From positions 128,001 to 192,000 of the forward strand of contig JBFXLE010000001.1 of assembly GCA_050173015.1 (NCBI GenBank): 64,000 nucleotides of DNA, in the 5' to 3' direction. Source of the DNA: Calditrichaceae bacterium (GTDB lineage: Bacteria; Calditrichota; Calditrichia; Calditrichales; JBFXGD01). Within the stretch, counting starts at the first letter, position 1. Each line of letters starts with the position of its first letter. The notes under the pieces were generated by a model that had not been told where the DNA came from, searched no databases, and saw nothing but the letters and a program-made list of their open reading frames with translations. Of this stretch, positions 1-64,000 are shown in pieces. The position numbers and the translations under genes were made by a program.

Positions 1-1320
1 ATTCTGGTACCAGTTCCGTTTGCTTCCCAGGCTTTTTCCCGTCACCGATTCAAAAATGCTGCTTTGCGAGTGGTTAAAAGAAAGGCTGGGAAGGGTATAA
101 TCCAGTCTTTCCGTCTGCAGGTTTTCCGTTTGGCTCATACTCAGGGTCATGCTGTTTTTAGTGCCTTTCCAGCTCTTTCTCACGGAAAGGTTTGAGCTGA
201 TATTCTGATTTAAACGGTCGTTGACGTTTGATGAGAGATCCTGTGAAAAACTTTTATCGCTCTGAAAACTTCCGGAACCTGATATGCTCAGAGTCGGATT
301 GATGGTCTGGCTATGATTAAACCGGATACGCCAACGCTCCTGGCGCTGGCCGCTGCTCGGGTCTTTCGGATAATACTCCGTGGAAAGATTTCCGTTAAGG
401 AAGTAACGCAGGGTATAGCGAAAATCTCCGCGAAATGTAAATCCGAGCCGGTCGTAATAATCGGTAAGAAAGGTGCCGTCAAAATAGTCGTTTGGCGCCC
501 AGTAATATCCTATTCCTCTTAAAAACCGGCCTCCTGCCTGGCTTTCACCGTAGGAAGGCACCACTAAGCCTGATTGCCGCCCGCCTTTATTGGGAAATAT
601 TCCAAAGGGCAAAGCCATTACAGGTACATCGGCAATATAAAAATAGATCGGCTTGGCGACGACCTTGTCTTTTGTTTTAACCCGCATCTTTGAACTTTTA
701 AAATAGAAATGAGGATGATCAATATTATCGCAGGTAGTAAAATATCCGGTTTGCACGAGAAGGGTTTTATTCGATATTTTATTAATCTGTGACCCCTTGT
801 AATAACCGGGATCCATCTTGGTTTTACCCTGGGTGATTTTGCCCCGTTTGGTGTCAAAATTATACTCGATAAAATTACCTTCCATCGGTTCGGTGCCTTT
901 TTCAGAAAAAACAGGGGTTCCCGAATAATATTCAAACCCGTCCGCGTCAACGGAATCGAGAATTCCGTTCGAATATAAAGTATTTATGTTACGATCGACT
1001 TTGATGAACGCGGCAGTTAGCGTCATATCCTGATATTCGATTTTCGCGTTTCCATGGAGATAGATCGTATTGTCATTGTAGCTCAGATCAATTTGATCTG
1101 CCCAATACCTGATCGGTCCTTCTAACTGCCCGTCTTTTGGTTTTGCCGATTTGACAGTATCCGCGGTGGCTTTTTGAAGCAGTGAATCAGCTTCGACAGA
1201 CACTTCCTGGGCATGCAGAATACTTGCCTTTACCGAAAAGATAATGGTAGTCAAAACTATTATCGGCGCAAGAAAATGAAGAATGTTGATTTTCTCTGAA
1301 TGATTCACTGGTCTCTTCAT
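1..1320 (-). CDS. lptD: LPS-assembly protein LptD-like (partial, runs off left edge)
   Basis: Not in the ORF track. Manual translation from ATG at 1320 gives MKRPVNHSEKINILHFLAPIIVLTTIIFSVKASILHAQ...IRYWADQIDL...LHGNAKIEYQDMTLTA...GYFTTCDNIDHPHFYF...PFGIFPNKGGRQSGLVVPSYGES...GYYWAPNDYFD. These are OstA/LptD-type motifs. Confidence 0.8.
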   Translation of the reverse strand, partial: MKRPVNHSEKINILHFLAPIIVLTTIIFSVKASILHAQEVSVEADSLLQKATADTVKSAKPKDGQLEGPIRYWADQIDLSYNDNTIYLHGNAKIEYQDMTLTAAFIKVDRNINTLYSNGILDSVDADGFEYYSGTPVFSEKGTEPMEGNFIEYNFDTKRGKITQGKTKMDPGYYKGSQINKISNKTLLVQTGYFTTCDNIDHPHFYFKSSKMRVKTKDKVVAKPIYFYIADVPVMALPFGIFPNKGGRQSGLVVPSYGESQAGGRFLRGIGYYWAPNDYFDGTFLTDYYDRLGFTFRGDFRYTLRYFLNGNLSTEYYPKDPSSGQRQERWRIRFNHSQTINPTLSISGSGSFQSDKSFSQDLSSNVNDRLNQNISSNLSVRKSWKGTKNSMTLSMSQTENLQTERLDYTLPSLSFNHSQSSIFESVTGKSLGSKRNWYQN

Positions 1321-1433
1321 ACATTATTTACAGTTTTCAAATTAATCATACGTCATTTTCCCGGGAAAGATCAGGGAATAATGATTCAGGCTAAATAAAT
1401 CGACCTAATATAAGGATTTTAGAAAAAAATGAG

Positions 1434-1475
1434 AAAAAAAATGCCTGATTCCTGGTAATAGGACAATCAGGCATT
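1434..1475 (-). terminator. intrinsic terminator downstream of rnr
   Basis: ATGCCTGATT...AATCAGGCAT inverted repeat followed by a T-tract on the minus strand. Confidence 0.7.
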
Positions 1476-1491
1476 GAAAAACATTGCCAAT

Positions 1492-3711
1492 TTATGAACG
1501 TTTGCGTCTCTTTCTGTTTCGGGGACGGCGTTCTTCATTGATTTTCTTGATCGGTTTTGGATTAGATTTTCGGTTTTTATTATCCTCATTTTCCAGGAAG
1601 GTGAATTCAATCTCTTTTTTCTCCAGGTCAACAGAGAGAACGCGAACAGTGACCTCATCTCCAAGGTTTATCCGGCGTCCGGTGTCTCTTCCCGTCATGG
1701 AATATGTTTTTTCATCATAAATATAAAAATCATCAACCATATTGGAGATTTGCACAAGACCTTCGATCAAAGTGTCTTCCAGTTCTACAAAGATACCGAA
1801 GGACATAACCCCTGATACAAAGGCTTTATATGTTTCACCCACGTAGCGGTTTATATATTCCGCCTGTTTCAGCTTTATCGATTCGCGTTCCGCTTCCATA
1901 GCCAAACGCTCCATTTTAGAAGATTGAGCGGCAATTTTTCTCAGTTTATTGCGAACGCCTTTCTCAGGAGGAACAGAGGATTTTTCATAATGCTTCAGCA
2001 GCCGGTGAACGGTTAAGTCCGGATAGCGCCTGATTGGAGACGTAAAATGGGTGTAGTCGTCAAATCCGAGTCCAAAATGGCCGATATTTTTGTCAGAATA
2101 TATGGCTTTCATCATCGATCGCAGGGCAACCTGCTCAATAATTATTTCCTCTTTCGTTCCTTTTATTGATTCAATAACCTGTTGGAAAAATTTTGAGGTG
2201 ATCTTTTTTACAGGTTTAACCGCGACACCCAGGGCATGCAGGAAGTCAAAGAATTTTGCCATTTTTTCTTCATCAGGTTTTTCATGAATTCGGTAGAGAA
2301 AAGGAAGGAGATCAGATTTCCGCGGACTAATGTTACGGATATGTCTGGCAACTACCTGATTGGCCATCAGCATAAACTCTTCCACCAAACGATGGCTATC
2401 AAGTCGCTTTTTGGGTATGATTTCAACAGGCTGTCCCTTCTCGTCGAGGACAAACCGGACTTCCGGCGTTTCAAAGTCGATTCCGCCTTTTTCAAATCTT
2501 TTCCGGGTGAGGGCTTTACTCAATTCCTGCATATTACGGACGTCATCGGCAAGAGCGTCTTCGGTCTCATTATCAATGATCGCCTGAACTTCTTCATAAG
2601 TGAACCGGCGTTTGCTATGAATAACGGATGGGGCAATATTATATTTAACCACATCAAGTTTGGAATCCATTTCCATAAAACATGAGTAAGCGAGTCGATC
2701 CACCCGCGGTTTCAGGCTGCAAAGATCGTTTGAAAGTCTTTCGGGAAGCATGGGGATCACTCTGTCAACAAGATATACACTCGTCGCCCGCTCCAAAGCC
2801 TCCTTATCTATGGAAGAGTTTTCTTCTACATAATGGCTGACATCTGCAATATGCACACCTAAAATCCAGTTTCCTTCAGGAGATTTTTCAATGGATACCG
2901 CGTCATCAAAGTCGCGCGCATCAACTGGGTCAATGGTAAAACATGTCAGGTCACGTAAGTCAAGTCTTCCCGTATATTCTTCGGGACGGATATCGGGAGA
3001 TATCTGTTTTACGGATTGCTCAATATCCTTAGTAAAATTTATTGCCAGGTTATAAGAGTATGCGACGGATATAACGTCCACACCGGGATCACCGGGATTT
3101 CCGAGTATTTCGGTAATGGTGCCTTCCGGATTATGCTGATCACTCTCCCAGCGATCAAAAGTGGCCAGGACTTTCTGTCCGTCCTGAGCATTCATTGCTT
3201 TTTCTTCCGGAATTAATATGTCGCGATTGATTTTGCGTTCATCCGGCGTCACAAAACTGTAGTATTCGGTTTTGTGATAGGTCCCGACAATCTTTTTTCT
3301 GAAGCGTTCAATAATGCGCGTGACATAACCTTCGAGTCTTTTACCTCTTGATGCAGCATAAAGTCGAACCTCTACCCGGTCACGATCAAACGCGGTATTC
3401 AGATTCTGCTGGGCGACGAATATATCAACGTCCTGACCTTCAACAGCTACAAACCCAAAGCCGCCCCTCGTCGTTCTGAGTTCACCGATGAGTTCCTGCG
3501 CCTGTTGCGGATAAGCATATTGTTTGTCCCTGACATGAATGATTCGTCCGTCCGAAACCAGCGCCTGAATACTGCTATCAAACATATAGTAATCTTTTTT
3601 GTGAATGCCGAGCGCCTGGCTGATGTGTTTTTTGGGAACGGGGACACCAGGAGATTCCTTTAGTAGTGCAACGATAGCTGATTGGATTTTTTTTGACACG
3701 TTTTTTTTCAT
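1492..3711 (-). CDS. rnr: ribonuclease R
   Basis: RNB motif TIDPVDARDFDDA, HFTSPIRRYPD, C-terminal S1 domain and basic tail. Confidence 0.95.
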   Translation of the reverse strand: MKKNVSKKIQSAIVALLKESPGVPVPKKHISQALGIHKKDYYMFDSSIQALVSDGRIIHVRDKQYAYPQQAQELIGELRTTRGGFGFVAVEGQDVDIFVAQQNLNTAFDRDRVEVRLYAASRGKRLEGYVTRIIERFRKKIVGTYHKTEYYSFVTPDERKINRDILIPEEKAMNAQDGQKVLATFDRWESDQHNPEGTITEILGNPGDPGVDVISVAYSYNLAINFTKDIEQSVKQISPDIRPEEYTGRLDLRDLTCFTIDPVDARDFDDAVSIEKSPEGNWILGVHIADVSHYVEENSSIDKEALERATSVYLVDRVIPMLPERLSNDLCSLKPRVDRLAYSCFMEMDSKLDVVKYNIAPSVIHSKRRFTYEEVQAIIDNETEDALADDVRNMQELSKALTRKRFEKGGIDFETPEVRFVLDEKGQPVEIIPKKRLDSHRLVEEFMLMANQVVARHIRNISPRKSDLLPFLYRIHEKPDEEKMAKFFDFLHALGVAVKPVKKITSKFFQQVIESIKGTKEEIIIEQVALRSMMKAIYSDKNIGHFGLGFDDYTHFTSPIRRYPDLTVHRLLKHYEKSSVPPEKGVRNKLRKIAAQSSKMERLAMEAERESIKLKQAEYINRYVGETYKAFVSGVMSFGIFVELEDTLIEGLVQISNMVDDFYIYDEKTYSMTGRDTGRRINLGDEVTVRVLSVDLEKKEIEFTFLENEDNKNRKSNPKPIKKINEERRPRNRKRRKRS

Positions 3712-4649
3712 CAGACAACCTTTATTTTTAGAACACGCGGTATCCGGTTTAGATCATTTATAATCTCGATCGTTTTAAAATTGTAGGATTTTGCAATTTG
3801 GATAACCTTTTCGGGTTGTGATCCCGTCATTTCAAAAAAAGCAAATTCGCATCGGGGAGTATTGTCATTCGCCAGGAGGGATATAATCCTTCTGTAGAAC
3901 GATAAGCCGTCATCCTGATCAGTAAGCGCAGTTAACGGTTCATGTTCCTTTACCTCATTTTCAAGCAAATTGATTTCATCTATAGAGATATATGGAGGAT
4001 TGGATACCAACACGGAAGCGCTTTCCGGAAAATGATCCGGCCAGGGTTTAAAGATATCGTGCTCCATAAATTGCATGGCGGACGCGGAATTGTCTCTGAG
4101 CGGTTTGTTGTTTGATTCCGAGATCAGATGAAGATCCGCTGAAATGTTATTGAGCGCGGCGTTTTCCCGGGCGACTTCCAATGCTTTAACTGAAATATCT
4201 GTCGCAAAAACACGGGTCTCGGGCCAAAGCAGTCTGATACTGACCGGTATGCACCCGCTACCGGTGCCGACATCTATTATCACAGGATTGCTGCCATGGT
4301 AATGCTCTTTTAGTTTCAGGATTTCCTCAACCATAATCTCGGTCTCAGGCCTTGGGATCAGCACATCGGGGCTGACTTTAAATGAAAATCCCATAAATCC
4401 CGTTTCACCAAGTATGTATTGCAGCGGCTCATGATTAAGACGACGTTTAATAAAAGCTCTGAAATCTTCAAGCTCGTCCGGCAGAATCGGCCGTTCAAAA
4501 TTCATATACAGTTGAACACGGTTAAAATGGAGGACTTTTCCCAACAATTCCTCGACATTCAGTCGGGCATTTTCTATTTTTTTTTCTTCCAAATATTTTG
4601 TGGTGGTATTTAGAAGATTCAATAAATTCCAGGTCTGTGTTTTGTTCAT
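3711..4649 (-). CDS. prmC: release factor glutamine methyltransferase
   Basis: EPLQYILG, VLIPRPETE, DVGTGSGCI and SNPPY motifs. Confidence 0.93.
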   Translation of the reverse strand: MNKTQTWNLLNLLNTTTKYLEEKKIENARLNVEELLGKVLHFNRVQLYMNFERPILPDELEDFRAFIKRRLNHEPLQYILGETGFMGFSFKVSPDVLIPRPETEIMVEEILKLKEHYHGSNPVIIDVGTGSGCIPVSIRLLWPETRVFATDISVKALEVARENAALNNISADLHLISESNNKPLRDNSASAMQFMEHDIFKPWPDHFPESASVLVSNPPYISIDEINLLENEVKEHEPLTALTDQDDGLSFYRRIISLLANDNTPRCEFAFFEMTGSQPEKVIQIAKSYNFKTIEIINDLNRIPRVLKIKVV

Positions 4650-4800
4650 AAGAAATTAAAATATATAATGATTTAATGATCTTTAAAGCAATTATTGTTT
4701 CAATTTTTAATATAGTGAAAATTGTCTGCTAAATATAGTTAAAAATAGGTAAAAAGCTTCCTGATCGGAATTTGCGCCCGGATTTTTCAAATAATTTCTT

Positions 4801-4829
4801 TTGCATTTAATTGAAATAATTATTAAAAT
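4801..4829 (+). promoter_or_regulatory. sigma70-type promoter of the heme operon
   Basis: TTGCAT (4801-4806), 17-nt spacer, TAAAAT (4824-4829). Confidence 0.6.
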
Positions 4830-4830
4830 C

Positions 4831-4844
4831 TGACTGGTCAGTCA
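4831..4844. promoter_or_regulatory. palindromic operator candidate (TetR-type)
   Basis: TGACTG-GT-CAGTCA perfect inverted repeat directly downstream of the -10 box. Confidence 0.55.
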
Positions 4845-4864
4845 TCTTATAATTGAGGAACCAG

Positions 4865-5689
4865 ATGCAGTTTCTAATCAGTTTTATGAACACGATTTTG
4901 CCATTGCTTTATTTCGCGACCACCTTTTTTTATGCCCGGTATTTCTGGCGCGAAGACAGTTCGGCAAAACGATATGTGACGCCGATGCTGCAAATAACCG
5001 TTCTAATCCATTTTATTGATGTTGTAACAAGGGGAATTTATTACAAGCATTTTCCGCTTGCGACAATTTTTGAAGCTTCCACTGTGCTGGCGCTCTCTGT
5101 CGCGGCCATTTACATGTATATTGAATCCCGCATAAAGGAAAAATCAACGGGATATTTTATTCTGGTGTTTGTGTTTTTTATGCAGGTGATCTCATCCGCG
5201 TTTATAGACTTCGTCCATGTGATTCCTGAAATACTTCACGACCGTTTGTTTATTTTTCATACAAGCGCCGCGATCCTCGGATATTCTGCTCTGGCCATAT
5301 CCGCCATTTACGGGTTGATGTATTTGCTGCTGACGCACGACATAAAAAGCAGCCGGTTTGGAGTGATTTACAGTCGTTTACCATCCCTTGAAATTCTTAA
5401 CGAAATGAATCTCAAGGCGGCGACCATCGGTTTCTTTTTTCTCACAATCGCCATTATACTCGGAGAAATTTGGACAAAAAAAATATATGGCACCTTGCTT
5501 CATTTTGATTATAAAATTTTAATTGCAATAATTACGTGGTTTATTTACGGGCTTGAAATCTTCGGCAAAAAGTTTTTCGGCTGGAGCGGAAGGCGGTTAG
5601 CGATTCTGTCACTCAGCGGATTTGCCATTATTATTTTTTCGATGATTGCCGTAAACACGTTTTTATCATCATTTCACAGATTCGATTGA
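4865..5689 (+). CDS. CcsA/HemX-like cytochrome c assembly family membrane protein
   Basis: Multiple TM segments, conserved His (FIFHTSAA), LPSLEIL and C-terminal FHRF; sits upstream of hemA. ATG 4865 follows GAGGA RBS (track start 4853). Confidence 0.75.
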   Translation: MQFLISFMNTILPLLYFATTFFYARYFWREDSSAKRYVTPMLQITVLIHFIDVVTRGIYYKHFPLATIFEASTVLALSVAAIYMYIESRIKEKSTGYFILVFVFFMQVISSAFIDFVHVIPEILHDRLFIFHTSAAILGYSALAISAIYGLMYLLLTHDIKSSRFGVIYSRLPSLEILNEMNLKAATIGFFFLTIAIILGEIWTKKIYGTLLHFDYKILIAIITWFIYGLEIFGKKFFGWSGRRLAILSLSGFAIIIFSMIAVNTFLSSFHRFD

Positions 5690-5696
5690 TTAATTT

Positions 5697-6980
5697 ATGG
5701 AAAAAAATATTTTTCAAATATATCTGCTGGGACTCAGTCACCGCGTAGCAACTGTTGATATTAGGGATCACGCGGCATACGCGGAGAATGACCTTCCCGC
5801 TGCCCTGGAAAAATTATTAAAATGTAACGGGGTAGAGGAAGGATACATCCTGTCAACCTGCAACAGAACGGAAATATATGTGTTGGCCAGGATTTCGCCG
5901 GATGTCCGTTCAACCCTGGAAAACTTTTTAAAAGATACCCGCAAATCATTTGATCCCGGTGATTTTAAGGTGATGTATTTTTATGAAGGCGATGCGGCGA
6001 TCGGGCACCTCTTTAAAGTCGCGGCGGGAATGGATTCAATGATTCTTGGTGAACCCCAGATCCTCGGACAGGTAAAGGATGCTTACAGGATTGCATCAGC
6101 GGCGGGTACAACAAAACTCATTCTAAATCGTCTGCTTAATTTAGCATTTACGGTTGGAAAGCGGGTGCGGACAGAGACTGCTCTGGCGATAGGAGCTGTG
6201 AGTGTGGCCTTTGCCGCTGTGGAGCTCGCGCAAAAGATTTTCAAAGATCTGAATAAACACAAAGTATTATTAATAGGCGCGGGAGAAACCGGTACACTGG
6301 CGGCACAACATCTGATTGAAAAAGGTGTGAAACAACTTTTCATTACCAACAGGACATATGAAAAGGCCGCAAAACTGGCGGACGACTTGACCGGAACAGC
6401 TGTTCCCTTTGATGATATGAATTCGGTTTTACCGGAAGTTGACGTAGTTATCGGGGCAACAAGCGCGCCGGAGTTCATTCTTTCAGAATCAGATATTCGC
6501 GAAATCCAGGGACGTCGGGGTTCCCGTCCGCTCTTCCTTATTGATATCGCGATACCGAGGGATTTTGATCCAAAAATCAATCGGCTTGAAAATGTGTTTT
6601 TAAACGATATGGACGGATTGCAACAAATTGTCGATAAAAATTTGTCTAAACGCAGGCAGGAAATCCCCGAAGCCATGATTATCATCGATCAGGAAATTTC
6701 CAATTTTACCGATTGGAAAAAATCCCTCCGGGTAACGCCGACAATTATAGCTCTGCGCGAAAAACTTGAAGAAATTCGCCGCCTGGAACTTGATAAACAT
6801 AAGCACCGCGTGAGTGATAAAGAATTAGAACAGATGGAACTGATTACCCGCGCGGTAATTAATAAAGTGCTGCATCTGCCTACGGTGCAACTCCGCGGAT
6901 ATAACAACGGACAATTGGAAGGCCTTCTGCGTATAGACGTGGTTAGGGAAATGTTTGGACTGGAGGAAGAACATGAGTAA
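5697..6980 (+). CDS. hemA: glutamyl-tRNA reductase
   Basis: STCNRTE, GMDSMILGEPQILGQVK, GAGETG, DIAIPRD. Confidence 0.97.
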   Translation: MEKNIFQIYLLGLSHRVATVDIRDHAAYAENDLPAALEKLLKCNGVEEGYILSTCNRTEIYVLARISPDVRSTLENFLKDTRKSFDPGDFKVMYFYEGDAAIGHLFKVAAGMDSMILGEPQILGQVKDAYRIASAAGTTKLILNRLLNLAFTVGKRVRTETALAIGAVSVAFAAVELAQKIFKDLNKHKVLLIGAGETGTLAAQHLIEKGVKQLFITNRTYEKAAKLADDLTGTAVPFDDMNSVLPEVDVVIGATSAPEFILSESDIREIQGRRGSRPLFLIDIAIPRDFDPKINRLENVFLNDMDGLQQIVDKNLSKRRQEIPEAMIIIDQEISNFTDWKKSLRVTPTIIALREKLEEIRRLELDKHKHRVSDKELEQMELITRAVINKVLHLPTVQLRGYNNGQLEGLLRIDVVREMFGLEEEHE

Positions 6981-7908
6981 GAAGGTACGGATCGGAACTC
7001 GAGATAGTGAACTGGCGCTCTGGCAGACGCATTGGGTGCGGAAAAAATTGAAGGAGCTGAATCCGGCGATAACTATTGAAATTATAGAGGTTAAAACCAT
7101 CGGTGATAAAATACTGGATACACCGCTATCTAAAATCGGGGACAAGGGACTTTTTACAAAGGAAATCGACCGGGCTCTGCTTGATAATGAAATAGATTTA
7201 GCGGTGCACAGCATGAAAGATGTGCCCACAACCATACCTGAAGAACTTACAATCGCGGCGATCACCGGACGATGGCATGCAAATGATATTCTGATTTCAA
7301 GGGATAATCTAACGATCGATACACTACCCGAGGGGGCGTCGATCGCGACAGGGAGTCTTCGAAGAAAAGCGCAATTGTTAAATTATCGTAAAGACTTCCG
7401 AATTATCGATCTTAGAGGCAATCTGAATACACGATTCAGAAAGTTTGACGAAGCGGATTGGGACGGTATGGTTCTTGCCCAGGCCGGTGTGGAGCGTTTA
7501 GGATGGCAGGACAGAATATCGGAACGCATTTCATTGAACATTCTTCTCCCGGCCGTCGGTCAGGGAAGTTTTGCGATTATTTGCCGCGAAAATGACCGAG
7601 ATACTAAGAATCTGCTAAAACCGCTGCATGATGATCATTCAGCAGCCGGGATACGCGCTGAAAGAGCCTTGCTGCATAAACTGGAGGGCGGATGTCAGGT
7701 ACCAATCGGGGCATACGGTGAGATTGTTCAGAATCGACTCCGCCTGAAGGCGTGTGTCTCAAGTCTTGACGGCCAGACGCTCATTGAAGATATGGCGGAA
7801 GGCGCGATCAATTTGCCGGAAGAATTAGGTATATCGGTTGCGGAAAAACTGATTTCCATGGGTGGAAAAGAGATATTGGACCGCATCATAATGGAAAACC
7901 GCGCATGA
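6973..7908 (+). CDS. hemC: hydroxymethylbilane synthase
   Basis: IGTRDSELALWQ, GDKGLFTKE, AVHSMKDVP, LEGGCQVPIG; ATG 6973 preferred (GGAGG RBS). Confidence 0.97.
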   Translation: MSKKVRIGTRDSELALWQTHWVRKKLKELNPAITIEIIEVKTIGDKILDTPLSKIGDKGLFTKEIDRALLDNEIDLAVHSMKDVPTTIPEELTIAAITGRWHANDILISRDNLTIDTLPEGASIATGSLRRKAQLLNYRKDFRIIDLRGNLNTRFRKFDEADWDGMVLAQAGVERLGWQDRISERISLNILLPAVGQGSFAIICRENDRDTKNLLKPLHDDHSAAGIRAERALLHKLEGGCQVPIGAYGEIVQNRLRLKACVSSLDGQTLIEDMAEGAINLPEELGISVAEKLISMGGKEILDRIIMENRA

Positions 7909-8564
7909 GAAAATCCAATCCACAACTTCATAATGAAAGGCGATGTCAGATCTTGAATATCGCCGAGGAAATGTTCGCCTCGCAGAAATTTCATGAAGTG
8001 CTGATGGATGAGGTGGCGAAAAGGGCAAATATTGCCAAAGGAACCATCTATAATTATTTCAGAAATAAAGAAGAACTTTTTTTATCAATCATAATCAGAA
8101 AGCTGGATAATCTCCTGCATCTGTTATGCGAACGGGTTGATCATAACACGGACGCGCTGACAACGCTTCGCAGGGTGGTCATTCATATGTACAGTTTTTT
8201 GGTAAAATATCCTGATTTTTTTAGAATCTGGTACAGAGAAAAAATCAAATTTTCAGCCGGAAGCGGTGATAAAATTGATCAAATGTATCATCAGATACGG
8301 GAATTAATGGTTCGTACTCTCGAAAGAGGCATTGATGAAGGGATCATTCTTCCGGATCAGAATCTGCTGTTTAAAACAGATCTGATTCTGGGGATCATTG
8401 ACGCGGCGGTAATCAGAGCTCAAAGCCTGGCGGTAGATGAACAGCGCGCTGAAAGAGTGTTGATGTTTGAGTTTATCCTGAATGCGATCGGTACATCGCA
8501 CGCGCTCAGTTTGCATGAAAATGGGGTCGATTTGCCGATAAAAGAGGCGGTGGTGAATGAGTAG
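7905..8564 (+). CDS. TetR/AcrR family transcriptional regulator
   Basis: N-terminal HTH EVAKRANIAKGTIYNYFRNKEELF; overlaps hemC stop and hemD start. Confidence 0.9.
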   Translation: MRKSNPQLHNERRCQILNIAEEMFASQKFHEVLMDEVAKRANIAKGTIYNYFRNKEELFLSIIIRKLDNLLHLLCERVDHNTDALTTLRRVVIHMYSFLVKYPDFFRIWYREKIKFSAGSGDKIDQMYHQIRELMVRTLERGIDEGIILPDQNLLFKTDLILGIIDAAVIRAQSLAVDEQRAERVLMFEFILNAIGTSHALSLHENGVDLPIKEAVVNE

Positions 8565-9360
8565 TTTAAGCGGGAAAAAAATATTAATCTGCCGCGGCAG
8601 GGAGCAATCCCTGGAACTGGAATCGGTGCTTCACGCCAAAGGAGCCGAACCTGTTTTCTTCGCGCCGTTCACCGTGGAAATAATCGATTCGGAGAAAGAA
8701 ATTGCCATCGAACGGGAATTAAAAAATATCACCCGTTATGACCTGATTCTTTTTGGCAGTCCGAACGGGGTGTCCTCTTTCCGCCACTACATGAACAGGT
8801 ATCTTATTTCTGACAAAGTGATGAGCAAAATTGAGGTAGGTATTGTCGGAAACAAAGCGGCTAAGAGATATAAGAAATTGTTCCCGAAAACAGATATTAG
8901 ATATAAAGCCTTAGCGATCAATGATCTCCTGGAAATAGTCAGCAAATCCGGGAACGACAGGAAATTAAACGTATTGAATCCGACCAGTGAACAGTCCCTA
9001 AAAAATATCGAGGTAGAACTCCCTGAAAATATAACTTTAATACGAATTCCCATCTATAAAACAGTGGCAAACACCGAAATAGATGAGAGCAGTATCGCTG
9101 AAATAAATAAATCAAAATTTGATATGGTTGTTTTCAGCAGTCCAAGTTCTTATGATTATTTTGTCGAACAGCTTGGTAAAACCTTCCTGATGTCCGGGAT
9201 TTCAATGGCGGCATTCGGTAAAACAACGGCCGGACACATTCAGAAAAACGGATTTAAAGCGGATGTTGTCCCGGTCAACGCGGAAACAGACAATTTAATT
9301 ATGGCGATGGAATCATTTTTTGACAGGATAAATACGGGTGTAACCACTGCCGGCGGGTAA
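8557..9360 (+). CDS. hemD: uroporphyrinogen-III synthase
   Basis: LSGKKILICRG, FGSPNGV, VFSSPSS, AFGKTTA; heme operon context. Confidence 0.85.
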   Translation: MSSLSGKKILICRGREQSLELESVLHAKGAEPVFFAPFTVEIIDSEKEIAIERELKNITRYDLILFGSPNGVSSFRHYMNRYLISDKVMSKIEVGIVGNKAAKRYKKLFPKTDIRYKALAINDLLEIVSKSGNDRKLNVLNPTSEQSLKNIEVELPENITLIRIPIYKTVANTEIDESSIAEINKSKFDMVVFSSPSSYDYFVEQLGKTFLMSGISMAAFGKTTAGHIQKNGFKADVVPVNAETDNLIMAMESFFDRINTGVTTAGG

Positions 9361-9427
9361 AATACGGCAAATAAATTATCAATAATAAGATATAAACATA
9401 AATTTCGAATGACGGGAGACAGGCATA

Positions 9428-10465
9428 GTGATGGATGAAAATACAAATCACCTCTTTATAAAGGCATGTTTTGGACAGCGGGTTGAACGCACACCGGTTT
9501 GGATGATGCGGCAGGCGGGCCGTTATTTGCCTGAATACCGGCAGATCCGACAAAAATATAATTTTACCGGTATGTATAAAACACCGGATGTGGCGACCGA
9601 AGTCACTCTTCAGCCGGTGGATATTCTCGGAGTCGACGCCGCCATTCTTTTCTCGGATATTCTGGTGGTTCCCGAAGCGATGGGCATGGAGCTGCATTTT
9701 ATAGAAGAGAAGGGGCCTCAGTTTACGGATCCTCTGCGGTCCGTAAAACAAATACGGCAATTACCGGCAATCCACGCGGAAAGTGAACTCGGATATGTTC
9801 TGCAGGCGATCAGAAATATCAGACAGGAATTGAACAATCGCGTTCCCCTGATCGGATTCAGCGGGGCTCCCTGGACGCTCGCCACTTATATGATCGAAGG
9901 AAGCGGATCCAGAAATTATAAATATATCAAAACACTGCGATTTGGAAATCCGGCCTTATTACATGAATTGCTGGAAAAAGTGACTGTCACGGTTATCGAC
10001 TATTGTAAAGCACAAATTGAAAACGGGGTTCAGGCGGTGCAGTTGTTTGACAGTTGGGCTGGAATGCTTGATGAAGAAGGATTTTACGAATTCGCGCTTC
10101 CCTACGTACAAAGAATCATCAAGGAGATACGTAAACCCGGAGTTCCTGTCATTTACTTTGCTAAAGGGGCAATGGCCTGGCTGGATAAACTAAGTCTTTC
10201 CGGCGCTGATGTCCTGGGACTTGACTGGACAATTGATCCGGTCAGGGCTGTAGAATTAATCAAAAATAAAACCGCTCTGCAGGGAAATCTTGATCCAACG
10301 GCTCTTTACGCGCCACCCGCGGAAATCCACGCGCATGTCAAAAAAATGCTTAAAGGATTTAATGGCGCGGCCGGCCATGTCGCCAATCTGGGACACGGAA
10401 TTTTGCCTGATATACCGGTGGATCACGCGAGGGCATTTATAGACGCGGTAAAAGAAGAAAGCTGA
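9428..10465 (+). CDS. hemE: uroporphyrinogen decarboxylase
   Basis: PVWMMRQAGRYLPEY, AAILFSDIL, NLGHGI. Confidence 0.97.
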   Translation: MMDENTNHLFIKACFGQRVERTPVWMMRQAGRYLPEYRQIRQKYNFTGMYKTPDVATEVTLQPVDILGVDAAILFSDILVVPEAMGMELHFIEEKGPQFTDPLRSVKQIRQLPAIHAESELGYVLQAIRNIRQELNNRVPLIGFSGAPWTLATYMIEGSGSRNYKYIKTLRFGNPALLHELLEKVTVTVIDYCKAQIENGVQAVQLFDSWAGMLDEEGFYEFALPYVQRIIKEIRKPGVPVIYFAKGAMAWLDKLSLSGADVLGLDWTIDPVRAVELIKNKTALQGNLDPTALYAPPAEIHAHVKKMLKGFNGAAGHVANLGHGILPDIPVDHARAFIDAVKEES

Positions 10466-10529
10466 AATTGCCGGGAATCATTAGTCAGGGACTGATAATC
10501 CGTTTATTTAAATAAAAGAGATTAATATC

Positions 10530-11927
10530 ATGAATAAATCATTAAACTTAGATATCGCGCTCGAGCTTTTGAAGAAATATGATCGTCCGGGTCCGAGATA
10601 TACAAGCTATCCGACAGCTCCCCATTTTCACGAAGGATTCGGATCAAAAGAGTTTGAAGAAGAAATTATACAAACGAACGAGGTTGGTCAGGACGGTGAC
10701 TTATCGCTCTATTTTCATTTGCCGTTTTGTCAATCACTTTGCTATTATTGCGCGTGTAATGTGATAATTACTCACAGCTCAGATCGTAAGGCATCCTATG
10801 TCGAATATTTGAAAAGAGAAATAGACGCTGTGAGCAGCAGAATAAATCCAAACAGAAAAGTCGTTCAGCTCCACTGGGGCGGGGGGACACCCACATATCT
10901 TTCAGCGGAGCAGATCGAAGATATCGCTATGTATATCCGCGACCATTTTAACTTTGCAACCGATGCAGAAGTAAGTATTGAAGTCGATCCAAGAGCTTTG
11001 ACTCCGGCCCATCTGCCGGTTTTGAGAAAGGTAGGATTTAACAGAATCAGCATGGGCGTACAGGATTTTGATCCCAAAGTACAGGAAGCGGTCAACCGGA
11101 TACAGCCGGAAGAGATGACTCGCGGAGTAATTCAGGAAAGCAGGGATCTTGGATTCGATTCGATCAATGTAGATCTGATTTACGGCCTGCCATTTCAAAC
11201 GGTCGATACCTTTGTCAAGTCAGTAGATAAAATTATCAAAATTTCACCGGATCGTTTGGCGGTTTTTAATTATGCCCATGTTCCCTGGATGAAGAAACAT
11301 CAGAACATAATTCAACCGGAAACACTTCCTTCAGCCGGCGAGAAATTGTCAATACTGAAGATGGTTATCGAAAAATTGACAGGCGCCGGATATGTAATGA
11401 TCGGGATGGATCATTTTGCAAAACCGGCTGACGAACTCAGTGTCGCCCTGAAGGAGAAAACGTTATACAGGAATTTCCAGGGATATACTACGCGGGCGGG
11501 CGCGGAAGTTTACGCCATGGGCATCACTTCTATCAGCCAGTTGCACAATGTCTATGCCCAGAATGTAAAGACAACTAAAGAATATGAAGAAATGATTGAC
11601 GATGGAAAGCTTCCCGTTTCTCTGGGGTACCGTCTAAATGATGACGATCAGGTGAGAAGACATGTCATTACAGAACTTATGTGCAATAATGTTGTTGAAA
11701 AAGCGGAGGTGAACAAAAAATATGGAATCGATTTTGACTCCTACTTTGCCGATTCCATAGCACAATTGGACGAGTTTGTAAATGACGGACTTATAAGCCT
11801 GCAGCCGGACCGGATTCAGGTTCATGAAAATGGCCGCCTGGTGGTGAGAAATATCGCCATGGCGTTTGACGCCTATCTGGAAGCTGATCGACAGAAACAA
11901 AAGCCAATTTACTCGAGAACAGTTTAA
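10530..11927 (+). CDS. hemN: oxygen-independent coproporphyrinogen III dehydrogenase
   Basis: GPRYTSYPTA, HLPFCQSLCYYCAC, RNFQGYTT. Confidence 0.96.
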   Translation: MNKSLNLDIALELLKKYDRPGPRYTSYPTAPHFHEGFGSKEFEEEIIQTNEVGQDGDLSLYFHLPFCQSLCYYCACNVIITHSSDRKASYVEYLKREIDAVSSRINPNRKVVQLHWGGGTPTYLSAEQIEDIAMYIRDHFNFATDAEVSIEVDPRALTPAHLPVLRKVGFNRISMGVQDFDPKVQEAVNRIQPEEMTRGVIQESRDLGFDSINVDLIYGLPFQTVDTFVKSVDKIIKISPDRLAVFNYAHVPWMKKHQNIIQPETLPSAGEKLSILKMVIEKLTGAGYVMIGMDHFAKPADELSVALKEKTLYRNFQGYTTRAGAEVYAMGITSISQLHNVYAQNVKTTKEYEEMIDDGKLPVSLGYRLNDDDQVRRHVITELMCNNVVEKAEVNKKYGIDFDSYFADSIAQLDEFVNDGLISLQPDRIQVHENGRLVVRNIAMAFDAYLEADRQKQKPIYSRTV

Positions 11928-11943
11928 TCAGGTGGATAAAATT

Positions 11944-13386
11944 ATGCTAAAGAATGAAACGACCGATACTGTCATTGTGGGGGCGGGTATATCGGGTCTT
12001 ACTACGGCGCGCAATTTGGTGAAAAAGGGAATAAAGGTAAAAATTCTCGAAAAAAACAGCGTTGCCGGCGGCTCGATCCGCACAGAGAAAAAAGACGGAT
12101 TCCTGGTTGAATACGGGCCAAACAGCGCGCTCGAAACCACACCGTTGCTCGGTGAGCTCTTCAAAGATCTGAAAATAGATCATCAGATGTTATATGCCAA
12201 TGAAAAATCCAATAATAGATATATTGTGCGCGGCGGGAAGCTTCAGGCCTTACCCATGAAACCGCTGGCTTTTTTAAAAAGCGGTCTTTTTTCGACGCGG
12301 GCAAAATTAAGGCTGTTTAAAGAACCGTTCATCGCGCCATCACCTGCCGAAACCCGTGAAACCCTTGCTCAGTTTGTGGAGCGACGTCTGGGGAAAGAAT
12401 TTCTGGATTACGCGATAGATCCGTTTGTGGCCGGTGTTTTTGCCGGATTACCGGAAAAATTATGCGTTCAGAGCGCGTTTCCAAAGCTTTACGAAGTGGA
12501 ACAAAAATACGGGAGTCTGATAAAAGGGACTATAAGGGGCGCCCGCGAAAGACGGAAAAGTAAAGAAACTTCAAAACAGCGCGCGAAAATGTTTTCATTT
12601 GAAGACGGGTTGCAGACCGTTATTGATGCGCTGGTAAATGAACTTGGAAACAATCTTGTTACTGAATCGCAAATCACGGGAATTTCAAAGATGAAGGATG
12701 GCGGTTACGAAGTTTCTTACCGGAACAGAGAAGAAGAGTTCCTGATCAGGACAAAATCGGTTTTGTTAACCGTGCCCGCTCATGTGTATGAAAAACTTCC
12801 CTTCCATTTTGAAGTGACTCCCGGAGCATTCTTCAAAACAATTCCCTATCCTCCTGTGACAATGGTTTTCTTTGGATACAGGAAAAAACCGGAAAATGTC
12901 AATCTTGACGGATTCGGATTTTTAATACCAAAAAAGGAAAATAAAAACATTCTTGGCTCCATCTGGAGCTCGACCATCTTTCCGAATCGCGCGCCGGAGG
13001 GAGGAGCGGCATTTACGACTTTTGTGGGCGGCAGCCGCCAGCCGGAAAACGCGATGCTGACCGAAGATAAGATTGCCGAAATGGTGGAAGAAGATTTTAA
13101 AAGCCTGATGGGAATAAATCAAAAGCCGGATGTGGTGGTGATTAAAAGATGGGAACAGGCGATTCCTCAATATAATCTTGAGCATATTGAAATGATCGGC
13201 TCGGTTGAAAAATTTGAAAAAAAGAATCCGGGTATGTTCATTTCCGGTAATTTCAGAGGCGGCATCTCGGTAGCCGATTGCGTAAAGCAGGCAGATGCGA
13301 TGAGTTTGACCGTTTCGGAATTTATAAACAGTGAAGTTGATAATATCAATTATCAAAATGTATCAAAAACGGGAACAGATAAATAA
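11944..13386 (+). CDS. hemY: protoporphyrinogen/coproporphyrinogen oxidase (HemY/PPOX family)
   Basis: VGAGISGL FAD motif, EYGPNS, GFGFLIP, AIPQY; ATG 11944 preferred over track start 11866. Confidence 0.9.
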   Translation: MLKNETTDTVIVGAGISGLTTARNLVKKGIKVKILEKNSVAGGSIRTEKKDGFLVEYGPNSALETTPLLGELFKDLKIDHQMLYANEKSNNRYIVRGGKLQALPMKPLAFLKSGLFSTRAKLRLFKEPFIAPSPAETRETLAQFVERRLGKEFLDYAIDPFVAGVFAGLPEKLCVQSAFPKLYEVEQKYGSLIKGTIRGARERRKSKETSKQRAKMFSFEDGLQTVIDALVNELGNNLVTESQITGISKMKDGGYEVSYRNREEEFLIRTKSVLLTVPAHVYEKLPFHFEVTPGAFFKTIPYPPVTMVFFGYRKKPENVNLDGFGFLIPKKENKNILGSIWSSTIFPNRAPEGGAAFTTFVGGSRQPENAMLTEDKIAEMVEEDFKSLMGINQKPDVVVIKRWEQAIPQYNLEHIEMIGSVEKFEKKNPGMFISGNFRGGISVADCVKQADAMSLTVSEFINSEVDNINYQNVSKTGTDK

Positions 13387-13430
13387 AATTTAAATCGATT
13401 TATTAGCCGAAAAAATATGGAGTACAGACG

Positions 13431-14420
13431 ATGTTCAAACCTTATTACAGACCTCGGCGTCTGCGCAGAAATCCGCAAATACGAAACCTTGTCCGTGAGA
13501 CGATTTTAACACCCGATGATTTGATCTTGCCATTATTTGTTGCCGCGGGTAAAGATATAAAAAAACCGATCAGCAGCATGCCGGGACATTTTCAGCTCTC
13601 ACTTGAACATCTTGTCAGTGAAGTAAAACAGATATGGGATAAAGGAATCCAATCCATTATTTTGTTTGGTATTCCCGAGCACAAAGATGCCTTTGGCACA
13701 GATGCCACCAGTGACGAGGGTATCATAGCGCAAGCGATCAGCGCAGTAAAGAAGGCTGTTCCGGATATGTATGTTATCTCGGATGTCTGTTTTTGTGAAT
13801 ATACCGATCACGGTCACTGCGGAGCGCTCGTGGGACATGATGTTGATAACGATGCCACGTTGGAGATGCTCCAGAAACAAGTGCTGGTTCAGGCGAAGCA
13901 TGGTGTCGATATGGTCGCTCCTTCGGGCATGATGGACGGAATGGTTGGGGCCATCCGTCAGGCGCTGGATGGTGAGGGGTACATCAATATTCCGATTATG
14001 AGCTATGCTGCGAAATACGCGTCCGGATTTTATGGACCGTTCCGTGAAGCGGCGGAATCAACTCCGGCGTTTGGTGACCGCAGCACCTATCAGATGGATC
14101 CTTCAAACGCGGATGAGGCCATGCGTGAAGTCGCGCTCGATGTGGAAGAGGGGGCGGATATTGTCATGGTTAAACCGGCCATGCCTTACCTGGATCTTAT
14201 CCATCGAATCAAAACCGAATTTAGAATGCCCACAGCCGCTTATCAGGTATCCGGTGAATTTGCCATGCTCAAAGCGGCGGCGGAAAAAGGCTGGCTGGAT
14301 CATGATCGCGTGATGATGGAATCACTGACTTCGATTAAGCGCGCAGGCGCGGATATGATTATTACTTATTTCGCCAAAGAAGTGATCGACGCGCTGGAGA
14401 AGAAGAAAAGTGGGAAGTAA
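13431..14420 (+). CDS. hemB: porphobilinogen synthase
   Basis: [30 protein letters not shown]. Confidence 0.97.
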
Positions 14421-14615
14421 GAAGTAGGAAGTAAGAAGTAGGAAGTAAGAAGTTTAAGAAAAAAGATAAAAGAAAAAAGAAAAAAGAAAAAAGAGTGAAG
14501 AGTAGGGGCGTCTGAATCCGGGCAGGCGATGTCATAGTCAACCGCGGTGAAACCGGTTAATCTACCCGTATGTCATGCCGCAGGCATCTTTGGCTACCTT
14601 GGAAGGATGTAGAAC

Positions 14616-14639
14616 GTAGGGACAAGGCATGCCTTGTCC
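14616..14639 (+). repeat. GTAG-type REP-like palindrome
   Basis: GTAG followed by perfect 20-bp palindrome GGACAAGGCATGCCTTGTCC. Confidence 0.7.
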
Positions 14640-14794
14640 GGGAAGTAGGAAGTAAGAAGTAAGAAGTAGGAAGTAAGAAGTAGGAAGTAAGAAGTAAGAA
14701 GTAGGAAGTAAGAAGTAGGAAGTAAGAAGTAAGAAGTAAGAAGTAAGAAGTAAGAATTAAAGAGCGTTAAGAGAAAAGAGTGTAAGAGTTAAGA

Positions 14795-14817
14795 GTAGGG
14801 GCGCGATGCTCGCGCCC
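14795..14817 (+). repeat. GTAG-type REP-like palindrome
   Basis: GTAG followed by GGGCGCGA-TGC-TCGCGCCC hairpin. Confidence 0.7.
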
Positions 14818-14969
14818 AAGAAAAAGAGATAAGAAAAGAAGATTCAACTTTTGTGTTGTTGAAATCTTCGGGGAGATAATTTAACAGTTATCTAATGCTG
14901 GAATTTTGATCAGATTTTGATTGCTGGCAAACAGTCTTTGGAAAATATAATGTAATAACGGAGTTTTGC

Positions 14970-16259
14970 ATGTTATCACAGGATAAAAGTAAAAAATTAT
15001 TTGAAAGATCACAAAAAGTTACTCCCGGCGGGGTAAATTCACCTGTCCGCGCGTTCAAATCGGTGGAAGGAACTCCCGTTTATTTTTCTCACGGGAAAGG
15101 GTCCCACACGTTTGATGTTGATGGCAATGACTATATTGATTATGTGGGATCGTGGGGTCCGCTTATTGTAGGATACTCACACCCGCGAATTATTTCGGCC
15201 TTAAAAGAAGAAGCTGAGAAGGCGACTAGTTTTGGAGCGCCGACCGAGCTGGAAATTGAACTGGCGGAACTCATCACAGAGATAATGCCTTCTGTTGAAA
15301 TGGTACGAATGGTAAACTCGGGTACGGAAGCCACAATGAGCGCTGTCCGTTTAGCAAGGGGATATACGGGGCGTCATAAAATTATTAAATTCAGTGGCTG
15401 CTACCATGGGCACAGCGACAGTTTTCTTATTCAGGCCGGATCGGGAATGACGACACTCGGCACACCTAATAGTCCCGGGGTGACTCCTTCTACAGCCGAG
15501 GACACGTTGATCGCTCGATACAATGATCTGGGTTCTGTTAAGGAATGGATTTCAAAGTTTCCGGATCAGATCGCGGCAATCATTGTGGAACCTGTGGCGG
15601 GTAATATGGGCGTTATTCCTCCGGTGGAGGGTTTTCTTGAGGGTTTACGCAAGGTGACAACTGATAACGGGATAGTGCTAATTTTTGATGAAGTGATGAC
15701 CGGTTTCAGGGTGGCCAGAGGCGGCGCTCAGGAGGTTTATAACATAAAGCCGGATTTGACAACTCTTGGTAAAATCATCGGAGGTGGAATGCCGGTGGGC
15801 GCCTATGGCGGTAAAAAAGAAATTATGGAGCAGATATCACCGGCCGGTCCCGTCTATCAGGCCGGTACACTATCCGGAAATCCGCTTGCAATGAGAGCCG
15901 GTTTGGAAACGTTAAGGATTCTAAACGAGCCCGGTTTCTATGAGACGCTGGAGGAAAAGGCAAAATTATTAGACAACGGGATCCGTGAAAATCTAAAACG
16001 TCTAGGAATGCCATTATATCAGACCAGAGTTGGTTCCATGGGTTGCCTGTTTTTTAATACTGAAATAGTGCATGATTATGATAGCGCCGTACGATCGAAT
16101 ACAAAAAAATACGCGAAATACTTCTGGAATATGCTGGAAGAAGGGGTGTACCTGGCGCCTTCACAGTTTGAAGCGTTCTTCATCTCCGCGGCGCATTCGC
16201 AAAATGATATTCAAAAAACCATCGAAGCAAACTACCGCGCGTTAAAAAAAGTGATTTAG
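14970..16259 (+). CDS. hemL: glutamate-1-semialdehyde 2,1-aminomutase
   Basis: [37 protein letters not shown]. Confidence 0.97.
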
Positions 16260-16325
16260 GGATTTGTTGCTCAAAAATGTATTATTAGCATCAAAATAGC
16301 TATGCATTAAATACCCTGATATTTG

Positions 16326-16362
16326 AAACCGTTGGCTGCCTGGACAGTCAGCGGTTTTTTTT
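16326..16362 (+). terminator. intrinsic terminator of the heme operon
   Basis: AACCGTTGGCTG...CAGTCAGCGGTT stem (with G-U pairs) plus T8. Confidence 0.7.
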
Positions 16363-16475
16363 GAATCGCGTAATAAGGTATTTGTTAAAGTTAAAAAAAT
16401 AAATTGCAAAAGAGCGGCATTTTTTTAAAATTACGCTTCGACTTTGATTTACTGAAACAATATACAGAGGATGAT

Positions 16476-18644
16476 ATGACTGATTCGGAAATGCTTCAAT
16501 TAATAGCCGGGGAACTGGAACTAAACCTTATCCAGGTAAAAAATACGGTGGAATTATTAGACACAGGGAATACGGTTCCATTCATTTCACGATACCGTAA
16601 AGAAGTCACCGGTTCACTGGATGAAAATCAGATACGTGATATTGAAGAGCGAATTCAATATTTAAGAGCTTTAGAAGCGCGAAAAGAAACGATCCTTAAA
16701 TCTATCGATGAGCAGGGAAAACTTACTCCGGAGTTAAAGGGAAAGATATTAAAGGCCCTGAAGTTGCAGGAAGTGGAAGATCTTTATCTGCCCTATAAGC
16801 CAAAGAAAAGAACACGCGCGACCGTTGCCAGGGAGAAGGGACTTCAACCGTTAGCGGATATGATACTAAATCAGGAAATCATTTCGGGCATTCCGGAAGA
16901 TTACGCCGCGCAGTACGTTAATCCCGATAAAGAAGTGAACACTGCCGAAGATGCCTTGAACGGGGCAATGGATATAGTCGCGGAAACGGTAAGTGATGAC
17001 GCCGATGTGCGAAAAGTAACCCGGAAAATCACATTTGATGACGGGTTGATTATTGTCGAAGGTAAAAAGATGCAGGAACGCACGCCATATGAGATGTATT
17101 ATGATTATTCCGAAGCTGTTTCAAAGATTCCACCGCATAGGATTCTGGCCATCAATCGGGGCGAAACAGAGGGAATTTTAAAAGTTTCATTCGATGTTCA
17201 GATAGAAAGAATAACGTCTGAAATCGAACACCTGTATATCAAAAATAAGGCGTCTATTTTTACGGAGCAGCTGAGTTTGGCCATAAAGGACAGCTACAAT
17301 CGCCTGGTGGCTCCTTCCATTTTTCGTGAAGTCCGGACGGCTTTGACTGAAAAAGCGGATGAACACGCGATTAGCGTATTTGCCACTAATTTAAAAAATC
17401 TGTTATTACAGCCGCCTGTGAGGGGAAAAATGATTATGGGGATCGATCCCGGTTTCAGGACCGGATCAAAGGTTGCCGTAATTGACAAAACCGGAAAATA
17501 TCTGGAAGGTACAACCATTTATCCTCATCCGCCGCAGCAGAAGTATTTTGAAGCAAAATCAACGGTTAGAAGTCTTGTCAATAAATATGGTGTCGATATC
17601 ATAGCTATCGGTAATGGAACGGCCAGCCGTGAGACGGAGCAGATGATTGCAGATGTCATTGCTGAAATGAAAGACGAAAAGAAGCTGTCATATATCATCG
17701 TCAGTGAAGCGGGAGCATCGGTCTATTCCGCTTCAAAGGTTGCTCAGGAAGAATTTCCTGATCTTGAAGCCAGCATGCGCGGAAATATTTCCATTGCCCG
17801 GCGATTGCTTGATCCGCTGGCAGAACTCGTAAAAATTGATCCGAAAAGCATCGGGGTCGGACTTTATCAGCATGATGTAAACCAGAGAAAACTGGCACAT
17901 ACATTGGGTCAGGTTGTTGAGTCAGGAGTGAATTCAGTCGGCGTGAATCTCAATACCGCTTCCGCATCCCTCTTAAGATATGTTTCGGGACTTACGAGCA
18001 GGACGGCTGAAAACATTGTAAAACACCGTGATAATAATGGCCCGTTCAGAGATAGAAGTGAGTTGAAGACCGTGGATGGGATTGGCGCCGTCGCGTTTGA
18101 ACAGGCCGCGGGATTTTTACGTATTCCCGATGGTGATAACTCACTGGACAATACTTCCATACACCCTGAATCATATAATGCCACAAAAATGATGCTCCAA
18201 AAATTCCAGATTTCGGACATAAGGGAGGAAGGCAAGAAGCTCAGATCTAAAATCAATAGCGAAAAAATAGAATTATCTGATTTGCTTGCAGAGCTTGGAA
18301 TCGGTGAGCCGACGTTCAGAGATATCCTTCTAAATCTGGAAAAACCCGGCCTGGATCCTCGTGACGAGATGCCCAAGCCGATACTTAAAAGCGATGTTTT
18401 AAAAATGGAAGATCTCAAAGAAGGAATGGTTCTTAAAGGGACGGTTCGCAATGTTGTTGATTTTGGGGCGTTTGTCGATATTGGCGTCAAACAGGATGGA
18501 CTGGTTCATATCAGCCGCATGGCCAAGCGCTATGTAAAAAATCCCATGGAAGTGTTGGCCGTGGGTGATGTAATAGATGTGAAGGTGGTGTCTATCGACT
18601 TTGAACGGGGTCGCATCGGGTTGACAACGGTCCTGGAAGATTAA
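16476..18644 (+). CDS. tex: Tex family RNA-binding transcription accessory protein
   Basis: TVPFISRYRKE, GIDPGFRTG, SEAGASVYSAS, IGVGLYQHDV, C-terminal S1; ATG 16476 follows GAGG. Confidence 0.93.
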   Translation: MTDSEMLQLIAGELELNLIQVKNTVELLDTGNTVPFISRYRKEVTGSLDENQIRDIEERIQYLRALEARKETILKSIDEQGKLTPELKGKILKALKLQEVEDLYLPYKPKKRTRATVAREKGLQPLADMILNQEIISGIPEDYAAQYVNPDKEVNTAEDALNGAMDIVAETVSDDADVRKVTRKITFDDGLIIVEGKKMQERTPYEMYYDYSEAVSKIPPHRILAINRGETEGILKVSFDVQIERITSEIEHLYIKNKASIFTEQLSLAIKDSYNRLVAPSIFREVRTALTEKADEHAISVFATNLKNLLLQPPVRGKMIMGIDPGFRTGSKVAVIDKTGKYLEGTTIYPHPPQQKYFEAKSTVRSLVNKYGVDIIAIGNGTASRETEQMIADVIAEMKDEKKLSYIIVSEAGASVYSASKVAQEEFPDLEASMRGNISIARRLLDPLAELVKIDPKSIGVGLYQHDVNQRKLAHTLGQVVESGVNSVGVNLNTASASLLRYVSGLTSRTAENIVKHRDNNGPFRDRSELKTVDGIGAVAFEQAAGFLRIPDGDNSLDNTSIHPESYNATKMMLQKFQISDIREEGKKLRSKINSEKIELSDLLAELGIGEPTFRDILLNLEKPGLDPRDEMPKPILKSDVLKMEDLKEGMVLKGTVRNVVDFGAFVDIGVKQDGLVHISRMAKRYVKNPMEVLAVGDVIDVKVVSIDFERGRIGLTTVLED

Positions 18645-18678
18645 AAAAAAAGACTCACGAGTGCGTGAGTCTTTTTTT
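18645..18678. terminator. bidirectional intrinsic terminator
   Basis: A-tract-GACTCACG-AGTG-CGTGAGTC-T-tract between convergent genes. Confidence 0.85.
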
Positions 18679-18686
18679 AAGATGCA

Positions 18687-19064
18687 TCAGGATTCATTAA
18701 TCAGTTCCTGAACCATATCTTTCAGTTGAGTGATTGTAAACGGCTTTTTCAAAAAACGTTGTCGGGTGTTCATGGGAGTGTCCGCAAACGACTGGTCATT
18801 TTCAAATCCGGACATAAAGATCGCGAGAGCATCCGGCAGGAATTTCTCGACCTGCTTATAAGTCTCCTCTCCAGACATATTGGGCATATACATATCAATT
18901 AACAGCAAACCGATTTCTTCCTTGTGTTTGGAAACAAGCTCAATTGCTTCAAATCCGCTGCTTGCCTGGAAAGATGTAATATCCATTAAGGACAACACTT
19001 CTGCTATTATTTCCCGAAGCGCTTCTTCATCATCCACAATTAAAGCTATTTTAACGTCGCGCAA
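18687..19064 (-). CDS. single-domain response regulator receiver
   Basis: LIVDDE, LIDMYMPNMSG, FMSG, FLKKPF; TTG start. Confidence 0.88.
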   Translation of the reverse strand: MRDVKIALIVDDEEALREIIAEVLSLMDITSFQASSGFEAIELVSKHKEEIGLLLIDMYMPNMSGEETYKQVEKFLPDALAIFMSGFENDQSFADTPMNTRQRFLKKPFTITQLKDMVQELINES

Positions 19065-19211
19065 AAGTTGCTACCTATATAATTAAACTTATTATAAACA
19101 GATATTATATTCTTTTGAATTTTTCAAAATTAAGTGAAAAAGTAATTATATCCAAATTTGATTACCTAAAATCCGAAATAATTATACCCGAACCAATCAG
19201 TTCAATGTTTA

Positions 19212-21371
19212 TTATTTTTCACTCATAGTTGTCACACCATCCCAATCCGGACTGGGGCTCGTAAATTTGAAATCAATACATCTTTTTCGATACATTTGAG
19301 ACGGATAATCCTCAGGGACCAATTTGAGACAATATTCAAACAAATCTATGGCCTCTTTCCAGTTTTGTTTTCTGTATTCTATGATTCCTTTATGATATAA
19401 TTCAAGCATTTCCAGATAATTTTGATTCAGAGAAGCGCTTCTTTCGGCGATTAATTCGAAAACCTCAATCGGTTTCTGTTTTCCTTTTACTCTTATCAGA
19501 TCAAGGGGACGTGTAAAAAAATCGTTTTTTATAATGTCATGCGTGAATTCACTGATCATAATTTCCGTCCCGTAAAATTTGTTCGCGCCTTCCAGACGGG
19601 AACCTAAATTGACGTGATCACCCATGACGGTATAATCAAAAACATTTTTTGATCCCATATTCCCAACGATAACTTCACCGGTATTAATTCCTATTCTGGC
19701 CCGGAGCATAGGTTTGTTTTCTTTTTTCCAGTCAGCGCGAAGTTTTTCCAGCTGACGCTGCATTTCAAGAGCAGCGACGCAGCCGGCTCTGGCGTGTTTC
19801 TCATAAAAAACAGGCACCCCAAATTCTGCCATGATCGCGTCACCTTCATATTTATCAATAATTCCGTCATTCTTCAGAACAATATCTGTCATCGATGTGA
19901 GATATTCGTTCAGCAATGATACAAGCTGCCGTGGGGATAGTTTTTCGGAAATGGTTGTAAATCCCACCACATCAGAGAACAGAACAGTCACAACGCGCTC
20001 TTCGCCGCCGAGTGTTAATTTATCGGGATTATTGATGATATCCTGTACCACTTTTTCAGGAACATAATGCGCAAATGCTCCCCGCAAGACGCGTTTTTCG
20101 CGCTGGGACAACAGATACTGATAAACGGTATTACCGACAAAGCTGAATAATATGACCAGTACCGGACTCACAACCTGCAGGAAAATATTAAACTGCTTAA
20201 AAGCGAATACTGAGATAAGGACATACCCGATGGTTACAACGATGGTCACAAACAAGCCCCAGGTTGTATGAACAAAGCGTGTAATAAAAAACACACCGAC
20301 GGCCAAAATAAACATAATCAAAAGACTGACGCTTAAAGACGGCGTTATCAGATAATTATTTTCAAGAATGGCAAGTATGGCATTTGCATGAATTTCCACT
20401 CCCGGCATTTCGGTTTTTACCTGTGCTCCTTCCGCTGAATAATGTTCGAGAAACGGGGTGGGAAAATTATCATGAAGTTCATGCATCGTCGATCCGATGA
20501 GCACGATTTTATCTTTAAATTTTCCTGAATATTTTAGACCCGCCGGAATGCCCAGTTCCGGGTCACCGGGATCATCAAATGAATCAATGTCATACTCGTC
20601 CCGAAGATCAAAATCTTCATCGTCAAGAATGCTGTCAAAGGAATAATAAGGGAACGTAAACGCCGGGCCTTTATAATTAATCAGGAAGCTGTTTGGATCG
20701 TATTTTGGAATCTTATATCCGGACAAATAGAAAAAATTTTTATCCGTTTTTAAGGCATTGGATTTGTTAGTTCCTTCCTTCGCGCGAATCATCTGCGCGG
20801 CAAAAGAAGGCAATAAAGAGTCGTTGTATTGTTGACCGACAAGGTAGCGTCTGTAAAAACCATCAATATCCGCCTCTATAGCCACCAGACCCCAGGAGGT
20901 GTTGCCGGATAAAAATTTCTCGTAAGGCGGAATGATGGTTGTGTATGTATAATTCTGTGAAGTCTGGAGCAGTTTTCCCACCAGAACCACATTATCATAT
21001 AACGAGAGTACGCGTGTAAGTTCATCATCCTGATCAGGACCGTATTTATCAGGTTGATCAAAAATAACATCGACTCCGATCGCTGCGGCCCCCGCTTCTT
21101 CAAGGTTCTCAATAACGTGAGCAAAATAAGATCGCGGCCACGGCCAGCGGTGTGGTGTCGATTCGTCAGACTGGTCATCAATTCCAACGATCACCACCGG
21201 ACTGTCCTCAAGAGATTCAGGTCCGCGCAGCGCGAAACGCAGATCCAGAAGCTTTAGTTCAAGAGTCTGAAATGTGGTGGTATAGCTTAAAAGAAAAGCC
21301 AGAGACACCGACAATACTATAACAAGGAGAAAAATAAAAGGATTATATTTAGACATTGATGTTTTCATCAT
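19212..21371 (-). CDS. CHASE2-domain class III adenylate cyclase
   Basis: CHASE2 (RWPWPRS, GVDVIF, MPGVEIHAN), three TM segments, cyclase motifs FSDVVGFT, DKYEGDA, DYTVMGDHVNLGSRLEG. Confidence 0.92.
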   Translation of the reverse strand: MMKTSMSKYNPFIFLLVIVLSVSLAFLLSYTTTFQTLELKLLDLRFALRGPESLEDSPVVIVGIDDQSDESTPHRWPWPRSYFAHVIENLEEAGAAAIGVDVIFDQPDKYGPDQDDELTRVLSLYDNVVLVGKLLQTSQNYTYTTIIPPYEKFLSGNTSWGLVAIEADIDGFYRRYLVGQQYNDSLLPSFAAQMIRAKEGTNKSNALKTDKNFFYLSGYKIPKYDPNSFLINYKGPAFTFPYYSFDSILDDEDFDLRDEYDIDSFDDPGDPELGIPAGLKYSGKFKDKIVLIGSTMHELHDNFPTPFLEHYSAEGAQVKTEMPGVEIHANAILAILENNYLITPSLSVSLLIMFILAVGVFFITRFVHTTWGLFVTIVVTIGYVLISVFAFKQFNIFLQVVSPVLVILFSFVGNTVYQYLLSQREKRVLRGAFAHYVPEKVVQDIINNPDKLTLGGEERVVTVLFSDVVGFTTISEKLSPRQLVSLLNEYLTSMTDIVLKNDGIIDKYEGDAIMAEFGVPVFYEKHARAGCVAALEMQRQLEKLRADWKKENKPMLRARIGINTGEVIVGNMGSKNVFDYTVMGDHVNLGSRLEGANKFYGTEIMISEFTHDIIKNDFFTRPLDLIRVKGKQKPIEVFELIAERSASLNQNYLEMLELYHKGIIEYRKQNWKEAIDLFEYCLKLVPEDYPSQMYRKRCIDFKFTSPSPDWDGVTTMSEK

Positions 21372-21390
21372 TCAAACCTATGGGTGATTG

Positions 21391-21420
21391 ATAAAAAATA
21401 AAGGTTCCCTTTCGGGAACC
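21391..21420 (-). terminator. terminator-like hairpin upstream of the cyclase
   Basis: Minus strand reads GGTTCCC-GAAA-GGGAACC-TTTATTTTTT. Confidence 0.65.
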
Positions 21421-21434
21421 CATGTCATTAGATG

Positions 21435-23819
21435 TTAAAAGTTTATTTCATAGCGCGTACTAAGAATCGAATCGGACCAGTCAGCGTTATCCCCGTAATC
21501 TATATAATCGTATCTGAGAGATAGATTTCCATAGGTCAGATTTCTCAAAGTCAGCCCGGTGGTGTAGTTGATACGGTTGTAATTTTCATCAAGTGTGCTG
21601 CTTGATGTCGTTATATCCTGCAGTGTTATGTTCAGGAACGGCCTAAGATCGCTTTCCATGACAGCATTTATGAGATTGTAATCCAAACCAATAAATATCT
21701 TATTGATATCGGTATTGCGTTCGGTGTCATTTTTTCCAAAAATGCTGGAGGACTGTGAATAGCTGAATTGTGTAGTGAGAGGAAATGAAAATTTATTGCG
21801 GATTCCGATACTGTAAAGAGTGAATTCCGATTGATTTGATTCGGTTGCCGCGTCATCTCTTAAAAAGTTGGAGGCACTAAAGGTGGCTGTATTTTCGACG
21901 CTGCCGGTTTTGAATTTATAGCTGGATGACAGGCCGATTCGTTGGGTGGAATTGTCTTCCGGGTAGAGCAGAGAATCCGAGGTAAGCGGATTTAAATCAT
22001 TTTTCCGGGATTGGTTTCCATAGGACAGAGTGACACTTGGCAGATTCTGCATGGGAAAATAGGAAATTGCTCCTCCAACATCCGTATTACTTGTTTGCGC
22101 GTTATCCTGATCGAGATTATCATCATATGCTTTGAAATAAATATTAAGATAAACCTGATTGCTTAAAAGACGAACATTGTCATTGATAAAAATCCCGCGG
22201 ATGCCTTTTAATAAATACGGATTTCCGGGAGTTGTGTAGTCAGGATCGATGCTCTTATATGTAAGCTTCAGGTTGTGTCTGAAATAATTAAGGCGCGTTT
22301 CGAACTGCATGGCGACACTCGGAATTGGAGCGAGGCCCTGACTGATCGTTAAAAAGCCTGTTTTTTCCATAAAATTCACAAATGATTCCGCCAGGTCTTT
22401 TTCTGAGCCGGTCAGATCATATCTGTCTGCCAGTGTATCAAAATCCACTTCGGTAGAGGCGTCGTTGTTTATGATGCTGGCATGAACACTGCCTATGAAT
22501 TGAATTCTGTGACCGTCAAAATCAAGGTTCAGGGTACTTCCCAGAGCTAACGCTTCGCGCGGATTCGCTCCATATTTAATGGAATTAGGATCATCTTTAC
22601 CATTAACCAGATCCAATCCCCAGCTCACGTGAGAGCCAAATTTAAACTCCGGTCTGATGCTGAAAAAGGATTGCTCATAACTTCCATACTGGGAGATCCT
22701 GTTTTCATCTGAATTATAGACACCTTCAACCGCCCTTGCTGTCTGTCCAACACTTATATCAAGGTTAAAGTACTTCAGGTTCACACCCATGCCTAACCCG
22801 AGAACTCTCCGGTCCCAGAAAGCAAGCGGATCATAGTAGGCGGTAAAATCCCCCCCCTTTAAATAAATATTGGAATTTTCCCAAAAATTATAGCGCAGGC
22901 GGATTCCAAACCGGTTTTCAGCCTGGCTGTTATAGCTCTCTTCCGAGCTCATCAGACCCGATGCGCCAATATCAAATGCGTTGTAACTCCCGTTAAAATC
23001 AAATCCACCCCGGAAAAAATTATCGGAAGATTCAGAAATATTCTGGTAACGGTTGTCGATAAAAATATTTGTGCGTGAGGTGAAACCGGTTTGCCCGGTG
23101 ATTGTTTCGTTAATTTTAAATGACCAGTTTTTTTGCGCGAGAAGATTACCGTTTTGATCATACACTTTAAATTCGGCGTCATGTGGTCCGGAACGGATTG
23201 ATTTTGGAAGAAAAGTGTATAAATTTTCCTCTCTTATCAATAAAGTTGATACATTAATCCCGTCAATTAACAGGCGCGTACGGGTAAAATCCACAAGATC
23301 GGGATCGAACGGGATCGACACGGCAATCATAAATTCATCTTCGCTGACCGCTTCAAAAGGCTCCGGGCTAAGCAAAAGAAGTTCATAGGGGGTAGAAGCC
23401 GGACCCGTCTGCTGTACCTCCTGCGGAGCAATCTCCATACGGAACGGATTGACATCAGGAGTATACTCAGGGAGGGACAGGACCTCACCTGACGCATCTT
23501 CAAACGCAAAATAGTATTCCACGGCACCGGAATGAATTTTCTCCGTTGGGAGATCGGCATAGAGGCTAAATCCGTCATTTTTAAGTTTGACAGAGCTAAA
23601 TTCATGTTCTCCCTGGCCTCTGTAAAGCAGAGTAGCATTATAGAGGCGCTCCTGCCGGTCAAGTATTCTTATCTCCAGATGCGCGATTTCGCCGTTGATG
23701 ACAGGATCCGGAACATCGTGAGAGAGCTGCCTGGAAAGCGATCCGGCCGAAACGATCTGAAAGAAAAATACGATGAATACGAATATTAAAAGATTCTTCA
23801 TGATAATCTCCTGACGCAA
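21435..23819 (-). CDS. exported protein, predicted outer-membrane beta-barrel with N-terminal Ig-like domains
   Basis: Signal peptide (MKNLLIFVF..., likely start 23801), alternating beta-strand patterns, C-terminal RYEINF signature. Confidence 0.6.
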   Translation of the reverse strand: MRQEIIMKNLLIFVFIVFFFQIVSAGSLSRQLSHDVPDPVINGEIAHLEIRILDRQERLYNATLLYRGQGEHEFSSVKLKNDGFSLYADLPTEKIHSGAVEYYFAFEDASGEVLSLPEYTPDVNPFRMEIAPQEVQQTGPASTPYELLLLSPEPFEAVSEDEFMIAVSIPFDPDLVDFTRTRLLIDGINVSTLLIREENLYTFLPKSIRSGPHDAEFKVYDQNGNLLAQKNWSFKINETITGQTGFTSRTNIFIDNRYQNISESSDNFFRGGFDFNGSYNAFDIGASGLMSSEESYNSQAENRFGIRLRYNFWENSNIYLKGGDFTAYYDPLAFWDRRVLGLGMGVNLKYFNLDISVGQTARAVEGVYNSDENRISQYGSYEQSFFSIRPEFKFGSHVSWGLDLVNGKDDPNSIKYGANPREALALGSTLNLDFDGHRIQFIGSVHASIINNDASTEVDFDTLADRYDLTGSEKDLAESFVNFMEKTGFLTISQGLAPIPSVAMQFETRLNYFRHNLKLTYKSIDPDYTTPGNPYLLKGIRGIFINDNVRLLSNQVYLNIYFKAYDDNLDQDNAQTSNTDVGGAISYFPMQNLPSVTLSYGNQSRKNDLNPLTSDSLLYPEDNSTQRIGLSSSYKFKTGSVENTATFSASNFLRDDAATESNQSEFTLYSIGIRNKFSFPLTTQFSYSQSSSIFGKNDTERNTDINKIFIGLDYNLINAVMESDLRPFLNITLQDITTSSSTLDENYNRINYTTGLTLRNLTYGNLSLRYDYIDYGDNADWSDSILSTRYEINF

Positions 23820-23827
23820 GGAATTGA

Positions 23828-24511
23828 CTACTTAATTTTCTTCGCCTTGAATTTCAATGTTTTTCTTTGTCCCTGTTCATTTTGAAATTCAAATTCAAAT
23901 TCATCGATTGATTCTTCATCATCATCGAGCTGCGGTTTTTCGCCCGGCTTTGTTTTACGTACGATCGGTTTGGCGTTCAGCGAGCTGACATAACCTGTTT
24001 CACCTTCTCTCAACAAGGCCGAACCTTTTTCATTGCTCAGTTCAACAACACCGTCTTCTCCGAAATAAAAAGTCCCCCCCTTAAATTCCTGAACCGTCCA
24101 AAAAATGGTGCCCTTCACAGAGGCGACGGATGTTGGAGTGGATACCCGGTATGATGCTTTTTGACTGGTTATTTTTGAAAATATAGTACCAACTTCGACA
24201 AAAATATTTTTTGCGATTCCCGCGTCTTCTTTGGTTGTATTGATAACGCATGTAGAGTTAGGGCGAATTCGCACGAGACTGGCGTCATCAATAAATTTGA
24301 TTGCTATGTAGCCATCTTTTCCCGTGACAACCTGGTCGCCGGATTCAAGACGGTAGCCGCGTTTAATCTTAGAATCTATTTTCGAGTCAGCTGTTTTTAC
24401 ACTGATACTGCCCTTTGACTTTATAACAACGGCAACAGGATTGGCTGAAAATGACAGGCCAACCGCAAGCAAAAGGATGATAGAAATAAAATTGATTTTT
24501 AAGTTCTTCAT
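23828..24511 (-). CDS. FecR-domain protein
   Basis: Signal peptide, GDQVVTGKDG, IKFIDDASLVRI, VSTPTSVASVKGT. Confidence 0.85.
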   Translation of the reverse strand: MKNLKINFISIILLLAVGLSFSANPVAVVIKSKGSISVKTADSKIDSKIKRGYRLESGDQVVTGKDGYIAIKFIDDASLVRIRPNSTCVINTTKEDAGIAKNIFVEVGTIFSKITSQKASYRVSTPTSVASVKGTIFWTVQEFKGGTFYFGEDGVVELSNEKGSALLREGETGYVSSLNAKPIVRKTKPGEKPQLDDDEESIDEFEFEFQNEQGQRKTLKFKAKKIK

Positions 24512-24521
24512 ATCCAGCCCC

Positions 24522-25625
24522 TTAGTTACTGCTTTGTAAAATTAAATCAAGAATTTCTACTTTTTGGCCTTTGTATTTATTTATAAGCTCATAGAGCTCC
24601 TGAGAAGTAATTTCCTGACCGTTTATCCGGACTGATTTTAAATAGTACTCCAGCAGACTTTTTGATATTTCATCCGCCTTTTCAGCGCCGACAAAATCCG
24701 CGAGCAGTTCTTCAATATCGCCTTTAATCAAAAAGTCCTGCATATTGGACATATTTGAAGGATCCATAAGTTTGAATTGCCAGACTTCACTGAACAGCGC
24801 GTCTTCACCGGCTGATGTGGGGATAAACGATCTTACAAGCCAGTAATATGTTTTGCCAAACTCCAGTGGAAGAGCGCCAATGGCGGGATATTGAACAGAA
24901 AGGGAAGATATTCTTTCCGACGCCCAGCTCGGCGTCATGTTCAATATGTCGTCAATTGTCTGAAGGCCCCGTCTTTTCTCAAAAACGAGTACCTGGTAAT
25001 CACCGCTTGTGCCGATCCATTGGAATAACGGAAATTCCATATAAATTTCTTCCGGGCTGCCGTATCCGATCAAATTACCGGGTGTGACAAGCTGAACTAA
25101 TGATGGATTAGTGATGCTAAAAAAGATTTTATCATCATGGAAATTTCCGGTCGGAGTGAATATATCGATACGCAAATTGTAGTTACCAACCGGCAGCCGG
25201 CCGGAGGAGAGCAAATCTCTTTGCAAATCATTCCCCGCTTCCTTTACACCGCTCTCATAAAATCGGACAGGAGACTGCCCGTTAAAATCAAATTGATTAT
25301 TGATAAGTACGATGTTATCTGTGGAGTAAGGCCCCCCCGCAGGAATCGTAAAATCACGCGATTTTGCCAGGAAAAGAGGATCAGAATCACGTGTGATCCT
25401 GATTTCCATTCTGCTGTTTGGGATTGCGGGTCCGGAATTTATAATGTCAACTTCAAATAATCTCTTGCCCTTGCCGGTCTGCATAAGGTCAAGATCAGAC
25501 AAGTAGACAGTTTTGTAGACATCCGTATCAAGCAAACGGATATTCAAATTAACCTGAGCTTCAGAAAAGGAAAAACTAAGCAGAATAATAGCTGCCACAA
25601 AGCTCTTCAGAATAGAATTCTTCAT
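24522..25625 (-). CDS. exported hypothetical protein
   Basis: Signal peptide ending SEA-Q; beta-rich; FPLFQW and PLEFGKTYYWLV motifs. Confidence 0.6.
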   Translation of the reverse strand: MKNSILKSFVAAIILLSFSFSEAQVNLNIRLLDTDVYKTVYLSDLDLMQTGKGKRLFEVDIINSGPAIPNSRMEIRITRDSDPLFLAKSRDFTIPAGGPYSTDNIVLINNQFDFNGQSPVRFYESGVKEAGNDLQRDLLSSGRLPVGNYNLRIDIFTPTGNFHDDKIFFSITNPSLVQLVTPGNLIGYGSPEEIYMEFPLFQWIGTSGDYQVLVFEKRRGLQTIDDILNMTPSWASERISSLSVQYPAIGALPLEFGKTYYWLVRSFIPTSAGEDALFSEVWQFKLMDPSNMSNMQDFLIKGDIEELLADFVGAEKADEISKSLLEYYLKSVRINGQEITSQELYELINKYKGQKVEILDLILQSSN

Positions 25626-25860
25626 ATTTCGATCCTCCCGAATCTATGTATGAAAGGAAATATATGTTTATAAAAGATTTGGTTCATGATTAAAGTCACA
25701 TGTAATTGTATTAAAAAAAGAACTGCAAACTGTAAAAGGTTACAGCTATTTACATTTTAAATCAATCAAAGAAAAAAATATTTTCTTACATACTCTAAAA
25801 TGCATCAACCTGAATCTTGGTGGAATTATTAAATCGGAGTTCTGAATTTCCGGTTACCTA

Positions 25861-26682
25861 TTATAATCCGGAAAATATTTCTTCAACAATACCGGCAACC
25901 AGGGCCAGAAATTTCTCTTTTACACGGTTGGCGGTGATGGTCACTTCTTCGTGTGAAAGTTTTTCAGCGCTTATGCCGGTGGCAAAATTGGTGATACAGG
26001 AAATACCAATGACTTTAATTCCTGCCTGGGCAGATACGATAACTTCAGGTACAGTTGACATGCTTGCCGCGTCACCGCCGAATTTTTGAATCATTTTCAC
26101 TTCTGCCGCTGTTTCGTAAGTCGGTCCGGTGGATGTCCACAGTACACCTCGTTTGAGAGCGATATGATTTTCCAGGGCAATCCGGTCAACCAGATCGAAA
26201 TATTCGGTGGCATAGGCGTTGGACATTTCGGGGAATCGGGGGCCTCCATATTCAGCCGGTCCGGTGAGCGGAGACTGGAACATAAAATTAACCTGATCGG
26301 TGATCAGCATCAGGTCGCCCGGCACAAATCGTGGATTCACTGTGCCCGCGGCGTTTGTCACTAAGAGTACCTTGATCCCGAATGCCTGCATGATGCGGAC
26401 CACGAATGTCACTTCATCCTGAGTGTATCCTTCATAATAATGCGTGCGCCCCTGAACCGCCAGCAGTTCAACCCCCTGATGACTTCCAAATACAAGATAG
26501 CCTTCATGGCCGGCGACAGTTGATGTCGGATAATGAGGAATCTTGCTTGTGGGGATCTTTACTTTGTTTTCGAGCGTATCGGCGTAAGCCCCGAGACCGC
26601 TTCCAAGTATAACCCCTGCTTTTGGTTTCATTGATGTATAAGATAAAATAAATTTTTGCGCTTCTTTAATTTTCAAGTTCAT
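25861..26682 (-). CDS. punA: purine-nucleoside phosphorylase (PunA/XapA type)
   Basis: ILGSGLG, QGRTHYYEG, TNAAG, GPTYETAAE, MSTVPE. Confidence 0.92.
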   Translation of the reverse strand: MNLKIKEAQKFILSYTSMKPKAGVILGSGLGAYADTLENKVKIPTSKIPHYPTSTVAGHEGYLVFGSHQGVELLAVQGRTHYYEGYTQDEVTFVVRIMQAFGIKVLLVTNAAGTVNPRFVPGDLMLITDQVNFMFQSPLTGPAEYGGPRFPEMSNAYATEYFDLVDRIALENHIALKRGVLWTSTGPTYETAAEVKMIQKFGGDAASMSTVPEVIVSAQAGIKVIGISCITNFATGISAEKLSHEEVTITANRVKEKFLALVAGIVEEIFSGL

Positions 26683-27224
26683 TTTGTTTCACTTTCGAAA
26701 TATGACTTTATGAATACCTTAACATATAATATAAATGAATATATGATGCCCGCTGCAGCGAGAATACTGGCGAATTCAAAAAGCTGTTTCTGTCCGAGAA
26801 TAAATAACAATATGGCGATAGCGATGATATTTACGGTTATTTTCCCGGGCATGTTGGATGGTTCTACCACGCTTTTTTTATTCAGAATAAACAGAGATCC
26901 GATCAATATAAGAACATCCCGCCCTACAATAACAATTAGAAACCATAATGGCAGATCCTGATACAAATAGAGCGCTATAACCCCTCCGCCAATTGCAATT
27001 TTATCGGCGACAGGATCAAGGATCTTTCCTAATTCCGTGATCTGATTAAGTTTTCTGGCAAAATATCCGTCAAGAAAATCGGTCAGCATTGCCAACAAAG
27101 TAACCAGCAACAAAATCAGGTTCTGTTTTTCTTTAATCAGATAAAAAAACGGAAATATGACAAATATTCTGCTAAAACTCAAACAATTTGATAACGTAAA
27201 TATTTTTTGTTTTTTCAATTCCAT
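26679..27224 (-). CDS. CDP-alcohol phosphatidyltransferase (PgsA-like)
   Basis: TDFLDGYFARKLNQITELGKILDPVADK. Confidence 0.9.
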   Translation of the reverse strand: MELKKQKIFTLSNCLSFSRIFVIFPFFYLIKEKQNLILLLVTLLAMLTDFLDGYFARKLNQITELGKILDPVADKIAIGGGVIALYLYQDLPLWFLIVIVGRDVLILIGSLFILNKKSVVEPSNMPGKITVNIIAIAILLFILGQKQLFEFASILAAAGIIYSFILYVKVFIKSYFESETK

Positions 27225-28930
27225 TCCACTAAAAAGGGCATAATAGCTAATGGCTGATTCTGAATTTTTCCTAAATGTTCCAATAAATATTCAATCTGCC
27301 CCATATAAGATCTGTTTTTTACGGAGATCACGTCAAAGAGCTGATAGAACAAAGATTTTTCTTTGGGGTAATAAACCAGTCGCACAGATTCATCTTCCGG
27401 GATACCGCTCATTTTTTTCGCGGCATCGATGGCGGTGTAAAACGACCCGGTTGTATCAATTAATCCGTTTTTGTATGCCTGGGAGCCCGTCCAAACGTGA
27501 CCCTGGGCAAGTGATTCAGTCTTTTCATAGGGAATACCGCGGGCAGTAGAAACCATTCCGACAAAGTCAGTATAAAAACTATTAATTAATTTATATACAA
27601 TGGCTCTTTCTGATTCGCTCCATGGTTTCATTATGGAGAAAAGCCCCGCGTTTTTTCCGCGTCTTAGGTGCTCGATATTAAGATCCAGTTTTTTGTATAA
27701 TCCGGTGACATTGAATTTCCCCGCATAGATCCCTATGGAGCCGACGAGACTCGCGGGATTTGCGATAACGGTATCGGCGCCCATCGCTATATAGAAGCCG
27801 CCCGATGCTCCGTAATCCGAAATAGACGCGATAACCGGCTTTTTCTCCGACGCTTTTACTATGGCGGACCAGATGATCTCTGAAGCGGTAGCGGAACCTC
27901 CGGGACTGTCAATTCTCAGTATAATCGCTTTTACACTTCCGGCAGCCGCGGCTTTTTCAAGTTCGCTAACAATGGTTGATGATCCCATCACTTTTCCGAA
28001 AACAGGATCATCCCCGTCCCCTCCGCTTGCGATTGTGCCCGAGCAATTGATGACCGCAATTTTCGATTTGTTTCTGATTTTCAGTGAACTGGCCGGAACA
28101 GACGCATAGCGCGTCGCTGAAATCTTTGTAGGATTCTTGACCCCGGTTTTTAATTTATCCCGCACTTCTGAGTAAAAAGCGGTTCCGTCAATTAAGCCAA
28201 TCTGCAGGGCTTCCTTACCGGTAAAGCCGGATGTCTCATTCATCAGCTTATAAACATCCCCGGTGGAGATGGATCTTTTTAAAGAAATGGTTTGAATGAT
28301 GTCTTCGAAATATTCATCTAGTATGGCTCCAAGAACCTCCCTCTGATCCGGAGACATTGTGCTTCTTGTATAGGGATCAGGCGCGTTCTTGTATTTACCT
28401 ATTTGGATAAATTCTGCCTCAATGCCAAACTTATTAAAAAGTCCTTTATAAAACATGATTTCAGAGTTAAGCCCCGTAATGAATAAATTTCCTGAGGGGG
28501 GCATGAATATGGAATCACAGGCGGTAGCCAGATAATATTCTTTTGTCATGGGTGTTTCAAGATAGGCGAATATTTTTTTCCCGCTTTTTTTATATTCATC
28601 GATCAGGATGTGCAGTTCCTGCAGCTTTGCGTATCCGGTCTGAAGAAAATTGATCTGAAGAATTACCCCATTAATGCGGTCATCGACCGCGGCCTTTTCA
28701 AGGTCCTCACGAATTTTTTTCATATCAAGAGAAGACCGCCCGAAAAAATCTTCCAGCGGATCAGGCGGCACATATTCAGGTAAATCTCCCGAAATTTGAA
28801 TATGCAGATACGAATTAGTAGCCACCGCGGGCTCAGAATCCAGAAGTGAATTCAATAGGAAAACGACCGCGATAATAAAAATGATAAATACAGAAAGTAT
28901 TACCGCAAGCCATTTTAAAAATGTCTTCAT
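27215..28930 (-). CDS. sppA: signal peptide peptidase SppA (long form)
   Basis: GKYKNAPD, LRIDSPGGS, GASGGFYIA, GSIGI. Confidence 0.92.
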   Translation of the reverse strand: MKTFLKWLAVILSVFIIFIIAVVFLLNSLLDSEPAVATNSYLHIQISGDLPEYVPPDPLEDFFGRSSLDMKKIREDLEKAAVDDRINGVILQINFLQTGYAKLQELHILIDEYKKSGKKIFAYLETPMTKEYYLATACDSIFMPPSGNLFITGLNSEIMFYKGLFNKFGIEAEFIQIGKYKNAPDPYTRSTMSPDQREVLGAILDEYFEDIIQTISLKRSISTGDVYKLMNETSGFTGKEALQIGLIDGTAFYSEVRDKLKTGVKNPTKISATRYASVPASSLKIRNKSKIAVINCSGTIASGGDGDDPVFGKVMGSSTIVSELEKAAAAGSVKAIILRIDSPGGSATASEIIWSAIVKASEKKPVIASISDYGASGGFYIAMGADTVIANPASLVGSIGIYAGKFNVTGLYKKLDLNIEHLRRGKNAGLFSIMKPWSESERAIVYKLINSFYTDFVGMVSTARGIPYEKTESLAQGHVWTGSQAYKNGLIDTTGSFYTAIDAAKKMSGIPEDESVRLVYYPKEKSLFYQLFDVISVKNRSYMGQIEYLLEHLGKIQNQPLAIMPFLVEWN

Positions 28931-28947
28931 AAATAATGCCTGTTATA

Positions 28948-30261
28948 TTATAAAGTGATCAGGAATCCGGCAATAGTAGCCGTCATAAAAGTTGCCAAAG
29001 ATCCGCCGAGAACGGCCAATAGCCCGTATTTAGCGAGATCACTTCTTCTTGTCGGCGCGATACCGCCGATGCCGCCGATTTGAATGGCGATAGATGAAAA
29101 GTTCGCGAATCCACAAAGGGCGTAAGTTGATATAATGACCGCCTTTTCACTTAAAACTCCGGTTGGTATCAATTGAGATAGATTTAAGTAGGCGATAAAT
29201 TCATTTAATACGACCTTCTGCCCGATCAAAGAACCGACATTTACAGCATCAGCCCATGGCACGCCAATTACCCAGGCAATGGGGCTGAGCACATAACCCA
29301 GGATAATTTCCAATGAGACCGGAGCGCCGGAGGCGGTTGTCAGTCCGAACATACCGGTTAAAACACCTTCCAGGATCCAGTTAATCATGGCGATGAGAGC
29401 TATAAAAGCCAAAAGCATTCCGGCGACGTTGAGCGCTAATTTCAGACCGTCGGCCGCTCCTGTTGCCGCGGCTTCAATGACGTTGGAGGAGGTCTTTTCA
29501 ATTTCAACCTTCACCTGGCCCATGGTAAGAGATTTCTCTCTTTCAGGGACAAGAATTTTAGCGATCACTATTGTCGCGGGCGCCGCCATAATACTGGCGG
29601 AGAGCAGATGTTTCGCGTAATATAGTTGCTGCGCGGGATCAGCGCCGCCCAAAAGGCCCACATAAGCCGCCAGCACGCCGCCGGCGATCGTAGCCATGCC
29701 CCCGATCATGAGTGTAAGAAGTTCGGATTTCGTCATTGTTTCAACATAGGGCCGAACGACCAGAGGGGCTTCGGTTTGACCGATGAAGACATTCGCTGCG
29801 ACCGAAATTGACTCCGAGCCGCTGATACTTAAAAGTTTAGCCATTACCCAGGCCATTCCCTGGACGATTTTTTGCATGATACCCAGATGGTACAAAACGG
29901 ACATTAGAGACGAGAAAAAGATTATTGTCGGCAAAACCTGGAACGCAAAAATGAACCCGACTCCTGTAGCTTTTAAAGGATCGGGAAAGGCTTCACTGAA
30001 AAGTCCCTGATCGGCCAGCGCGCCAAATACGAATGCAGAGCCCTCACCGGTAAATGAAATAATTTTTACAAAGAAGTTACCGATATAGTTAAAGAAGCTG
30101 GCTCCCCAAGGCGTTAGAATAACGAAAATCGCGAAAACAATCTGCATCGCGAGGCCTATTCCCACCTGTTTCCAGTTGATTTTCTTTTTATTATTCGAGA
30201 AAAGAAACGCTATACCGACTAATGATATTAAACCAAACACAGCAAATAAGAAATCGTTCAT
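28948..30261 (-). CDS. nupC: concentrative nucleoside transporter (NupC/CNT)
   Basis: VLPTIIFFS, FIGQTEAP, NEFIAY, CGFANFSSI. Confidence 0.93.
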   Translation of the reverse strand: MNDFLFAVFGLISLVGIAFLFSNNKKKINWKQVGIGLAMQIVFAIFVILTPWGASFFNYIGNFFVKIISFTGEGSAFVFGALADQGLFSEAFPDPLKATGVGFIFAFQVLPTIIFFSSLMSVLYHLGIMQKIVQGMAWVMAKLLSISGSESISVAANVFIGQTEAPLVVRPYVETMTKSELLTLMIGGMATIAGGVLAAYVGLLGGADPAQQLYYAKHLLSASIMAAPATIVIAKILVPEREKSLTMGQVKVEIEKTSSNVIEAAATGAADGLKLALNVAGMLLAFIALIAMINWILEGVLTGMFGLTTASGAPVSLEIILGYVLSPIAWVIGVPWADAVNVGSLIGQKVVLNEFIAYLNLSQLIPTGVLSEKAVIISTYALCGFANFSSIAIQIGGIGGIAPTRRSDLAKYGLLAVLGGSLATFMTATIAGFLITL

Positions 30262-30845
30262 TCTGATTTATTCTCCTTCTCTTCATCCGCAGGCGGAACA
30301 AAGCAATTTCGGCATCGGGCTTCATAGATATCCGTCGCTCCAACAAGAATTCTGTCTGTGTCACCCGATTTTCTGTAAGTATGATTAGCGGGATTTCCGC
30401 AAATTGTGCATATGGCATGTGTTTTTGTGATGTATTCGGCAATGGCCAGCAGTTGTGGTATGGATCCAAAAGGTATTCCCCTGTAATCCTGATCCAGGCC
30501 GGCTACAATGACTCTCTTACCCATATTTGCCAGAGTTTGGCAAATTTTAACGATGGATTCATCAAAAAATTGAGCTTCATCGATACCCACGACCTGAGCT
30601 TCAAGAGCAAAAGTCAGAATTTCTTCCGGCTTTTGTATGGTTCTTGACTGAATTTTCTGAAAATCATGGGATACAATTTGTTCCTTACTGTACCGGTCAT
30701 CAATCTTAGGCTTGAATATCTCAACTTTTTGTCTGGCGATTGTCGCCCGTCGAAGCCGACGGATAAGTTCTTCTGTTTTTCCGCTGAACATGCTTCCGCA
30801 GATGACTTCGATCCAACCCGTGTGCTGTTTCACTACATGCATCAT
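30258..30845 (-). CDS. tdk: thymidine kinase
   Basis: GSMFSGKTEEL, IDEAQF, YEARCR. Confidence 0.96.
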   Translation of the reverse strand: MMHVVKQHTGWIEVICGSMFSGKTEELIRRLRRATIARQKVEIFKPKIDDRYSKEQIVSHDFQKIQSRTIQKPEEILTFALEAQVVGIDEAQFFDESIVKICQTLANMGKRVIVAGLDQDYRGIPFGSIPQLLAIAEYITKTHAICTICGNPANHTYRKSGDTDRILVGATDIYEARCRNCFVPPADEEKENKSE

Positions 30846-30871
30846 AATTTGAAATGTATCCTATTGTTTAT

Positions 30872-31498
30872 TCAGTTTCTGGTTCTTAGAAGCGATTCGA
30901 TTTTTGTAGTCAGTAAATCAATGGCGACTAAATTTTTTCCTCCGCGGGGGATGATAATATGGGCATGGCGTTTCGAAGGCTCAACAAATTGGAAATACAT
31001 CGGTCTTACGGTTTCTGTATATTGCGTAATAACCGATTCAACTGATCGGCCCCTTTCGTTGATATCTCTCCGCAGCCTCCTGATAAAACAGATATCCGGA
31101 TCGGTATCGATAAAGACCATGATATCCATCAAATCCCGAAGGCCGGGTTCGCTCAATATTAAAATGCCTTCCAAAATTACTATCGCGTGAGGCCCCACTC
31201 TCTTTGTTTCCTCAAGACGGCTGTGAGTCTTATAGTCATAGAGCGGATGTTCTATTGAATCACCATTCAGCAATTGTTTGATATGTTTTTGCAAAAGGGG
31301 GTGATCAAAGGAATCGGGATGATCAAAGTTCCTGCCGGTTCGGTCATCGAACGGGATATCTGAAAGATCATGATAGTATGAGTCTTCCTGAATCATCAGA
31401 ACTTTTTCTGAACCCAGTTTCTCAATGATCGTATTTGCGACAAGTGTTTTTCCTGAGCCGGATGCGCCGGCAATGCCAATAAGTATATTTTTGTTCAT
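30872..31498 (-). CDS. udk: uridine kinase
   Basis: GIAGASGSGKT, NFDHPDSFD, RRLRRDINERGR. Confidence 0.95.
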   Translation of the reverse strand: MNKNILIGIAGASGSGKTLVANTIIEKLGSEKVLMIQEDSYYHDLSDIPFDDRTGRNFDHPDSFDHPLLQKHIKQLLNGDSIEHPLYDYKTHSRLEETKRVGPHAIVILEGILILSEPGLRDLMDIMVFIDTDPDICFIRRLRRDINERGRSVESVITQYTETVRPMYFQFVEPSKRHAHIIIPRGGKNLVAIDLLTTKIESLLRTRN

Positions 31499-31899
31499 TT
31501 TTGGCTCAATTGTGATTCTTCAAACGCATATGGAAGTAATTCTCTTAATTTTAGAATCTTTTGATTTTTTCCATCAGTTAAAATTACATCAATTTCAGGA
31601 GCGTAATCATACAATAATTGTCTGCAGGCTCCGCACGGAGAGCAGAACTTACCGTCAATGGCGGTGATTGCAATTGCTCTGAATTTGGTAACTCCCTGGG
31701 AAAGAGCTTTTGTCAGAGCGACTCTTTCGGCGCAAATGGTCAGGCTGTAGGAACTGCTCTCGATGTTACATCCTGAAAAGATCTGGCCATCTTCATCCAG
31801 AAGAGCGGCGCCAACCCGGAAGTTGGAATATTTTGCCTGAGAATATTTGCGGGCGTTTTTCGCCGCGTCAATCAATTTACCGGCATCGTATTTAGGCAT
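31495..31899 (-). CDS. cdd: cytidine deaminase
   Basis: YSNFRVGAA, ICAER, PCGACRQ. Confidence 0.95.
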   Translation of the reverse strand: MPKYDAGKLIDAAKNARKYSQAKYSNFRVGAALLDEDGQIFSGCNIESSSYSLTICAERVALTKALSQGVTKFRAIAITAIDGKFCSPCGACRQLLYDYAPEIDVILTDGKNQKILKLRELLPYAFEESQLSQK

Positions 31900-32036
31900 G
31901 GCAAATCCATTTTTTTGTATTAAAGTAATATAAGTTAAGATTTTTTAGGGGCGAATACAAAAGGATATTCATAAAGAAGGCACCTCCTATGCCCATTAAA
32001 CCTTTTGTTGCAAGAGTGATAAATTAATTTCTGGTT

Positions 32037-32480
32037 TTAGAAGGGAAGATCATCCGATTCATGTCCATCGTCCGCGGACGGTTTCTCTGAAACCTTGCTG
32101 TCATCCGAAGCAGGTTCATCCTGATATGTGGATTCACTATCACCTTTTGAGCCCAGAAGCTGCAGGTTAAGGGCAATAATCTCGGTTTTGTACTTTTTTT
32201 GGCCTTGCTGGTCTTCCCAACTGCTTGTTTGCAGGCGCCCTTCCAGATAAACTAATTTACCCTTTTTTAAATACTCACCGACAAATTCAGCCGTTTTCCC
32301 AAAAGTAACGATGTTGTGCCATTCGGTTTTATCCGTCCATGAACCTTCGGCATCCTTTTGGCCGTGATTTGTGGCAACAGAAAAGCTCGCGATTGCAGTT
32401 CCGCCGGGCGAATACCGCATATCAGGGTCTTGGCCAAGGCGACCGATGATAATCGCTTTGTTCACAGTTCCTCGTGACAT
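32037..32480 (-). CDS. ssb: single-stranded DNA-binding protein
   Basis: VNKAIIIGRLGQDP, TEWHNI, C-terminal DDLPF. Confidence 0.96.
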   Translation of the reverse strand: MSRGTVNKAIIIGRLGQDPDMRYSPGGTAIASFSVATNHGQKDAEGSWTDKTEWHNIVTFGKTAEFVGEYLKKGKLVYLEGRLQTSSWEDQQGQKKYKTEIIALNLQLLGSKGDSESTYQDEPASDDSKVSEKPSADDGHESDDLPF

Positions 32481-32522
32481 GAGTCCTCCAATGTTGGTTT
32501 AAATTTGATAGATAGGTTATTT

Positions 32523-32567
32523 AGAAAAATAGCCTCAGAACAGAATAAGACAAGTTCAGAGGCTATT
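32523..32567 (-). terminator. intrinsic terminator downstream of the peptide array
   Basis: AATAGCCTC...GAGGCTATT stem followed by a T-run on the minus strand. Confidence 0.7.
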
Positions 32568-32632
32568 AAAGTTAAAAAAATTATCAAAAAATACAAGTTA
32601 AAATATTTTAATTGACATTTACTTTCCGATCC

Positions 32633-32788
32633 TTAAGGTTTCGGGCGCGGAGGCGGAGGTAAAGGAACAATAGTGGCGAATTCAGCGCCGGATCTTGGGC
32701 TTGCATCCGTAGTTGCCGTACTCAGTATGGTCATAAAAATGGCCGCTGCGAAAACGAAGGTTACTATTATTGCTGCAATCTTTTTCAT
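32633..32788 (-). CDS. 51-aa exported proline-rich peptide, copy 1
   Basis: AAGGAG RBS then MKKIAAIIVTFVFAAAIFMTILSTATTDASPRSGAEFATIVPLPPPPRPKP; differs from copy 2 only at synonymous sites. Confidence 0.85.
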   Translation of the reverse strand: MKKIAAIIVTFVFAAAIFMTILSTATTDASPRSGAEFATIVPLPPPPRPKP

Positions 32789-32840
32789 GTGATAACTCCT
32801 TAAGACAGTGTTGTTGTAATTCATTCAATAAACCGTTTGA

Positions 32841-32996
32841 TTATGGTTTTGGGCGCGGAGGCGGAGGTAAAGGAACAATAGTGGCAAATTCAGCGCCGGA
32901 TCTTGGGCTTGCATCCGTAGTTGCTGTACTCAGTATGGTCATAAAAATGGCCGCTGCGAAAACAAAGGTTACTATAATTGCTGCAATCTTTTTCAT
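32841..32996 (-). CDS. 51-aa exported proline-rich peptide, copy 2
   Basis: Same RBS, identical protein to copy 1, 208-bp period. Confidence 0.85.
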   Translation of the reverse strand: MKKIAAIIVTFVFAAAIFMTILSTATTDASPRSGAEFATIVPLPPPPRPKP

Positions 32997-33048
32997 GTGA
33001 TAACTCCTTAATACAGTGTTGTTGTAATTCATTCAATGAACCGTTTGA

Positions 33049-33204
33049 TTATGGTTTTGGGCGCGGAGGCGGAGGTAAAGGAACAATAGTGGCGAATTCA
33101 GCGCCGGATTTTGGGCTTCCGTTTGTTGATGCTACGTCCACAACCGTGAAAACGATTGCTGCCGCAAATACCAATGCGACAATGAGGGAGGCCAACTTTT
33201 TCAT
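33049..33204 (-). CDS. 51-aa exported proline-rich peptide, copy 3
   Basis: AAGGAG RBS then MKKLASLIVALVFAAAIVFTVVDVASTNGSPKSGAEFATIVPLPPPPRPKP; last 19 aa identical to copies 1 and 2. Confidence 0.85.
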   Translation of the reverse strand: MKKLASLIVALVFAAAIVFTVVDVASTNGSPKSGAEFATIVPLPPPPRPKP

Positions 33205-33299
33205 GTGATAACTCCTTTGTTGGGGGTGTGATTTGTATTTATGAAAAGAAAAGTAATTCCGTGAATAGGGGGCTGATAAACAGAAATAGTATGTCATGG

Positions 33300-33660
33300 A
33301 TCAGATCTTTCTTACAGCAATTTTGTAATTAAAAGATCCATCTAAAAATTGGGGGCTTCCGTGCGGGTAACAGGTTTAATTGAATAAATTAACTGTTATT
33401 TGAATCATCTCTGAATATTATCAGATCTTCCATACAGCAGTTCTGTAATTTAAAGATCCATCTAAAAATTGGGGGCTTCCGTGCGGGTAACAGGTTTAAT
33501 TGAATAAATTACCTGTTATTAGAATCGTCTCTGATTATTATCAGATCTTCCATACAGCAGTTCTGTAATTTAAAGATCCATCTAAAATTTTAAGGCTTCC
33601 GTGCGGTGAACAGGTTTAATTGAATAATTTACCTGTTAATTGAATCGTCGCTGATTATTA
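33300..33660. repeat. 3 x 120-bp tandem repeat with internal hairpins
   Basis: Units start at 33301, 33421 and 33541 and align without gaps; each carries two inverted repeats. Confidence 0.95.
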
Positions 33661-33847
33661 AATGAGTAGGACTAACCGGGATAATACTGCAAATCCAGGT
33701 TCTGTTGTCATGAAATTCAATGATACTGTATCTTTCAGGAAATTGGTTCTGAAGAATTTGGCGGATATCTGAGACGCATGAAAATGTCTGAACGATCAGA
33801 AAAAAAAGTGATATGGCAAATATAATAGGTTTTAGCAGTTCCCGCAT
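33629..33847 (-). CDS. putative 72-aa small protein with hydrophobic N-terminus
   Basis: GGAG 6 nt upstream of ATG; signal-like MRELLKPIIFAISLFFLIVQTFSC; ends inside the repeat. Confidence 0.4.
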   Translation of the reverse strand: MRELLKPIIFAISLFFLIVQTFSCVSDIRQILQNQFPERYSIIEFHDNRTWICSIIPVSPTHLIISDDSINR

Positions 33848-33963
33848 CCCTGTCTCCAGTTGCTTAACGAGAACCTTCCGTGGTTGGATTTGACTTCCCT
33901 GGTGAGCTCAATATGAGCAGTAAAAGTCGAACAGTACGTGAGTCGACATAAATGATTTATAAG

Positions 33964-33991
33964 AATATAATTAATACATGTGAAAATGCAA
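33964..33991 (-). promoter_or_regulatory. possible sigma70 promoter for the peptide island
   Basis: Minus strand TTGCAT-16 nt-TATATT; same -35 hexamer as the heme promoter. Confidence 0.35.
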
Positions 33992-34130
33992 TAATTAATA
34001 TCTATATTATTGACATTTTAGTCACTTCCCATAAGCGCATTTAATTTAATTTTTTTATACCGCGGTTAAAACTTTGTTATAAAATTAATATTTTGCTAAA
34101 TTTAAGTCTTTGATCGGATACTACAGGAAA

Positions 34131-34631
34131 ATGGATCTATCTGTGAAAAATAATGAGAATATCTTGGCACAAAGGATTTTAATCACAGGTTTTACGCTGT
34201 TGTCGGTCTGGATGCTCATGTTATCTTTTGCCCCGATGTTAATGAACAGCGGTTCTTATGCGGCGCAGTACGCGGCGACCATCGTATATTTTATGACGGA
34301 TCCTGTTTGTCATCAGCTGCCGGAACGAAGTCTGTTTATTTCAGGAATACCCATGCCCGTGTGCGCGCGTTGCTATTTTATATATCTGGGTGGGTGGACG
34401 ACATTCCTGATCCCTGTTTTTAGCGGGAAAATCAATTTTTGGCGTTACAGAGTATATTTGATCATGGGGATAATTATTTTAGCGGAATTTGTATCTGAAA
34501 AAACCGGTCTTTACCAAAATTTGGCCGGGATACGGATGATCGCGGGATTCTTATTGGGAATACTGATATTCAGATTAATTATTGAAGCATTAAATTTGAA
34601 TGAACAAAGAGGGACAGAGGAAAATGGATAA
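34131..34631 (+). CDS. DUF2085-like membrane protein
   Basis: VCHQLPERSLF...MPVCARC signature; ATG 34131 preferred. Confidence 0.8.
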   Translation: MDLSVKNNENILAQRILITGFTLLSVWMLMLSFAPMLMNSGSYAAQYAATIVYFMTDPVCHQLPERSLFISGIPMPVCARCYFIYLGGWTTFLIPVFSGKINFWRYRVYLIMGIIILAEFVSEKTGLYQNLAGIRMIAGFLLGILIFRLIIEALNLNEQRGTEENG

Positions 34632-35118
34632 CAGGATTCTATACCAGGGAGCGGTGCTTGGCGGTACCGTGGCGGCTCTGACCGACGCTTTGCCGCTGCT
34701 AAATATTATTAATTGTCTTTGTTGTTTGGGAATTATATCAGGCGGGGTGGTGGCAGTCCTTTTTTACCGTAAAACGGCAGAACCCGAATACAGGGATCTC
34801 AATACGCCTTCCACGGTGCAGCTTGGGTTGATGGCCGGTCTGTTCGGCGCATTTATCTCCTTTGGACTGCAATATATCGTGTTTAAAATAATGGGAAACT
34901 GGCAGATAGAATTGCTGACAAATATGTTTGAAAATTTGGATGAAGTACCGGCTTTATGGGAAAATCTATATGAAGAAATTCAGAAGGAAGAATACCAGGG
35001 TTTTGCGGGAATGGCCATACTCATCCGCTCACTGATTATATTTCCTGTATTTTCTCTGATAGGCGCACTGATTACAAAGCGTTTTATGGGAAGAAAACAG
35101 GAGTCATCGGGTAGTTAA
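34624..35118 (+). CDS. hypothetical membrane protein
   Basis: Four hydrophobic segments, NCLCC motif; overlaps the DUF2085 stop. Confidence 0.7.
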   Translation: MDNRILYQGAVLGGTVAALTDALPLLNIINCLCCLGIISGGVVAVLFYRKTAEPEYRDLNTPSTVQLGLMAGLFGAFISFGLQYIVFKIMGNWQIELLTNMFENLDEVPALWENLYEEIQKEEYQGFAGMAILIRSLIIFPVFSLIGALITKRFMGRKQESSGS

Positions 35119-35126
35119 GAAAGTTT

Positions 35127-36203
35127 CTATTTTTCTGTCGCGACCTCTTCCAGGCGTTCAGAATGATAGGCAAGCCTTAATCCTTCAATCAACTCGTAGA
35201 TCTCACCTTCCATTACCCGGTCCAGCTTGTATAAAGTTAAACCGATGCGGTGGTCAGTAACGCGACCCTGAGGAAAATTGTAGGTTCTGATTTTAGCGCT
35301 TCTGTCACCTGAGCCTACCATGGATTTTCTTTGCGCGGCAATGGTACTGTTATGTTCGGAGATTGCTTGATCCAGTAAGCGGCTGCGAAGCACTTTAAGA
35401 GCTTTTGTTTTGTTTTTTAACTGAGATTTCTCGTCCTGGCAGGAAACCACAATTCCCGTAGGAACATGGGTGATGCGTACGGCGGAATCGGTAGTGTTGA
35501 CACTTTGTCCGCCCGGCCCGCTTGATCTGAAAACATCAATTCTCAGTTCATTGGGGTCAATTTCAATGTCAACTTCCTCCGCCTCGGGCAAAACAACAAC
35601 CGAAACAGCGGATGTATGAACCCGGCCCTGGGTTTCTGTGTCCGGAACACGTTGCACCCGATGCACACCGCTTTCAAACTTGAGTGTCCCATAGGTGCTG
35701 TCTCCCTCAATCGAGAAAATGATTTCCTTAAATCCGCCTCTTTCTGAAGGATTGGAATTCATAATTTCAATTTTCAGTCCATTGGCTTCACAAAATTTAC
35801 TATACATTCGGTAAAGATCGCCGGCAAATATAGCGGCTTCATCGCCACCGGTGCCGGCCCTGATTTCCATAATGGCATTTTTGTGGTCATCAGGATCCTT
35901 TGGAATAAGAAGCATTTTTAATTTTTCTTCGAATTGCTCAATTTGTTCAGACAAATCTTCGAGCTCCGCCTCCGCGAGCTCAATGAGTTCCGGGTCGCTT
36001 TCGCCGGAAATAATACTCTGATTGCCTTCATAATTGTTGAGAACAATTAAGTATGGATCACCGACATCCAGAATTTTTGTAAGTTCCCGATGTTCTCTGG
36101 CGAGCTCTTTGTACCGCGTTTGATCATTATGGATATCAGGATCAGAAAGCTGAATATTCAGCTTTTCGAATCTTTCTTTTATTTTAAGAATTTTATCTTT
36201 CAT
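35127..36203 (-). CDS. prfA: peptide chain release factor 1
   Basis: GGQ motif and RF1 PxT motif (VPDTET). Confidence 0.97.
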
Positions 36204-36213
36204 GTTGTTACCC

Positions 36214-37224
36214 TTAAAGAGAAGCCGCGATAACTGTTGAACGGATCACAGGATCATTCACCAGGTCACTCTTATAGTCATCCCCGAGCGCGGCCTGCAA
36301 TGCGGCTATGGCTACTTCAAGCTGCTCGTCATCCGGTGGACTGGTTGTGATGCGCTGTAAGCCCAATACCGGAGCGATAAGCGCCTGTACAACAGGATGA
36401 TTTGTATTGTTGGCAGAAGCCTTTAACGCTTCGTAACTCAATCCCCCTACAAAAGGGATCAGGGGCAGATGGGTCAGTATTCTGATCAAAAAATTTATAT
36501 CCCCGTACCACATCATGACCATCGTATCTACAAAAGCAAAAAACAACAGGCTGACAAGCATGACGATGACCAGAAAACTGGTCCCGCAGCGGGGGTGAAA
36601 TGTGGTGTATTTTTGAGCGTTTTCAGGAGAAAGAGTGACTTTGTCCTCAAAGGCAAAAATGGTTTTGTGCTCCGCGCCGTGGTACTGGAATAGTCTTTTT
36701 ATATCCGGCATAAACGAAATGCCCCAGACATATAAAAGAAAAAACAAAATTCTTATCGCACCGGCGGTAAAATTGAAGGTGATGGCCTGTTTCTCGATAT
36801 TGAAGACCACTGTAGTAATATAGAGCGGAAGAACAAAAAAGACGGCCGTTCCAATGAGCAGGGCGATAGAAACCGAAAAAATAGCGCTTAAAGTAGACAT
36901 CCCTTTTTTACCGTTTTTCTTCGTCTTTTTACCTTCTTTTTCTTCTCTCTCATTTATATCTTCCATGGCCTTGTCCGCGGACCATTGAAGTGTTTTGATT
37001 CCCAGAATCATCACCTCAATGAGCATAATCGCGCCCCGGATAATCGGAATATTAAGAATTTTTTTACGCTGCACCAATGACTGATATTCATTGACAAGAA
37101 TTTCAATATTGCCGTTTGCTCTGCGAATCGCTGTGGCGATGCGTTTTGGTGACCGCATCATGACACCTTCAATGACTGCCTGACCACCGACGGGCATTAT
37201 TTTTTCTTCTGACGCCTGATTCAT
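36214..37224 (-). CDS. DUF1385 family protein
   Basis: [27 protein letters not shown]; typical rpmE-prfA neighbour. Confidence 0.88.
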
Positions 37225-37250
37225 AAAAATTACACCTTGAAAATTAAACC

Positions 37251-37294
37251 AAAAAAAAACGGAATGATATGGAACTCCATTGCATCCCGTTTTT
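37251..37294 (-). terminator. intrinsic terminator after rpmE
   Basis: Minus strand ACGGGATG..ATGGA-GT-TCCAT..CATTCCGT plus T-tract. Confidence 0.65.
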
Positions 37295-37326
37295 AAATTT
37301 CATATACAACCCTTTGCAGGGGACGA

Positions 37327-37530
37327 TTATTTGCGATTGTATTTCTTCATAAATTTTTCAACACGACCTGCAGAGTCAACCAGCTTTTGTTTGCCGGTAT
37401 AAAACGGATGACAATTTGAACAAATTTCCACTTTCAAATCGCCAACGACTGAGCGTGTTTCAAATGTGTTTCCACAAGCGCAACTCACCGTACCTACTTT
37501 ATAATCCGGATGGATATCTTTTTTCATCAT
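37327..37530 (-). CDS. rpmE: 50S ribosomal protein L31 (Zn-binding type)
   Basis: [27 protein letters not shown]. Confidence 0.97.
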
Positions 37531-37604
37531 ACACCTCCTAGAGCCCTTGAAATTGAATCTCGTAATATAATATGATTTTTTTGGAATTTCAAGCTCTATT
37601 CATA

Positions 37605-38855
37605 TCAGGAACTCATAGAACGTAAAAATTCTTTATTGTTTTTTGTGTCACGCATCTTGTCAAGCAGGAATTCCATGCCTTCGATGATATTCATTTCATT
37701 GAGAAGTTTTCTCAATATCCAGATACGCGCCAGCTCTTCACGGCTGAGAAGGAGTTCTTCTTTTCTGGTACCCGATTTATTAATATCAATTGATGGGAAG
37801 AATCTTCTATCAGACAGACGGCGGTCGAGAACCAATTCCATATTGCCTGTTCCTTTGAATTCTTCAAAGATAACCTCATCCATTCTGGAGCCGGTGTCGA
37901 TCAAAGCGGTGGCAATGATAGTAAGGCTGCCGCCTTCTTCGACATTACGGGCAGATCCGAAGAAACGTTTTGGTTTTTGTAGCGCATTGGAATCAACACC
38001 ACCGGAGAGAATCTTGCCGCTATGCGGGACAACCGTATTATGAGCGCGGGCCAGACGGGTTATACTGTCTAACAGAATCACAACGTCTTTTTTGTATTCT
38101 ACAAGACGCTTGGCCTTCTCAAGCACCATATCCGCAACCTGAACGTGGCGCTCCGCGGGCTCGTCAAAGGTAGAACTAACAACTTCTGCGTTTACTGATC
38201 TTTCCATGTCGGTAACTTCTTCAGGACGCTCATCGATGAGCAGTACCATTAATTCGACTTCCGGCTGATTTTTAGTAATGGCGTTGGCGATTTTCTGCAG
38301 AAGAATAGTTTTACCGGTTCTCGGCTGGGCGACAATCAGTCCGCGCTGACCTTTGCCGATGGGGGTTAATAAATTCATTATTCGTGTGGAGTAGTCACTG
38401 CGGTCGGTCTCGAGTTCGATTCGCTGCAGAGGATAGAGCGGTGTAAGTGTGTCGAAAAGGTTGCGTGATCTGGCTTTATCCGGGCTTTCAAAATTAACGG
38501 CCTCCACGCGCAATAGCGCGAAGAAACGTTCATTATCCTTGGGGGGGCGAATCTGTCCGCTTACGGTATCTCCGGTTCTTAGCCCAAACCGTTTGATCTG
38601 AGATGGAGATATATAGATATCGTCGGGACCGGGGAGATAACTATAATTTTGTGAACGAAGGAATCCGTAGCCGTCCGGCAAAATTTCCAGCACACCCTTC
38701 GAAAAAATTAATCCTTCCTGAGCTGTCTGCTCTTCTAAAATGCGAAATATCAATTCCGCTTTTTTTAGACCGGAGAATCCGGTTATATTCATATCTTGAG
38801 CAATCTTTGTCAGCTCAGTGATTTTTTTGTCTTTTAATTCTTCAATGTCTAACAT
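37605..38855 (-). CDS. rho: transcription termination factor Rho
   Basis: [39 protein letters not shown]. Confidence 0.98.
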
Positions 38856-38999
38856 CAGGTGAACCTTTCAATTTTGATAAAAATAAATTGATTTCTGATT
38901 TCAATTCCAGTCTAATCTGATACTTTCTATGTACGGGAAAGAGTTATTAAATCAAGGTTTTAAAATAGAAATGATCCTAAATTTAGTTTCTGTTTGAAA

Positions 39000-40289
39000 T
39001 TAAGTCAAATTGAATTTATTTAAATATGGTCCTATTAAATAATGACTTCCGGCAACAAGCAGAACATCATCTTCATTTTGCTGTTTTTTTGAGAATTCGA
39101 ACGCTTTGTGCAAATCTTTAATAAAATGTGTATTTTGATTGTTTTGTGTGAATAAATTGTGCAAAACATCGCCATCCATTTTTCTCTCTGTATCCGGTTC
39201 CGTGATGACAATTAACCGCGCTTTTCCGGAAAGGTACTTTACGATATCCTCAAATTGTTTATCCCGGACCAGACCGAGCAAAAGAATAAATTTTTCAGGA
39301 GCAACCAAAGTCAGCATAAAATCAACTGTTCTTCTGATACCGTCCCTGTTATGGCTTACGTCAAAAATGATGCGCGGTTGCTTTTGCATAACCTGCAATC
39401 TACCTTCCCATGTGGCTGACGTCAAAGTATCCCTGAATTTTTTTTCTGAAAATTTAATGTTCTTTGAACTGAGAAAATGTCGGCAAACAAGGTAAGCCAG
39501 TGCGATATTGTTTAATTGAAAATTTCCAACCTGCCGGGTATATAAATTCCCGATCGTCTCCTGATTAAGTTTATCTTTCAAATCAAAATTTGTTCCGTCC
39601 AGCGAAATATCATTGATCTCGCAGGTCACCCAGTCTCTCAGAGCATAAAGCTTGTTCGATGACTTTAGTCTTTCTTCTATATAATGAAATGTTTCTTCAT
39701 GTTGTTCCGCGGAAAATACAAATGCTCCATCTTTTATAATTCCGGTTTTTTCAAAAACGATCTCTTTTAACGTATAACCCAATTGAATCTCATGATCAAA
39801 ATCGATAGGAGTGAGAACAGCAGTTTCCGAATTGACAATATTTGTTGAATCAAGCCGGCCGCCAAGTCCGGTTTCGATAACGGCGACGTCAATTTGATTG
39901 ACCCTGAAATACTCAAACGCGAGAGCGGTAGTAGTGTCAAAGAAAGTCGCCTGTCTTTGCAACACAAGTTCCTTAGTTTTATCCCAAAAATCAATAATAA
40001 ATTTTTTATCGATTTTAATTCCGTTGACCCTGATTCTTTCTCTGAAATCCACTAAATGCGGGCTGGTGAACAAACCAACTTTTAAGCCCATCGCCTGTAA
40101 GAAAGATGCCGTAAAATAGGATGTTGATCCCTTTCCGTTCGTTCCGGCAACGTGAATTACCGGATAGCCAAGGTGCGGATTGGATAAAAATTCGCAAAGG
40201 GCTTTTATATTTGCCAATCCTAATTTGATCGCGAATTTTTGCAGATCATATAATTCTTTAATTGTAGTTGAATAAGGTGTTTTGTTCAC
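39000..40289 (-). CDS. folC: folylpolyglutamate/dihydrofolate synthase
   Basis: HVAGTNGKGST, TSPHL, ETGLGGRLDSTN, AGSHYL; GTG start. Confidence 0.94.
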   Translation of the reverse strand: MNKTPYSTTIKELYDLQKFAIKLGLANIKALCEFLSNPHLGYPVIHVAGTNGKGSTSYFTASFLQAMGLKVGLFTSPHLVDFRERIRVNGIKIDKKFIIDFWDKTKELVLQRQATFFDTTTALAFEYFRVNQIDVAVIETGLGGRLDSTNIVNSETAVLTPIDFDHEIQLGYTLKEIVFEKTGIIKDGAFVFSAEQHEETFHYIEERLKSSNKLYALRDWVTCEINDISLDGTNFDLKDKLNQETIGNLYTRQVGNFQLNNIALAYLVCRHFLSSKNIKFSEKKFRDTLTSATWEGRLQVMQKQPRIIFDVSHNRDGIRRTVDFMLTLVAPEKFILLLGLVRDKQFEDIVKYLSGKARLIVITEPDTERKMDGDVLHNLFTQNNQNTHFIKDLHKAFEFSKKQQNEDDVLLVAGSHYLIGPYLNKFNLT

Positions 40290-40292
40290 AGA

Positions 40293-40715
40293 CTAAATGA
40301 TTTTCCCAAGAATATATCCAATAACTATTCCAAATAACAGAACCACCGTCAGTATGCGGTAATTTACAACTTCGGATGTGTATCCCCGTTTAATGGCGAT
40401 GATAGATGCAAAATAACCAAGCGCATTGATCAGCCAGAACAACGGAAGCGCAAGGATTTTGGCAACTATAGGGCCGAAGATTGGGATAAGTCCGATGATG
40501 TTTAAAAGGCCGACAAATGCCTGCGAAATGATTCCAAAAATTACAACAGCGCTTCCAATTACCGTCTTATCTACATTATAATGAATGGAAACTACTACAA
40601 ACGTAACAATTATTATCCATGTTACGATGGTTTTCCAGAACGCTTTGAAGAAGAGTTTGAAAGTAATGGTATAATGCTTGATCTGCTTTAGGTTTTTTTT
40701 AGATTTCTTCAACAT
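40293..40715 (-). CDS. hypothetical membrane protein
   Basis: Basic N-terminus and ~4 TM segments; tightly packed between uppS and folC. Confidence 0.7.
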   Translation of the reverse strand: MLKKSKKNLKQIKHYTITFKLFFKAFWKTIVTWIIIVTFVVVSIHYNVDKTVIGSAVVIFGIISQAFVGLLNIIGLIPIFGPIVAKILALPLFWLINALGYFASIIAIKRGYTSEVVNYRILTVVLLFGIVIGYILGKII

Positions 40716-41509
40716 TATACATTTTGTATGGCCACTTTTGACTGAACTTGTTCACTGATCATTCCATAGCGGCGCTCGCGGTGTATGTAATCCCAAATAG
40801 CGTCGACCAGCTCAGGTTTCCTGAATTCGGGCCAGGATTTTGTGGTTATGTAAATTTCAGAATACGCAATCTGCCAAAGCAGAAAATTGCTGATCCGATT
40901 TTCCCCGCCTGTCCGGATGATTAAATCAGGATCCGGCTGACCTGCCGTGTTGAGATGGCTGCTGAATAAAGCCGTATCGATCACATCGGGATCAATTTCA
41001 CCTTTTTTCGCGCTATCCGCCAATTGCCTGCAGACATCCACGATCTCCTGGCGTCCTCCGTAACTCAAAGCGACATTTAACACAAGACCTGTATTATTCT
41101 TTGTCTGCTCAACAGCCGATTCCATGCTTTGTCGGGTAATATCCGGCAATTTTTCAAGATGACCTATTGTGCGAATCTGGACATTTTGTTCATTGAGCCG
41201 CTTAATTTTTTTATTGATAGTGGAAACCAATAATTGCATCAGGGCGGCCACTTCCCAGCTCGGTCGTTTCCAGTTTTCTTCGGAAAAAGTATAGATGGTC
41301 AAATATTTAACACCTAATTCAGCGCAGCCTTCCACTATAGACTCAACTGAATTCACTCCTTCATTATGACCTGCAATCCGAGGAAGATTTTGTTTTTTTG
41401 CCCATCTGCCATTGCCGTCCATAATGATCCCTACATGACGGGGCAGATCGGTATTTTGTTTTATTTGTTCTACTTTTTCAGAATAATCCGTTATTTTTCG
41501 ATTTATCAC
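40715..41509 (-). CDS. uppS: undecaprenyl diphosphate synthase
   Basis: HVGIIMDGNGRWA, FSEENWKRP, RTGGENRISNFLLWQ. Confidence 0.96.
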   Translation of the reverse strand: MINRKITDYSEKVEQIKQNTDLPRHVGIIMDGNGRWAKKQNLPRIAGHNEGVNSVESIVEGCAELGVKYLTIYTFSEENWKRPSWEVAALMQLLVSTINKKIKRLNEQNVQIRTIGHLEKLPDITRQSMESAVEQTKNNTGLVLNVALSYGGRQEIVDVCRQLADSAKKGEIDPDVIDTALFSSHLNTAGQPDPDLIIRTGGENRISNFLLWQIAYSEIYITTKSWPEFRKPELVDAIWDYIHRERRYGMISEQVQSKVAIQNV

Positions 41510-42017
41510 GTATAAACTATTCCTTCAATATTTTGAAATATCGTTTTAATTTAAAGTTAATTCGCTTAAAGTCAAGCGTAAAAACAATCGACAAAAACTG
41601 TATAAGCTTGAATTAATTTACAGATTTATTTATTGACATCCAGGGCAGAAATCTATTTTTAATAGATCATATCCGCCGGATACTACTTAGATTATGATGA
41701 AAAGATTTAGATACTCTCCCGACATTTAAATTAGCATGCAGGTAAAATTAAAGTTACAAACATTATTCGCCTCCGGCAATATATGTTTGCGAAATACTTA
41801 AATTTTCATAATAAACGGCTATATTTCATTATTATTGTCGGGAAGAACAGCGATTAAAAAGCAGTTATCTGATGAAAAAATACACTATCTCAGACAGGAG
41901 AAATCCATCAAAACCACAAATATTTTCATGAAGGAAGTTCAGGTATACTCATTATTGCATTTAACTCGCGCTTTGATTAATTTTAAAGGCTAAAGACAAA
42001 TAAATTAAAAGGAATAC

Positions 42018-43823
42018 ATGTATCAGGATTTAATTAGAAATTTTTGCATTATCGCGCATATTGACCACGGAAAATCAACCCTTGCCGACCGGCTGCTTGA
42101 GTTTACACAGACTATTTCGCTTCGGGATCTGAAAGCACAGGTGCTGGACAGCATGGATCTTGAACGTGAACGGGGAATAACCATAAAATCTCATGCCATC
42201 CGCATGAAATATAAGGCAAAAGATAAACTGGAATATACATTCAATTTAATTGACACACCCGGTCATGTCGATTTTAGTTATGAAGTTTCCAGAAGTTTGG
42301 CGGCTTGCGAAGGTGCGTTGTTGGTCGTTGACGCGGCCCAGGGTGTTGAAGCTCAGACCATAAGCAATCTATATCTTGCAATCGAAAATGATCTTCAGAT
42401 CATACCGGTGATCAATAAAGTTGATTTACCGGGCGCTCAGGTGGAAACGGTAAAGAATCAGATTATAGAACTTATTGGCTGCGAAGAAGAAGAAATACTC
42501 CTGACCAGCGCGAAAAGCGGTCTCGGGGTCGAAACAATCCTGGAAACCATCATAAAAGTGATACCCTCGCCCAAAGGCGACCCGGATGAAAAACTTCAGG
42601 CGTTGATTTTTGATTCGATGTTTGACAGTTACCGCGGCGCGGTTGCCTACATTCGGGTGTTCAACGGGACACTTAAGACCAATGACGCCATAAAATTTTT
42701 CCGCCATCATCATCTCTTTAACGCGGATGAAATAGGTATTCTCAAACTAACCCGCGAACCAGTAAAGGAGCTGCGGGCCGGGGAAGTCGGTTATCTGATC
42801 TCCGGCGCGAAAGATGTTAAAGACACCAAGGTGGGAGATACTGTCACTTTAGCCAAAGATCCCGCTTCAAAGCCGCTCTCGGGGTACAAAGAAGTGAAAC
42901 CGATGGTGTTTTCAGGTATCTATCCTATCATAAGTGAAGATTTTGAGGATCTCAGGGACGCATTGGATAAACTGACGCTAAATGATTCCGCTCTTGTTTA
43001 TGTACCGGAAACATCCAAGGCTCTGGGATTTGGCTTCCGTTGCGGATTTTTGGGATTGCTCCACATGGAAATTGTTCAGGAACGTTTAGAACGTGAATAC
43101 AATTTATCAATTATCAACACCGTCCCGAACGTTGTTTACAAGGTCTATCTGACCAATGGAACCGTTAAAGAAATAGATAATCCCACCGAGATGCCAAATC
43201 AGGGCACGATCGAATATATAGAGGAACCTTATATTTCCGCGCAGATACTGACTCCGCCTGAATATATCGGTAATATTATGAAATTAGGTCAGGAAAAAAG
43301 AGCTATATTTAAGAATACAACCTATCTGGATCCCAGCCGCGCGGATATGCATTTTATGTTTCCGCTCTCGGAAGTCATCTTTGATTTCTATGATAAACTC
43401 AAGTCTCATACACGCGGTTACGCGTCGCTCGATTATGAATTAGACGAATACATGGAAGGGAAACTGGTCAAGCTTGATATCCTTATAAACGGCGAACCTC
43501 TGGATGCTTTGTCAACGATCGTGCATACTGATAAGGCATACGATTGGGGGCGGCGTCTTTGCCGTCATCTGAAAGACCTGATTCCAAGACAAATGTTCGA
43601 AGTGATCATTCAGGCGGCCATAGGGAGCAAAATTATCGCGCGAGACACCGTTAAACCGCTCAGAAAAAATGTGTTGGCTAAATGTTACGGCGGGGATGTC
43701 AGCCGGAAGCGTAAGCTGCTTGAGAAACAAAAAGAAGGAAAGAAACGTATGAAGCAGGTGGGACGCGTTGAAATTCCGCAGGAAGCGTTTCTCGCTGTGT
43801 TATCAATGAACACGGATAAGTAA
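42018..43823 (+). CDS. lepA: elongation factor 4
   Basis: [38 protein letters not shown]. Confidence 0.98.
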
Positions 43824-43857
43824 AATATTTTCAGGAAACGAGGGTTAAGGAGGCATT

Positions 43858-44574
43858 TTGAGCGAATCCAAAGCAACTCCTAAAAATAGGTTCAGGGATG
43901 TTACAGAGGGTCTTGTTGTAGCGTTGCTGGCGGCTTTGATCATCAGACAATTTATCGTTCAGGCATATACCATTCCGACGTCATCCATGGAAGATACGCT
44001 CCTGGTAGGAGATTTTCTATTGGTGAATAAATTTAATTATGGAATGCGTTCGCCTGACTGGATCGGAATACCATACACCGATATCGGTTTTGATATGCCC
44101 TGGTTTCGCTTGCCCGCGATCAGGCAACCGGAACCTTATGATGTGGTCGTATTCAGATACCCGGAAAATCCCAGTTTGGATTATATAAAGAGATGTATCG
44201 CGAAAAGCGGGCAGGTCGTAAAGGTGAAGGATAAAATTGTCTATGTGGATGACCAGGAGTTCAGAAGACCGCCATTTTCCAAGTATATTGACCCGCATAT
44301 TTATCAGCGAAATCAGGGCGCCTATATTTTCCCTACGTTTATGAGTTTGGGGAGCAGGGATAATTATGGTCCTCTTTTAATCCCTGAAGATTCATTCTGG
44401 ATGATGGGCGATAATCGCGATAACAGCTCTGACAGCCGACAGTGGGGATTTGTCACATACGATCATATCGTGGGCGAGGCTTTAATTATTTATTTTTCAT
44501 GGAATTCGAGACTGCCCTGGACACAATTTTTCAATAAAATACGTTTTGACCGAATAGGTACCGTTATCAGATAA
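43858..44574 (+). CDS. lepB: signal peptidase I
   Basis: IPTSSMEDTL, YIKRC, MGDNRDNSSDSR; TTG start. Confidence 0.95.
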   Translation: MSESKATPKNRFRDVTEGLVVALLAALIIRQFIVQAYTIPTSSMEDTLLVGDFLLVNKFNYGMRSPDWIGIPYTDIGFDMPWFRLPAIRQPEPYDVVVFRYPENPSLDYIKRCIAKSGQVVKVKDKIVYVDDQEFRRPPFSKYIDPHIYQRNQGAYIFPTFMSLGSRDNYGPLLIPEDSFWMMGDNRDNSSDSRQWGFVTYDHIVGEALIIYFSWNSRLPWTQFFNKIRFDRIGTVIR

Positions 44575-44624
44575 TAATTTTGCAATAATCTATTACGGTC
44601 AACCCGGAATAATCCATCTTTTAG

Positions 44625-45794
44625 ATGCGCTTAAATATGAAAAAAAATATCAGCCCTTTTCCGGGTATTTATATACATATTCCATATTGTGATACCAAAT
44701 GCGGATATTGCGATTTTTATTCGGTGACCAATCACTCGGGCAGGAAACATTTCATACCTTCTCTGATAAAAGAGATGGAGAGTAAGGCCGGGGAAATCCC
44801 GGAAGAAACCGTCTTTGATACTATCTATCTCGGTGGCGGCACCCCTTCGTTACTAACACGGGATGAACTTGAACCCTTGTTCGAATCCCTTCATAAAAAT
44901 CTCCATTTTGCTGAAAACACCGAAATCACTATAGAAGCGAACCCGGGCACAATTAGCAAAGAGAGTTTTCGTCTCTACAGGTCGCTGGGGATAAACCGGC
45001 TGAGTATCGGTATACAGAGCTTTTCAGATAAAGAACTAAAATTTCTGGGGAGAATTCACACCGCGGAACAGGCAATCAAAACTGTTGATCTGGCCAGAGA
45101 AGAAGATATTCGGAATATAAGCATCGATTTGATTTTCGCGTTACCGGGACAAACCCTGATTCAATGGAAACAAAATCTTGAGACGGCAATGGGCCTGAAT
45201 CCGGAGCATATATCCGCCTATAATCTGATATTCGAGGAAGGAACTCCCTTTTATTCATCCATGTTAAAGGGTAATATCATTCCCAAAAAGGATGAGGATG
45301 AAAGCCGTTTTTTTGCGGAGACCATTCAGTTTTTGGCGGGAAAAAATTATGTTCATTATGAAGTTTCAAATTTCGCTCGGGACGAATCTCTTTTCTCGCG
45401 TCATAACTATAAATACTGGGATCACACTAATTACCTGGGATTTGGTCCGTCGGCTCATTCATTCTGGGGGCAGAAAAGATGGTCCAATGTCCGTTCCGTT
45501 GCGCAATATGTGAGTAAAATACAGACAGGCAAAAGCCCTGAGGCGTTCTCCGAAATTCTGAATACGGAAACAAGGATTTTTGAAAGTATATTTTTGGGTC
45601 TGAGAACTTTGTCGGGTATTGATTTGAAACGGTTTGAGTCTCTTTATCAAAAATCGTTCCTTGATTTATATAAACAAAAAGTTCAGGATTTGATTGCTGA
45701 CGAATTCGCCGAGATCACGGATTCACATTTTCGGCTGACCAAAAAAGGATTATTTATTTGTGATGAAATATTACCTGCGTTTGCTCCTAATTAG
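44625..45794 (+). CDS. hemW: radical SAM heme chaperone HemW
   Basis: YIHIPYCDTKCGYCDF, YEVSNF, HNYKYW; lepA-linked; lacks the HemN N-terminal PRYTSYP. Confidence 0.88.
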   Translation: MRLNMKKNISPFPGIYIHIPYCDTKCGYCDFYSVTNHSGRKHFIPSLIKEMESKAGEIPEETVFDTIYLGGGTPSLLTRDELEPLFESLHKNLHFAENTEITIEANPGTISKESFRLYRSLGINRLSIGIQSFSDKELKFLGRIHTAEQAIKTVDLAREEDIRNISIDLIFALPGQTLIQWKQNLETAMGLNPEHISAYNLIFEEGTPFYSSMLKGNIIPKKDEDESRFFAETIQFLAGKNYVHYEVSNFARDESLFSRHNYKYWDHTNYLGFGPSAHSFWGQKRWSNVRSVAQYVSKIQTGKSPEAFSEILNTETRIFESIFLGLRTLSGIDLKRFESLYQKSFLDLYKQKVQDLIADEFAEITDSHFRLTKKGLFICDEILPAFAPN

Positions 45795-47592
45795 CCTTTT
45801 GCTGATTTCCGCGGGCATTACAGAGAGCGCTCTTTACGCTCAGGCCGGAAACCGTCTGCAAATTGCTAAAGTACTTGAAAAAGCCGGTCAGTATAAGGAC
45901 GCGCTCCAGATATATTTGCCCATGTACCGTTCGGGTGACCGGTCTGTTCAGGTAATTTCGGGAATTGAGAACTCGTACAGAGAGCTGTCGCAGTATGATG
46001 AACTTATTGAATTTCTATCCGGTCTGACGCGTGAATATCCGGAAAACATAAGTTATCAAATAAATCTCGGATCAGCCCGGTATCTGAATAACCAGAAGGA
46101 CAAAGCTCTTCAAATCTGGCAGGCGGTGTATAACACAGAACCGCAGAATATTATGAATTACCGGTTGATCGCATCCGCGATGATCCAGTTAAGATTGTAT
46201 GATCAGGCTATTGATGTTTATAAACAGGCGATGCGGCGGATAAAAAACCAGGAAATATTGTACAGGGAGATCGGGAATCTTTACAGAGCGCAATTAAATT
46301 ATGAACGCGCGGTGGATAATTTTCTTCATTATTATCGCTATGACACAAAACAGTTTAACTATGTAAACATCCAGATAATAACAATGTCGAAAGATGACGA
46401 AGCCGTCGGCAGAATCATCGACGCGATTACCGATCACACAAACCAATTCGGGAGTGATCCCTTAATTGATGAACTTCTGGCCGGAATGTATATAAGGAAA
46501 AAGGAATTCGGAAACGCTTTTAAAATTTACCGGCAGCTGGATCAGCAGGACAAAAACCGCAATTATTTGATTCTTTTTGGAAAAGAAGCCGAAAAAAATT
46601 GGGCCTTCGAATATGCCATTCAGGCTTATAAATTAATGCTTAATGACAGCGGAGATGAAAGAAACAAGGAGCAGGTTCAGTTAAGTCTCGCAAAATGTAC
46701 CTATGACTTCGGCGAAGAACTGAGCAAAAAGGGAGATCAGCTGAAAGCGGGGCAGCGGGTGGAAGAATCCATCAGGATGCTTGAATCCATCCAAAAGCAG
46801 GTGACCAGACAGGATGTAAAAAGAGATGCCCTTGAACTTCAGGGTGACATACATCTTGAATTCTATAATGACACGGATAAAGCGATTGATTTATATTCAC
46901 AACTGCTAAAGGAAAATTTACCTGTTCACATTGCCGGAAGAGTCAAAATCAAGCTTGGTCAGTCTTTCCTGATAAAAAATGATCTGAATACGGCATTAAA
47001 AATATTTCGTTCGGTTAACAACGGACAGTACGCGAACCGGGCCTCATACTATCTGGCGGAAATCAGTTTTTACAACGGGCAGTTTAGCAGCGCGCGGTCA
47101 GGGTTTGAGCATTTGATTTCACGCGCGGGGATGAGCGATACGCTTGCCAACAACGCGCTGGAGAGAATATTTTTAATTGATCAGTATGCCGCCGATTCGA
47201 CCGGACTTGCTGAATTTTCCGCGGCGGAATTGCTTCTGGCGCGGGAGAAACGATCGGAAGCGGCTAAGAAATACAATGAACTTTTTTTGAAAAAAAAACA
47301 AATCAGTCCGATGGCCGGGTTAAAGGCGGCATCCGTTTACAAAAGTCTTGAGATGTCAGATGAAGGCATGGCTGTCCTGGAAAGTTTTATTTCAGCCTAT
47401 CCGGATGATCCGGAAATCGATAAGGCTTTTTTCTCACTGGCCGGAATATATGAGCGACAATCTGACTTTGTGAAGGCGATTGCCTGTTACCAGCAAATAT
47501 TACAAAATTATCCCGGAAGTTTTTATCTCGATGAGGCCAGGAACAACATACGCGAAATAACGCCAATTTTGGAAAGTCTTAAAAAACAATGA
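45760..47592 (+). CDS. exported tetratricopeptide-repeat protein
   Basis: Signal peptide, many TPR-like helix pairs, C-terminal YPGSFY. Confidence 0.8.
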   Translation: MMKYYLRLLLISLLLISAGITESALYAQAGNRLQIAKVLEKAGQYKDALQIYLPMYRSGDRSVQVISGIENSYRELSQYDELIEFLSGLTREYPENISYQINLGSARYLNNQKDKALQIWQAVYNTEPQNIMNYRLIASAMIQLRLYDQAIDVYKQAMRRIKNQEILYREIGNLYRAQLNYERAVDNFLHYYRYDTKQFNYVNIQIITMSKDDEAVGRIIDAITDHTNQFGSDPLIDELLAGMYIRKKEFGNAFKIYRQLDQQDKNRNYLILFGKEAEKNWAFEYAIQAYKLMLNDSGDERNKEQVQLSLAKCTYDFGEELSKKGDQLKAGQRVEESIRMLESIQKQVTRQDVKRDALELQGDIHLEFYNDTDKAIDLYSQLLKENLPVHIAGRVKIKLGQSFLIKNDLNTALKIFRSVNNGQYANRASYYLAEISFYNGQFSSARSGFEHLISRAGMSDTLANNALERIFLIDQYAADSTGLAEFSAAELLLAREKRSEAAKKYNELFLKKKQISPMAGLKAASVYKSLEMSDEGMAVLESFISAYPDDPEIDKAFFSLAGIYERQSDFVKAIACYQQILQNYPGSFYLDEARNNIREITPILESLKKQ

Positions 47593-48848
47593 AAAAAATC
47601 ATCTTTTATATGCTGATTTTATTTATGGGTAAATTGTCTTTCGCCCAGTTTATATTGGTTCCGATGGATTTGTCGCAAACCAATCACCTAAAAGCCTATG
47701 GTGTCGCCTATTGGGTTTTAAAACATGATGTTACCATCGAATGGCTTCTGAACTACAGAGGCGGATCTTTCCTCTTTACCGGAAGCACGGGTTTTGAGAA
47801 TGAATGCCGCGTCAGAGGAGTGAAGTTTGAATCTGTTACTTCAGGTGATGTAAGCCGGATCTATTCGGAGCTTGAAGAAAATAATATGGAAAAAATCCTG
47901 CTTGAAAAAGCGCCAAAAATAGCCGTTTATACACCACCCGGATTTCAACCCTGGGATGACGCGGTCACGCTGGCCATGGTTTATGCGGAAATTGATTATG
48001 ATAAAATTTATGATAAAGATGTGCTGAGCGGTGTACTCAATCAATACGACTGGCTGCATCTTCATCATGAAGATTTTACGGGGCAATACGGAAAATTCTG
48101 GAGTAGTTTCAGGAATGAAACCTGGTATATTAAACAACAACTGGAAGCAGAAAAATTAGCGGCGGAACTCGGATATGTTAAGGTAAGCAAGGAAAAAGGA
48201 GCCGTCGCGAGAGAAATCAGGCGGTATGTGGGAGAGGGAGGATTTCTTTTTGCCATGTGCTCGGCGACCGATGCCATGGATATCGCGCTCTCCGCCGAAT
48301 CTACCGATATTTGCGCGTCCGTCTTTGACGGTGATCCGGTTGATCCGAATTTTGAGCAAAAACTCGATTTTACAAAAACCCTGGCATTTGAAAATTTTAA
48401 ATTAATCTCTGACCCCGCGATTTATGAATTCTCGGATATTGATATTCCGTCAAGCAATATGCCGCGGGTCCGCGATCCGGAAACGGATTATTTTTCTTTA
48501 TTTGAATTTTCGGCGAAATATGATCCTGTGCCAACCATGCTGACTCAGAATCATGTCAATGTTGTAAAGGGCTTTATGGGACAAACAACCATGTTCAGAG
48601 AGGAAAAGATTAAACCATCGGTGACGATCATGGGTAAAATCGATGGCACAAATGAGATTAAGTATTTACATGGTAATTTCGGTAAAGGGACCTTTACATT
48701 TTACGGAGGCCACGATCCTGAAGACTACACGCATCAGGTGGGTGACCCGCCAACGGATCTCTCGCTGCATAAAAATTCTCCGGGGTACCGTCTAATCCTG
48801 AATAATATCCTTTTCCCGGCGGCGAAAAAGAAAAAGCTTAAGACATAA
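47589..48848 (+). CDS. conserved exported protein (Bacteroidota family often labelled 'asparagine synthetase B')
   Basis: NHLKAYG, WLLNYRGGSF, DWLHLHHEDFTGQYGKF, FAMCSATD, GHDPED. Confidence 0.7.
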   Translation: MKKIIFYMLILFMGKLSFAQFILVPMDLSQTNHLKAYGVAYWVLKHDVTIEWLLNYRGGSFLFTGSTGFENECRVRGVKFESVTSGDVSRIYSELEENNMEKILLEKAPKIAVYTPPGFQPWDDAVTLAMVYAEIDYDKIYDKDVLSGVLNQYDWLHLHHEDFTGQYGKFWSSFRNETWYIKQQLEAEKLAAELGYVKVSKEKGAVAREIRRYVGEGGFLFAMCSATDAMDIALSAESTDICASVFDGDPVDPNFEQKLDFTKTLAFENFKLISDPAIYEFSDIDIPSSNMPRVRDPETDYFSLFEFSAKYDPVPTMLTQNHVNVVKGFMGQTTMFREEKIKPSVTIMGKIDGTNEIKYLHGNFGKGTFTFYGGHDPEDYTHQVGDPPTDLSLHKNSPGYRLILNNILFPAAKKKKLKT

Positions 48849-48857
48849 GGAGAATCT

Positions 48858-49256
48858 TTGAATATAATTTCTATCAGGACAGAAAACCGGACAGGCTTTA
48901 TCGATATTACCGGAAAAATTCGACAGATCATACAGGAAAACAACATGAAAAGCGGAATTGTATCCATTTTCATTCCGCACACAACAGCGGCGGTAACGAT
49001 AAATGAGAACGCGGATCCTGATGTCCAAAGAGATATGCTTTATGAGATAAATAAAATTGTTCCTTTTGACGACGGATATCATCACGGTGAAGGGAATTCC
49101 GCGGCGCACATTAAATCGTCAATGTTTGGAGCATCGGAAACGATCATTGTTGAGAACGGGCAATTACAACTTGGGACATGGCAGGGGATCTATTTTTGTG
49201 AATTTGACGGCCCGCGAAATCGAAAAATATGGGTAAAACTTATAAAAAGTGAATGA
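48858..49256 (+). CDS. yjbQ: YjbQ/UPF0047 family protein
   Basis: HTTAAVTINENADPDV, EGNSAAH, LGTWQGIYFCEFDGPR. Confidence 0.92.
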   Translation: MNIISIRTENRTGFIDITGKIRQIIQENNMKSGIVSIFIPHTTAAVTINENADPDVQRDMLYEINKIVPFDDGYHHGEGNSAAHIKSSMFGASETIIVENGQLQLGTWQGIYFCEFDGPRNRKIWVKLIKSE

Positions 49257-49357
49257 ATCTCGTTTTTTTTGATGTTGTATTTAAATAAAACTTGCCCGAT
49301 TCCTGAAATCATGATATTTTACACATTCTCGCAGGTTTATCATAAAGGAGCTGATGA

Positions 49358-50686
49358 ATGCTGGACCAAACTGTTGAAATATTTATTGAACGGTTAAAAA
49401 AAATTGTTCTGACCGATCAAAAGATGACTTCGATTCCGCTTGCTTATTTAAAAACACTGGATCTTCCGGAATCAATTAAACATTTTTTTGATCAGGAAGT
49501 TGAACTCTGGATTCGTGAGGAAGAGGAAAAATTTACCACTACCGAACGCTTTGATTATGATATGCCCGAAGTCCGAATGTTGATTGATCAGATTTTCGAC
49601 TATCTTAAGCAGAACGCGTATTTCCATGTGAATAAATTTAATCAATTGCTTGAGCGGGCAGTGAAACTCGAAATGAACTATCTCATTGAACCACACAGGA
49701 CATTGAGTCAGTTTCTTTTCCGAAACAGCCCGATTGTCTCCACGATAGAGGTTTATGACACCCTCAAATATTTTTTCAGATATGAATATTATAAAAACGC
49801 TATTTCGGATTACTTTAATATGAAATATCTGCGGGAGATTTCGGAGGATCAGTTTGTTGAATTGGTTGACCAGATAGATGAGAAGGCATTCGCAGAAAAT
49901 CGAGTCGACACAACCCTTAAAACTCTTAAGACCATTGTATCGTTTATTGGCGAAGCCCGTCAGGAACAATTGGAAACACTGTCCATCGATGTGCTCTCCG
50001 CCGCTCTGAAAGACCGTAATCTGAAGGATTTTGAAAGCCTGGTGGATCGTGTCAGGACTGAAACAGAATTATCAGAACTTACTTTTAATGAAATCGAAAG
50101 TCTGCTGCGCGACGGGACCATTCCCGGTACTGAAAAAGAACAAGAAGAAGCGACCGAAGTAATCGGGTATGATCAGGTTGAAGATATCGAAACGAGCAAA
50201 CCCGAAATCGCGGTCGATGGTATTGAAGTACATGAAATGCAGATGGATAAGGTAAAACTGGAAGAGGAAGCGGAAGAGGAAGATGAGGAAGAGGATGAAG
50301 TTCCGGAAACAGCCGCGCCGGCACCGGTGCCTGAATCGGGTTCAAAGGGCAAAGTAGCAGATGATCTGGCAGCGCATGTCGCCCGTCAAATCATGTCCGA
50401 TACTCCGCTTGAAGATCTGAACACAATGATAAAGGGTCGTGCCAGGCGAAAAATTCTCAAAAAACTATTCAGTAAGAAAGAAAATGAATTTCTGGGCTTT
50501 TTAAAAACGATCAACGAACTCTCCACATGGAAAGATGCTTCGCATGTGATTGATGATGAATTTTATAATCGCAGTATAAATCCTTACTCAAAGGAAGCCA
50601 TTGCTTTGAGTGATATCATTTATATGCGCTTTTTCCCGAAAGATAAATATGTCGGTGAAAAAAGCGATGACATGGCTTTTGATTAA
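49358..50686 (+). CDS. hypothetical acidic protein
   Basis: 442-aa ORF with AAGGAG RBS and poly-Glu linker. Confidence 0.75.
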   Translation: MLDQTVEIFIERLKKIVLTDQKMTSIPLAYLKTLDLPESIKHFFDQEVELWIREEEEKFTTTERFDYDMPEVRMLIDQIFDYLKQNAYFHVNKFNQLLERAVKLEMNYLIEPHRTLSQFLFRNSPIVSTIEVYDTLKYFFRYEYYKNAISDYFNMKYLREISEDQFVELVDQIDEKAFAENRVDTTLKTLKTIVSFIGEARQEQLETLSIDVLSAALKDRNLKDFESLVDRVRTETELSELTFNEIESLLRDGTIPGTEKEQEEATEVIGYDQVEDIETSKPEIAVDGIEVHEMQMDKVKLEEEAEEEDEEEDEVPETAAPAPVPESGSKGKVADDLAAHVARQIMSDTPLEDLNTMIKGRARRKILKKLFSKKENEFLGFLKTINELSTWKDASHVIDDEFYNRSINPYSKEAIALSDIIYMRFFPKDKYVGEKSDDMAFD

Positions 50687-50761
50687 TCCCGTATAATTTT
50701 GTAAATATCAAGAGATCACATAGTGGTCTCTTTTTTTTTATTTAAATGGGTATTCACTGAC

Positions 50762-51601
50762 ATGAAAAATATTCTGATACTGGGAGCCGGAAAAGTCGGC
50801 ACATCACTAAATATCGCGTTAAGATCGACAGGATACAGCAATGTCGCGATGAAAGGCCGACAGGGTGAAAAGGCTTCCGAAGCCGGCGCTGATTATCTTG
50901 ACGAATTATCCGATGAATTGTTGACGCGGGTGGACTTAATCTTCATCTGCGTCCAGGATTCAAAAATCACAGATACCGTAAAGGAGCTGCGACGGTTTAA
51001 TCTATCCGGGAAAAGAATCGTCCATACTTCCGGCGCTTATGATTCACAGATTCTCGCTTCTCTGCGGACAAAAGGAGCAAAAACCGGCAGCTTTCATCCC
51101 ATCCAGACCTTTCCGGATAAATCTCTCCCTCTAAAAATTTGGAACAGGATTGTATGTACTTATGAAGGTGATGAAGAAAACAGGCAAATGTTGTCAGAAA
51201 TTTGTTCGCGGTTTGGCGCGCGGTTGCTGCCGGTCACGCCCGACCAAAAAACAGCTCTGCATCTGGCTGCCGTCGTGTCGGCCAATTATATGATCGCCCT
51301 GTTTTCCTGGGCTGAAAATATAATCAGTGACGCGGGTATAAATGAACTGCCGGCGAATGAACTTCTTGGTAATATCATAGAACAGGTTGCAGGAAATTAT
51401 AAGAATCAATCTTCTGAAAAAATACTTACCGGTCCTTTGGCCAGGGGAGATTGGGAAACAATTGAAAAGCATTTGGAATATTTAAAGAATTATCCGGCCA
51501 AGTATTCCCTTATATATAAAAAGTTGGCGGAACTGTTGTTGGATGACCGGAAATTTAATATTCCAAACAGGGACAAACTGGAAAAGATATTATTAACATG
51601 A
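50762..51601 (+). CDS. Rossmann-like/DUF2520 protein (PanG-like)
   Basis: ILGAGKVG, VHTSGA, FHPIQTF, HLAAVVSANY, LTGPLARGD; ATG 50762 preferred. Confidence 0.85.
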   Translation: MKNILILGAGKVGTSLNIALRSTGYSNVAMKGRQGEKASEAGADYLDELSDELLTRVDLIFICVQDSKITDTVKELRRFNLSGKRIVHTSGAYDSQILASLRTKGAKTGSFHPIQTFPDKSLPLKIWNRIVCTYEGDEENRQMLSEICSRFGARLLPVTPDQKTALHLAAVVSANYMIALFSWAENIISDAGINELPANELLGNIIEQVAGNYKNQSSEKILTGPLARGDWETIEKHLEYLKNYPAKYSLIYKKLAELLLDDRKFNIPNRDKLEKILLT

Positions 51602-52389
51602 AGAAATCTGATTATCATATTCATACCAAATTATGTAAACACGCAGAAGGTGAAATGGAGGCTTATGTTGAGCGGGCCATTGAAAAGGGGCTGGGTGAAA
51701 TTGCTTTTACGGACCACATACCCCTGCCGGATCAATTCGACATCGCGCATCGCATGGAGCTTCATGAACTTGATGGGTATCTCGAAAAAATTTTTAAATT
51801 AAAAAAACAGTATCCGGATATCAACATTAAAGCGGGAATTGAGGCGGACTATTACGAAGGATTTGAACCATTTCTCGACAAACTATTATCATCCCGGCCG
51901 TTCGACATTGTAATTATGTCCGTTCATTTTATAAAGGGATGGGACAACGGGAACTGGGCGTTTAAATATGATTTTCCGGGAAAAAGTATTAAGCAAATCT
52001 ATTCAGAATATCTGAGTGCCGTGATGAAAGGTATTAAAACAGGGCTGTTTAATGTAGTAGGCCATCTGGATTTGATCAAATCATTTGGACATCCTTTGCT
52101 TGAGACAAATACAAATGAAGTTGAAATGATTTTTAAACTTGTAAATAAGATGAATATGGCGGTTGAACTGAACACATCGGGTCTGCGGAAAAAAATCGGA
52201 GAAGTCTATCCCAATCTCTCCTTTATTCCTCTCCTGGAGGCCAATAATATTCCTGTTACCCTGGGGTCTGATGCGCATAAGCCGGAAGATACGGGATTTT
52301 ATTTTGATGAGATCCTTGTTAAACTTTCTGAATTCCGGAATATCAGATTTGCGTCCTTTGATAAGAGAAAAATGTTCACGAATAAATAA
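51598..52389 (+). CDS. PHP-family histidinol-phosphatase (HisJ-like)
   Basis: DYHIHTKLCKHA, FTDH, GHLDL, ELNTSG, GSDAH. Confidence 0.88.
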   Translation: MKKSDYHIHTKLCKHAEGEMEAYVERAIEKGLGEIAFTDHIPLPDQFDIAHRMELHELDGYLEKIFKLKKQYPDINIKAGIEADYYEGFEPFLDKLLSSRPFDIVIMSVHFIKGWDNGNWAFKYDFPGKSIKQIYSEYLSAVMKGIKTGLFNVVGHLDLIKSFGHPLLETNTNEVEMIFKLVNKMNMAVELNTSGLRKKIGEVYPNLSFIPLLEANNIPVTLGSDAHKPEDTGFYFDEILVKLSEFRNIRFASFDKRKMFTNK

Positions 52390-52412
52390 TCATAAAGATG
52401 TAAGGGAGTAAA

Positions 52413-52829
52413 ATGAGTTCATTATGGACAAAAGTAAACAGGAATATTCCTGAGATACTTAAGCGCTACCGTCATATAGCTGTGATCGGGCTCTCCAATA
52501 AAACCCACCGCCCAAGCTACCAGGTTTCAGAATATATGAAGGCGAATGGGTACACCATTTATCCCGTGAATCCGAACTGTGATGAAGTTCTGGGTATAAA
52601 ATGTGTGGGAAGTCTAAAAGAAATTGAACAAAAAATAGAGATTGTCGATATTTTCCGCCGTTCGGAAGAAGTATTACCCATAGTGGAAGAAGCGATCGCT
52701 ATAAATGCCCGTGTAATCTGGATGCAGCTTGGGGTGATCAATGAAGATGCTGCCCAAATGGCTCTGGATGCCGGACTTGATGTTGTCATGGATCGTTGTA
52801 TCAAGATCGAGTATGGCGCCAATGATTAG
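52413..52829 (+). CDS. CoA-binding protein (YccU family)
   Basis: IAVIGLS, YPVNP, VDIFRRS, WMQLG, VMDRCIKIE. Confidence 0.9.
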   Translation: MSSLWTKVNRNIPEILKRYRHIAVIGLSNKTHRPSYQVSEYMKANGYTIYPVNPNCDEVLGIKCVGSLKEIEQKIEIVDIFRRSEEVLPIVEEAIAINARVIWMQLGVINEDAAQMALDAGLDVVMDRCIKIEYGAND

Positions 52830-52877
52830 GTCATCGCTTTTTACCTCCTTTTATGAAATTAACTCCCGTCCTTGATT

Positions 52878-52915
52878 AACCGGAGCCCGGGAACGGGAAG
52901 CCGTCCGGTTTTTTT
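52878..52915 (+). terminator. terminator-like hairpin
   Basis: AACCGGA...TCCGGTT stem plus T-tract. Confidence 0.5.
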
Positions 52916-53007
52916 GAATATTTTAACTGAACTTAGCAGGAATATTTATTCCGCCTCCTGATTTATAACTATCATATCATCATGACAAAAAGAGGGAAGA
53001 ACCAATT

Positions 53008-55020
53008 ATGCGTTATTTAACGGTCCTTGTCCTGGTTTTTTTAATGCAACAGGAAGTGTTATCGCAAATGACATCCATTCAAAATATAGAAGAAGTTGAA
53101 AAACAGGTATATAATAAAATTTTAGAGGTCAGGCAGAAGCAAAACATTCATGCGCCCGATTTTCCTAAAGGATTTATCTGGCTCAATGCCGGACGAGATC
53201 TTTCTCTTGAAGAATTAAGGGGGAAAATAGTACTGCTTGATTTCTGGACTTATTGCTGTATAAACTGCATGCATATTATTCCGGAATTAAAATATCTGGA
53301 GGATAAATACGCGGATGAGCCATTCGTCGTGATCGGTGTCCATTCCGCTAAATTTGAGAATGAAAAGGATGATTTCAATATCCGTCAGGCAATCATGAGA
53401 TATAAGGTGGAACATCCGGTCATTGTTGATCAGGATTTTGAGATTTGGCAATCCTATGGGGCGCGGGGATGGCCGACTCTGGTGCTGATAGATCCGGAAG
53501 GATATGTTATCGCTCACACTTCCGGAGAAGGTCAGCGGGATATACTCGATATTTATATTCAACAGGCGCTTAAAATTTATGGCCCAAAAAATATACTAAA
53601 CCGCGCGCCGCTTAATCTTCAAAAAGAAACGCCGGTTGTAACGGATTCTCCGCTTCTTTACCCCGGAAAAATTGTCACCGATCCGGCGGAAGAAAAACTT
53701 TATATCGCAGACTCGAATCATAACCGGATTATCGTGTCTGACCTGAATGGTCAGATAATTGATGTAATAGGCAATGGAGAGGTGGGACTGGCCGATGGTG
53801 ATTTTGAGCGCGCAAGATTTAATCAGCCGCAGGGACTGGCCTTTTTTGATAATAAACTTTTAGTAGCGGATACAGAAAATCATGCTATCCGGTTAGCGGA
53901 TTTTAATGACCGTACGGTTAAAACCATTGCCGGAACCGGATTTCAAAGCAGAACACGCGTTGACAAGGGTCCGGGTCTTAAAACAGCATTAAATTCACCC
54001 TGGGATATCCTGGTTGTCGGGGAATACGCCTATATTGCCATGGCCGGACCTCATCAGATCTGGCGGATGAATTTGAATAATAATGTGGTTGAGCGCTACG
54101 CGGGAAACGGCCGGGAGGGACGGGGAGACGGCGAACGGCTAAAAGAAGCGTATTTTGCCCAGCCCAGCGGGATTACCTATGACGGGAGATACTTATATGT
54201 CGCCGATTCGGAGATCAGTTCAATCCGCCGTCTTGATTTAAAGAACGATGGCCGTGTCCGGACCGTCGCGGGAGGAGATTTATTTGATTTCGGGGATATT
54301 GACGGGAAGGGAGATCAGGTGCGGCTCCAGCATCCTCTTGGCGTGTATCGCCATGAAGATAAAATATATATCGCTGATACCTACAATCATAAACTCAAGT
54401 ATTATCATCTAAAAACAGGAAGAGTTGAAAGTTGGGCGGGAAGCGGCGTTCGCGGAAAGGTGGATGGCATATCCGCGCGATTTTATGAACCATCGGGAAT
54501 GACTGTTGCAAAGGGCAAGATGTACATCACGGATACGAATAATCACTCAATCCGCGTAGTCGATATTAAGACAAAGGAGACATCCACACTCCGATTTAAA
54601 ATTCAGAAGATAAAAAGAGAAATCACATCACTGGCAATGAAGTCCGCACCGGAAATTGTTTTACCGCTTCAAAAAATCAGGCCATCGGCAAAGGGCTATC
54701 TGAATTTTGAAATTGAACTTCCCGCGGAGCATCATTTTAATGAGGGAACGCCACTGCAGTACCTGATAAAAAGCGCGGATGGTATTCTAAGTTTTGAAGG
54801 ATTGAACCAAATTATTACGGATGATGATCCGAAAAGAAAATTTTCTGTGGAATTTAAGAGTGAAAGCGCGGGTAAAACGGAGATCCGTGCGGAGCTGCTC
54901 TATTATTATTGCAGCGATTTCGACGGAATTTGTAAAATCAAATCGGTTAAATACACGATTCCTGTCCTCATTAGCGCCGATGGCGGGAATAATATCGCTC
55001 TACATGAAGCCGCCGAATGA
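53008..55020 (+). CDS. thioredoxin-like plus NHL-repeat protein (NHLRC2/SOQ1-like)
   Basis: LDFWTYCCINC, GVHSAKF, repeated IADS/TxNHxI NHL motifs. Confidence 0.9.
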   Translation: MRYLTVLVLVFLMQQEVLSQMTSIQNIEEVEKQVYNKILEVRQKQNIHAPDFPKGFIWLNAGRDLSLEELRGKIVLLDFWTYCCINCMHIIPELKYLEDKYADEPFVVIGVHSAKFENEKDDFNIRQAIMRYKVEHPVIVDQDFEIWQSYGARGWPTLVLIDPEGYVIAHTSGEGQRDILDIYIQQALKIYGPKNILNRAPLNLQKETPVVTDSPLLYPGKIVTDPAEEKLYIADSNHNRIIVSDLNGQIIDVIGNGEVGLADGDFERARFNQPQGLAFFDNKLLVADTENHAIRLADFNDRTVKTIAGTGFQSRTRVDKGPGLKTALNSPWDILVVGEYAYIAMAGPHQIWRMNLNNNVVERYAGNGREGRGDGERLKEAYFAQPSGITYDGRYLYVADSEISSIRRLDLKNDGRVRTVAGGDLFDFGDIDGKGDQVRLQHPLGVYRHEDKIYIADTYNHKLKYYHLKTGRVESWAGSGVRGKVDGISARFYEPSGMTVAKGKMYITDTNNHSIRVVDIKTKETSTLRFKIQKIKREITSLAMKSAPEIVLPLQKIRPSAKGYLNFEIELPAEHHFNEGTPLQYLIKSADGILSFEGLNQIITDDDPKRKFSVEFKSESAGKTEIRAELLYYYCSDFDGICKIKSVKYTIPVLISADGGNNIALHEAAE

Positions 55021-55047
55021 AACGGATAGAAAATACAGAATAATTGC

Positions 55048-55599
55048 TTAAGCGTTTAAACCAAGATTCGAAGCGACCCCGCTGAGCGCGTGGATAACAA
55101 ATTCAACGTGCGCGGTGAACTCGACACCCAATTCTTCCGCACCGCGCGTAATTTCTTCGCGATTCACTTTCGCGGCGAAACTTTTATCCTTTAGTTTTTT
55201 CTTTACCGATTTAAATTGAACTTCACTCAGGGCGCGGCTTGGCCGGACCAAGGTCACCGCCGTTATAAATCCGCATAGTTCATCTACCGCGTATAGAGTT
55301 TTAGCCATTAAAGTTTCTCTTGGGACTCCGCTGAAATCGGCATGACCCAGGATGGCTGTTCGGATATCCTCAGGAATATTTTTCTCACTAAGTATTTCCG
55401 AACCTTTACGCGGATGTTCATCAGGGTATTTTTCGTAGTCAAAGTCATGCAATAGTCCCACTATACCCCATTTTTCAACATCCTCGTTAAATTTTTCAGC
55501 ATAGGCGCGCATGGCCGCCTCAACAGCGTAGGCGTGTTTTAATAAGCTGTCAGTTTTAGTGTATTCTTTCAGAATATTTAATGCTTCCTGACGATCCAT
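55048..55599 (-). CDS. HD-domain (HDIG) protein
   Basis: KHAYAVE, GLLHDFDYE, AVDELCG. Confidence 0.85.
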   Translation of the reverse strand: MDRQEALNILKEYTKTDSLLKHAYAVEAAMRAYAEKFNEDVEKWGIVGLLHDFDYEKYPDEHPRKGSEILSEKNIPEDIRTAILGHADFSGVPRETLMAKTLYAVDELCGFITAVTLVRPSRALSEVQFKSVKKKLKDKSFAAKVNREEITRGAEELGVEFTAHVEFVIHALSGVASNLGLNA

Positions 55600-55636
55600 T
55601 TTCTTTTTCCCGTGATAAGTTCCGGTGGTTGTTTGA

Positions 55637-56392
55637 TTATCCGCACATCAGGTGACCGGCGTTTACGCTTAAAACGGCACCTGTAATGGCCCGCGCCAAA
55701 TCGGAGGCCAGAAAAGCGACAGGTCCCGAAAGATCATCCGGTCCGGGGATAAATCCAAGCGGTATTGTAGAGAGGATATGGTCATAATCTTCACGGATGG
55801 CTTCAGCTGACATATCTGTTTCCACCCAGCCGGGAGCAACGCAATTGACGCGTATTTTATCGGGCCCGAGTTCAGATGCCAAAGCTTTGGTAAAACTTAT
55901 AATCGCGCCTTTCGAAGCGGCGTAGTGAGAATGAAAGGCTTCACCGCGCTGACCGGCGGCGGATGATATATTTATAATGCATCCTTTGATTTCATTTTCT
56001 TTCATGTGTTTAACAATATAGTGGGAAAAATAAAATACACTGTCGAGATTAACCTGCATGGTTTTACGCCAGTTCTCAACACTCATTTCTTCAAGTTTAC
56101 CGTATTCCCAAATACCGGCATTATTGACTAGGATATCAATGTGATTGAATTTATCAATAACTTTATTTATAAAACCCTGAACTTCCTGATAATCGCTGAT
56201 ATCACATTCGCTAAAAAAAATTTCGCCTTCAAATTTCTGGCAATCCTTTGATACGGATTCCGCGGCCCGGTAATTTTTATTATAGTTAAAGGCGACATTC
56301 GCTCCCAACGACATAAATAATTTTACAGTGGCGGCTCCTATACCTCTGCTGCCACCCGTAACGATCACATTCTTTCCTTTAAAGTCGAACAT
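55637..56392 (-). CDS. short-chain dehydrogenase/reductase (FabG-like)
   Basis: TGGSRGIG, NNAG, YAASK. Confidence 0.9.
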   Translation of the reverse strand: MFDFKGKNVIVTGGSRGIGAATVKLFMSLGANVAFNYNKNYRAAESVSKDCQKFEGEIFFSECDISDYQEVQGFINKVIDKFNHIDILVNNAGIWEYGKLEEMSVENWRKTMQVNLDSVFYFSHYIVKHMKENEIKGCIINISSAAGQRGEAFHSHYAASKGAIISFTKALASELGPDKIRVNCVAPGWVETDMSAEAIREDYDHILSTIPLGFIPGPDDLSGPVAFLASDLARAITGAVLSVNAGHLMCG

Positions 56393-56608
56393 TTAAAGCC
56401 TCCTGTCTATAACCGCGATCTATAGTCATTAACACATTTACAATAAATCTTAATTCCGCATAAAAAAAGAAGAACCGAATAAGTAAAAACACATGAAGAA
56501 TAAATCTGCTGAAAATACCTGAGAAATATACTTATAGTTTGTTTAATATGAAAATTTTCTATAATTTATTTTTATAATAACAGTCAAATAAAACTTACGG
56601 AGTGAGGA

Positions 56609-57097
56609 ATGAAAAATTTTTTCTCTTTGATTATAGTATCATTAATGATATTTTCAATTTTTAGCTGCAGTGGTGAAAATAAAGAAGTGAAAGAAGAAAA
56701 ATCACTAAAATCAGAAACAAAGAAGGAAACAATTATGCCAATTTCAATTCCGGATGACGCCATAACCACCAATTCAGGTTTAAAATATGTTGAGATTAAA
56801 GAGGGTGACGGCGCGCAGCCTCAGAAGGGTAATACAGTTGTTGTCCACTATACGGGCTGGCTGCTTGACGGCAAAAAATTTGACAGTTCGGTGGACAGGA
56901 ACCAGAAGTTTGAGTTCGTTTATGGTGTCGGGCAGGTGATCAGGGGCTGGGACGAAGGTCTTTCAACCATGAAAGTCGGCGGGAAACGTAAACTCTTCAT
57001 ACCTTCCGAACTCGGTTATGGACCAAGAGGCGCCGGCGGCGTTATTCCACCAAACGCCACACTGGTCTTTGATGTTGAATTATTTGATATCAAATAA
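56609..57097 (+). CDS. FKBP-type peptidyl-prolyl isomerase, probable lipoprotein
   Basis: Lipobox-like IFSC; VHYTGWL, FDSS, VIRGWDEG, IPPNATLVF. Confidence 0.93.
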   Translation: MKNFFSLIIVSLMIFSIFSCSGENKEVKEEKSLKSETKKETIMPISIPDDAITTNSGLKYVEIKEGDGAQPQKGNTVVVHYTGWLLDGKKFDSSVDRNQKFEFVYGVGQVIRGWDEGLSTMKVGGKRKLFIPSELGYGPRGAGGVIPPNATLVFDVELFDIK

Positions 57098-57102
57098 AAA
57101 TT

Positions 57103-57131
57103 GGCTCACCGCTTCGGTGAGCTTTTTTTTT
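57103..57131 (+). terminator. intrinsic terminator
   Basis: GCTCACCG-CTT-CGGTGAGC plus T9. Confidence 0.85.
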
Positions 57132-57134
57132 AGT

Positions 57135-59141
57135 TCACTTTTTACCATCGGATTTGAATAAATGACGGTATCCGAGCTCAGTCAGCTCGAGAACGGGGTA
57201 ATTCCCGGCGCTTTTGGCCAAAAAACCTTTCTGCAGAGCTGAATAAATCAATTTAATAATCGTTTTTTCATTCTTTTCCATCAGGGCGCCGAAAAACGGG
57301 CTGCGATCTATCTTTTTATCTCTAAACCGGTCTTCGTCTATACCTTTTAATATACTGCTAAAAGTTGTTACACCGAATTTACCGTCGAACTCCTCGATAC
57401 ACCCCAATATGAGTGAAAAATCATTGTGATCATGTCGTGATTTATCCACGGATTCAGATTCAGGAGACTGCCAGTCGAGACAATAATCACAGCCGCCGCA
57501 CTTATCATTTTGATATTCTTCGCCAAAATAACCAAGAATATATTTTCTGCGGCAATGAAATCCATGGACATAAGATTCCACATCATTGATCCGGTCTAAT
57601 TGCCGGGTTCTTTGTGTATCATAGGCAGCAAAATCGATTGCTATTTTGGACCATGGAGTTTTACTTGACGTTAACTCAATTCCCCGTCCCCGGAATGGAG
57701 GAATATATAATAGTATATTTTTTGAAGCCAGTTCTCTCATGGTGTGGGAAAACTGATCCGCTGTGATATCCAGTTCGCTGAGAGGATCTTGCAATGGTGT
57801 GTAATCATCGCTTCTGTTCGAAAGCCATTCAAGAACCTTTTTTTGAAGTGGAGCTCTCTTTATCTTTTTTGAGGCAGTTTGATAATCCTCCAGTATTTCA
57901 AACCGAAAATGAAGAACTTGCCTGGCCATACGTTTCAGTATTCCATGACGTTCAAATAACAGAACAGCTGAACCGATCTGCAGGTCGTTGCATTTGATTG
58001 CCGACCCGATTTCAGTATATGTCAGCAAAATCTGTTTTTTATCTAAACTGAATAAGTAATCGTATATTTTTTTAAGTACCTCTTCAGAAGGGAAGCCGTT
58101 ATTAATTAAAAACTCCTGAATCTTTCTGTCCTTATAACTATAAAACAGAAGGCAGTATGAAGTCTTGCCGTCTCTTCCGGCCCTGCCGGCTTCCTGGTAA
58201 TACGCTTCCATGGATCCGGGCATATTATAATGGATAACAAACCGCACATCAGCTTTATCAATACCCATTCCGAAGGCGTTGGTGGCAACAATAACGCGGG
58301 TTTGACCGCTTAACCACTGATTCTGAGCTGAATCCCTTGATTTTTTCTCCATTCCTCCGTGATATCCCGCGCATGAGATGTGATTTTCTTTCAACAGGAG
58401 ACTAACTTCCTGTACACCTTTTTTGGTTGAGACATAAACAATTCCTGATCCCTTTACGGACAAAGCGATTCGGATCAATTCGCGTTTTTTCTGGTCTTCG
58501 GACATATCAATAGCAAAATATTTAAGATTCGGACGGTCAAATCCGGTAATGTAAACATGAGGATTCATCAGTCCGAGTTGCGACAAAATATCCTTCTGAA
58601 CATCCACTGTTGCTGTCGCTGTAAGGGCAATTACGGTGGGATTTCCCAGAGACTCGATTACTTTGCGGAGTTTGAGATAAGAAGGTCTGAAATCATGTCC
58701 CCACTGAGAGATACAATGCGCTTCATCAACCGCTACAAGAGAAACTTCAATCTGACTGATAAGCTTGCTGAAAGACGAGACATGAAATCTTTCAGGCGCA
58801 ATATAAATCAGCTTATATTTTCCGTCGCGTACATCCCGGATGCGGGATTCGGTCTCATGGTAACTGAGAGTGCTGTTTATAAATGTCGCTGAGATGGCCA
58901 GTTTCTCAAGACTTTCAACCTGATCCTTCATAAGAGCGATAAGTGGGGAAACAACCAGTGTAACTCCGGGCAGCATCAGCGCGGGAACCTGGTAACACAA
59001 CGATTTACCGCTTCCGGTCGGCATGACCACCAGCGTATCTTTTCGCGATACTACGGAATTAATAATATCTTTTTGCGAAGGACGGAAATCAGAAAAATTA
59101 AAATGTTTTTTCAGAATTTCCCGGGCGTTTTTCAGACTCAT
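57135..59141 (-). CDS. recQ: RecQ family helicase (no HRDC domain evident)
   Basis: MPTGSGKSLCYQ, DEAHCISQWGHDFRPSY, QEAGRAGRDG, CRR...CGGCDYC. Confidence 0.92.
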   Translation of the reverse strand: MSLKNAREILKKHFNFSDFRPSQKDIINSVVSRKDTLVVMPTGSGKSLCYQVPALMLPGVTLVVSPLIALMKDQVESLEKLAISATFINSTLSYHETESRIRDVRDGKYKLIYIAPERFHVSSFSKLISQIEVSLVAVDEAHCISQWGHDFRPSYLKLRKVIESLGNPTVIALTATATVDVQKDILSQLGLMNPHVYITGFDRPNLKYFAIDMSEDQKKRELIRIALSVKGSGIVYVSTKKGVQEVSLLLKENHISCAGYHGGMEKKSRDSAQNQWLSGQTRVIVATNAFGMGIDKADVRFVIHYNMPGSMEAYYQEAGRAGRDGKTSYCLLFYSYKDRKIQEFLINNGFPSEEVLKKIYDYLFSLDKKQILLTYTEIGSAIKCNDLQIGSAVLLFERHGILKRMARQVLHFRFEILEDYQTASKKIKRAPLQKKVLEWLSNRSDDYTPLQDPLSELDITADQFSHTMRELASKNILLYIPPFRGRGIELTSSKTPWSKIAIDFAAYDTQRTRQLDRINDVESYVHGFHCRRKYILGYFGEEYQNDKCGGCDYCLDWQSPESESVDKSRHDHNDFSLILGCIEEFDGKFGVTTFSSILKGIDEDRFRDKKIDRSPFFGALMEKNEKTIIKLIYSALQKGFLAKSAGNYPVLELTELGYRHLFKSDGKK

Positions 59142-59181
59142 TCAACAGGCTCAAATATAATAATTGAAAATTCGATTTAGT

Positions 59182-60390
59182 TTAGGCGTTGTCTTTTTCA
59201 ATAGAATCGATCAACATCTCATAAAAATCCGGAATAGCGGAGTTGATCCGGTTCCAGCTCGGAATGGCCGGGAGTTCCATGGGATTGGCCAGGAACTGAT
59301 CCCCCGCGATAATAATGCTTCTTAGAAAAACTTCAATGGATTTTTCTTCCGCGTGCCGGTCATACAGCAGGCCGTTTATAGCGGCATCATGCGAATATTT
59401 TTCGACAAAGTCGAGGGCTGTTCTCAGATAAGTCGCCTTGATGGTCCGGAACAACTGATCAGAAAAAACGACACCCATGCTGGCAAGAACCCGGTAGAAC
59501 GATTTCGCAATGTCTATCGTCATTTTTGCAAGCCCGGAGTTCGGATTGTCTTCCGATAATTTTTGATGTTTATGATCGTATTGATCGGCAATATCCACCT
59601 GGCACATCTGATTCTTGGCGTAATTACGGTAAATTTCATTTAATGTGCCAATTTCGAGCCCCCAATCCGTGGGCAGACGCAGTGTCTGCGCCACATCATT
59701 TAATACAGCGACTTCTCCGGACAGAGGATAACGAAATGAATCAATATAATCAAGGTAATCTATCGGGCCTAATATCCGTTTAAGCGTTCTGATTAAGGGT
59801 GTGATGAATAATCGGGACACCCGTCCGTTAAGACGCTCGGATACACGACTGTAATAGCCTTTGCAAAATCTGAAATTCATGGTTGGTGAAGCCATAGGAA
59901 ATACAAGCCACGCCAGGAGAGAGCGTTCATAGGTTATAATATCGCAATCGTGAATCGCGAAGACCCGGGCGTCCCCGACGGCCAATAGATAGCCAAAGCT
60001 CATCCATACATTTCTCCCTTTCCCTTCATCCCCGGCCGGCAGATTTTGCTCTTTAAGCAGTTTGTAAAGTTCCTGCATTCGTTTTCCGCGGTGCCAGATT
60101 ATCCGGTGTTTCTGCGGGAGGGCAGAAAAAAAAGAATGCGCGTGGTTAAATTCCTTTTCATCGGCGCGATCGAGACCAATCACGATTTCATTCAAATAGG
60201 GGACTTTTTTCAGCTCGTCCACAATCCGGGGAAGAGCAACACCCCGCAGTTCGCTGTACAAAGACGGCAGAACAAGGGCGATGGGGCGTTTTTTGGCAAA
60301 CTGGCAGAGTTTCTCTTCAATTTCCTGAAGAGGGTGATCGGTCAGATGATGCAGCGTGGTAATTGCGCCATTCTGGAAAAAATCCGACAT
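59182..60390 (-). CDS. glucosyl-3-phosphoglycerate synthase-like glycosyltransferase
   Basis: DFFQNGAITTLH, GKGRNVW, HDCDI, RYPLSGE, DWGLEIG, YDHKHQ; adjacent to an MpgP-family phosphatase. Confidence 0.75.
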   Translation of the reverse strand: MSDFFQNGAITTLHHLTDHPLQEIEEKLCQFAKKRPIALVLPSLYSELRGVALPRIVDELKKVPYLNEIVIGLDRADEKEFNHAHSFFSALPQKHRIIWHRGKRMQELYKLLKEQNLPAGDEGKGRNVWMSFGYLLAVGDARVFAIHDCDIITYERSLLAWLVFPMASPTMNFRFCKGYYSRVSERLNGRVSRLFITPLIRTLKRILGPIDYLDYIDSFRYPLSGEVAVLNDVAQTLRLPTDWGLEIGTLNEIYRNYAKNQMCQVDIADQYDHKHQKLSEDNPNSGLAKMTIDIAKSFYRVLASMGVVFSDQLFRTIKATYLRTALDFVEKYSHDAAINGLLYDRHAEEKSIEVFLRSIIIAGDQFLANPMELPAIPSWNRINSAIPDFYEMLIDSIEKDNA

Positions 60391-60413
60391 GTAAATCTCC
60401 TTTATTTTAGGGA

Positions 60414-61280
60414 TTAGTCATGCGGAGACAATTTTATAAGCTTAATTATGGCCTCATTCCATCCTGCCGGTCCGATGCTGTTTGTCAGAAGCAGATTTTT
60501 ATGATGGATACCGGTTTGGTGAACACCGGTTTTCTTCTTAACCAGCACAGCAAAATCGGTCGCAAGAAGCAATTCGCGATCATTCAGGCTGTCGCCGATA
60601 CCGATCGTCGAAAAAATTTCATCACTATATTGATGACGGTAAAGACTAATTAATTTCTTAACTGCAATACCTTTATCTGTGTTCCCGATCAGGTGATAAA
60701 ATCGATTGCCGCGCAACAGCCGGAATCCACGAGTCCTTGCAAAATCATTGATATCTTCAAGGTTTCCGGGACTCTTTAAAAACACAAAGGGTTCACTGTA
60801 CAAACGGGTTTTAGCCATTTCCGAATCAGCTTTTGAAAAGCCGGTATAATGAGCGATTTCATCCGTTGTCATCTCATGAAAACCTTTCAGGGTCAATCCA
60901 AACCGCTGTTTGATTTTGTCCAAAAACTTGATAATCGATTCATAAGATTTTCCAAGTTCAAGAACATCGTACTCATCATTAAATGATGTTCCTCCTGTTT
61001 CAATATTAAAGTAGTCTTTCCTAAAAAAAACAGCGCTTCCGTTTTCAACAATCAGCGGTCCGGAAAGACCGCATTTTTTAGAGATTTCCAATACTTCCGT
61101 ATAGGTCTTACTCGTACACGGAATGACCGGAATATCCCTGTTTTTAAGATACTGCAGGGATTCCCTGGCAAGGTCAAATGAGTAAGTGTCGACATCCAGA
61201 AGGGTGCCGTCCAAATCTGTAAAAACGAACCAGTAGATATTAGCCATCCTTATCATGTTACGTGAACTGTTTCCGGTCAT
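60414..61280 (-). CDS. mannosyl/glucosyl-3-phosphoglycerate phosphatase (HAD IIB)
   Basis: FTDLDGTLLD, CTSKT, YSEPF, GDSLND, GPAGWN. Confidence 0.85.
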   Translation of the reverse strand: MTGNSSRNMIRMANIYWFVFTDLDGTLLDVDTYSFDLARESLQYLKNRDIPVIPCTSKTYTEVLEISKKCGLSGPLIVENGSAVFFRKDYFNIETGGTSFNDEYDVLELGKSYESIIKFLDKIKQRFGLTLKGFHEMTTDEIAHYTGFSKADSEMAKTRLYSEPFVFLKSPGNLEDINDFARTRGFRLLRGNRFYHLIGNTDKGIAVKKLISLYRHQYSDEIFSTIGIGDSLNDRELLLATDFAVLVKKKTGVHQTGIHHKNLLLTNSIGPAGWNEAIIKLIKLSPHD

Positions 61281-61461
61281 CCTGAAGAAATAAATTTTTG
61301 AAAAAGCCGTCTTCCTATTATATTAAAGATACTCCGGTAAATAAAGTGTCAAATAATATATTTTATACTATCTGTTTTAATTAGTCACTGCCTGAACCGA
61401 TTAACCTATTTTGAGCGCAATTCTGTTATCAAGTCATTGAGTTTTGCGCGGAGATGTTTAA

Positions 61462-63192
61462 ATGACCAAAAAAGAAATCGTTGCCATATTGGAAGAAATA
61501 GGAACGATTCTCGATCTCAAAGGCGAGAATCCTTTTAAATCACGGGCCTATTTTACCGCGGCGAGAGCCATAGAAACACAGGTTGATGATATTGTCGCGA
61601 TGGTGGAGAGTGGCGAAATATCGGCCATAAAAGGAATTGGCAAAGCCATCTCAGAGAAGCTGACGATATTGATTCAAACCGGCCGGCTTCCATATTATGA
61701 TGATTTAAAAAACAGTATTCCCGATGGATTACTTGACATGCTTGAGATACCCGGCATGGGTCCAAAGAAAGTAAAGGCGGTGTATGAAAAATTACAAGTT
61801 GCAAGTGTCGGAGAGTTGGAATATGCATGCACTGAAAACCGCCTGCGGGATCTGGAAGGATTCGGTCAAAAGAGTCAGGACAAAATTCTTGAAGGCATTC
61901 AGCTTCGGAAAAAATACAGGGAGCGATTTCATTTTCATATCGCGAGAATGGAAGCGGAGACTGTCGGGGAATATCTAAGAAAGAATTCTAAGATCAATCG
62001 AATGGAGTTTGCCGGCAGTCTGCGCCGTAAAAAAGAGACCATAAAAGATATCGATTTCGTGGCTTCATGCCGGGACGAGGACCGTAAAACAATCATGGAT
62101 TACTTTGTGGACTATCCCGGAAAAGTGACTGTGACCGGTCATGGTGAAACAAAATCGGCAATGGTGCTTAGCAGTGGGATGGTGTGTGAATTACGCCTGG
62201 TATCGGATGACCAGTATCCCTTCCTGCTCCATCATTCCACCGGCAGCAAAGAACATAATACATCTTTGAGGCAGCGAGCCAAAAAAATGAATCTGACGAT
62301 GAACGAGTACGGACTCTTTAACATTGGAAGTGATCAAAGTATCCTTTGCGACGATGAAAAGGCCATCTTCAGCAAATTAAATCTAAATTACATACCACCT
62401 GAACTCAGGGAAAACAATGGTGAGATTGAATCCGCTGAACAGGGAGAAATCCCGGAACTGGTGATGCCGGATCAGCTCCGGGGAATCTTTCATGTGCATA
62501 CAACTCACAGCGACGGCGCCGCATCTGTTAAAGAAATGGCCACGGCTTGTAAAAAACTCGGACTGACATATATAGGGATAACAGATCACAGTAAATCGGC
62601 CTTTTACGCGAATGGCTTGACGGAAGACAGAGTTAAAAAACAGCATGATGAAATTGATTCGCTCAATGATGAGCTGAAAGATTTTACTATTTTCAAAGGC
62701 ATTGAGGCCGATATTCTGCCCGACGGAAGGATGGATTTTGATGATACGGTTCTTGCCTCATTTGATTTTGTTATCGCCTCAGTGCACTCAAGTTTTAACA
62801 TGAGCGAAGAGGATATGACTCAAAGAATCTGCCGCGCGCTTGAAAATCGTTTTGTTACAATGCTGGGACATCCAACGGGAAGACTGCTGCTTGGTCGCGA
62901 AGCTTATCCGGTGGATATGAAAAAGGTTATAGAAACGGCGGCAAAGTTTAACAAAATAATTGAGATAAACGCGAATCCGTATCGCCTTGACCTTGATTGG
63001 CGCTGGGGGCGTTTCGCAAATGAGCTTGAAGTGAAAACTTCCATAAATCCGGACGCGCATTCGGTTGAAGGGTTAAAAGACATCGAGATCGGTATTGGAA
63101 TCGCCCGAAAAGGTTGGTTTAATGCCGGATCCGTTTTTAATACATATCCGGTTGAAAAGATAAAAAGCGAATTGATCAGGATGCGTGAATAA
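61462..63192 (+). CDS. polX: DNA polymerase X / PHP exonuclease
   Basis: GENPFK, AGSLRRKKETIKDID, TGSKEHN, PHP motifs HVHTTHSDG and NPDAH. Confidence 0.93.
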   Translation: MTKKEIVAILEEIGTILDLKGENPFKSRAYFTAARAIETQVDDIVAMVESGEISAIKGIGKAISEKLTILIQTGRLPYYDDLKNSIPDGLLDMLEIPGMGPKKVKAVYEKLQVASVGELEYACTENRLRDLEGFGQKSQDKILEGIQLRKKYRERFHFHIARMEAETVGEYLRKNSKINRMEFAGSLRRKKETIKDIDFVASCRDEDRKTIMDYFVDYPGKVTVTGHGETKSAMVLSSGMVCELRLVSDDQYPFLLHHSTGSKEHNTSLRQRAKKMNLTMNEYGLFNIGSDQSILCDDEKAIFSKLNLNYIPPELRENNGEIESAEQGEIPELVMPDQLRGIFHVHTTHSDGAASVKEMATACKKLGLTYIGITDHSKSAFYANGLTEDRVKKQHDEIDSLNDELKDFTIFKGIEADILPDGRMDFDDTVLASFDFVIASVHSSFNMSEEDMTQRICRALENRFVTMLGHPTGRLLLGREAYPVDMKKVIETAAKFNKIIEINANPYRLDLDWRWGRFANELEVKTSINPDAHSVEGLKDIEIGIGIARKGWFNAGSVFNTYPVEKIKSELIRMRE

Positions 63193-63284
63193 CCGGAAGA
63201 ATTGACTTTGGTTTAGATGGCCTATAGCATTTAAGAAAAAACTTACTTATTTTTATAATCTGAGTTTAATCTGCTGGAGGAGTG

Positions 63285-64000
63285 ATGGCATACAGAATAG
63301 CTGTGGACGCGATGGGTGGTGATCACGCGCCGGAGGAAATCGTAAAAGGCGTGATTGACGCGATGGAGTCGGATAAGTCTATCGAGGCGATACTGGTTGG
63401 TGATGAAGACGCTATAAAAAAAGAACTAGACAAATATCAGGCGAAAAGAGGAATCGAGATCGTGCATACGGATCAATGGGTCGGAATGGATGAATCTCCT
63501 AAAAAAGCTCTGGAAAGCAAACCGAGAGCCAGTATCAATCTGGCCGCGAGACTGGTTAATGATAACCTCGCGGACGCGCTTTTGAGCGCGGGCAATACCG
63601 GCGCAACCGTTTTGGCGGCCGCGCAAAACCTGCCGATCATACCGGGGATCGAACGCACCGCGCTGGCGGCTATTTATCCGACAGCCAAGTTTGTAAAGGG
63701 CAGCCACGGGTTCGCTCTGATGCTGGATGTAGGGGCAACCATCAAATGCACGCCAAAGCAGCTGGTACATTTTGCGTTTATGGGAAATTATTATGTCTCG
63801 CACATTCTGGGTATTCCGCAACCGAGAGTGGCATTGCTGAATATCGGCGAGGAAGCGACAAAGGGCGGCGAAGTATTGACAAAAACCTATGAATATCTGC
63901 AGGCCGCTGAAGGTATTCATTTCATAGGTAATGTAGAAGGCAAGGATATCCCTAAAGGCGCGGCGGATGTGATAGTAACAGAGGGTTTTGTCGGTAATGT
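63285..64000 (+). CDS. plsX: phosphate acyltransferase PlsX (partial, runs off right edge)
   Basis: Not in the ORF track. Manual translation MAYRIAVDAMGGDHAPEEIVKG...SAGNTGA...LDVGA...LLNIGEEATKG...FIGNVEG; GGAGG RBS. Confidence 0.92.
   Translation, partial: MAYRIAVDAMGGDHAPEEIVKGVIDAMESDKSIEAILVGDEDAIKKELDKYQAKRGIEIVHTDQWVGMDESPKKALESKPRASINLAARLVNDNLADALLSAGNTGATVLAAAQNLPIIPGIERTALAAIYPTAKFVKGSHGFALMLDVGATIKCTPKQLVHFAFMGNYYVSHILGIPQPRVALLNIGEEATKGGEVLTKTYEYLQAAEGIHFIGNVEGKDIPKGAADVIVTEGFVGN

Follow-up and report, generated by a model that had tools for sequence, protein, structure and literature searches.

Two of the closest described systems combine an N-terminal signal with prolines near the C terminus. 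In the accessible part of the published account, uA_LPPP of Planctomycetota has a signal sequence and an LPPP motif within its last 15 residues and is otherwise divergent; it lies upstream of secA, and the motif is at residues 110–113 in the tested member (PMC10987492). The same part of that account gives criteria for monitoring substrates, among them a small ORF directly upstream of sec or yidC, and more than 30 aa from the localisation signal to the end of the motif, the signal then being outside the ribosome (PMC10987492). CutF and CruR (DUF2946), according to the available portion of the report on them, contain a Sec signal peptide and a C-terminal proline repeat, show EF-P-dependent translation, possess a metal site of Cys and His, and regulate the gene that follows via an mRNA stem-loop or Rho (10.1101/2025.02.05.636593).

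The island studied here contains three small-peptide genes with a comparable layout. Its features and their positions in the window, i.e. the whole 64,000-nt stretch of DNA that was analysed, are presented in Table 1. The neighbours scanned with Pfam are ssb, cdd, DUF2085, DUF4199, prfA and DUF1385. A sequence-only reading had described the interval as a single transcript coupling a regulatory RNA module to peptide production. The peptide genes and the 72-aa ORF, according to the ORF list, and the hairpin between ssb and the DUF2085 gene are indeed all on the minus strand. We lean towards the explanation that three paralogous small-peptide genes in tandem form the core of the island, and that the repeats and the 72-aa ORF are recent lineage-specific additions.

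Table 1. Positions of the features in and beside the island
Feature	Position	Strand	Details
Island	between ssb and the DUF2085 gene		in the 64,000-nt window
ssb	32037–32480	minus	PF00436, E 2e-38
Intrinsic-terminator hairpin and U-run	32523–32567	minus	arms 32554–32567 and 32528–32541
Probable ssb promoter	32569–32596	minus	TTGTAT-16-TAACTT; between last peptide gene and hairpin
Peptide gene B'	32633–32788	minus	51 aa; protein identical to B
Peptide gene B	32841–32996	minus	51 aa
Peptide gene A	33049–33204	minus	51 aa; MKK, hydrophobic helix, linker, FATIVPLPPPPRPKP end
19-nt motif, two inter-peptide spacers	33024–33042, 32816–32834	minus
19-nt motif, one per repeat unit	33374–33392, 33494–33512, 33614–33632	plus
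Three 120-bp tandem units	33301–33660		non-coding; unit 1 33541–33660, unit 2 33421–33540, unit 3 33301–33420
72-aa ORF	33629–33847	minus	hydrophobic N-terminus
Promoter-like site pointing at DUF2085 gene	33943–33971	plus	TCGACA-17-TATAAT; 11/12, best in 32000–34700
Candidate promoter of the sequence-only reading	33964–33991	minus	TTGCAT-16-TATATT; 8/12 matches
DUF2085 gene	34110–34631	plus

The peptide genes and their family

Tandem Repeats Finder reports a 208-bp period at 32633–33118 (2.3 copies, 96% matches), and each repeat unit of the array joins the 3' half of a gene to the 5' half of its neighbour. By codon-usage score the peptide genes do not stand out from spurious ORFs, so it is the selection test and the conservation of the family that speak for their being coding. 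In the closest relative (L001), whose contig stops within the first peptide gene, the array consists of a partial A, a single B and then a terminator; the second B copy is absent. Gene A differs from the partial L001 copy by 8 synonymous and 3 non-synonymous codons. The differences from L001 B are synonymous without exception, both for gene B (22 synonymous, 0 non-synonymous) and for gene B' (16 and 0). B and B' themselves differ at 6 codons, again all synonymous, and this identity of the two proteins argues that the extra copy is under selection. Translation of the region upstream of the MKK start agrees with P0002 at 18 of 31 residues, versus 50 of 51 within the peptide (counted by eye). The synonymous-only differences between B and its L001 counterpart and the conservation of the family bear out the earlier assignment of three genuine peptide genes. 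Their description as a triplication is right as to the number of genes, but the array consists of an older copy A and a recent duplication (B and B'). Over codons 30–51, A is separated from B by 2 codon differences and B from its L001 orthologue by 9, which indicates concerted evolution. Every copy has a strong, exposed ribosome-binding site. The spacers contain TTGAAT-17-TATTAA, but separate promoters for B and B' at this sequence were rejected, since the start would come after the ribosome-binding site.

A profile search of 1.84 billion representatives gave 15 matches at E<=0.001, or 14 excluding the window's own (gene A, E 2e-23), and 29 clusters of the family are found by a word-index search. 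The few clusters with an organism name all belong to Calditrichota or Calditrichaceae. In one MAG, two family proteins with consecutive accessions are identical, and the same longest-contig size is common to several family members. With Pfam the peptides have no match up to E 1, and with NCBIfam none at the family cut-off, and no mention of them was found in the literature searched. Based on these searches, the family appears to be undescribed and so far present only in Calditrichota. P0006 (479 aa), which is in the 90% cluster of P0001, was rejected as a member because its sequence is unrelated. In the ESM Atlas the best match for the peptide and 72-aa ORF queries was 0.78, below the useful level.

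In all members (32/32), hydrophobicity over 19 residues peaks at residues 4–22. AlphaFold2 predicts a helix at residues 2–26 of peptide A and no regular secondary structure beyond (mean pLDDT 81). The first PPP is found at residue 42–46 in 30 of the 32 members, with a helix-to-PPP spacer of 19–23 aa. Conservation within the family is concentrated in the polar proline block rather than in the helix: the block reads [YF]AxIxP[LIV]PPP, with P46 invariant and P44 and P45 at least 90% conserved. Its [LIV]PPP part lies within the last 5–18 residues, and the tail after it is variable. A probable -1 alanine is present in 21/32 members (counted by eye). The window's peptides contain 0 Cys and 0 His.

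Concerning the mode of action, the ~20-residue hydrophobic helix after Lys-Lys would be a Sec-type signal peptide or signal anchor, followed by a variable linker of ~20 residues and by the proline block, whose distance from the helix is fixed; the tail is short and either proline-rich or charged. The peptide would be inserted into or across the inner membrane with the proline block outside; we infer its export, cleavage and topology from these sequence features. The working part would be the conserved block rather than the helix, most likely as a stiff polyproline ligand. The ribosome would be expected to pass the run PPPPRPKP-stop slowly and with the help of elongation factor P. A proline-rich antimicrobial peptide was also considered and rejected, the net charge past the helix being only +1 in the window's copies. 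If the favoured reading holds, these very small peptides, exported or in the membrane, form a family restricted to one phylum and without a database model, in which an invariant proline run stands at a fixed distance from a membrane helix. Such a family would be a natural test case both for the membrane targeting of very short proteins with EF-P-dependent motifs and for the expansion of peptide-gene arrays by unequal recombination.

Gene order in relatives, terminator and promoters

The genomic context of the family is known from three genomes: the window, L001 and L004. In L004 the order is prfA, one 66-aa homologue, a hairpin and ssb; the tandem repeat and the 72-aa ORF are both missing, and nothing there matches the 120-bp unit. 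L002 and L003 have no family member near ssb. The repeats and peptides had been expected to occur together in relatives, which is contradicted by L004, the one testable relative, where the peptide homologue stands without repeats; L001 was left out of this comparison because of the break in its contig. The ancestral state may have been that of L004, in which prfA and ssb flank a single peptide gene and the terminator belonging to it. Unequal recombination between the conserved 3' halves would then have amplified the gene, to at least two copies in L001 and three here. The 72-aa ORF and the three 120-bp repeats may lie within a long 5' leader, and the hairpin would end the peptide transcript, overlapping an apparently conserved ssb promoter.

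The terminator hairpin (14-nt arms, 93% complementary, 12-nt loop) has a folding energy of -17.1 kcal/mol (z -5.5, 0/200 shuffles as good) and is followed by UAUUUUUC. It was overlooked by the promoter and terminator scan because its 12-nt loop exceeds the limit of 8 nt used there. The terminator is kept in L001, and in L004 its place is taken by a hairpin unlike it in sequence; it is missing in L002 and L003, which have no peptide gene (read by eye). The strong hairpin and U-run past the stop codon, together with their retention in L001, agree with the terminator first proposed at 32567–32523. Upstream of ssb, TTGTATTT is found in 5/5 Calditrichota sequences. A proline attenuator formed by the last gene and the hairpin was rejected: the distance from stop to hairpin is 65 nt, there is no convincing alternative structure, and the signal helix is conserved.

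The signals at the other end of the island did not fare as well. The candidate promoter is under the scan cut-off, and with 8/12 matches, and 5 sites of the relaxed promoter pattern in the island vs 2.35 expected in shuffles, it is at chance level. The ‘leader hairpins’ proposed beside it fold at -10.3 kcal/mol (z -0.74, 45/200 shuffles as good), likewise at chance level, and are overlapped by the plus-strand promoter match.

The 72-aa ORF, the 120-bp repeats and the shared motif

The 72-aa ORF matches only itself among 5.8 billion proteins, and it has no Pfam match at E up to 1; its best NCBIfam match (E 0.072) is far below the cut-off. Its codon score is as low as that of the proven peptide genes. 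A divergent member of the peptide family was considered on account of its IIPVSP stretch and rejected, as the profile aligns only the hydrophobic start, with a probability of 5.8%. The ORF is thus present on the minus strand as described, but it is an orphan with putative coding status, without homologues or a conserved place (absent in L004).

Tandem Repeats Finder confirms the three 120-bp repeats, with 3.0 copies and 92% matches at 33300–33660. The units differ pairwise at 10, 9 and 17 of 120 positions (8–14% divergence), and unit 1 starts inside the 72-aa ORF, within its final 10 codons. No further copy of the unit was found within the window or 80 loci, there is no degenerate fourth copy or likeness of the unit to its flanks, and the plasmid and phage collections gave no match to the repeats in distant mode. 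Repeats as coding sequence were rejected, with stops in all six frames (read by eye). The earlier description of the repeats as ‘RNA-like’ finds no backing: Rfam 15 gives 0 window matches at the gathering score (best sub-threshold E 0.79–6.8, far under the cut-offs), and the folds of the units are unremarkable (z-scores -0.7 to -2.1, alike on both strands). Also, among the 21 stem pairs of the unit, a count limited to three young copies, 3 lose their pairing in one copy, 1 has a one-sided change and none is altered in both partners, so compensatory changes number 0. A regulatory RNA module lacks support on the same grounds, as the repeats have no signs of a conserved or structured RNA and the peptide of L004 occurs without them. 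The claim of an undescribed system is only partly sustained: the peptide family is nameless in Pfam and NCBIfam, but the RNA module fails as its conserved partner. From the comparisons made, the 120-bp repeats appear to be a local addition and not part of a conserved unit.

Two further properties of the repeats were noted. GGA occurs 8 times on the minus strand vs 0 on the plus strand, or 3 vs 0 per independent unit (the idea of a CsrA-type decoy). A Dam switch through clustering of GATC was rejected: the 6 sites in the 360 bp of the repeats are equalled in other stretches of that length, and the window has 376 GATC sites vs 238 expected.

Neutral local tandem duplication may have produced both the 120-bp array and the additional peptide copy, neither then having a function of its own, by slippage or unequal crossing-over; we regard this as a serious possibility, though not the one we would choose. 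The youth of the copies, the restriction of the array to this site and the origin of unit 1 as a copy of the 3' end of the orphan ORF all fit such an origin, as does the variation of copy number among close relatives, and predicted stems are not significantly depleted in variable columns (4/42, vs 14/78 elsewhere; p 0.29). It does not account for the protein identity of B and B' over their 6 synonymous changes, nor for a motif common to repeats and spacers.

This 19-nt motif has 5 matches in the 64 kb, all in the island, vs 0.46 expected. Because it is common to the peptide and repeat arrays, in opposite orientation, the two are not independent, contrary to the earlier view of two independent triplications. 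Nucleotides 28–52 of the unit are reverse-complementary to the spacers at 22/24 positions, and the wider complementary stretch begins 4 nt past each stop codon (A and B). The best local reverse-complement score was equalled by 1/300 shuffles for unit 2, 6/300 for unit 3 and 18/300 for unit 1; for RNA duplex energy, shuffled targets did as well in 0/300 cases for unit 3, 1/300 for unit 2 and 8–23/300 for unit 1. No pairing of the units with the 5' region of gene A was found (226–280/300 shuffles as good). The shared inverted motif (~20 nt) is the only non-random tie between the repeats and the peptide genes, and on account of it the repeats may be more than bystanders.

The tie would have a function if three stem-loops in a leader, in a transcript from ~33991, paired through the loops of the units with the stretches past the A and B stop codons and so set translation or processing of the downstream peptide cistrons; a ribosome lingering on the proline run and Pro-stop would cover the start of the paired stretch. 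The 22/24 complementarity, the duplex energies of units 3 and 2 and the confinement of the motif to five island sites are in line with this. Also, the candidate promoter is the sole TTGnnn-16..18-TAnnnT minus-strand site upstream of the peptide genes. There are no terminator-like sites on the minus strand at 33205–33990, from the 72-aa ORF to the first peptide gene, so that one long transcript, and with it a single transcript across the island, is possible. We nevertheless consider such control unlikely. The 5' region of gene A takes no part in the pairing, the paired stretch stops ~14 nt short of the ribosome-binding site (read by eye), and the units are triplicates and provide only one independent observation (p about 0.01). 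Their folds are unremarkable on both strands, the three stem changes break pairs without compensation, the L004 peptide has no repeats, and the motif contains TTGAAT, which could equally be a DNA site.

Possible stalling peptides and comparison with known systems

The peptides could also be arrest peptides like SecM, uA_LPPP and CutF, in which a stall at LPPP controls the next copy or ssb. They have the N-terminal localisation signal, the C-terminal [LIV]PPP block and the variable tail expected of this; LPPP stalls ribosomes in uA_LPPP (PMC10987492), and CutF and CruR are described as having a signal peptide and, at the C terminus, a proline repeat (10.1101/2025.02.05.636593), both as described in the accessible parts of those reports. 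With regard to the criteria for Sec/YidC monitors, a predicted signal or transmembrane segment (hydrophobicity, AlphaFold2) and a conserved motif are found, but neither sec nor yidC is downstream in the window, L001 or L004: what follows is another copy, the terminator or ssb. The spacer of 19–23 aa in 30/32 members is also shorter than the >30 aa of the published criterion, as stated in the available part of that text (PMC10987492). The window's peptides have no Cys/His metal site and no DUF2946 match, and L001 has not retained the CCUCC proline codons that might cover the next ribosome-binding site. This makes control by arrest improbable.

There is a comparably small chance that the family represents new, very short, signal-bearing polyproline pause peptides, and that the pairing between repeat and spacer is decided by a pause at PPPPRPKP-stop. 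The ~21-residue distance from helix to PPP would time the pause to when the signal is inside or just leaving the tunnel, and the result, if true, would be a circuit of RNA and peptide that differs from the Sec monitors known so far. A system like type I toxin-antitoxin loci, which often occur in tandem arrays, with small hydrophobic membrane peptides checked by repeat-derived small RNAs, is very improbable: peptides of ~50 aa with one predicted membrane helix in multi-copy arrays, and some complementarity of the repeats to the peptide transcript, would fit it, but every copy has a strong, exposed ribosome-binding site, family conservation is in the polar proline block and not in the helix, the repeats have no promoter-like site in or beside them on either strand, the complementarity is past the stop codons and not at the start region, and the L004 gene has no such RNA.

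Under the reading we favour, a peptide array with recent additions, the island shares features with several known systems. As far as the available part of its description goes, uA_LPPP resembles the island peptides in its N-terminal signal, C-terminal LPPP motif and divergent remainder; the island peptides differ in being shorter, in their spacer of 19–23 aa, in having ssb behind a terminator and in belonging to another phylum. The DUF2946 proteins, to the extent covered by the accessible portion of their report, likewise have a signal peptide (a putative one in the island peptides) and a C-terminal proline run, but the island peptides have 0 Cys, 0 His, no DUF2946 match and no operon target gene. 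The Phr_nterm model (TIGR04429) aligns with residues 1–21 of the peptide at E 0.069, with 13.7 bits vs a cut-off of 25. The Phr-type pro-peptides of Bacillus are also short, with a Lys-rich start, a hydrophobic signal and a conserved C-terminal end; unlike them, the island, whose organism we take to be two-membraned, has no large unexplained gene beside it as a Rap-type partner (ORF list, Pfam). Tandem arrays of small-peptide genes in general evolve by unequal recombination. The island array differs from such recombining arrays in having no modification, transport or receptor gene beside it, but resembles them in that its paralogues are closer to each other in the 3' half than orthologues are, and in its variable copy number.

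Organisation of the ssb–DUF2085 interval

The finding in the interval between ssb and the DUF2085 gene (the island) is real, though modest: tandemly amplified, selected and phylum-restricted small-peptide genes, which follow a lineage-specific non-coding tandem repeat. The coordinates of its elements are presented in the table. Tandem Repeats Finder detected two periods, one of 120 bp (3.0 copies, 92% matches), which bears out the three repeats described in the sequence-only reading, and one of 208 bp (2.3 copies, 96% matches). The hairpin with a U-run, read there as a terminator, also holds (-17.1 kcal/mol, z -5.5, 0/200 shuffles as good). The promoter and leader of that reading fared worse: the promoter has 8/12 matches and is absent from the promoter-scan list, the relaxed promoter pattern being found at 5 sites across the island vs 2.35 expected, and the leader hairpins are no more stable than shuffled sequences (z -0.74, 45/200 as good). 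These hairpins overlap a promoter match of the opposite strand, TCGACA-17-TATAAT (11/12, plus strand), which is the best of the region and is aimed at DUF2085.

Features of the island and of the sites upstream of ssb in the window and in the Calditrichota loci L002–L004
Feature	Position	Strand	Remark
ssb	32037-32480	minus	PF00436, E 2e-38
Hairpin + U-run	32567-32523	minus	
TTGTATTT site, window	32569-32596	minus	TTGTAT-16-TAACTT
Peptide gene B', 51-aa ORF	32633-32788	minus	
Peptide gene B, 51-aa ORF	32841-32996	minus	
Peptide gene A, 51-aa ORF	33049-33204	minus	
Spacer, 96 nt		minus	listed between 120-bp units and 51-aa ORFs
Three 120-bp tandem units	33301-33660	minus	read on the strand of the island elements
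72-aa ORF	33629-33847	minus	
Candidate promoter	33991-33964	minus	TTGCAT-16-TATATT
DUF2085 gene	34110-34631	plus	divergent from the minus-strand elements
TTGTATTT site, L002	about 9918-9945		
TTGTATTT site, L003	about 7203-7232		same two hexamers as window
TTGTATTT site, L004	about 9901-9930		

Species-representative genomes were scanned with SSB, giving 80 loci, four of them (L001–L004) from Calditrichota. In L004 (SSB 65% identical) the order is prfA, 390 nt, one 66-aa peptide homologue (9678-9878; BLASTP E 1e-07, profile E 4.5e-18), a hairpin and ssb; the hairpin is unlike that of the window in sequence (-16.5 kcal/mol, z -6.75). This locus lacks a tandem repeat, any match to the 120-bp unit and a counterpart of the 72-aa ORF; repeats and peptides do not co-occur in this relative, a condition that the sequence-only reading had named as refuting it. 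L002 and L003 have neither peptide gene nor hairpin before ssb, and no DUF2085 or DUF4199 gene lies close to ssb in L002–L004. The conserved unit is thus smaller than the island: this lineage has added the 72-aa ORF and the repeats as well as the two genes on the plus strand. The DUF2085 and DUF4199 membrane-protein genes (34110-35118, plus), which overlap by 32 nt, separate prfA from the island and are read from the opposite strand. In L004 prfA directly precedes the peptide gene and ssb, and the pair therefore has the look of a lineage-specific insertion or rearrangement.

On the ssb side, TTGTATTT is found upstream of ssb in 5/5 Calditrichota sequences, with a TAnnnT hexamer 16-17 nt further on, and together they are probably the ssb promoter. 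The terminator hairpin starts directly after it in all three sequences with a peptide gene; therefore the island, whose elements do lie between ssb and DUF2085, is not fully self-contained as had been claimed. The hairpin would end peptide transcripts, and ssb transcripts would start inside its 5' arm. A second match to the ssb-upstream motif (1 mismatch; 37337-37360, plus) lies in the gap between the minus-strand genes 36214-37224 and 37605-38855, and is also a weak blastn match of the island. The genes 3' of ssb (28948-31899, minus) form a run resembling nucleoside salvage: the cytidine deaminase is confirmed by Pfam, and the rest, judged by eye from translations, look like uridine kinase, thymidine kinase and a nucleoside transporter. 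The ssb-cdd pair is kept in L001–L004.

Selection on the peptide genes and their family

In the closest relative, L001 (SSB 97% identical), the contig breaks off inside gene A, 471 nt upstream of ssb; the truncated A is followed by a single B, the hairpin seen in the window and ssb. All codon differences from L001 B are synonymous, both for B (22 synonymous, 0 non-synonymous) and for B' (16 and 0), which confirms the peptide genes as real; B and B' differ from each other by 6 synonymous and 0 non-synonymous changes, and the partial A comparison gives 8 and 3. Constraint is much weaker just 5' of MKK: translation through this DNA, as in the database protein P0002, matches at 18/31 residues vs 50/51 in the peptide. 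The codon-usage score did not tell the peptide genes apart from spurious ORFs; the evidence for coding therefore comes from selection and the family. The partial A of L001 reads PLPQPP and gene A of the window PLPPPP; the end of the contig (L001 1-471) is probably an assembly break brought about by peptide genes with repeated 3' halves.

A first word-index search returned near-identical proteins only. The profile search, for which all 1.84 billion representatives were read, gave 15 proteins at E<=0.001, and with the family alignment as query a further word-index search gave 29 clusters (51-82 aa), of which the few with organism names are all Calditrichota or Calditrichaceae. Pfam and NCBIfam have no family at cut-off for the peptides, and searches of the literature on Calditrichota small proteins and on proline-rich signal peptides turned up no mention of them. 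The family, which has no name, thus appears phylum-restricted. The 90% cluster of the 51-aa P0001 also lists the unrelated P0006 (479 aa), which looks like a clustering error of the collection.

In all 32 aligned members the most hydrophobic 19 residues are positions 4-22, and in 30/32 the first PPP is at residue 42-46, which gives a helix-to-proline-run spacing of 19-23 residues across a linker of varying sequence. F13 and P46 are invariant, P44 and P45 nearly so, and the tail beyond the proline run is variable (5-18 residues). AlphaFold2 on the alignment predicts a helix (2-26) followed by no regular secondary structure (mean pLDDT 81). Alanine is found at the likely cleavage position in 21/32 members, and the peptides may be exported and cleaved. 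The proline run is absent in 2/32 members; the L004 homologue keeps the helix and YASI stretch, has VPNGKQTPP in place of the PPP run and an acidic tail, and the run is therefore not universal in the family.

The 208-bp repeat joins the 3' half of a peptide gene to the 5' half of the gene that follows. Within codons 30-51 there are 2 differing codons between A and B but 9 between B and the L001 orthologue, a pattern which fits unequal recombination or gene conversion between conserved 3' halves. The window has A, B and B' vs A and one B in L001, and the multi-copy arrangement seems to recur: one MAG has an identical peptide under two consecutive accessions and, as circumstantial evidence, longest contigs of 177,475 and 6,790 are each common to three members.

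The 120-bp repeats and the shared inverted motif

The repeats have stops in all six frames, and unit 1 begins within the final 10 codons of the 72-aa ORF, which matched only itself among 5.8 billion proteins and has no detectable kinship to the peptide family. Folding of individual units gives z from -0.7 to -2.1, whichever strand is taken. Of 21 pairs in their predicted hairpins, 0 are changed on both sides, 3 lose their pairing in a single copy and 1 is altered on one side only; stems show no depletion of variable columns (4/42 vs 14/78 elsewhere, p 0.29). The units match nothing in Rfam or in the plasmid and phage collections, and no further copy is found in the window or the 80 loci. Nothing here favours structured RNA, in tests of little power with three young copies, and the regulatory-RNA role given to the repeat is unsupported except for one motif that it has in common with the peptide spacers.

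Nucleotides 28-52 of each unit, the loop and 3' arm of its middle hairpin, are reverse-complementary at 22/24 positions to a stretch that opens 4 nt beyond the A and B stop codons. When the units are scored against the complete peptide half of the island, dinucleotide shuffles do as well in 1/300 (unit 2), 6/300 (unit 3) and 18/300 (unit 1) cases; duplex energies agree for the unit-spacer pairing and reveal no signal at the 5' region of gene A. The shared 19-nt motif occurs five times in 64 kb vs 0.46 expected; its three plus-strand copies lie in the units, its two minus-strand copies in the inter-peptide spacers. As these copies are duplicates, they amount to one independent coincidence (p roughly 0.01). 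The motif could stem from pairing of RNA, from a protein site present in both places, the motif containing TTGAAT, or from an inverted duplication that is old.

Comparison with known arrest peptides

Two kinds of signal-bearing arrest peptides have a similar layout: the Planctomycetota uA_LPPP, with LPPP in the last 15 residues (PMC10987492), and the DUF2946 CutF/CruR, with a signal peptide and a C-terminal proline repeat (preprint 10.1101/2025.02.05.636593). Two features that define the uA_LPPP class fail here: the window genes do not precede a sec or yidC gene, and the peptide family has a spacer of 19-23 aa, where the search criterion for the class asks for >30 aa. The DUF2946 family match and metal site are absent from the window peptides. 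With these defining features failing, the peptides are not members of either group; by analogy of layout, a likeness to arrest peptides in their working is possible.

Follow-up and report, generated by a model that had tools for sequence, protein, structure and literature searches.

A tandem array of three small genes with a conserved polyproline motif in a Calditrichaceae chromosome: a candidate signal-anchored membrane protein family

What does a bacterium gain from three adjacent copies of a gene for a protein of 51 amino acids that begins with a hydrophobic leader and ends in a run of prolines? The question arises from a first-pass annotation of 64,000 nucleotides of Calditrichaceae DNA (the window), which had described three tandem genes for a small exported peptide, took the combination of a variable leader and a fixed tail to indicate a precursor with an active C-terminal product, and suggested four roles for it, namely a Phr-like signalling peptide, a Pro/Arg-rich antimicrobial-like peptide, a membrane-anchored proline ligand and a type I toxin-like peptide. 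Annotation covers small membrane and exported proteins poorly, and outside model organisms almost nothing is known of them. In current databases the genes studied here are either recorded as 'hypothetical protein' or absent, and our literature search found no description of such a protein; in a 2025 review (PMC12648545) the words 'proline' and 'tandem' occur 0 times.

The array and its surroundings

The three ORFs are located on the minus strand between 32633 and 33204, each comprising 51 codons followed by TAA. Copy 3 (33049-33204) is the first gene of the array and encodes a B-type isoform, in which MKK is followed by a hydrophobic segment of 19 residues, a linker and the tail SGAEFATIVPLPPPPRPKP; copy 2 (32841-32996) and copy 1 (32633-32788), the latter being the last gene, encode identical A-type proteins of 51 amino acids. 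The ORF of copy 3 is nested within a longest ORF of 82 aa (33049-33297). Tandem Repeats Finder recognizes a period of 208 bp over 32633-33118 (2.3 copies, 96% matches, score 909). Copies 1 and 2 differ at 8 of 208 positions, two of which lie in the 52-nt spacer and six in the coding sequence, and all six coding differences are synonymous third-position changes, being exactly the codon pairs that the first-pass annotation had listed. Copies 1 and 3 differ at 68 of 208 positions, the leader of copy 3 being of a different MKK type that is still hydrophobic, and all three copies share residues 33-51 (SGAEFATIVPLPPPPRPKP) without a difference; the earlier description of a diverged leader joined to 19 identical terminal residues is thus accurate for this locus.

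The same start signal, AAGGAG-TTATCAC-ATG, precedes every copy, again as first described. In copy 1 the Shine-Dalgarno sequence AAGGAG can be read directly at 32796-32801 (minus strand), 7 nt (TTATCAC, 32789-32795) ahead of the ATG, and it recurs on the same strand at offsets of +208 and +416 in copies 2 (33004-33009) and 3 (33212-33217). A Shine-Dalgarno sequence of at least 6 nt is found before just 6 of the 54 large ORFs in the window. The initiation regions of the three copies are unusually unstructured when compared with shuffled sequences (z of +1.97, +0.40 and +1.62), 198, 129 and 197 of 200 shuffles respectively folding at least as well, and the 52-nt spacers between genes are also unstructured. 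On these features the ORFs are most likely efficiently translated genes belonging to one short transcription unit of a Calditrichaceae chromosome. A scan for sigma-70-like promoters upstream of copy 3 produced nothing convincing (6 sites against 6.7 expected); the plus-strand sites returned by the promoter and terminator scan all lie outside the array, and the antisense strand yielded no promoter-like site between 32633 and 33204.

Downstream of copy 1 we find an intrinsic terminator on the minus strand (32523-32567), composed of 14-nt arms (32554-32567 and 32528-32541), 93% complementary, around a 12-nt loop and followed by a T-run. The region 32490-32632 folds with -26.4 kcal/mol (z -3.63), a value equalled by one of 200 shuffles. 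This structure separates the array from ssb (32037-32480) and is also conserved in the related Calditrichaceae MAG (approximately 88% nucleotide identity) that served as our comparison genome. An intrinsic terminator at the array end can be considered established from the sequence.

Immediately upstream of the array are three 120-bp tandem repeats (33300-33659; period 120, 3.0 copies and 92% matches in Tandem Repeats Finder), of which the MAG has two units and the window no further copy elsewhere. Judging by their position, they may be part of the 5' or regulatory region of the array. The repeats have no match in Rfam and are not convincing as structured RNA, given folding z of -0.8 to -2.0 and a compensatory change in 1 of 26 pairs; the similarity of the 120-bp unit to the spacers amounts to a single AT-rich stretch of 17-20 nt (E 0.24-0.83). 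Further upstream, and on the same strand, is a conserved ORF of 72 amino acids (33629-33847, minus strand) whose last ~32 nt begin the first repeat. Its product has a hydrophobic N-terminus ending in Cys, is identical to the MAG orthologue at 58 of 72 residues (pN 0.119, pS 0.415) and belongs to no Pfam, PHROGs or PADLOC family. On one side the array is flanked by ssb, cdd, udk and tdk, on the other by the 72-aa ORF, DUF2085, DUF4199 and prfA; as the first-pass annotation had remarked for modifying enzymes and receptors, we found no gene for a modifying enzyme, receptor, exporter or peptidase adjoining the array. The nearest TPR protein is encoded 12 kb away (45760-47592), and a search of the 64-kb window for sec/yidC genes gave only lepB (43858-44574) and sppA (27215-28930), neither adjacent to the array. 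Rfam returned no match in the whole window at the gathering threshold and, at E≤1 over 32400-34150, a single chance-level match (gut-2, 17.7 bits against 39.8); a search for tRNA and tmRNA genes found none.

Selection on the protein and its family

Differences between the window copies and those of the MAG are overwhelmingly synonymous. Copy 1 and the MAG A copy (contig L001, 164-319) are separated by 16 synonymous and 0 non-synonymous differences, for which the chance under random placement is ~5e-10; the corresponding counts are 22 and 0 for copy 2, and 12 and 3 for copy 3 compared with its MAG orthologue (contig L002, 10001-10156). Across four orthologue or recent-duplicate comparisons the sense frame has 0/6, 0/16, 0/22 and 3/15 non-synonymous differences, and in each of them every one of the remaining five frames has more. 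When the protein is divided, 9-12 synonymous and 0 non-synonymous differences between species fall in the A leader, 8 and 3 in the B leader, and up to 10 and 0 in the tail. This pattern of substitution shows the ORFs to be real genes with selection at the protein level, and the purifying selection proposed at first pass is borne out most clearly by the A type, with 0/16 and 0/22 across species.

The same comparisons bear on the notion of a 208-bp repeat element acting as DNA or RNA, or of antisense ORFs being the actual genes. The antisense frame that shares the wobble position is indeed open (76-aa ORFs at 32770-33000 and 32978-33208) and likewise has few non-synonymous changes (1/6, 2/16, 3/22 and 4/15), but the sense frame is superior in every comparison, and the antisense ORFs begin with TTG and have no Shine-Dalgarno sequence. 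Distant homologues at 29-55% identity retain the MKK-helix-PPP layout, and Rfam has no match, leaving a non-coding explanation close to refuted.

Nucleotide comparison also qualifies the apparent invariance of the tail. Within this genome the tails are nearly identical in nucleotides (pS 0.06-0.12, against 0.76-0.80 for the leader), whereas in the MAG 10 synonymous sites separate the A tail from the B tail. In our view these silent differences establish gene conversion of the tail within this genome, and the fixed tail of the first-pass annotation is therefore partly a product of it. A diverged leader with a fixed tail is found in three of the eight close pairs that we examined and is reversed in others, and so is rejected as a family-wide rule. 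Identity between the window copies and the MAG copies begins at S30-P31.

Protein searches identified 25 distinct small proteins of 51-72 amino acids, and one protein of 98 amino acids with the motif three times. An exhaustive profile search returned 15 proteins at E≤1e-3 among 1.84 billion representatives, one of them the window's own; all have a common layout and 51-68 amino acids, save one of 98. Of the 1059 candidates in a word-index search, 22 proteins had E≤0.01, and an organism name is attached to four of these, all four being Calditrichota. The scan of genome contigs used patterns from the N-terminal half only, its 299 pattern matches including two relatives, both in one MAG. The family HMM combined with a P[LIVF]PPP scan of all six-frame ORFs added no member from the window or from MAG contigs L001 and L002. 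Among 8000 scored candidates no longer or fused form, of 127-2000 amino acids, matched the family profile at E≤0.1, which is weak evidence for the absence of such forms. On the basis of these searches we consider it established that this is an undescribed small-protein family, met so far only in Calditrichota among members with an organism name.

The family layout is MKK, then a hydrophobic helix of ~19 residues that includes one invariant Phe, then a linker of variable sequence, and after it [YF]-A-x-I-x-P-[LIVF]-P-P-P. In 25 sequences Phe13 is present without exception, position 37 is Y in 14 and F in 7, position 40 is I in 17, position 42 is P in 20, position 43 is always L, I, F or V, and prolines occupy positions 44, 45 and 46 in 24, 24 and 25 respectively. 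The linker varies in sequence and hardly in length, the first proline of the run falling at residues 41-44 in 24 of 25. Homologues keep only the core [YF]AxIxP[LIVF]PPP and end in mixed K/D/E/G tails, the terminal RPKP not being kept; hence the core of the fixed tail survives across the family and its terminus does not. The 98-aa relative has a shorter, ordinary signal-peptide-like start followed by three tandem units, each with IPLPPPPKPKP. Among 22 non-redundant members the mean entropy is 1.63 for residues 4-22 and 2.34 for the linker, and both leader types are conserved between species, so that the variable-leader argument for a precursor with a C-terminal product finds no support in the form first given.

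Searches of known families agree with the first-pass annotation that none is recognizable. No Pfam family matched the three copies at E≤10; NCBIfam scores peaked at 13-13.7 bits, the cut-offs being 25-260, the best PHROGs match (E 0.0019) concerned only the N-terminal helix and a family of unknown function, and PADLOC had no match for the peptides. Weak, sub-threshold resemblances of the N-terminus were to Phr_nterm, DUF6520 and LPAM_1. Among the homologues, P0020 scored 28.1 bits against YxzE (PF25184; cut-off 40) and P0008 16.1 bits against PRIMA1 (cut-off 38.6). In the PDB, the family profile matched only signal-peptide N-termini (E 0.15-4.3) and the 22-aa tail alone matched nothing at E≤10. 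The best ESM Atlas scores, 0.80 for the peptide and 0.79 for homologue P0017, refer to the same two 72-aa Acidobacteriota clusters and are at chance level by the tool's calibration. Searching plasmids and phages with tblastn gave nothing at E≤1.

Signal anchor, cleaved peptide or ribosome-bound signal

In Sec signal peptides the hydrophobic core comprises about 7-15 residues. Of the 26 proteins listed, 17 have an uncharged hydrophobic run of exactly 19 residues (range over all 26, 15-24), and in the window copies it measures 19-24; in the window's other proteins, by our own classification, it is 11-16 in signal-peptide-like N-termini and 19-23 in N-terminal membrane helices. AlphaFold2, applied to copy 1 with the family alignment, predicts a helix over residues 2-26 and a remainder without regular structure (mean pLDDT 78.6), a result in which an anchor and a signal peptide look alike. 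Since the family retains MKK and a hydrophobic helix with an invariant Phe, the leader appears to be conserved rather than disposable.

We tentatively favour the interpretation that the array encodes a signal-anchored small membrane protein presenting a periplasmic polyproline docking motif, which develops one of the four roles suggested at first pass, the membrane-anchored proline ligand. The topology, the uncleaved leader and the docking role are our inferences. As indications that the motif is the functional module we take its residue counts over the 25 sequences and its threefold occurrence in the 98-aa relative. MKK and the 19-residue helix would stay in place as a signal anchor, the N-terminus facing the cytoplasm and the C-terminus the outside, placing the last 25-29 residues in the periplasm, where [YF]-A-x-I-x-P-[LIVF]-P-P-P could form a short extended stretch leading into a polyproline-II helix that serves as a docking ligand for a putative partner. 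A conserved face of the membrane helix (A5, I8/V9, F13, I17, V21) might pack on that partner or on other copies within the membrane; the i+4 conservation stripe is not significant in a helical-moment permutation test (p = 0.11). Tandem copies would then supply a higher dosage and two helix variants with one common tail, the array yielding isoform A from two genes and isoform B from one. Two points run counter to the anchored protein: the neighbourhood suggests no candidate partner, and the N-terminus also resembles Sec signal peptides.

That resemblance is the basis of the chief competing account, in which a Sec signal peptide makes up the first 25-29 residues and a proline-rich product of 22-26 residues, ending IVPLPPPPRPKP, is released to the periplasm or medium as a signal, matrix component or envelope ligand. 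The window copies combine an MKK n-region and hydrophobic core with signal-peptidase sites of acceptable sequence where the helix ends, S-T-A|T in the A type and V-A-S|T in the B type, T-N-G|S being another plausible site in the B type, and for this reason cleavage retains some plausibility. It would also suit the onset of identity with the MAG copies at S30-P31, the signal peptides among the PDB profile matches and the ordinary signal-like start of the 98-aa relative ahead of its three motif copies. A hydrophobic run of 19 residues nevertheless exceeds the 11-16 typical of signal-peptide-like N-termini in the window, and the leader sequence is conserved family-wide with F13 invariant, the A leader showing no non-synonymous difference between species. 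Moreover, in the alignment of 25 sequences no column past the helix has small residues at both -1 and -3 throughout the family, the aligned -3 residue being mostly N and the -1 residue F, I, L or V in several members. The Phr_nterm score of 13.7 bits falls short of the cut-off of 25, and a receptor, exporter or peptidase gene is absent next to the array. Taken together, we judge cleavage rather unlikely.

Polyproline might instead act while the protein is being made. In this scenario [YF]AxIxP[LIVF]PPP would pause the ribosome a fixed 40-42 codons past the start of the membrane helix, which would make the motif a natural equivalent, spread across a phylum, of the WPPP arrest peptide selected in the laboratory; the pause would hold the 51-codon ORF on the ribosome until SRP or YidC/Sec engages, or else the motif would report EF-P, proline or translocon status and exert its main action while ribosome-bound, the same prolines later becoming a periplasmic ligand. 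PPP is the best-conserved feature of the family, the distance to it is nearly fixed, and the conserved positions of the 10-mer (1, 4, 6, 7 and 8-10) share the register of the synthetic FxxYxIWPPP, in which F, Y, I and W before PPP are reported to be essential (PMC7897499 and bioRxiv 10.1101/2024.02.28.582505). According to PMC5811046, polyproline motifs in E. coli are enriched downstream of transmembrane helices, where they were proposed to aid insertion, and PMC7897499 describes an N-terminal localisation signal with a conserved C-terminal motif as the layout of monitoring substrates. Yet the E. coli enrichment lies 49-59 residues from the helix start, not 40-42, and the monitoring-substrate search of PMC7897499 called for proteins of 80-200 aa in which at least 40 aa of hydrophilic domain follow the signal, whereas here 24 residues separate the helix end from P46 in a protein of 51 aa. 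Positions 4, 6 and 7 of the motif are I, P and L/I/F/V rather than Y, I and W. There is no regulated downstream gene, copy 1 being followed by the terminator and then ssb, and the unstructured spacers offer no hairpin that sequesters a Shine-Dalgarno sequence and could be opened. Three strongly initiated arresting ORFs would be costly, and the invariant F13 suggests a role for the finished protein. Such pausing, and with it the parallel to the WPPP peptide, therefore strikes us as improbable.

Less probable still is the proposal that the array consists of tandem small membrane peptides that form pores or depolarise the membrane and are restrained by an RNA antitoxin. Type I toxin loci such as ldr and ibs are multiplied in tandem in E. 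coli. The proteins share with Hok/Gef-type toxins a length below 60 aa, one helix and a C-terminal extension (PMC12648545), and the three 120-bp repeats beside three genes are paralleled in the MAG by two repeats beside at least two genes. Their Shine-Dalgarno sequences are strong and exposed rather than sequestered, only 52 nt lie between genes, the antisense strand of the array has no promoter-like site, and the short AT-rich similarity between the 120-bp unit and the spacers is of the order noted above. A phylum-wide extramembrane motif under strong purifying selection is atypical of such toxins, and PADLOC has no match; the toxin-like role put forward at first pass is accordingly a poor candidate.

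Known systems and significance

There is a general likeness to bacterial small membrane proteins of less than about 60 aa, such as YohP and AcrZ, which are similar in size, have one N-terminal hydrophobic helix and lack an enzymatic domain, and whose ORFs, like those described here, are so short that fully co-translational targeting is probably impossible (PMC7549839 and PMC12648545). There is no sequence relationship, and the Calditrichota family differs in having a conserved extramembrane polyproline motif and tandem isoforms. Compared with the WPPP peptide, the family shares the 10-residue register (aromatic-x-x-hydrophobic-x-residue-hydrophobic-P-P-P), but the residues differ at three of the four key positions upstream of PPP. 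SecM, MifM, VemP, ApcA, ApdA and ApdP also combine an N-terminal localisation signal with a conserved C-terminal motif containing proline; here, no sec/yidC gene lies downstream, the protein is far shorter and the distance from helix to motif is too small. A membrane-anchored polyproline-II helix has a conceptual precedent in the proline-rich attachment domain of PRiMA/ColQ in animals, where partner subunits wrap around it. The order of anchor and proline stretch is reversed there and the organisms are unrelated, the PRIMA1 resemblance of homologue P0008 being compositional only. TonB has an anchor at its N-terminus, then a spacer rich in proline, and lastly a C-terminal TonB domain, and was rejected because that last domain is missing.

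Two of the originally suggested roles failed when compared with their models. Phr pro-peptides of Bacillus are likewise small, with an MKK-type hydrophobic N-terminus, and are exported precursors with an active C-terminal end; however, for TIGR04429 (Phr_nterm) only copy 3 gave a match, the sub-threshold one, and copies 1 and 2 gave none, no rap gene is adjacent, the phylum is another and the leader is conserved. A Phr-like signalling peptide was rejected on the score and the lack of rap. Proline-rich antimicrobial peptides of insects and mammals (oncocin, apidaecin, Bac7) are characterized by repeats of PRP or PxP-Arg and by a strongly positive net charge. The tail SPRSGAEFATIVPLPPPPRPKP is a similarly proline-rich, mildly cationic stretch of about 20 residues, but with 2 R, 1 K and 1 E its net charge is only about +2, it has one R-P and one K-P, it comes from a bacterium and it is attached to a hydrophobic N-terminus. 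The few charges in the tail, together with the mixed K/D/E/G ends of homologues, led us to reject an antimicrobial-like peptide (for the definition of the class, compare PMC11678341).

The family is cleanly defined, strongly selected and probably abundant, and comes from a little-studied phylum; its sharply conserved 10-residue motif makes it amenable to direct experiments. Should the motif be a plain docking ligand, the array would add one more phylum-specific component to the envelope. Should very short membrane ORFs prove to use it as a natural pausing signal, the motif would be relevant to the route by which their products reach the membrane; alternatively, such pausing might tie the output of an abundant envelope protein to the status of EF-P, proline or the translocon.

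Structure and selective history of the array

Three tandem 51-codon ORFs, read directly from the sequence, lie on the minus strand in the order W3 (33049-33204), W2 (32841-32996) and W1 (32633-32788). Tandem Repeats Finder (TRF) reports a period of 208 bp (96% matches, score 909), and AAGGAG with the 7-nt spacer TTATCAC stands 5' of each ATG, as the first-pass annotation had described. W1 and W2 (the A type) encode the same protein and differ at 8 of 208 positions, 2 in the 52-nt spacer and 6 in coding sequence, the latter being exactly the third-position synonymous changes listed earlier. Between W3 (the B type) and W1, 68 of 208 positions differ; as originally claimed, W3 combines a distinct hydrophobic leader with a tail (residues 33-51) common to all three copies.

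A genome scan identified a related MAG named Calditrichaceae bacterium (contigs L001 and L002), collinear with the window across ~20 kb at 87-88% nucleotide identity. Compared with its A-type copy, W1 has 16 synonymous and 0 non-synonymous differences and W2 has 22 and 0, while W3 has 12 and 3 relative to the B-type copy; the probability that 16 randomly placed changes would all be synonymous is ~5e-10. The sense frame has fewer non-synonymous changes than all five other frames, and the wobble-sharing antisense frame has 1/6, 2/16, 3/22 and 4/15 over four comparisons. The synonymous excess and the advantage of the sense frame therefore indicate that selection acts on the protein, as had been proposed (non-synonymous proportions of 0/16 and 0/22 for the A type, 3/15 for the B type). 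Judged by these substitution patterns, the ORFs are genuine genes on which purifying selection is strong, and the A and B isoforms are older than the split of the two species. That the array is non-coding, or that antisense ORFs are the genes, is nearly excluded by the sense frame being best in every frame comparison.

The tails of the MAG A and B copies (codons 33-51) differ by 10 synonymous and 0 non-synonymous changes (chance probability ~4e-6), which shows direct protein-level constraint on this segment. In the window genome, A and B differ with a pS of 0.06-0.12 in the tail versus 0.76-0.80 in the leader, and so gene conversion or unequal crossing-over has evidently homogenised the 3' region there. 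The TRF array extends into W3 up to about codon 29-30, and all three window tails are 4-5 synonymous differences from the MAG B tail and 7-10 from the MAG A tail; by these measures the 3' third of the genes evolves in concert within the window genome (32633-33118). The A-type duplication looks recent, with a divergence of 3.8%. Both MAG contigs end within the array (L001 1-319, L002 10001-10260), overlapping by 213 nt with one mismatch, and its copy number is thus at least two. The mismatch converts PLPPPP to PLPQPP in the partial copy on L001; it reflects paralogue divergence or else an error of assembly.

Expression signals and chromosomal setting

Spacers between the genes are short and unstructured, and 65 nt past the W1 stop there is a hairpin with a 14-bp stem (arms 32554-32567 and 32528-32541) and a T-run, identified as an inverted repeat and by folding far above shuffles (z -3.63), after which the next gene is ssb (32037-32480). 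W3, W2 and W1, in that order, therefore appear to form a single short operon terminating before ssb. Their initiation regions are less folded than most shuffles (z +1.97, +0.40 and +1.62), and a Shine-Dalgarno (SD) sequence of at least 6 nt precedes only 6 of 54 large ORFs in the window; weak folding and SD strength fit efficient translation of the array, whose genes are probably highly expressed. A sigma-70-like promoter scan upstream of W3 did not locate a promoter.

Three 120-bp tandem repeats (33300-33659, 92% matches) lie between the array and a conserved 72-aa ORF (33629-33847, minus strand). Each unit carries two conserved palindromes, AACAGGT-N15-ACCTGTT and GATCTT...ACAG-N5-CTGT...AAGATC, with a TCTGAT-N4-ATCAGA site where two units meet. 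The window contains no further copy, Rfam gives no match, and RNA folding is not convincing. The MAG has two units, such that unit count (three and two) parallels gene count (three and at least two). The 72-aa product looks lipoprotein-like, having a hydrophobic N-terminus ending in Cys; it is identical to its MAG orthologue at 58/72 positions (pN 0.119, pS 0.415) and has no family match in Pfam, PHROGs or PADLOC. The 3' end of this ORF forms the beginning of the first repeat, and its last codons persist in degenerate form in the later repeats.

The array sits in 64 kb of ordinary chromosome (haem biosynthesis, RNase R, prmC, nucleoside salvage, sppA, prfA, rho, lepA, lepB, recQ). As the first-pass annotation had noted for the immediate neighbours, no gene resembling a peptide receptor or modifying enzyme, nor an exporter, occurs within it. 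The haem cluster (4853-16259, plus strand) comprises hemA, hemC, hemD, hemE, a protoporphyrinogen-oxidase-like flavoprotein, hemB and hemL-like genes, with a TetR-family regulator between hemC and hemD. An envelope or signalling gene run (19212-25625, minus strand) includes a CHASE2-adenylate/guanylate cyclase (19212-21371), a FecR-domain protein (23828-24511), and 794-aa and 367-aa proteins with signal-peptide-like starts and no Pfam family.

A family defined by a helix and a polyproline motif

The array proteins had been assigned to no recognised family, and this is upheld by the curated libraries (Pfam, NCBIfam, PHROGs, PADLOC) and by the PDB, where neither family profile nor tail search found a solved structure. 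When 1.84 billion representatives were searched exhaustively with a profile, 15 proteins reached E<=1e-3, including the window's own; with an enlarged alignment, a word-index search yielded 1059 candidates, 22 of them at E<=0.01. The two sets combine to 25 distinct small proteins (51-72 aa; alignment A3), omitting P0003, a B-type copy whose predicted start is over-long, and P0017, a 98-aa protein. Among the 22, organism names are attached to only 4, all of them Calditrichota, to which phylum the family is, on those names, restricted. No member was found among the plasmids or phages searched, and the family profile search found no longer or fused form, which is weak evidence. No account of a protein of this kind emerged from our literature search, and the word 'proline' is absent from the accessible text of a 2025 review on small membrane proteins in bacteria (PMC12648545). 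The pairs P0011/P0026 and P0013/P0024 each report an identical longest-contig size (6790 nt and 577 nt), which suggests tandem paralogues in other lineages also.

By alignment, these small proteins form a new family in which both a helix and a polyproline motif are conserved. Its consensus is MKKLAxLIVAxVFxxxIxLAVxNTA, a variable linker, [YF]-A-x-I-x-P-[LIVF]-P-P-P and a short variable K/D/E/G-rich end. F13 is present in 25/25 sequences, position 37 is Y in 14 and F in 7, I40 occurs in 17, P42 in 20, P44 and P45 in 24 each and P46 in all 25, as is L, I, F or V at position 43. Among 22 sequences below 85% identity, column entropy averages 0.09 for MKK, 1.63 for the helix (residues 4-22), 2.34 for the linker, 1.28 for the motif and 2.12 for the last four residues. 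From these values, the PPP core and the helix are family features and the terminal RPKP of the window copies is not; the expectation that homologues keep the C-terminal tail thus holds for the motif core only. Similarly, a variable leader with a fixed tail describes the window copies but only 3/8 close pairs, being inverted in others, and the helix is conserved across the family.

P0017 has a shorter signal-peptide-like start followed by three tandem 17-residue units, each with IPLPPPPKPKP, nearly equal to the window's tail motif. This layout suggests that the motif is a module acting outside the cytoplasm. The nearest Atlas neighbours of P0017 and of the window peptide are the same two Acidobacteriota 72-aa clusters, at chance-level scores (0.77-0.80).

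Candidate functions

Among the roles first suggested, a Phr-like signalling peptide fails, with a model score of 13.7 against a cut-off of 25 and no rap gene nearby, as does a Pro/Arg-rich antimicrobial-like peptide, owing to its low charge and unconserved ends. A type I toxin would accord with the match between 120-bp repeat number and gene number, but is unlikely given an exposed SD, no antisense signal found at the array and an extramembrane motif conserved phylum-wide. By analogy, ribosome arrest is a lead for the motif. The conserved positions of the family 10-mer fall in the same register as FxxYxIWPPP, a laboratory-selected arrest peptide whose F, Y, I and W residues ahead of PPP are reported essential (PMC7897499; bioRxiv 10.1101/2024.02.28.582505, both in their accessible parts). 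Polyproline motifs in E. coli are reported, in the accessible part of PMC5811046, to be over-represented downstream of transmembrane helices, at 49-59 residues counted from where the helix starts, and proposed to help insertion; in the family this distance is 40-42. Overall layout resembles that of SecM, MifM and VemP, which are monitoring substrates, but the window protein has 51 aa versus a reported 80-200 aa (PMC7897499, accessible part), the helix-to-motif gap is only 24 residues, and no sec or yidC gene lies downstream of the array.

For the N-terminus, cleavage as a signal peptide is a serious rival to retention as an anchor: acceptable sites occur at the helix end in the window's own copies, and the PDB profile matches are signal peptides. 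However, 17/26 proteins have an uncharged hydrophobic run of exactly 19 residues (range 15-24), compared with 11-16 in signal-peptide-like N-termini and 19-23 in N-terminal membrane helices of other window proteins, by our own classification, and alignment A3 retains no cleavage-site pattern family-wide. AlphaFold2 predicts a single helix at residues 2-26 with an unstructured tail (mean pLDDT 78.6); the helix also shows sequence conservation, including an i+4 stripe (A5, V9, F13, I17, V21) that is not significant (p = 0.11). Run length, predicted helix, helix conservation and the lack of a family cleavage pattern therefore favour an uncleaved anchor. Hence, of the roles first suggested, a membrane-anchored proline ligand is the one we tentatively prefer: the hydrophobic helix would remain as a signal anchor, the tail would be located in the periplasm, and the polyproline motif displayed there may serve for docking.
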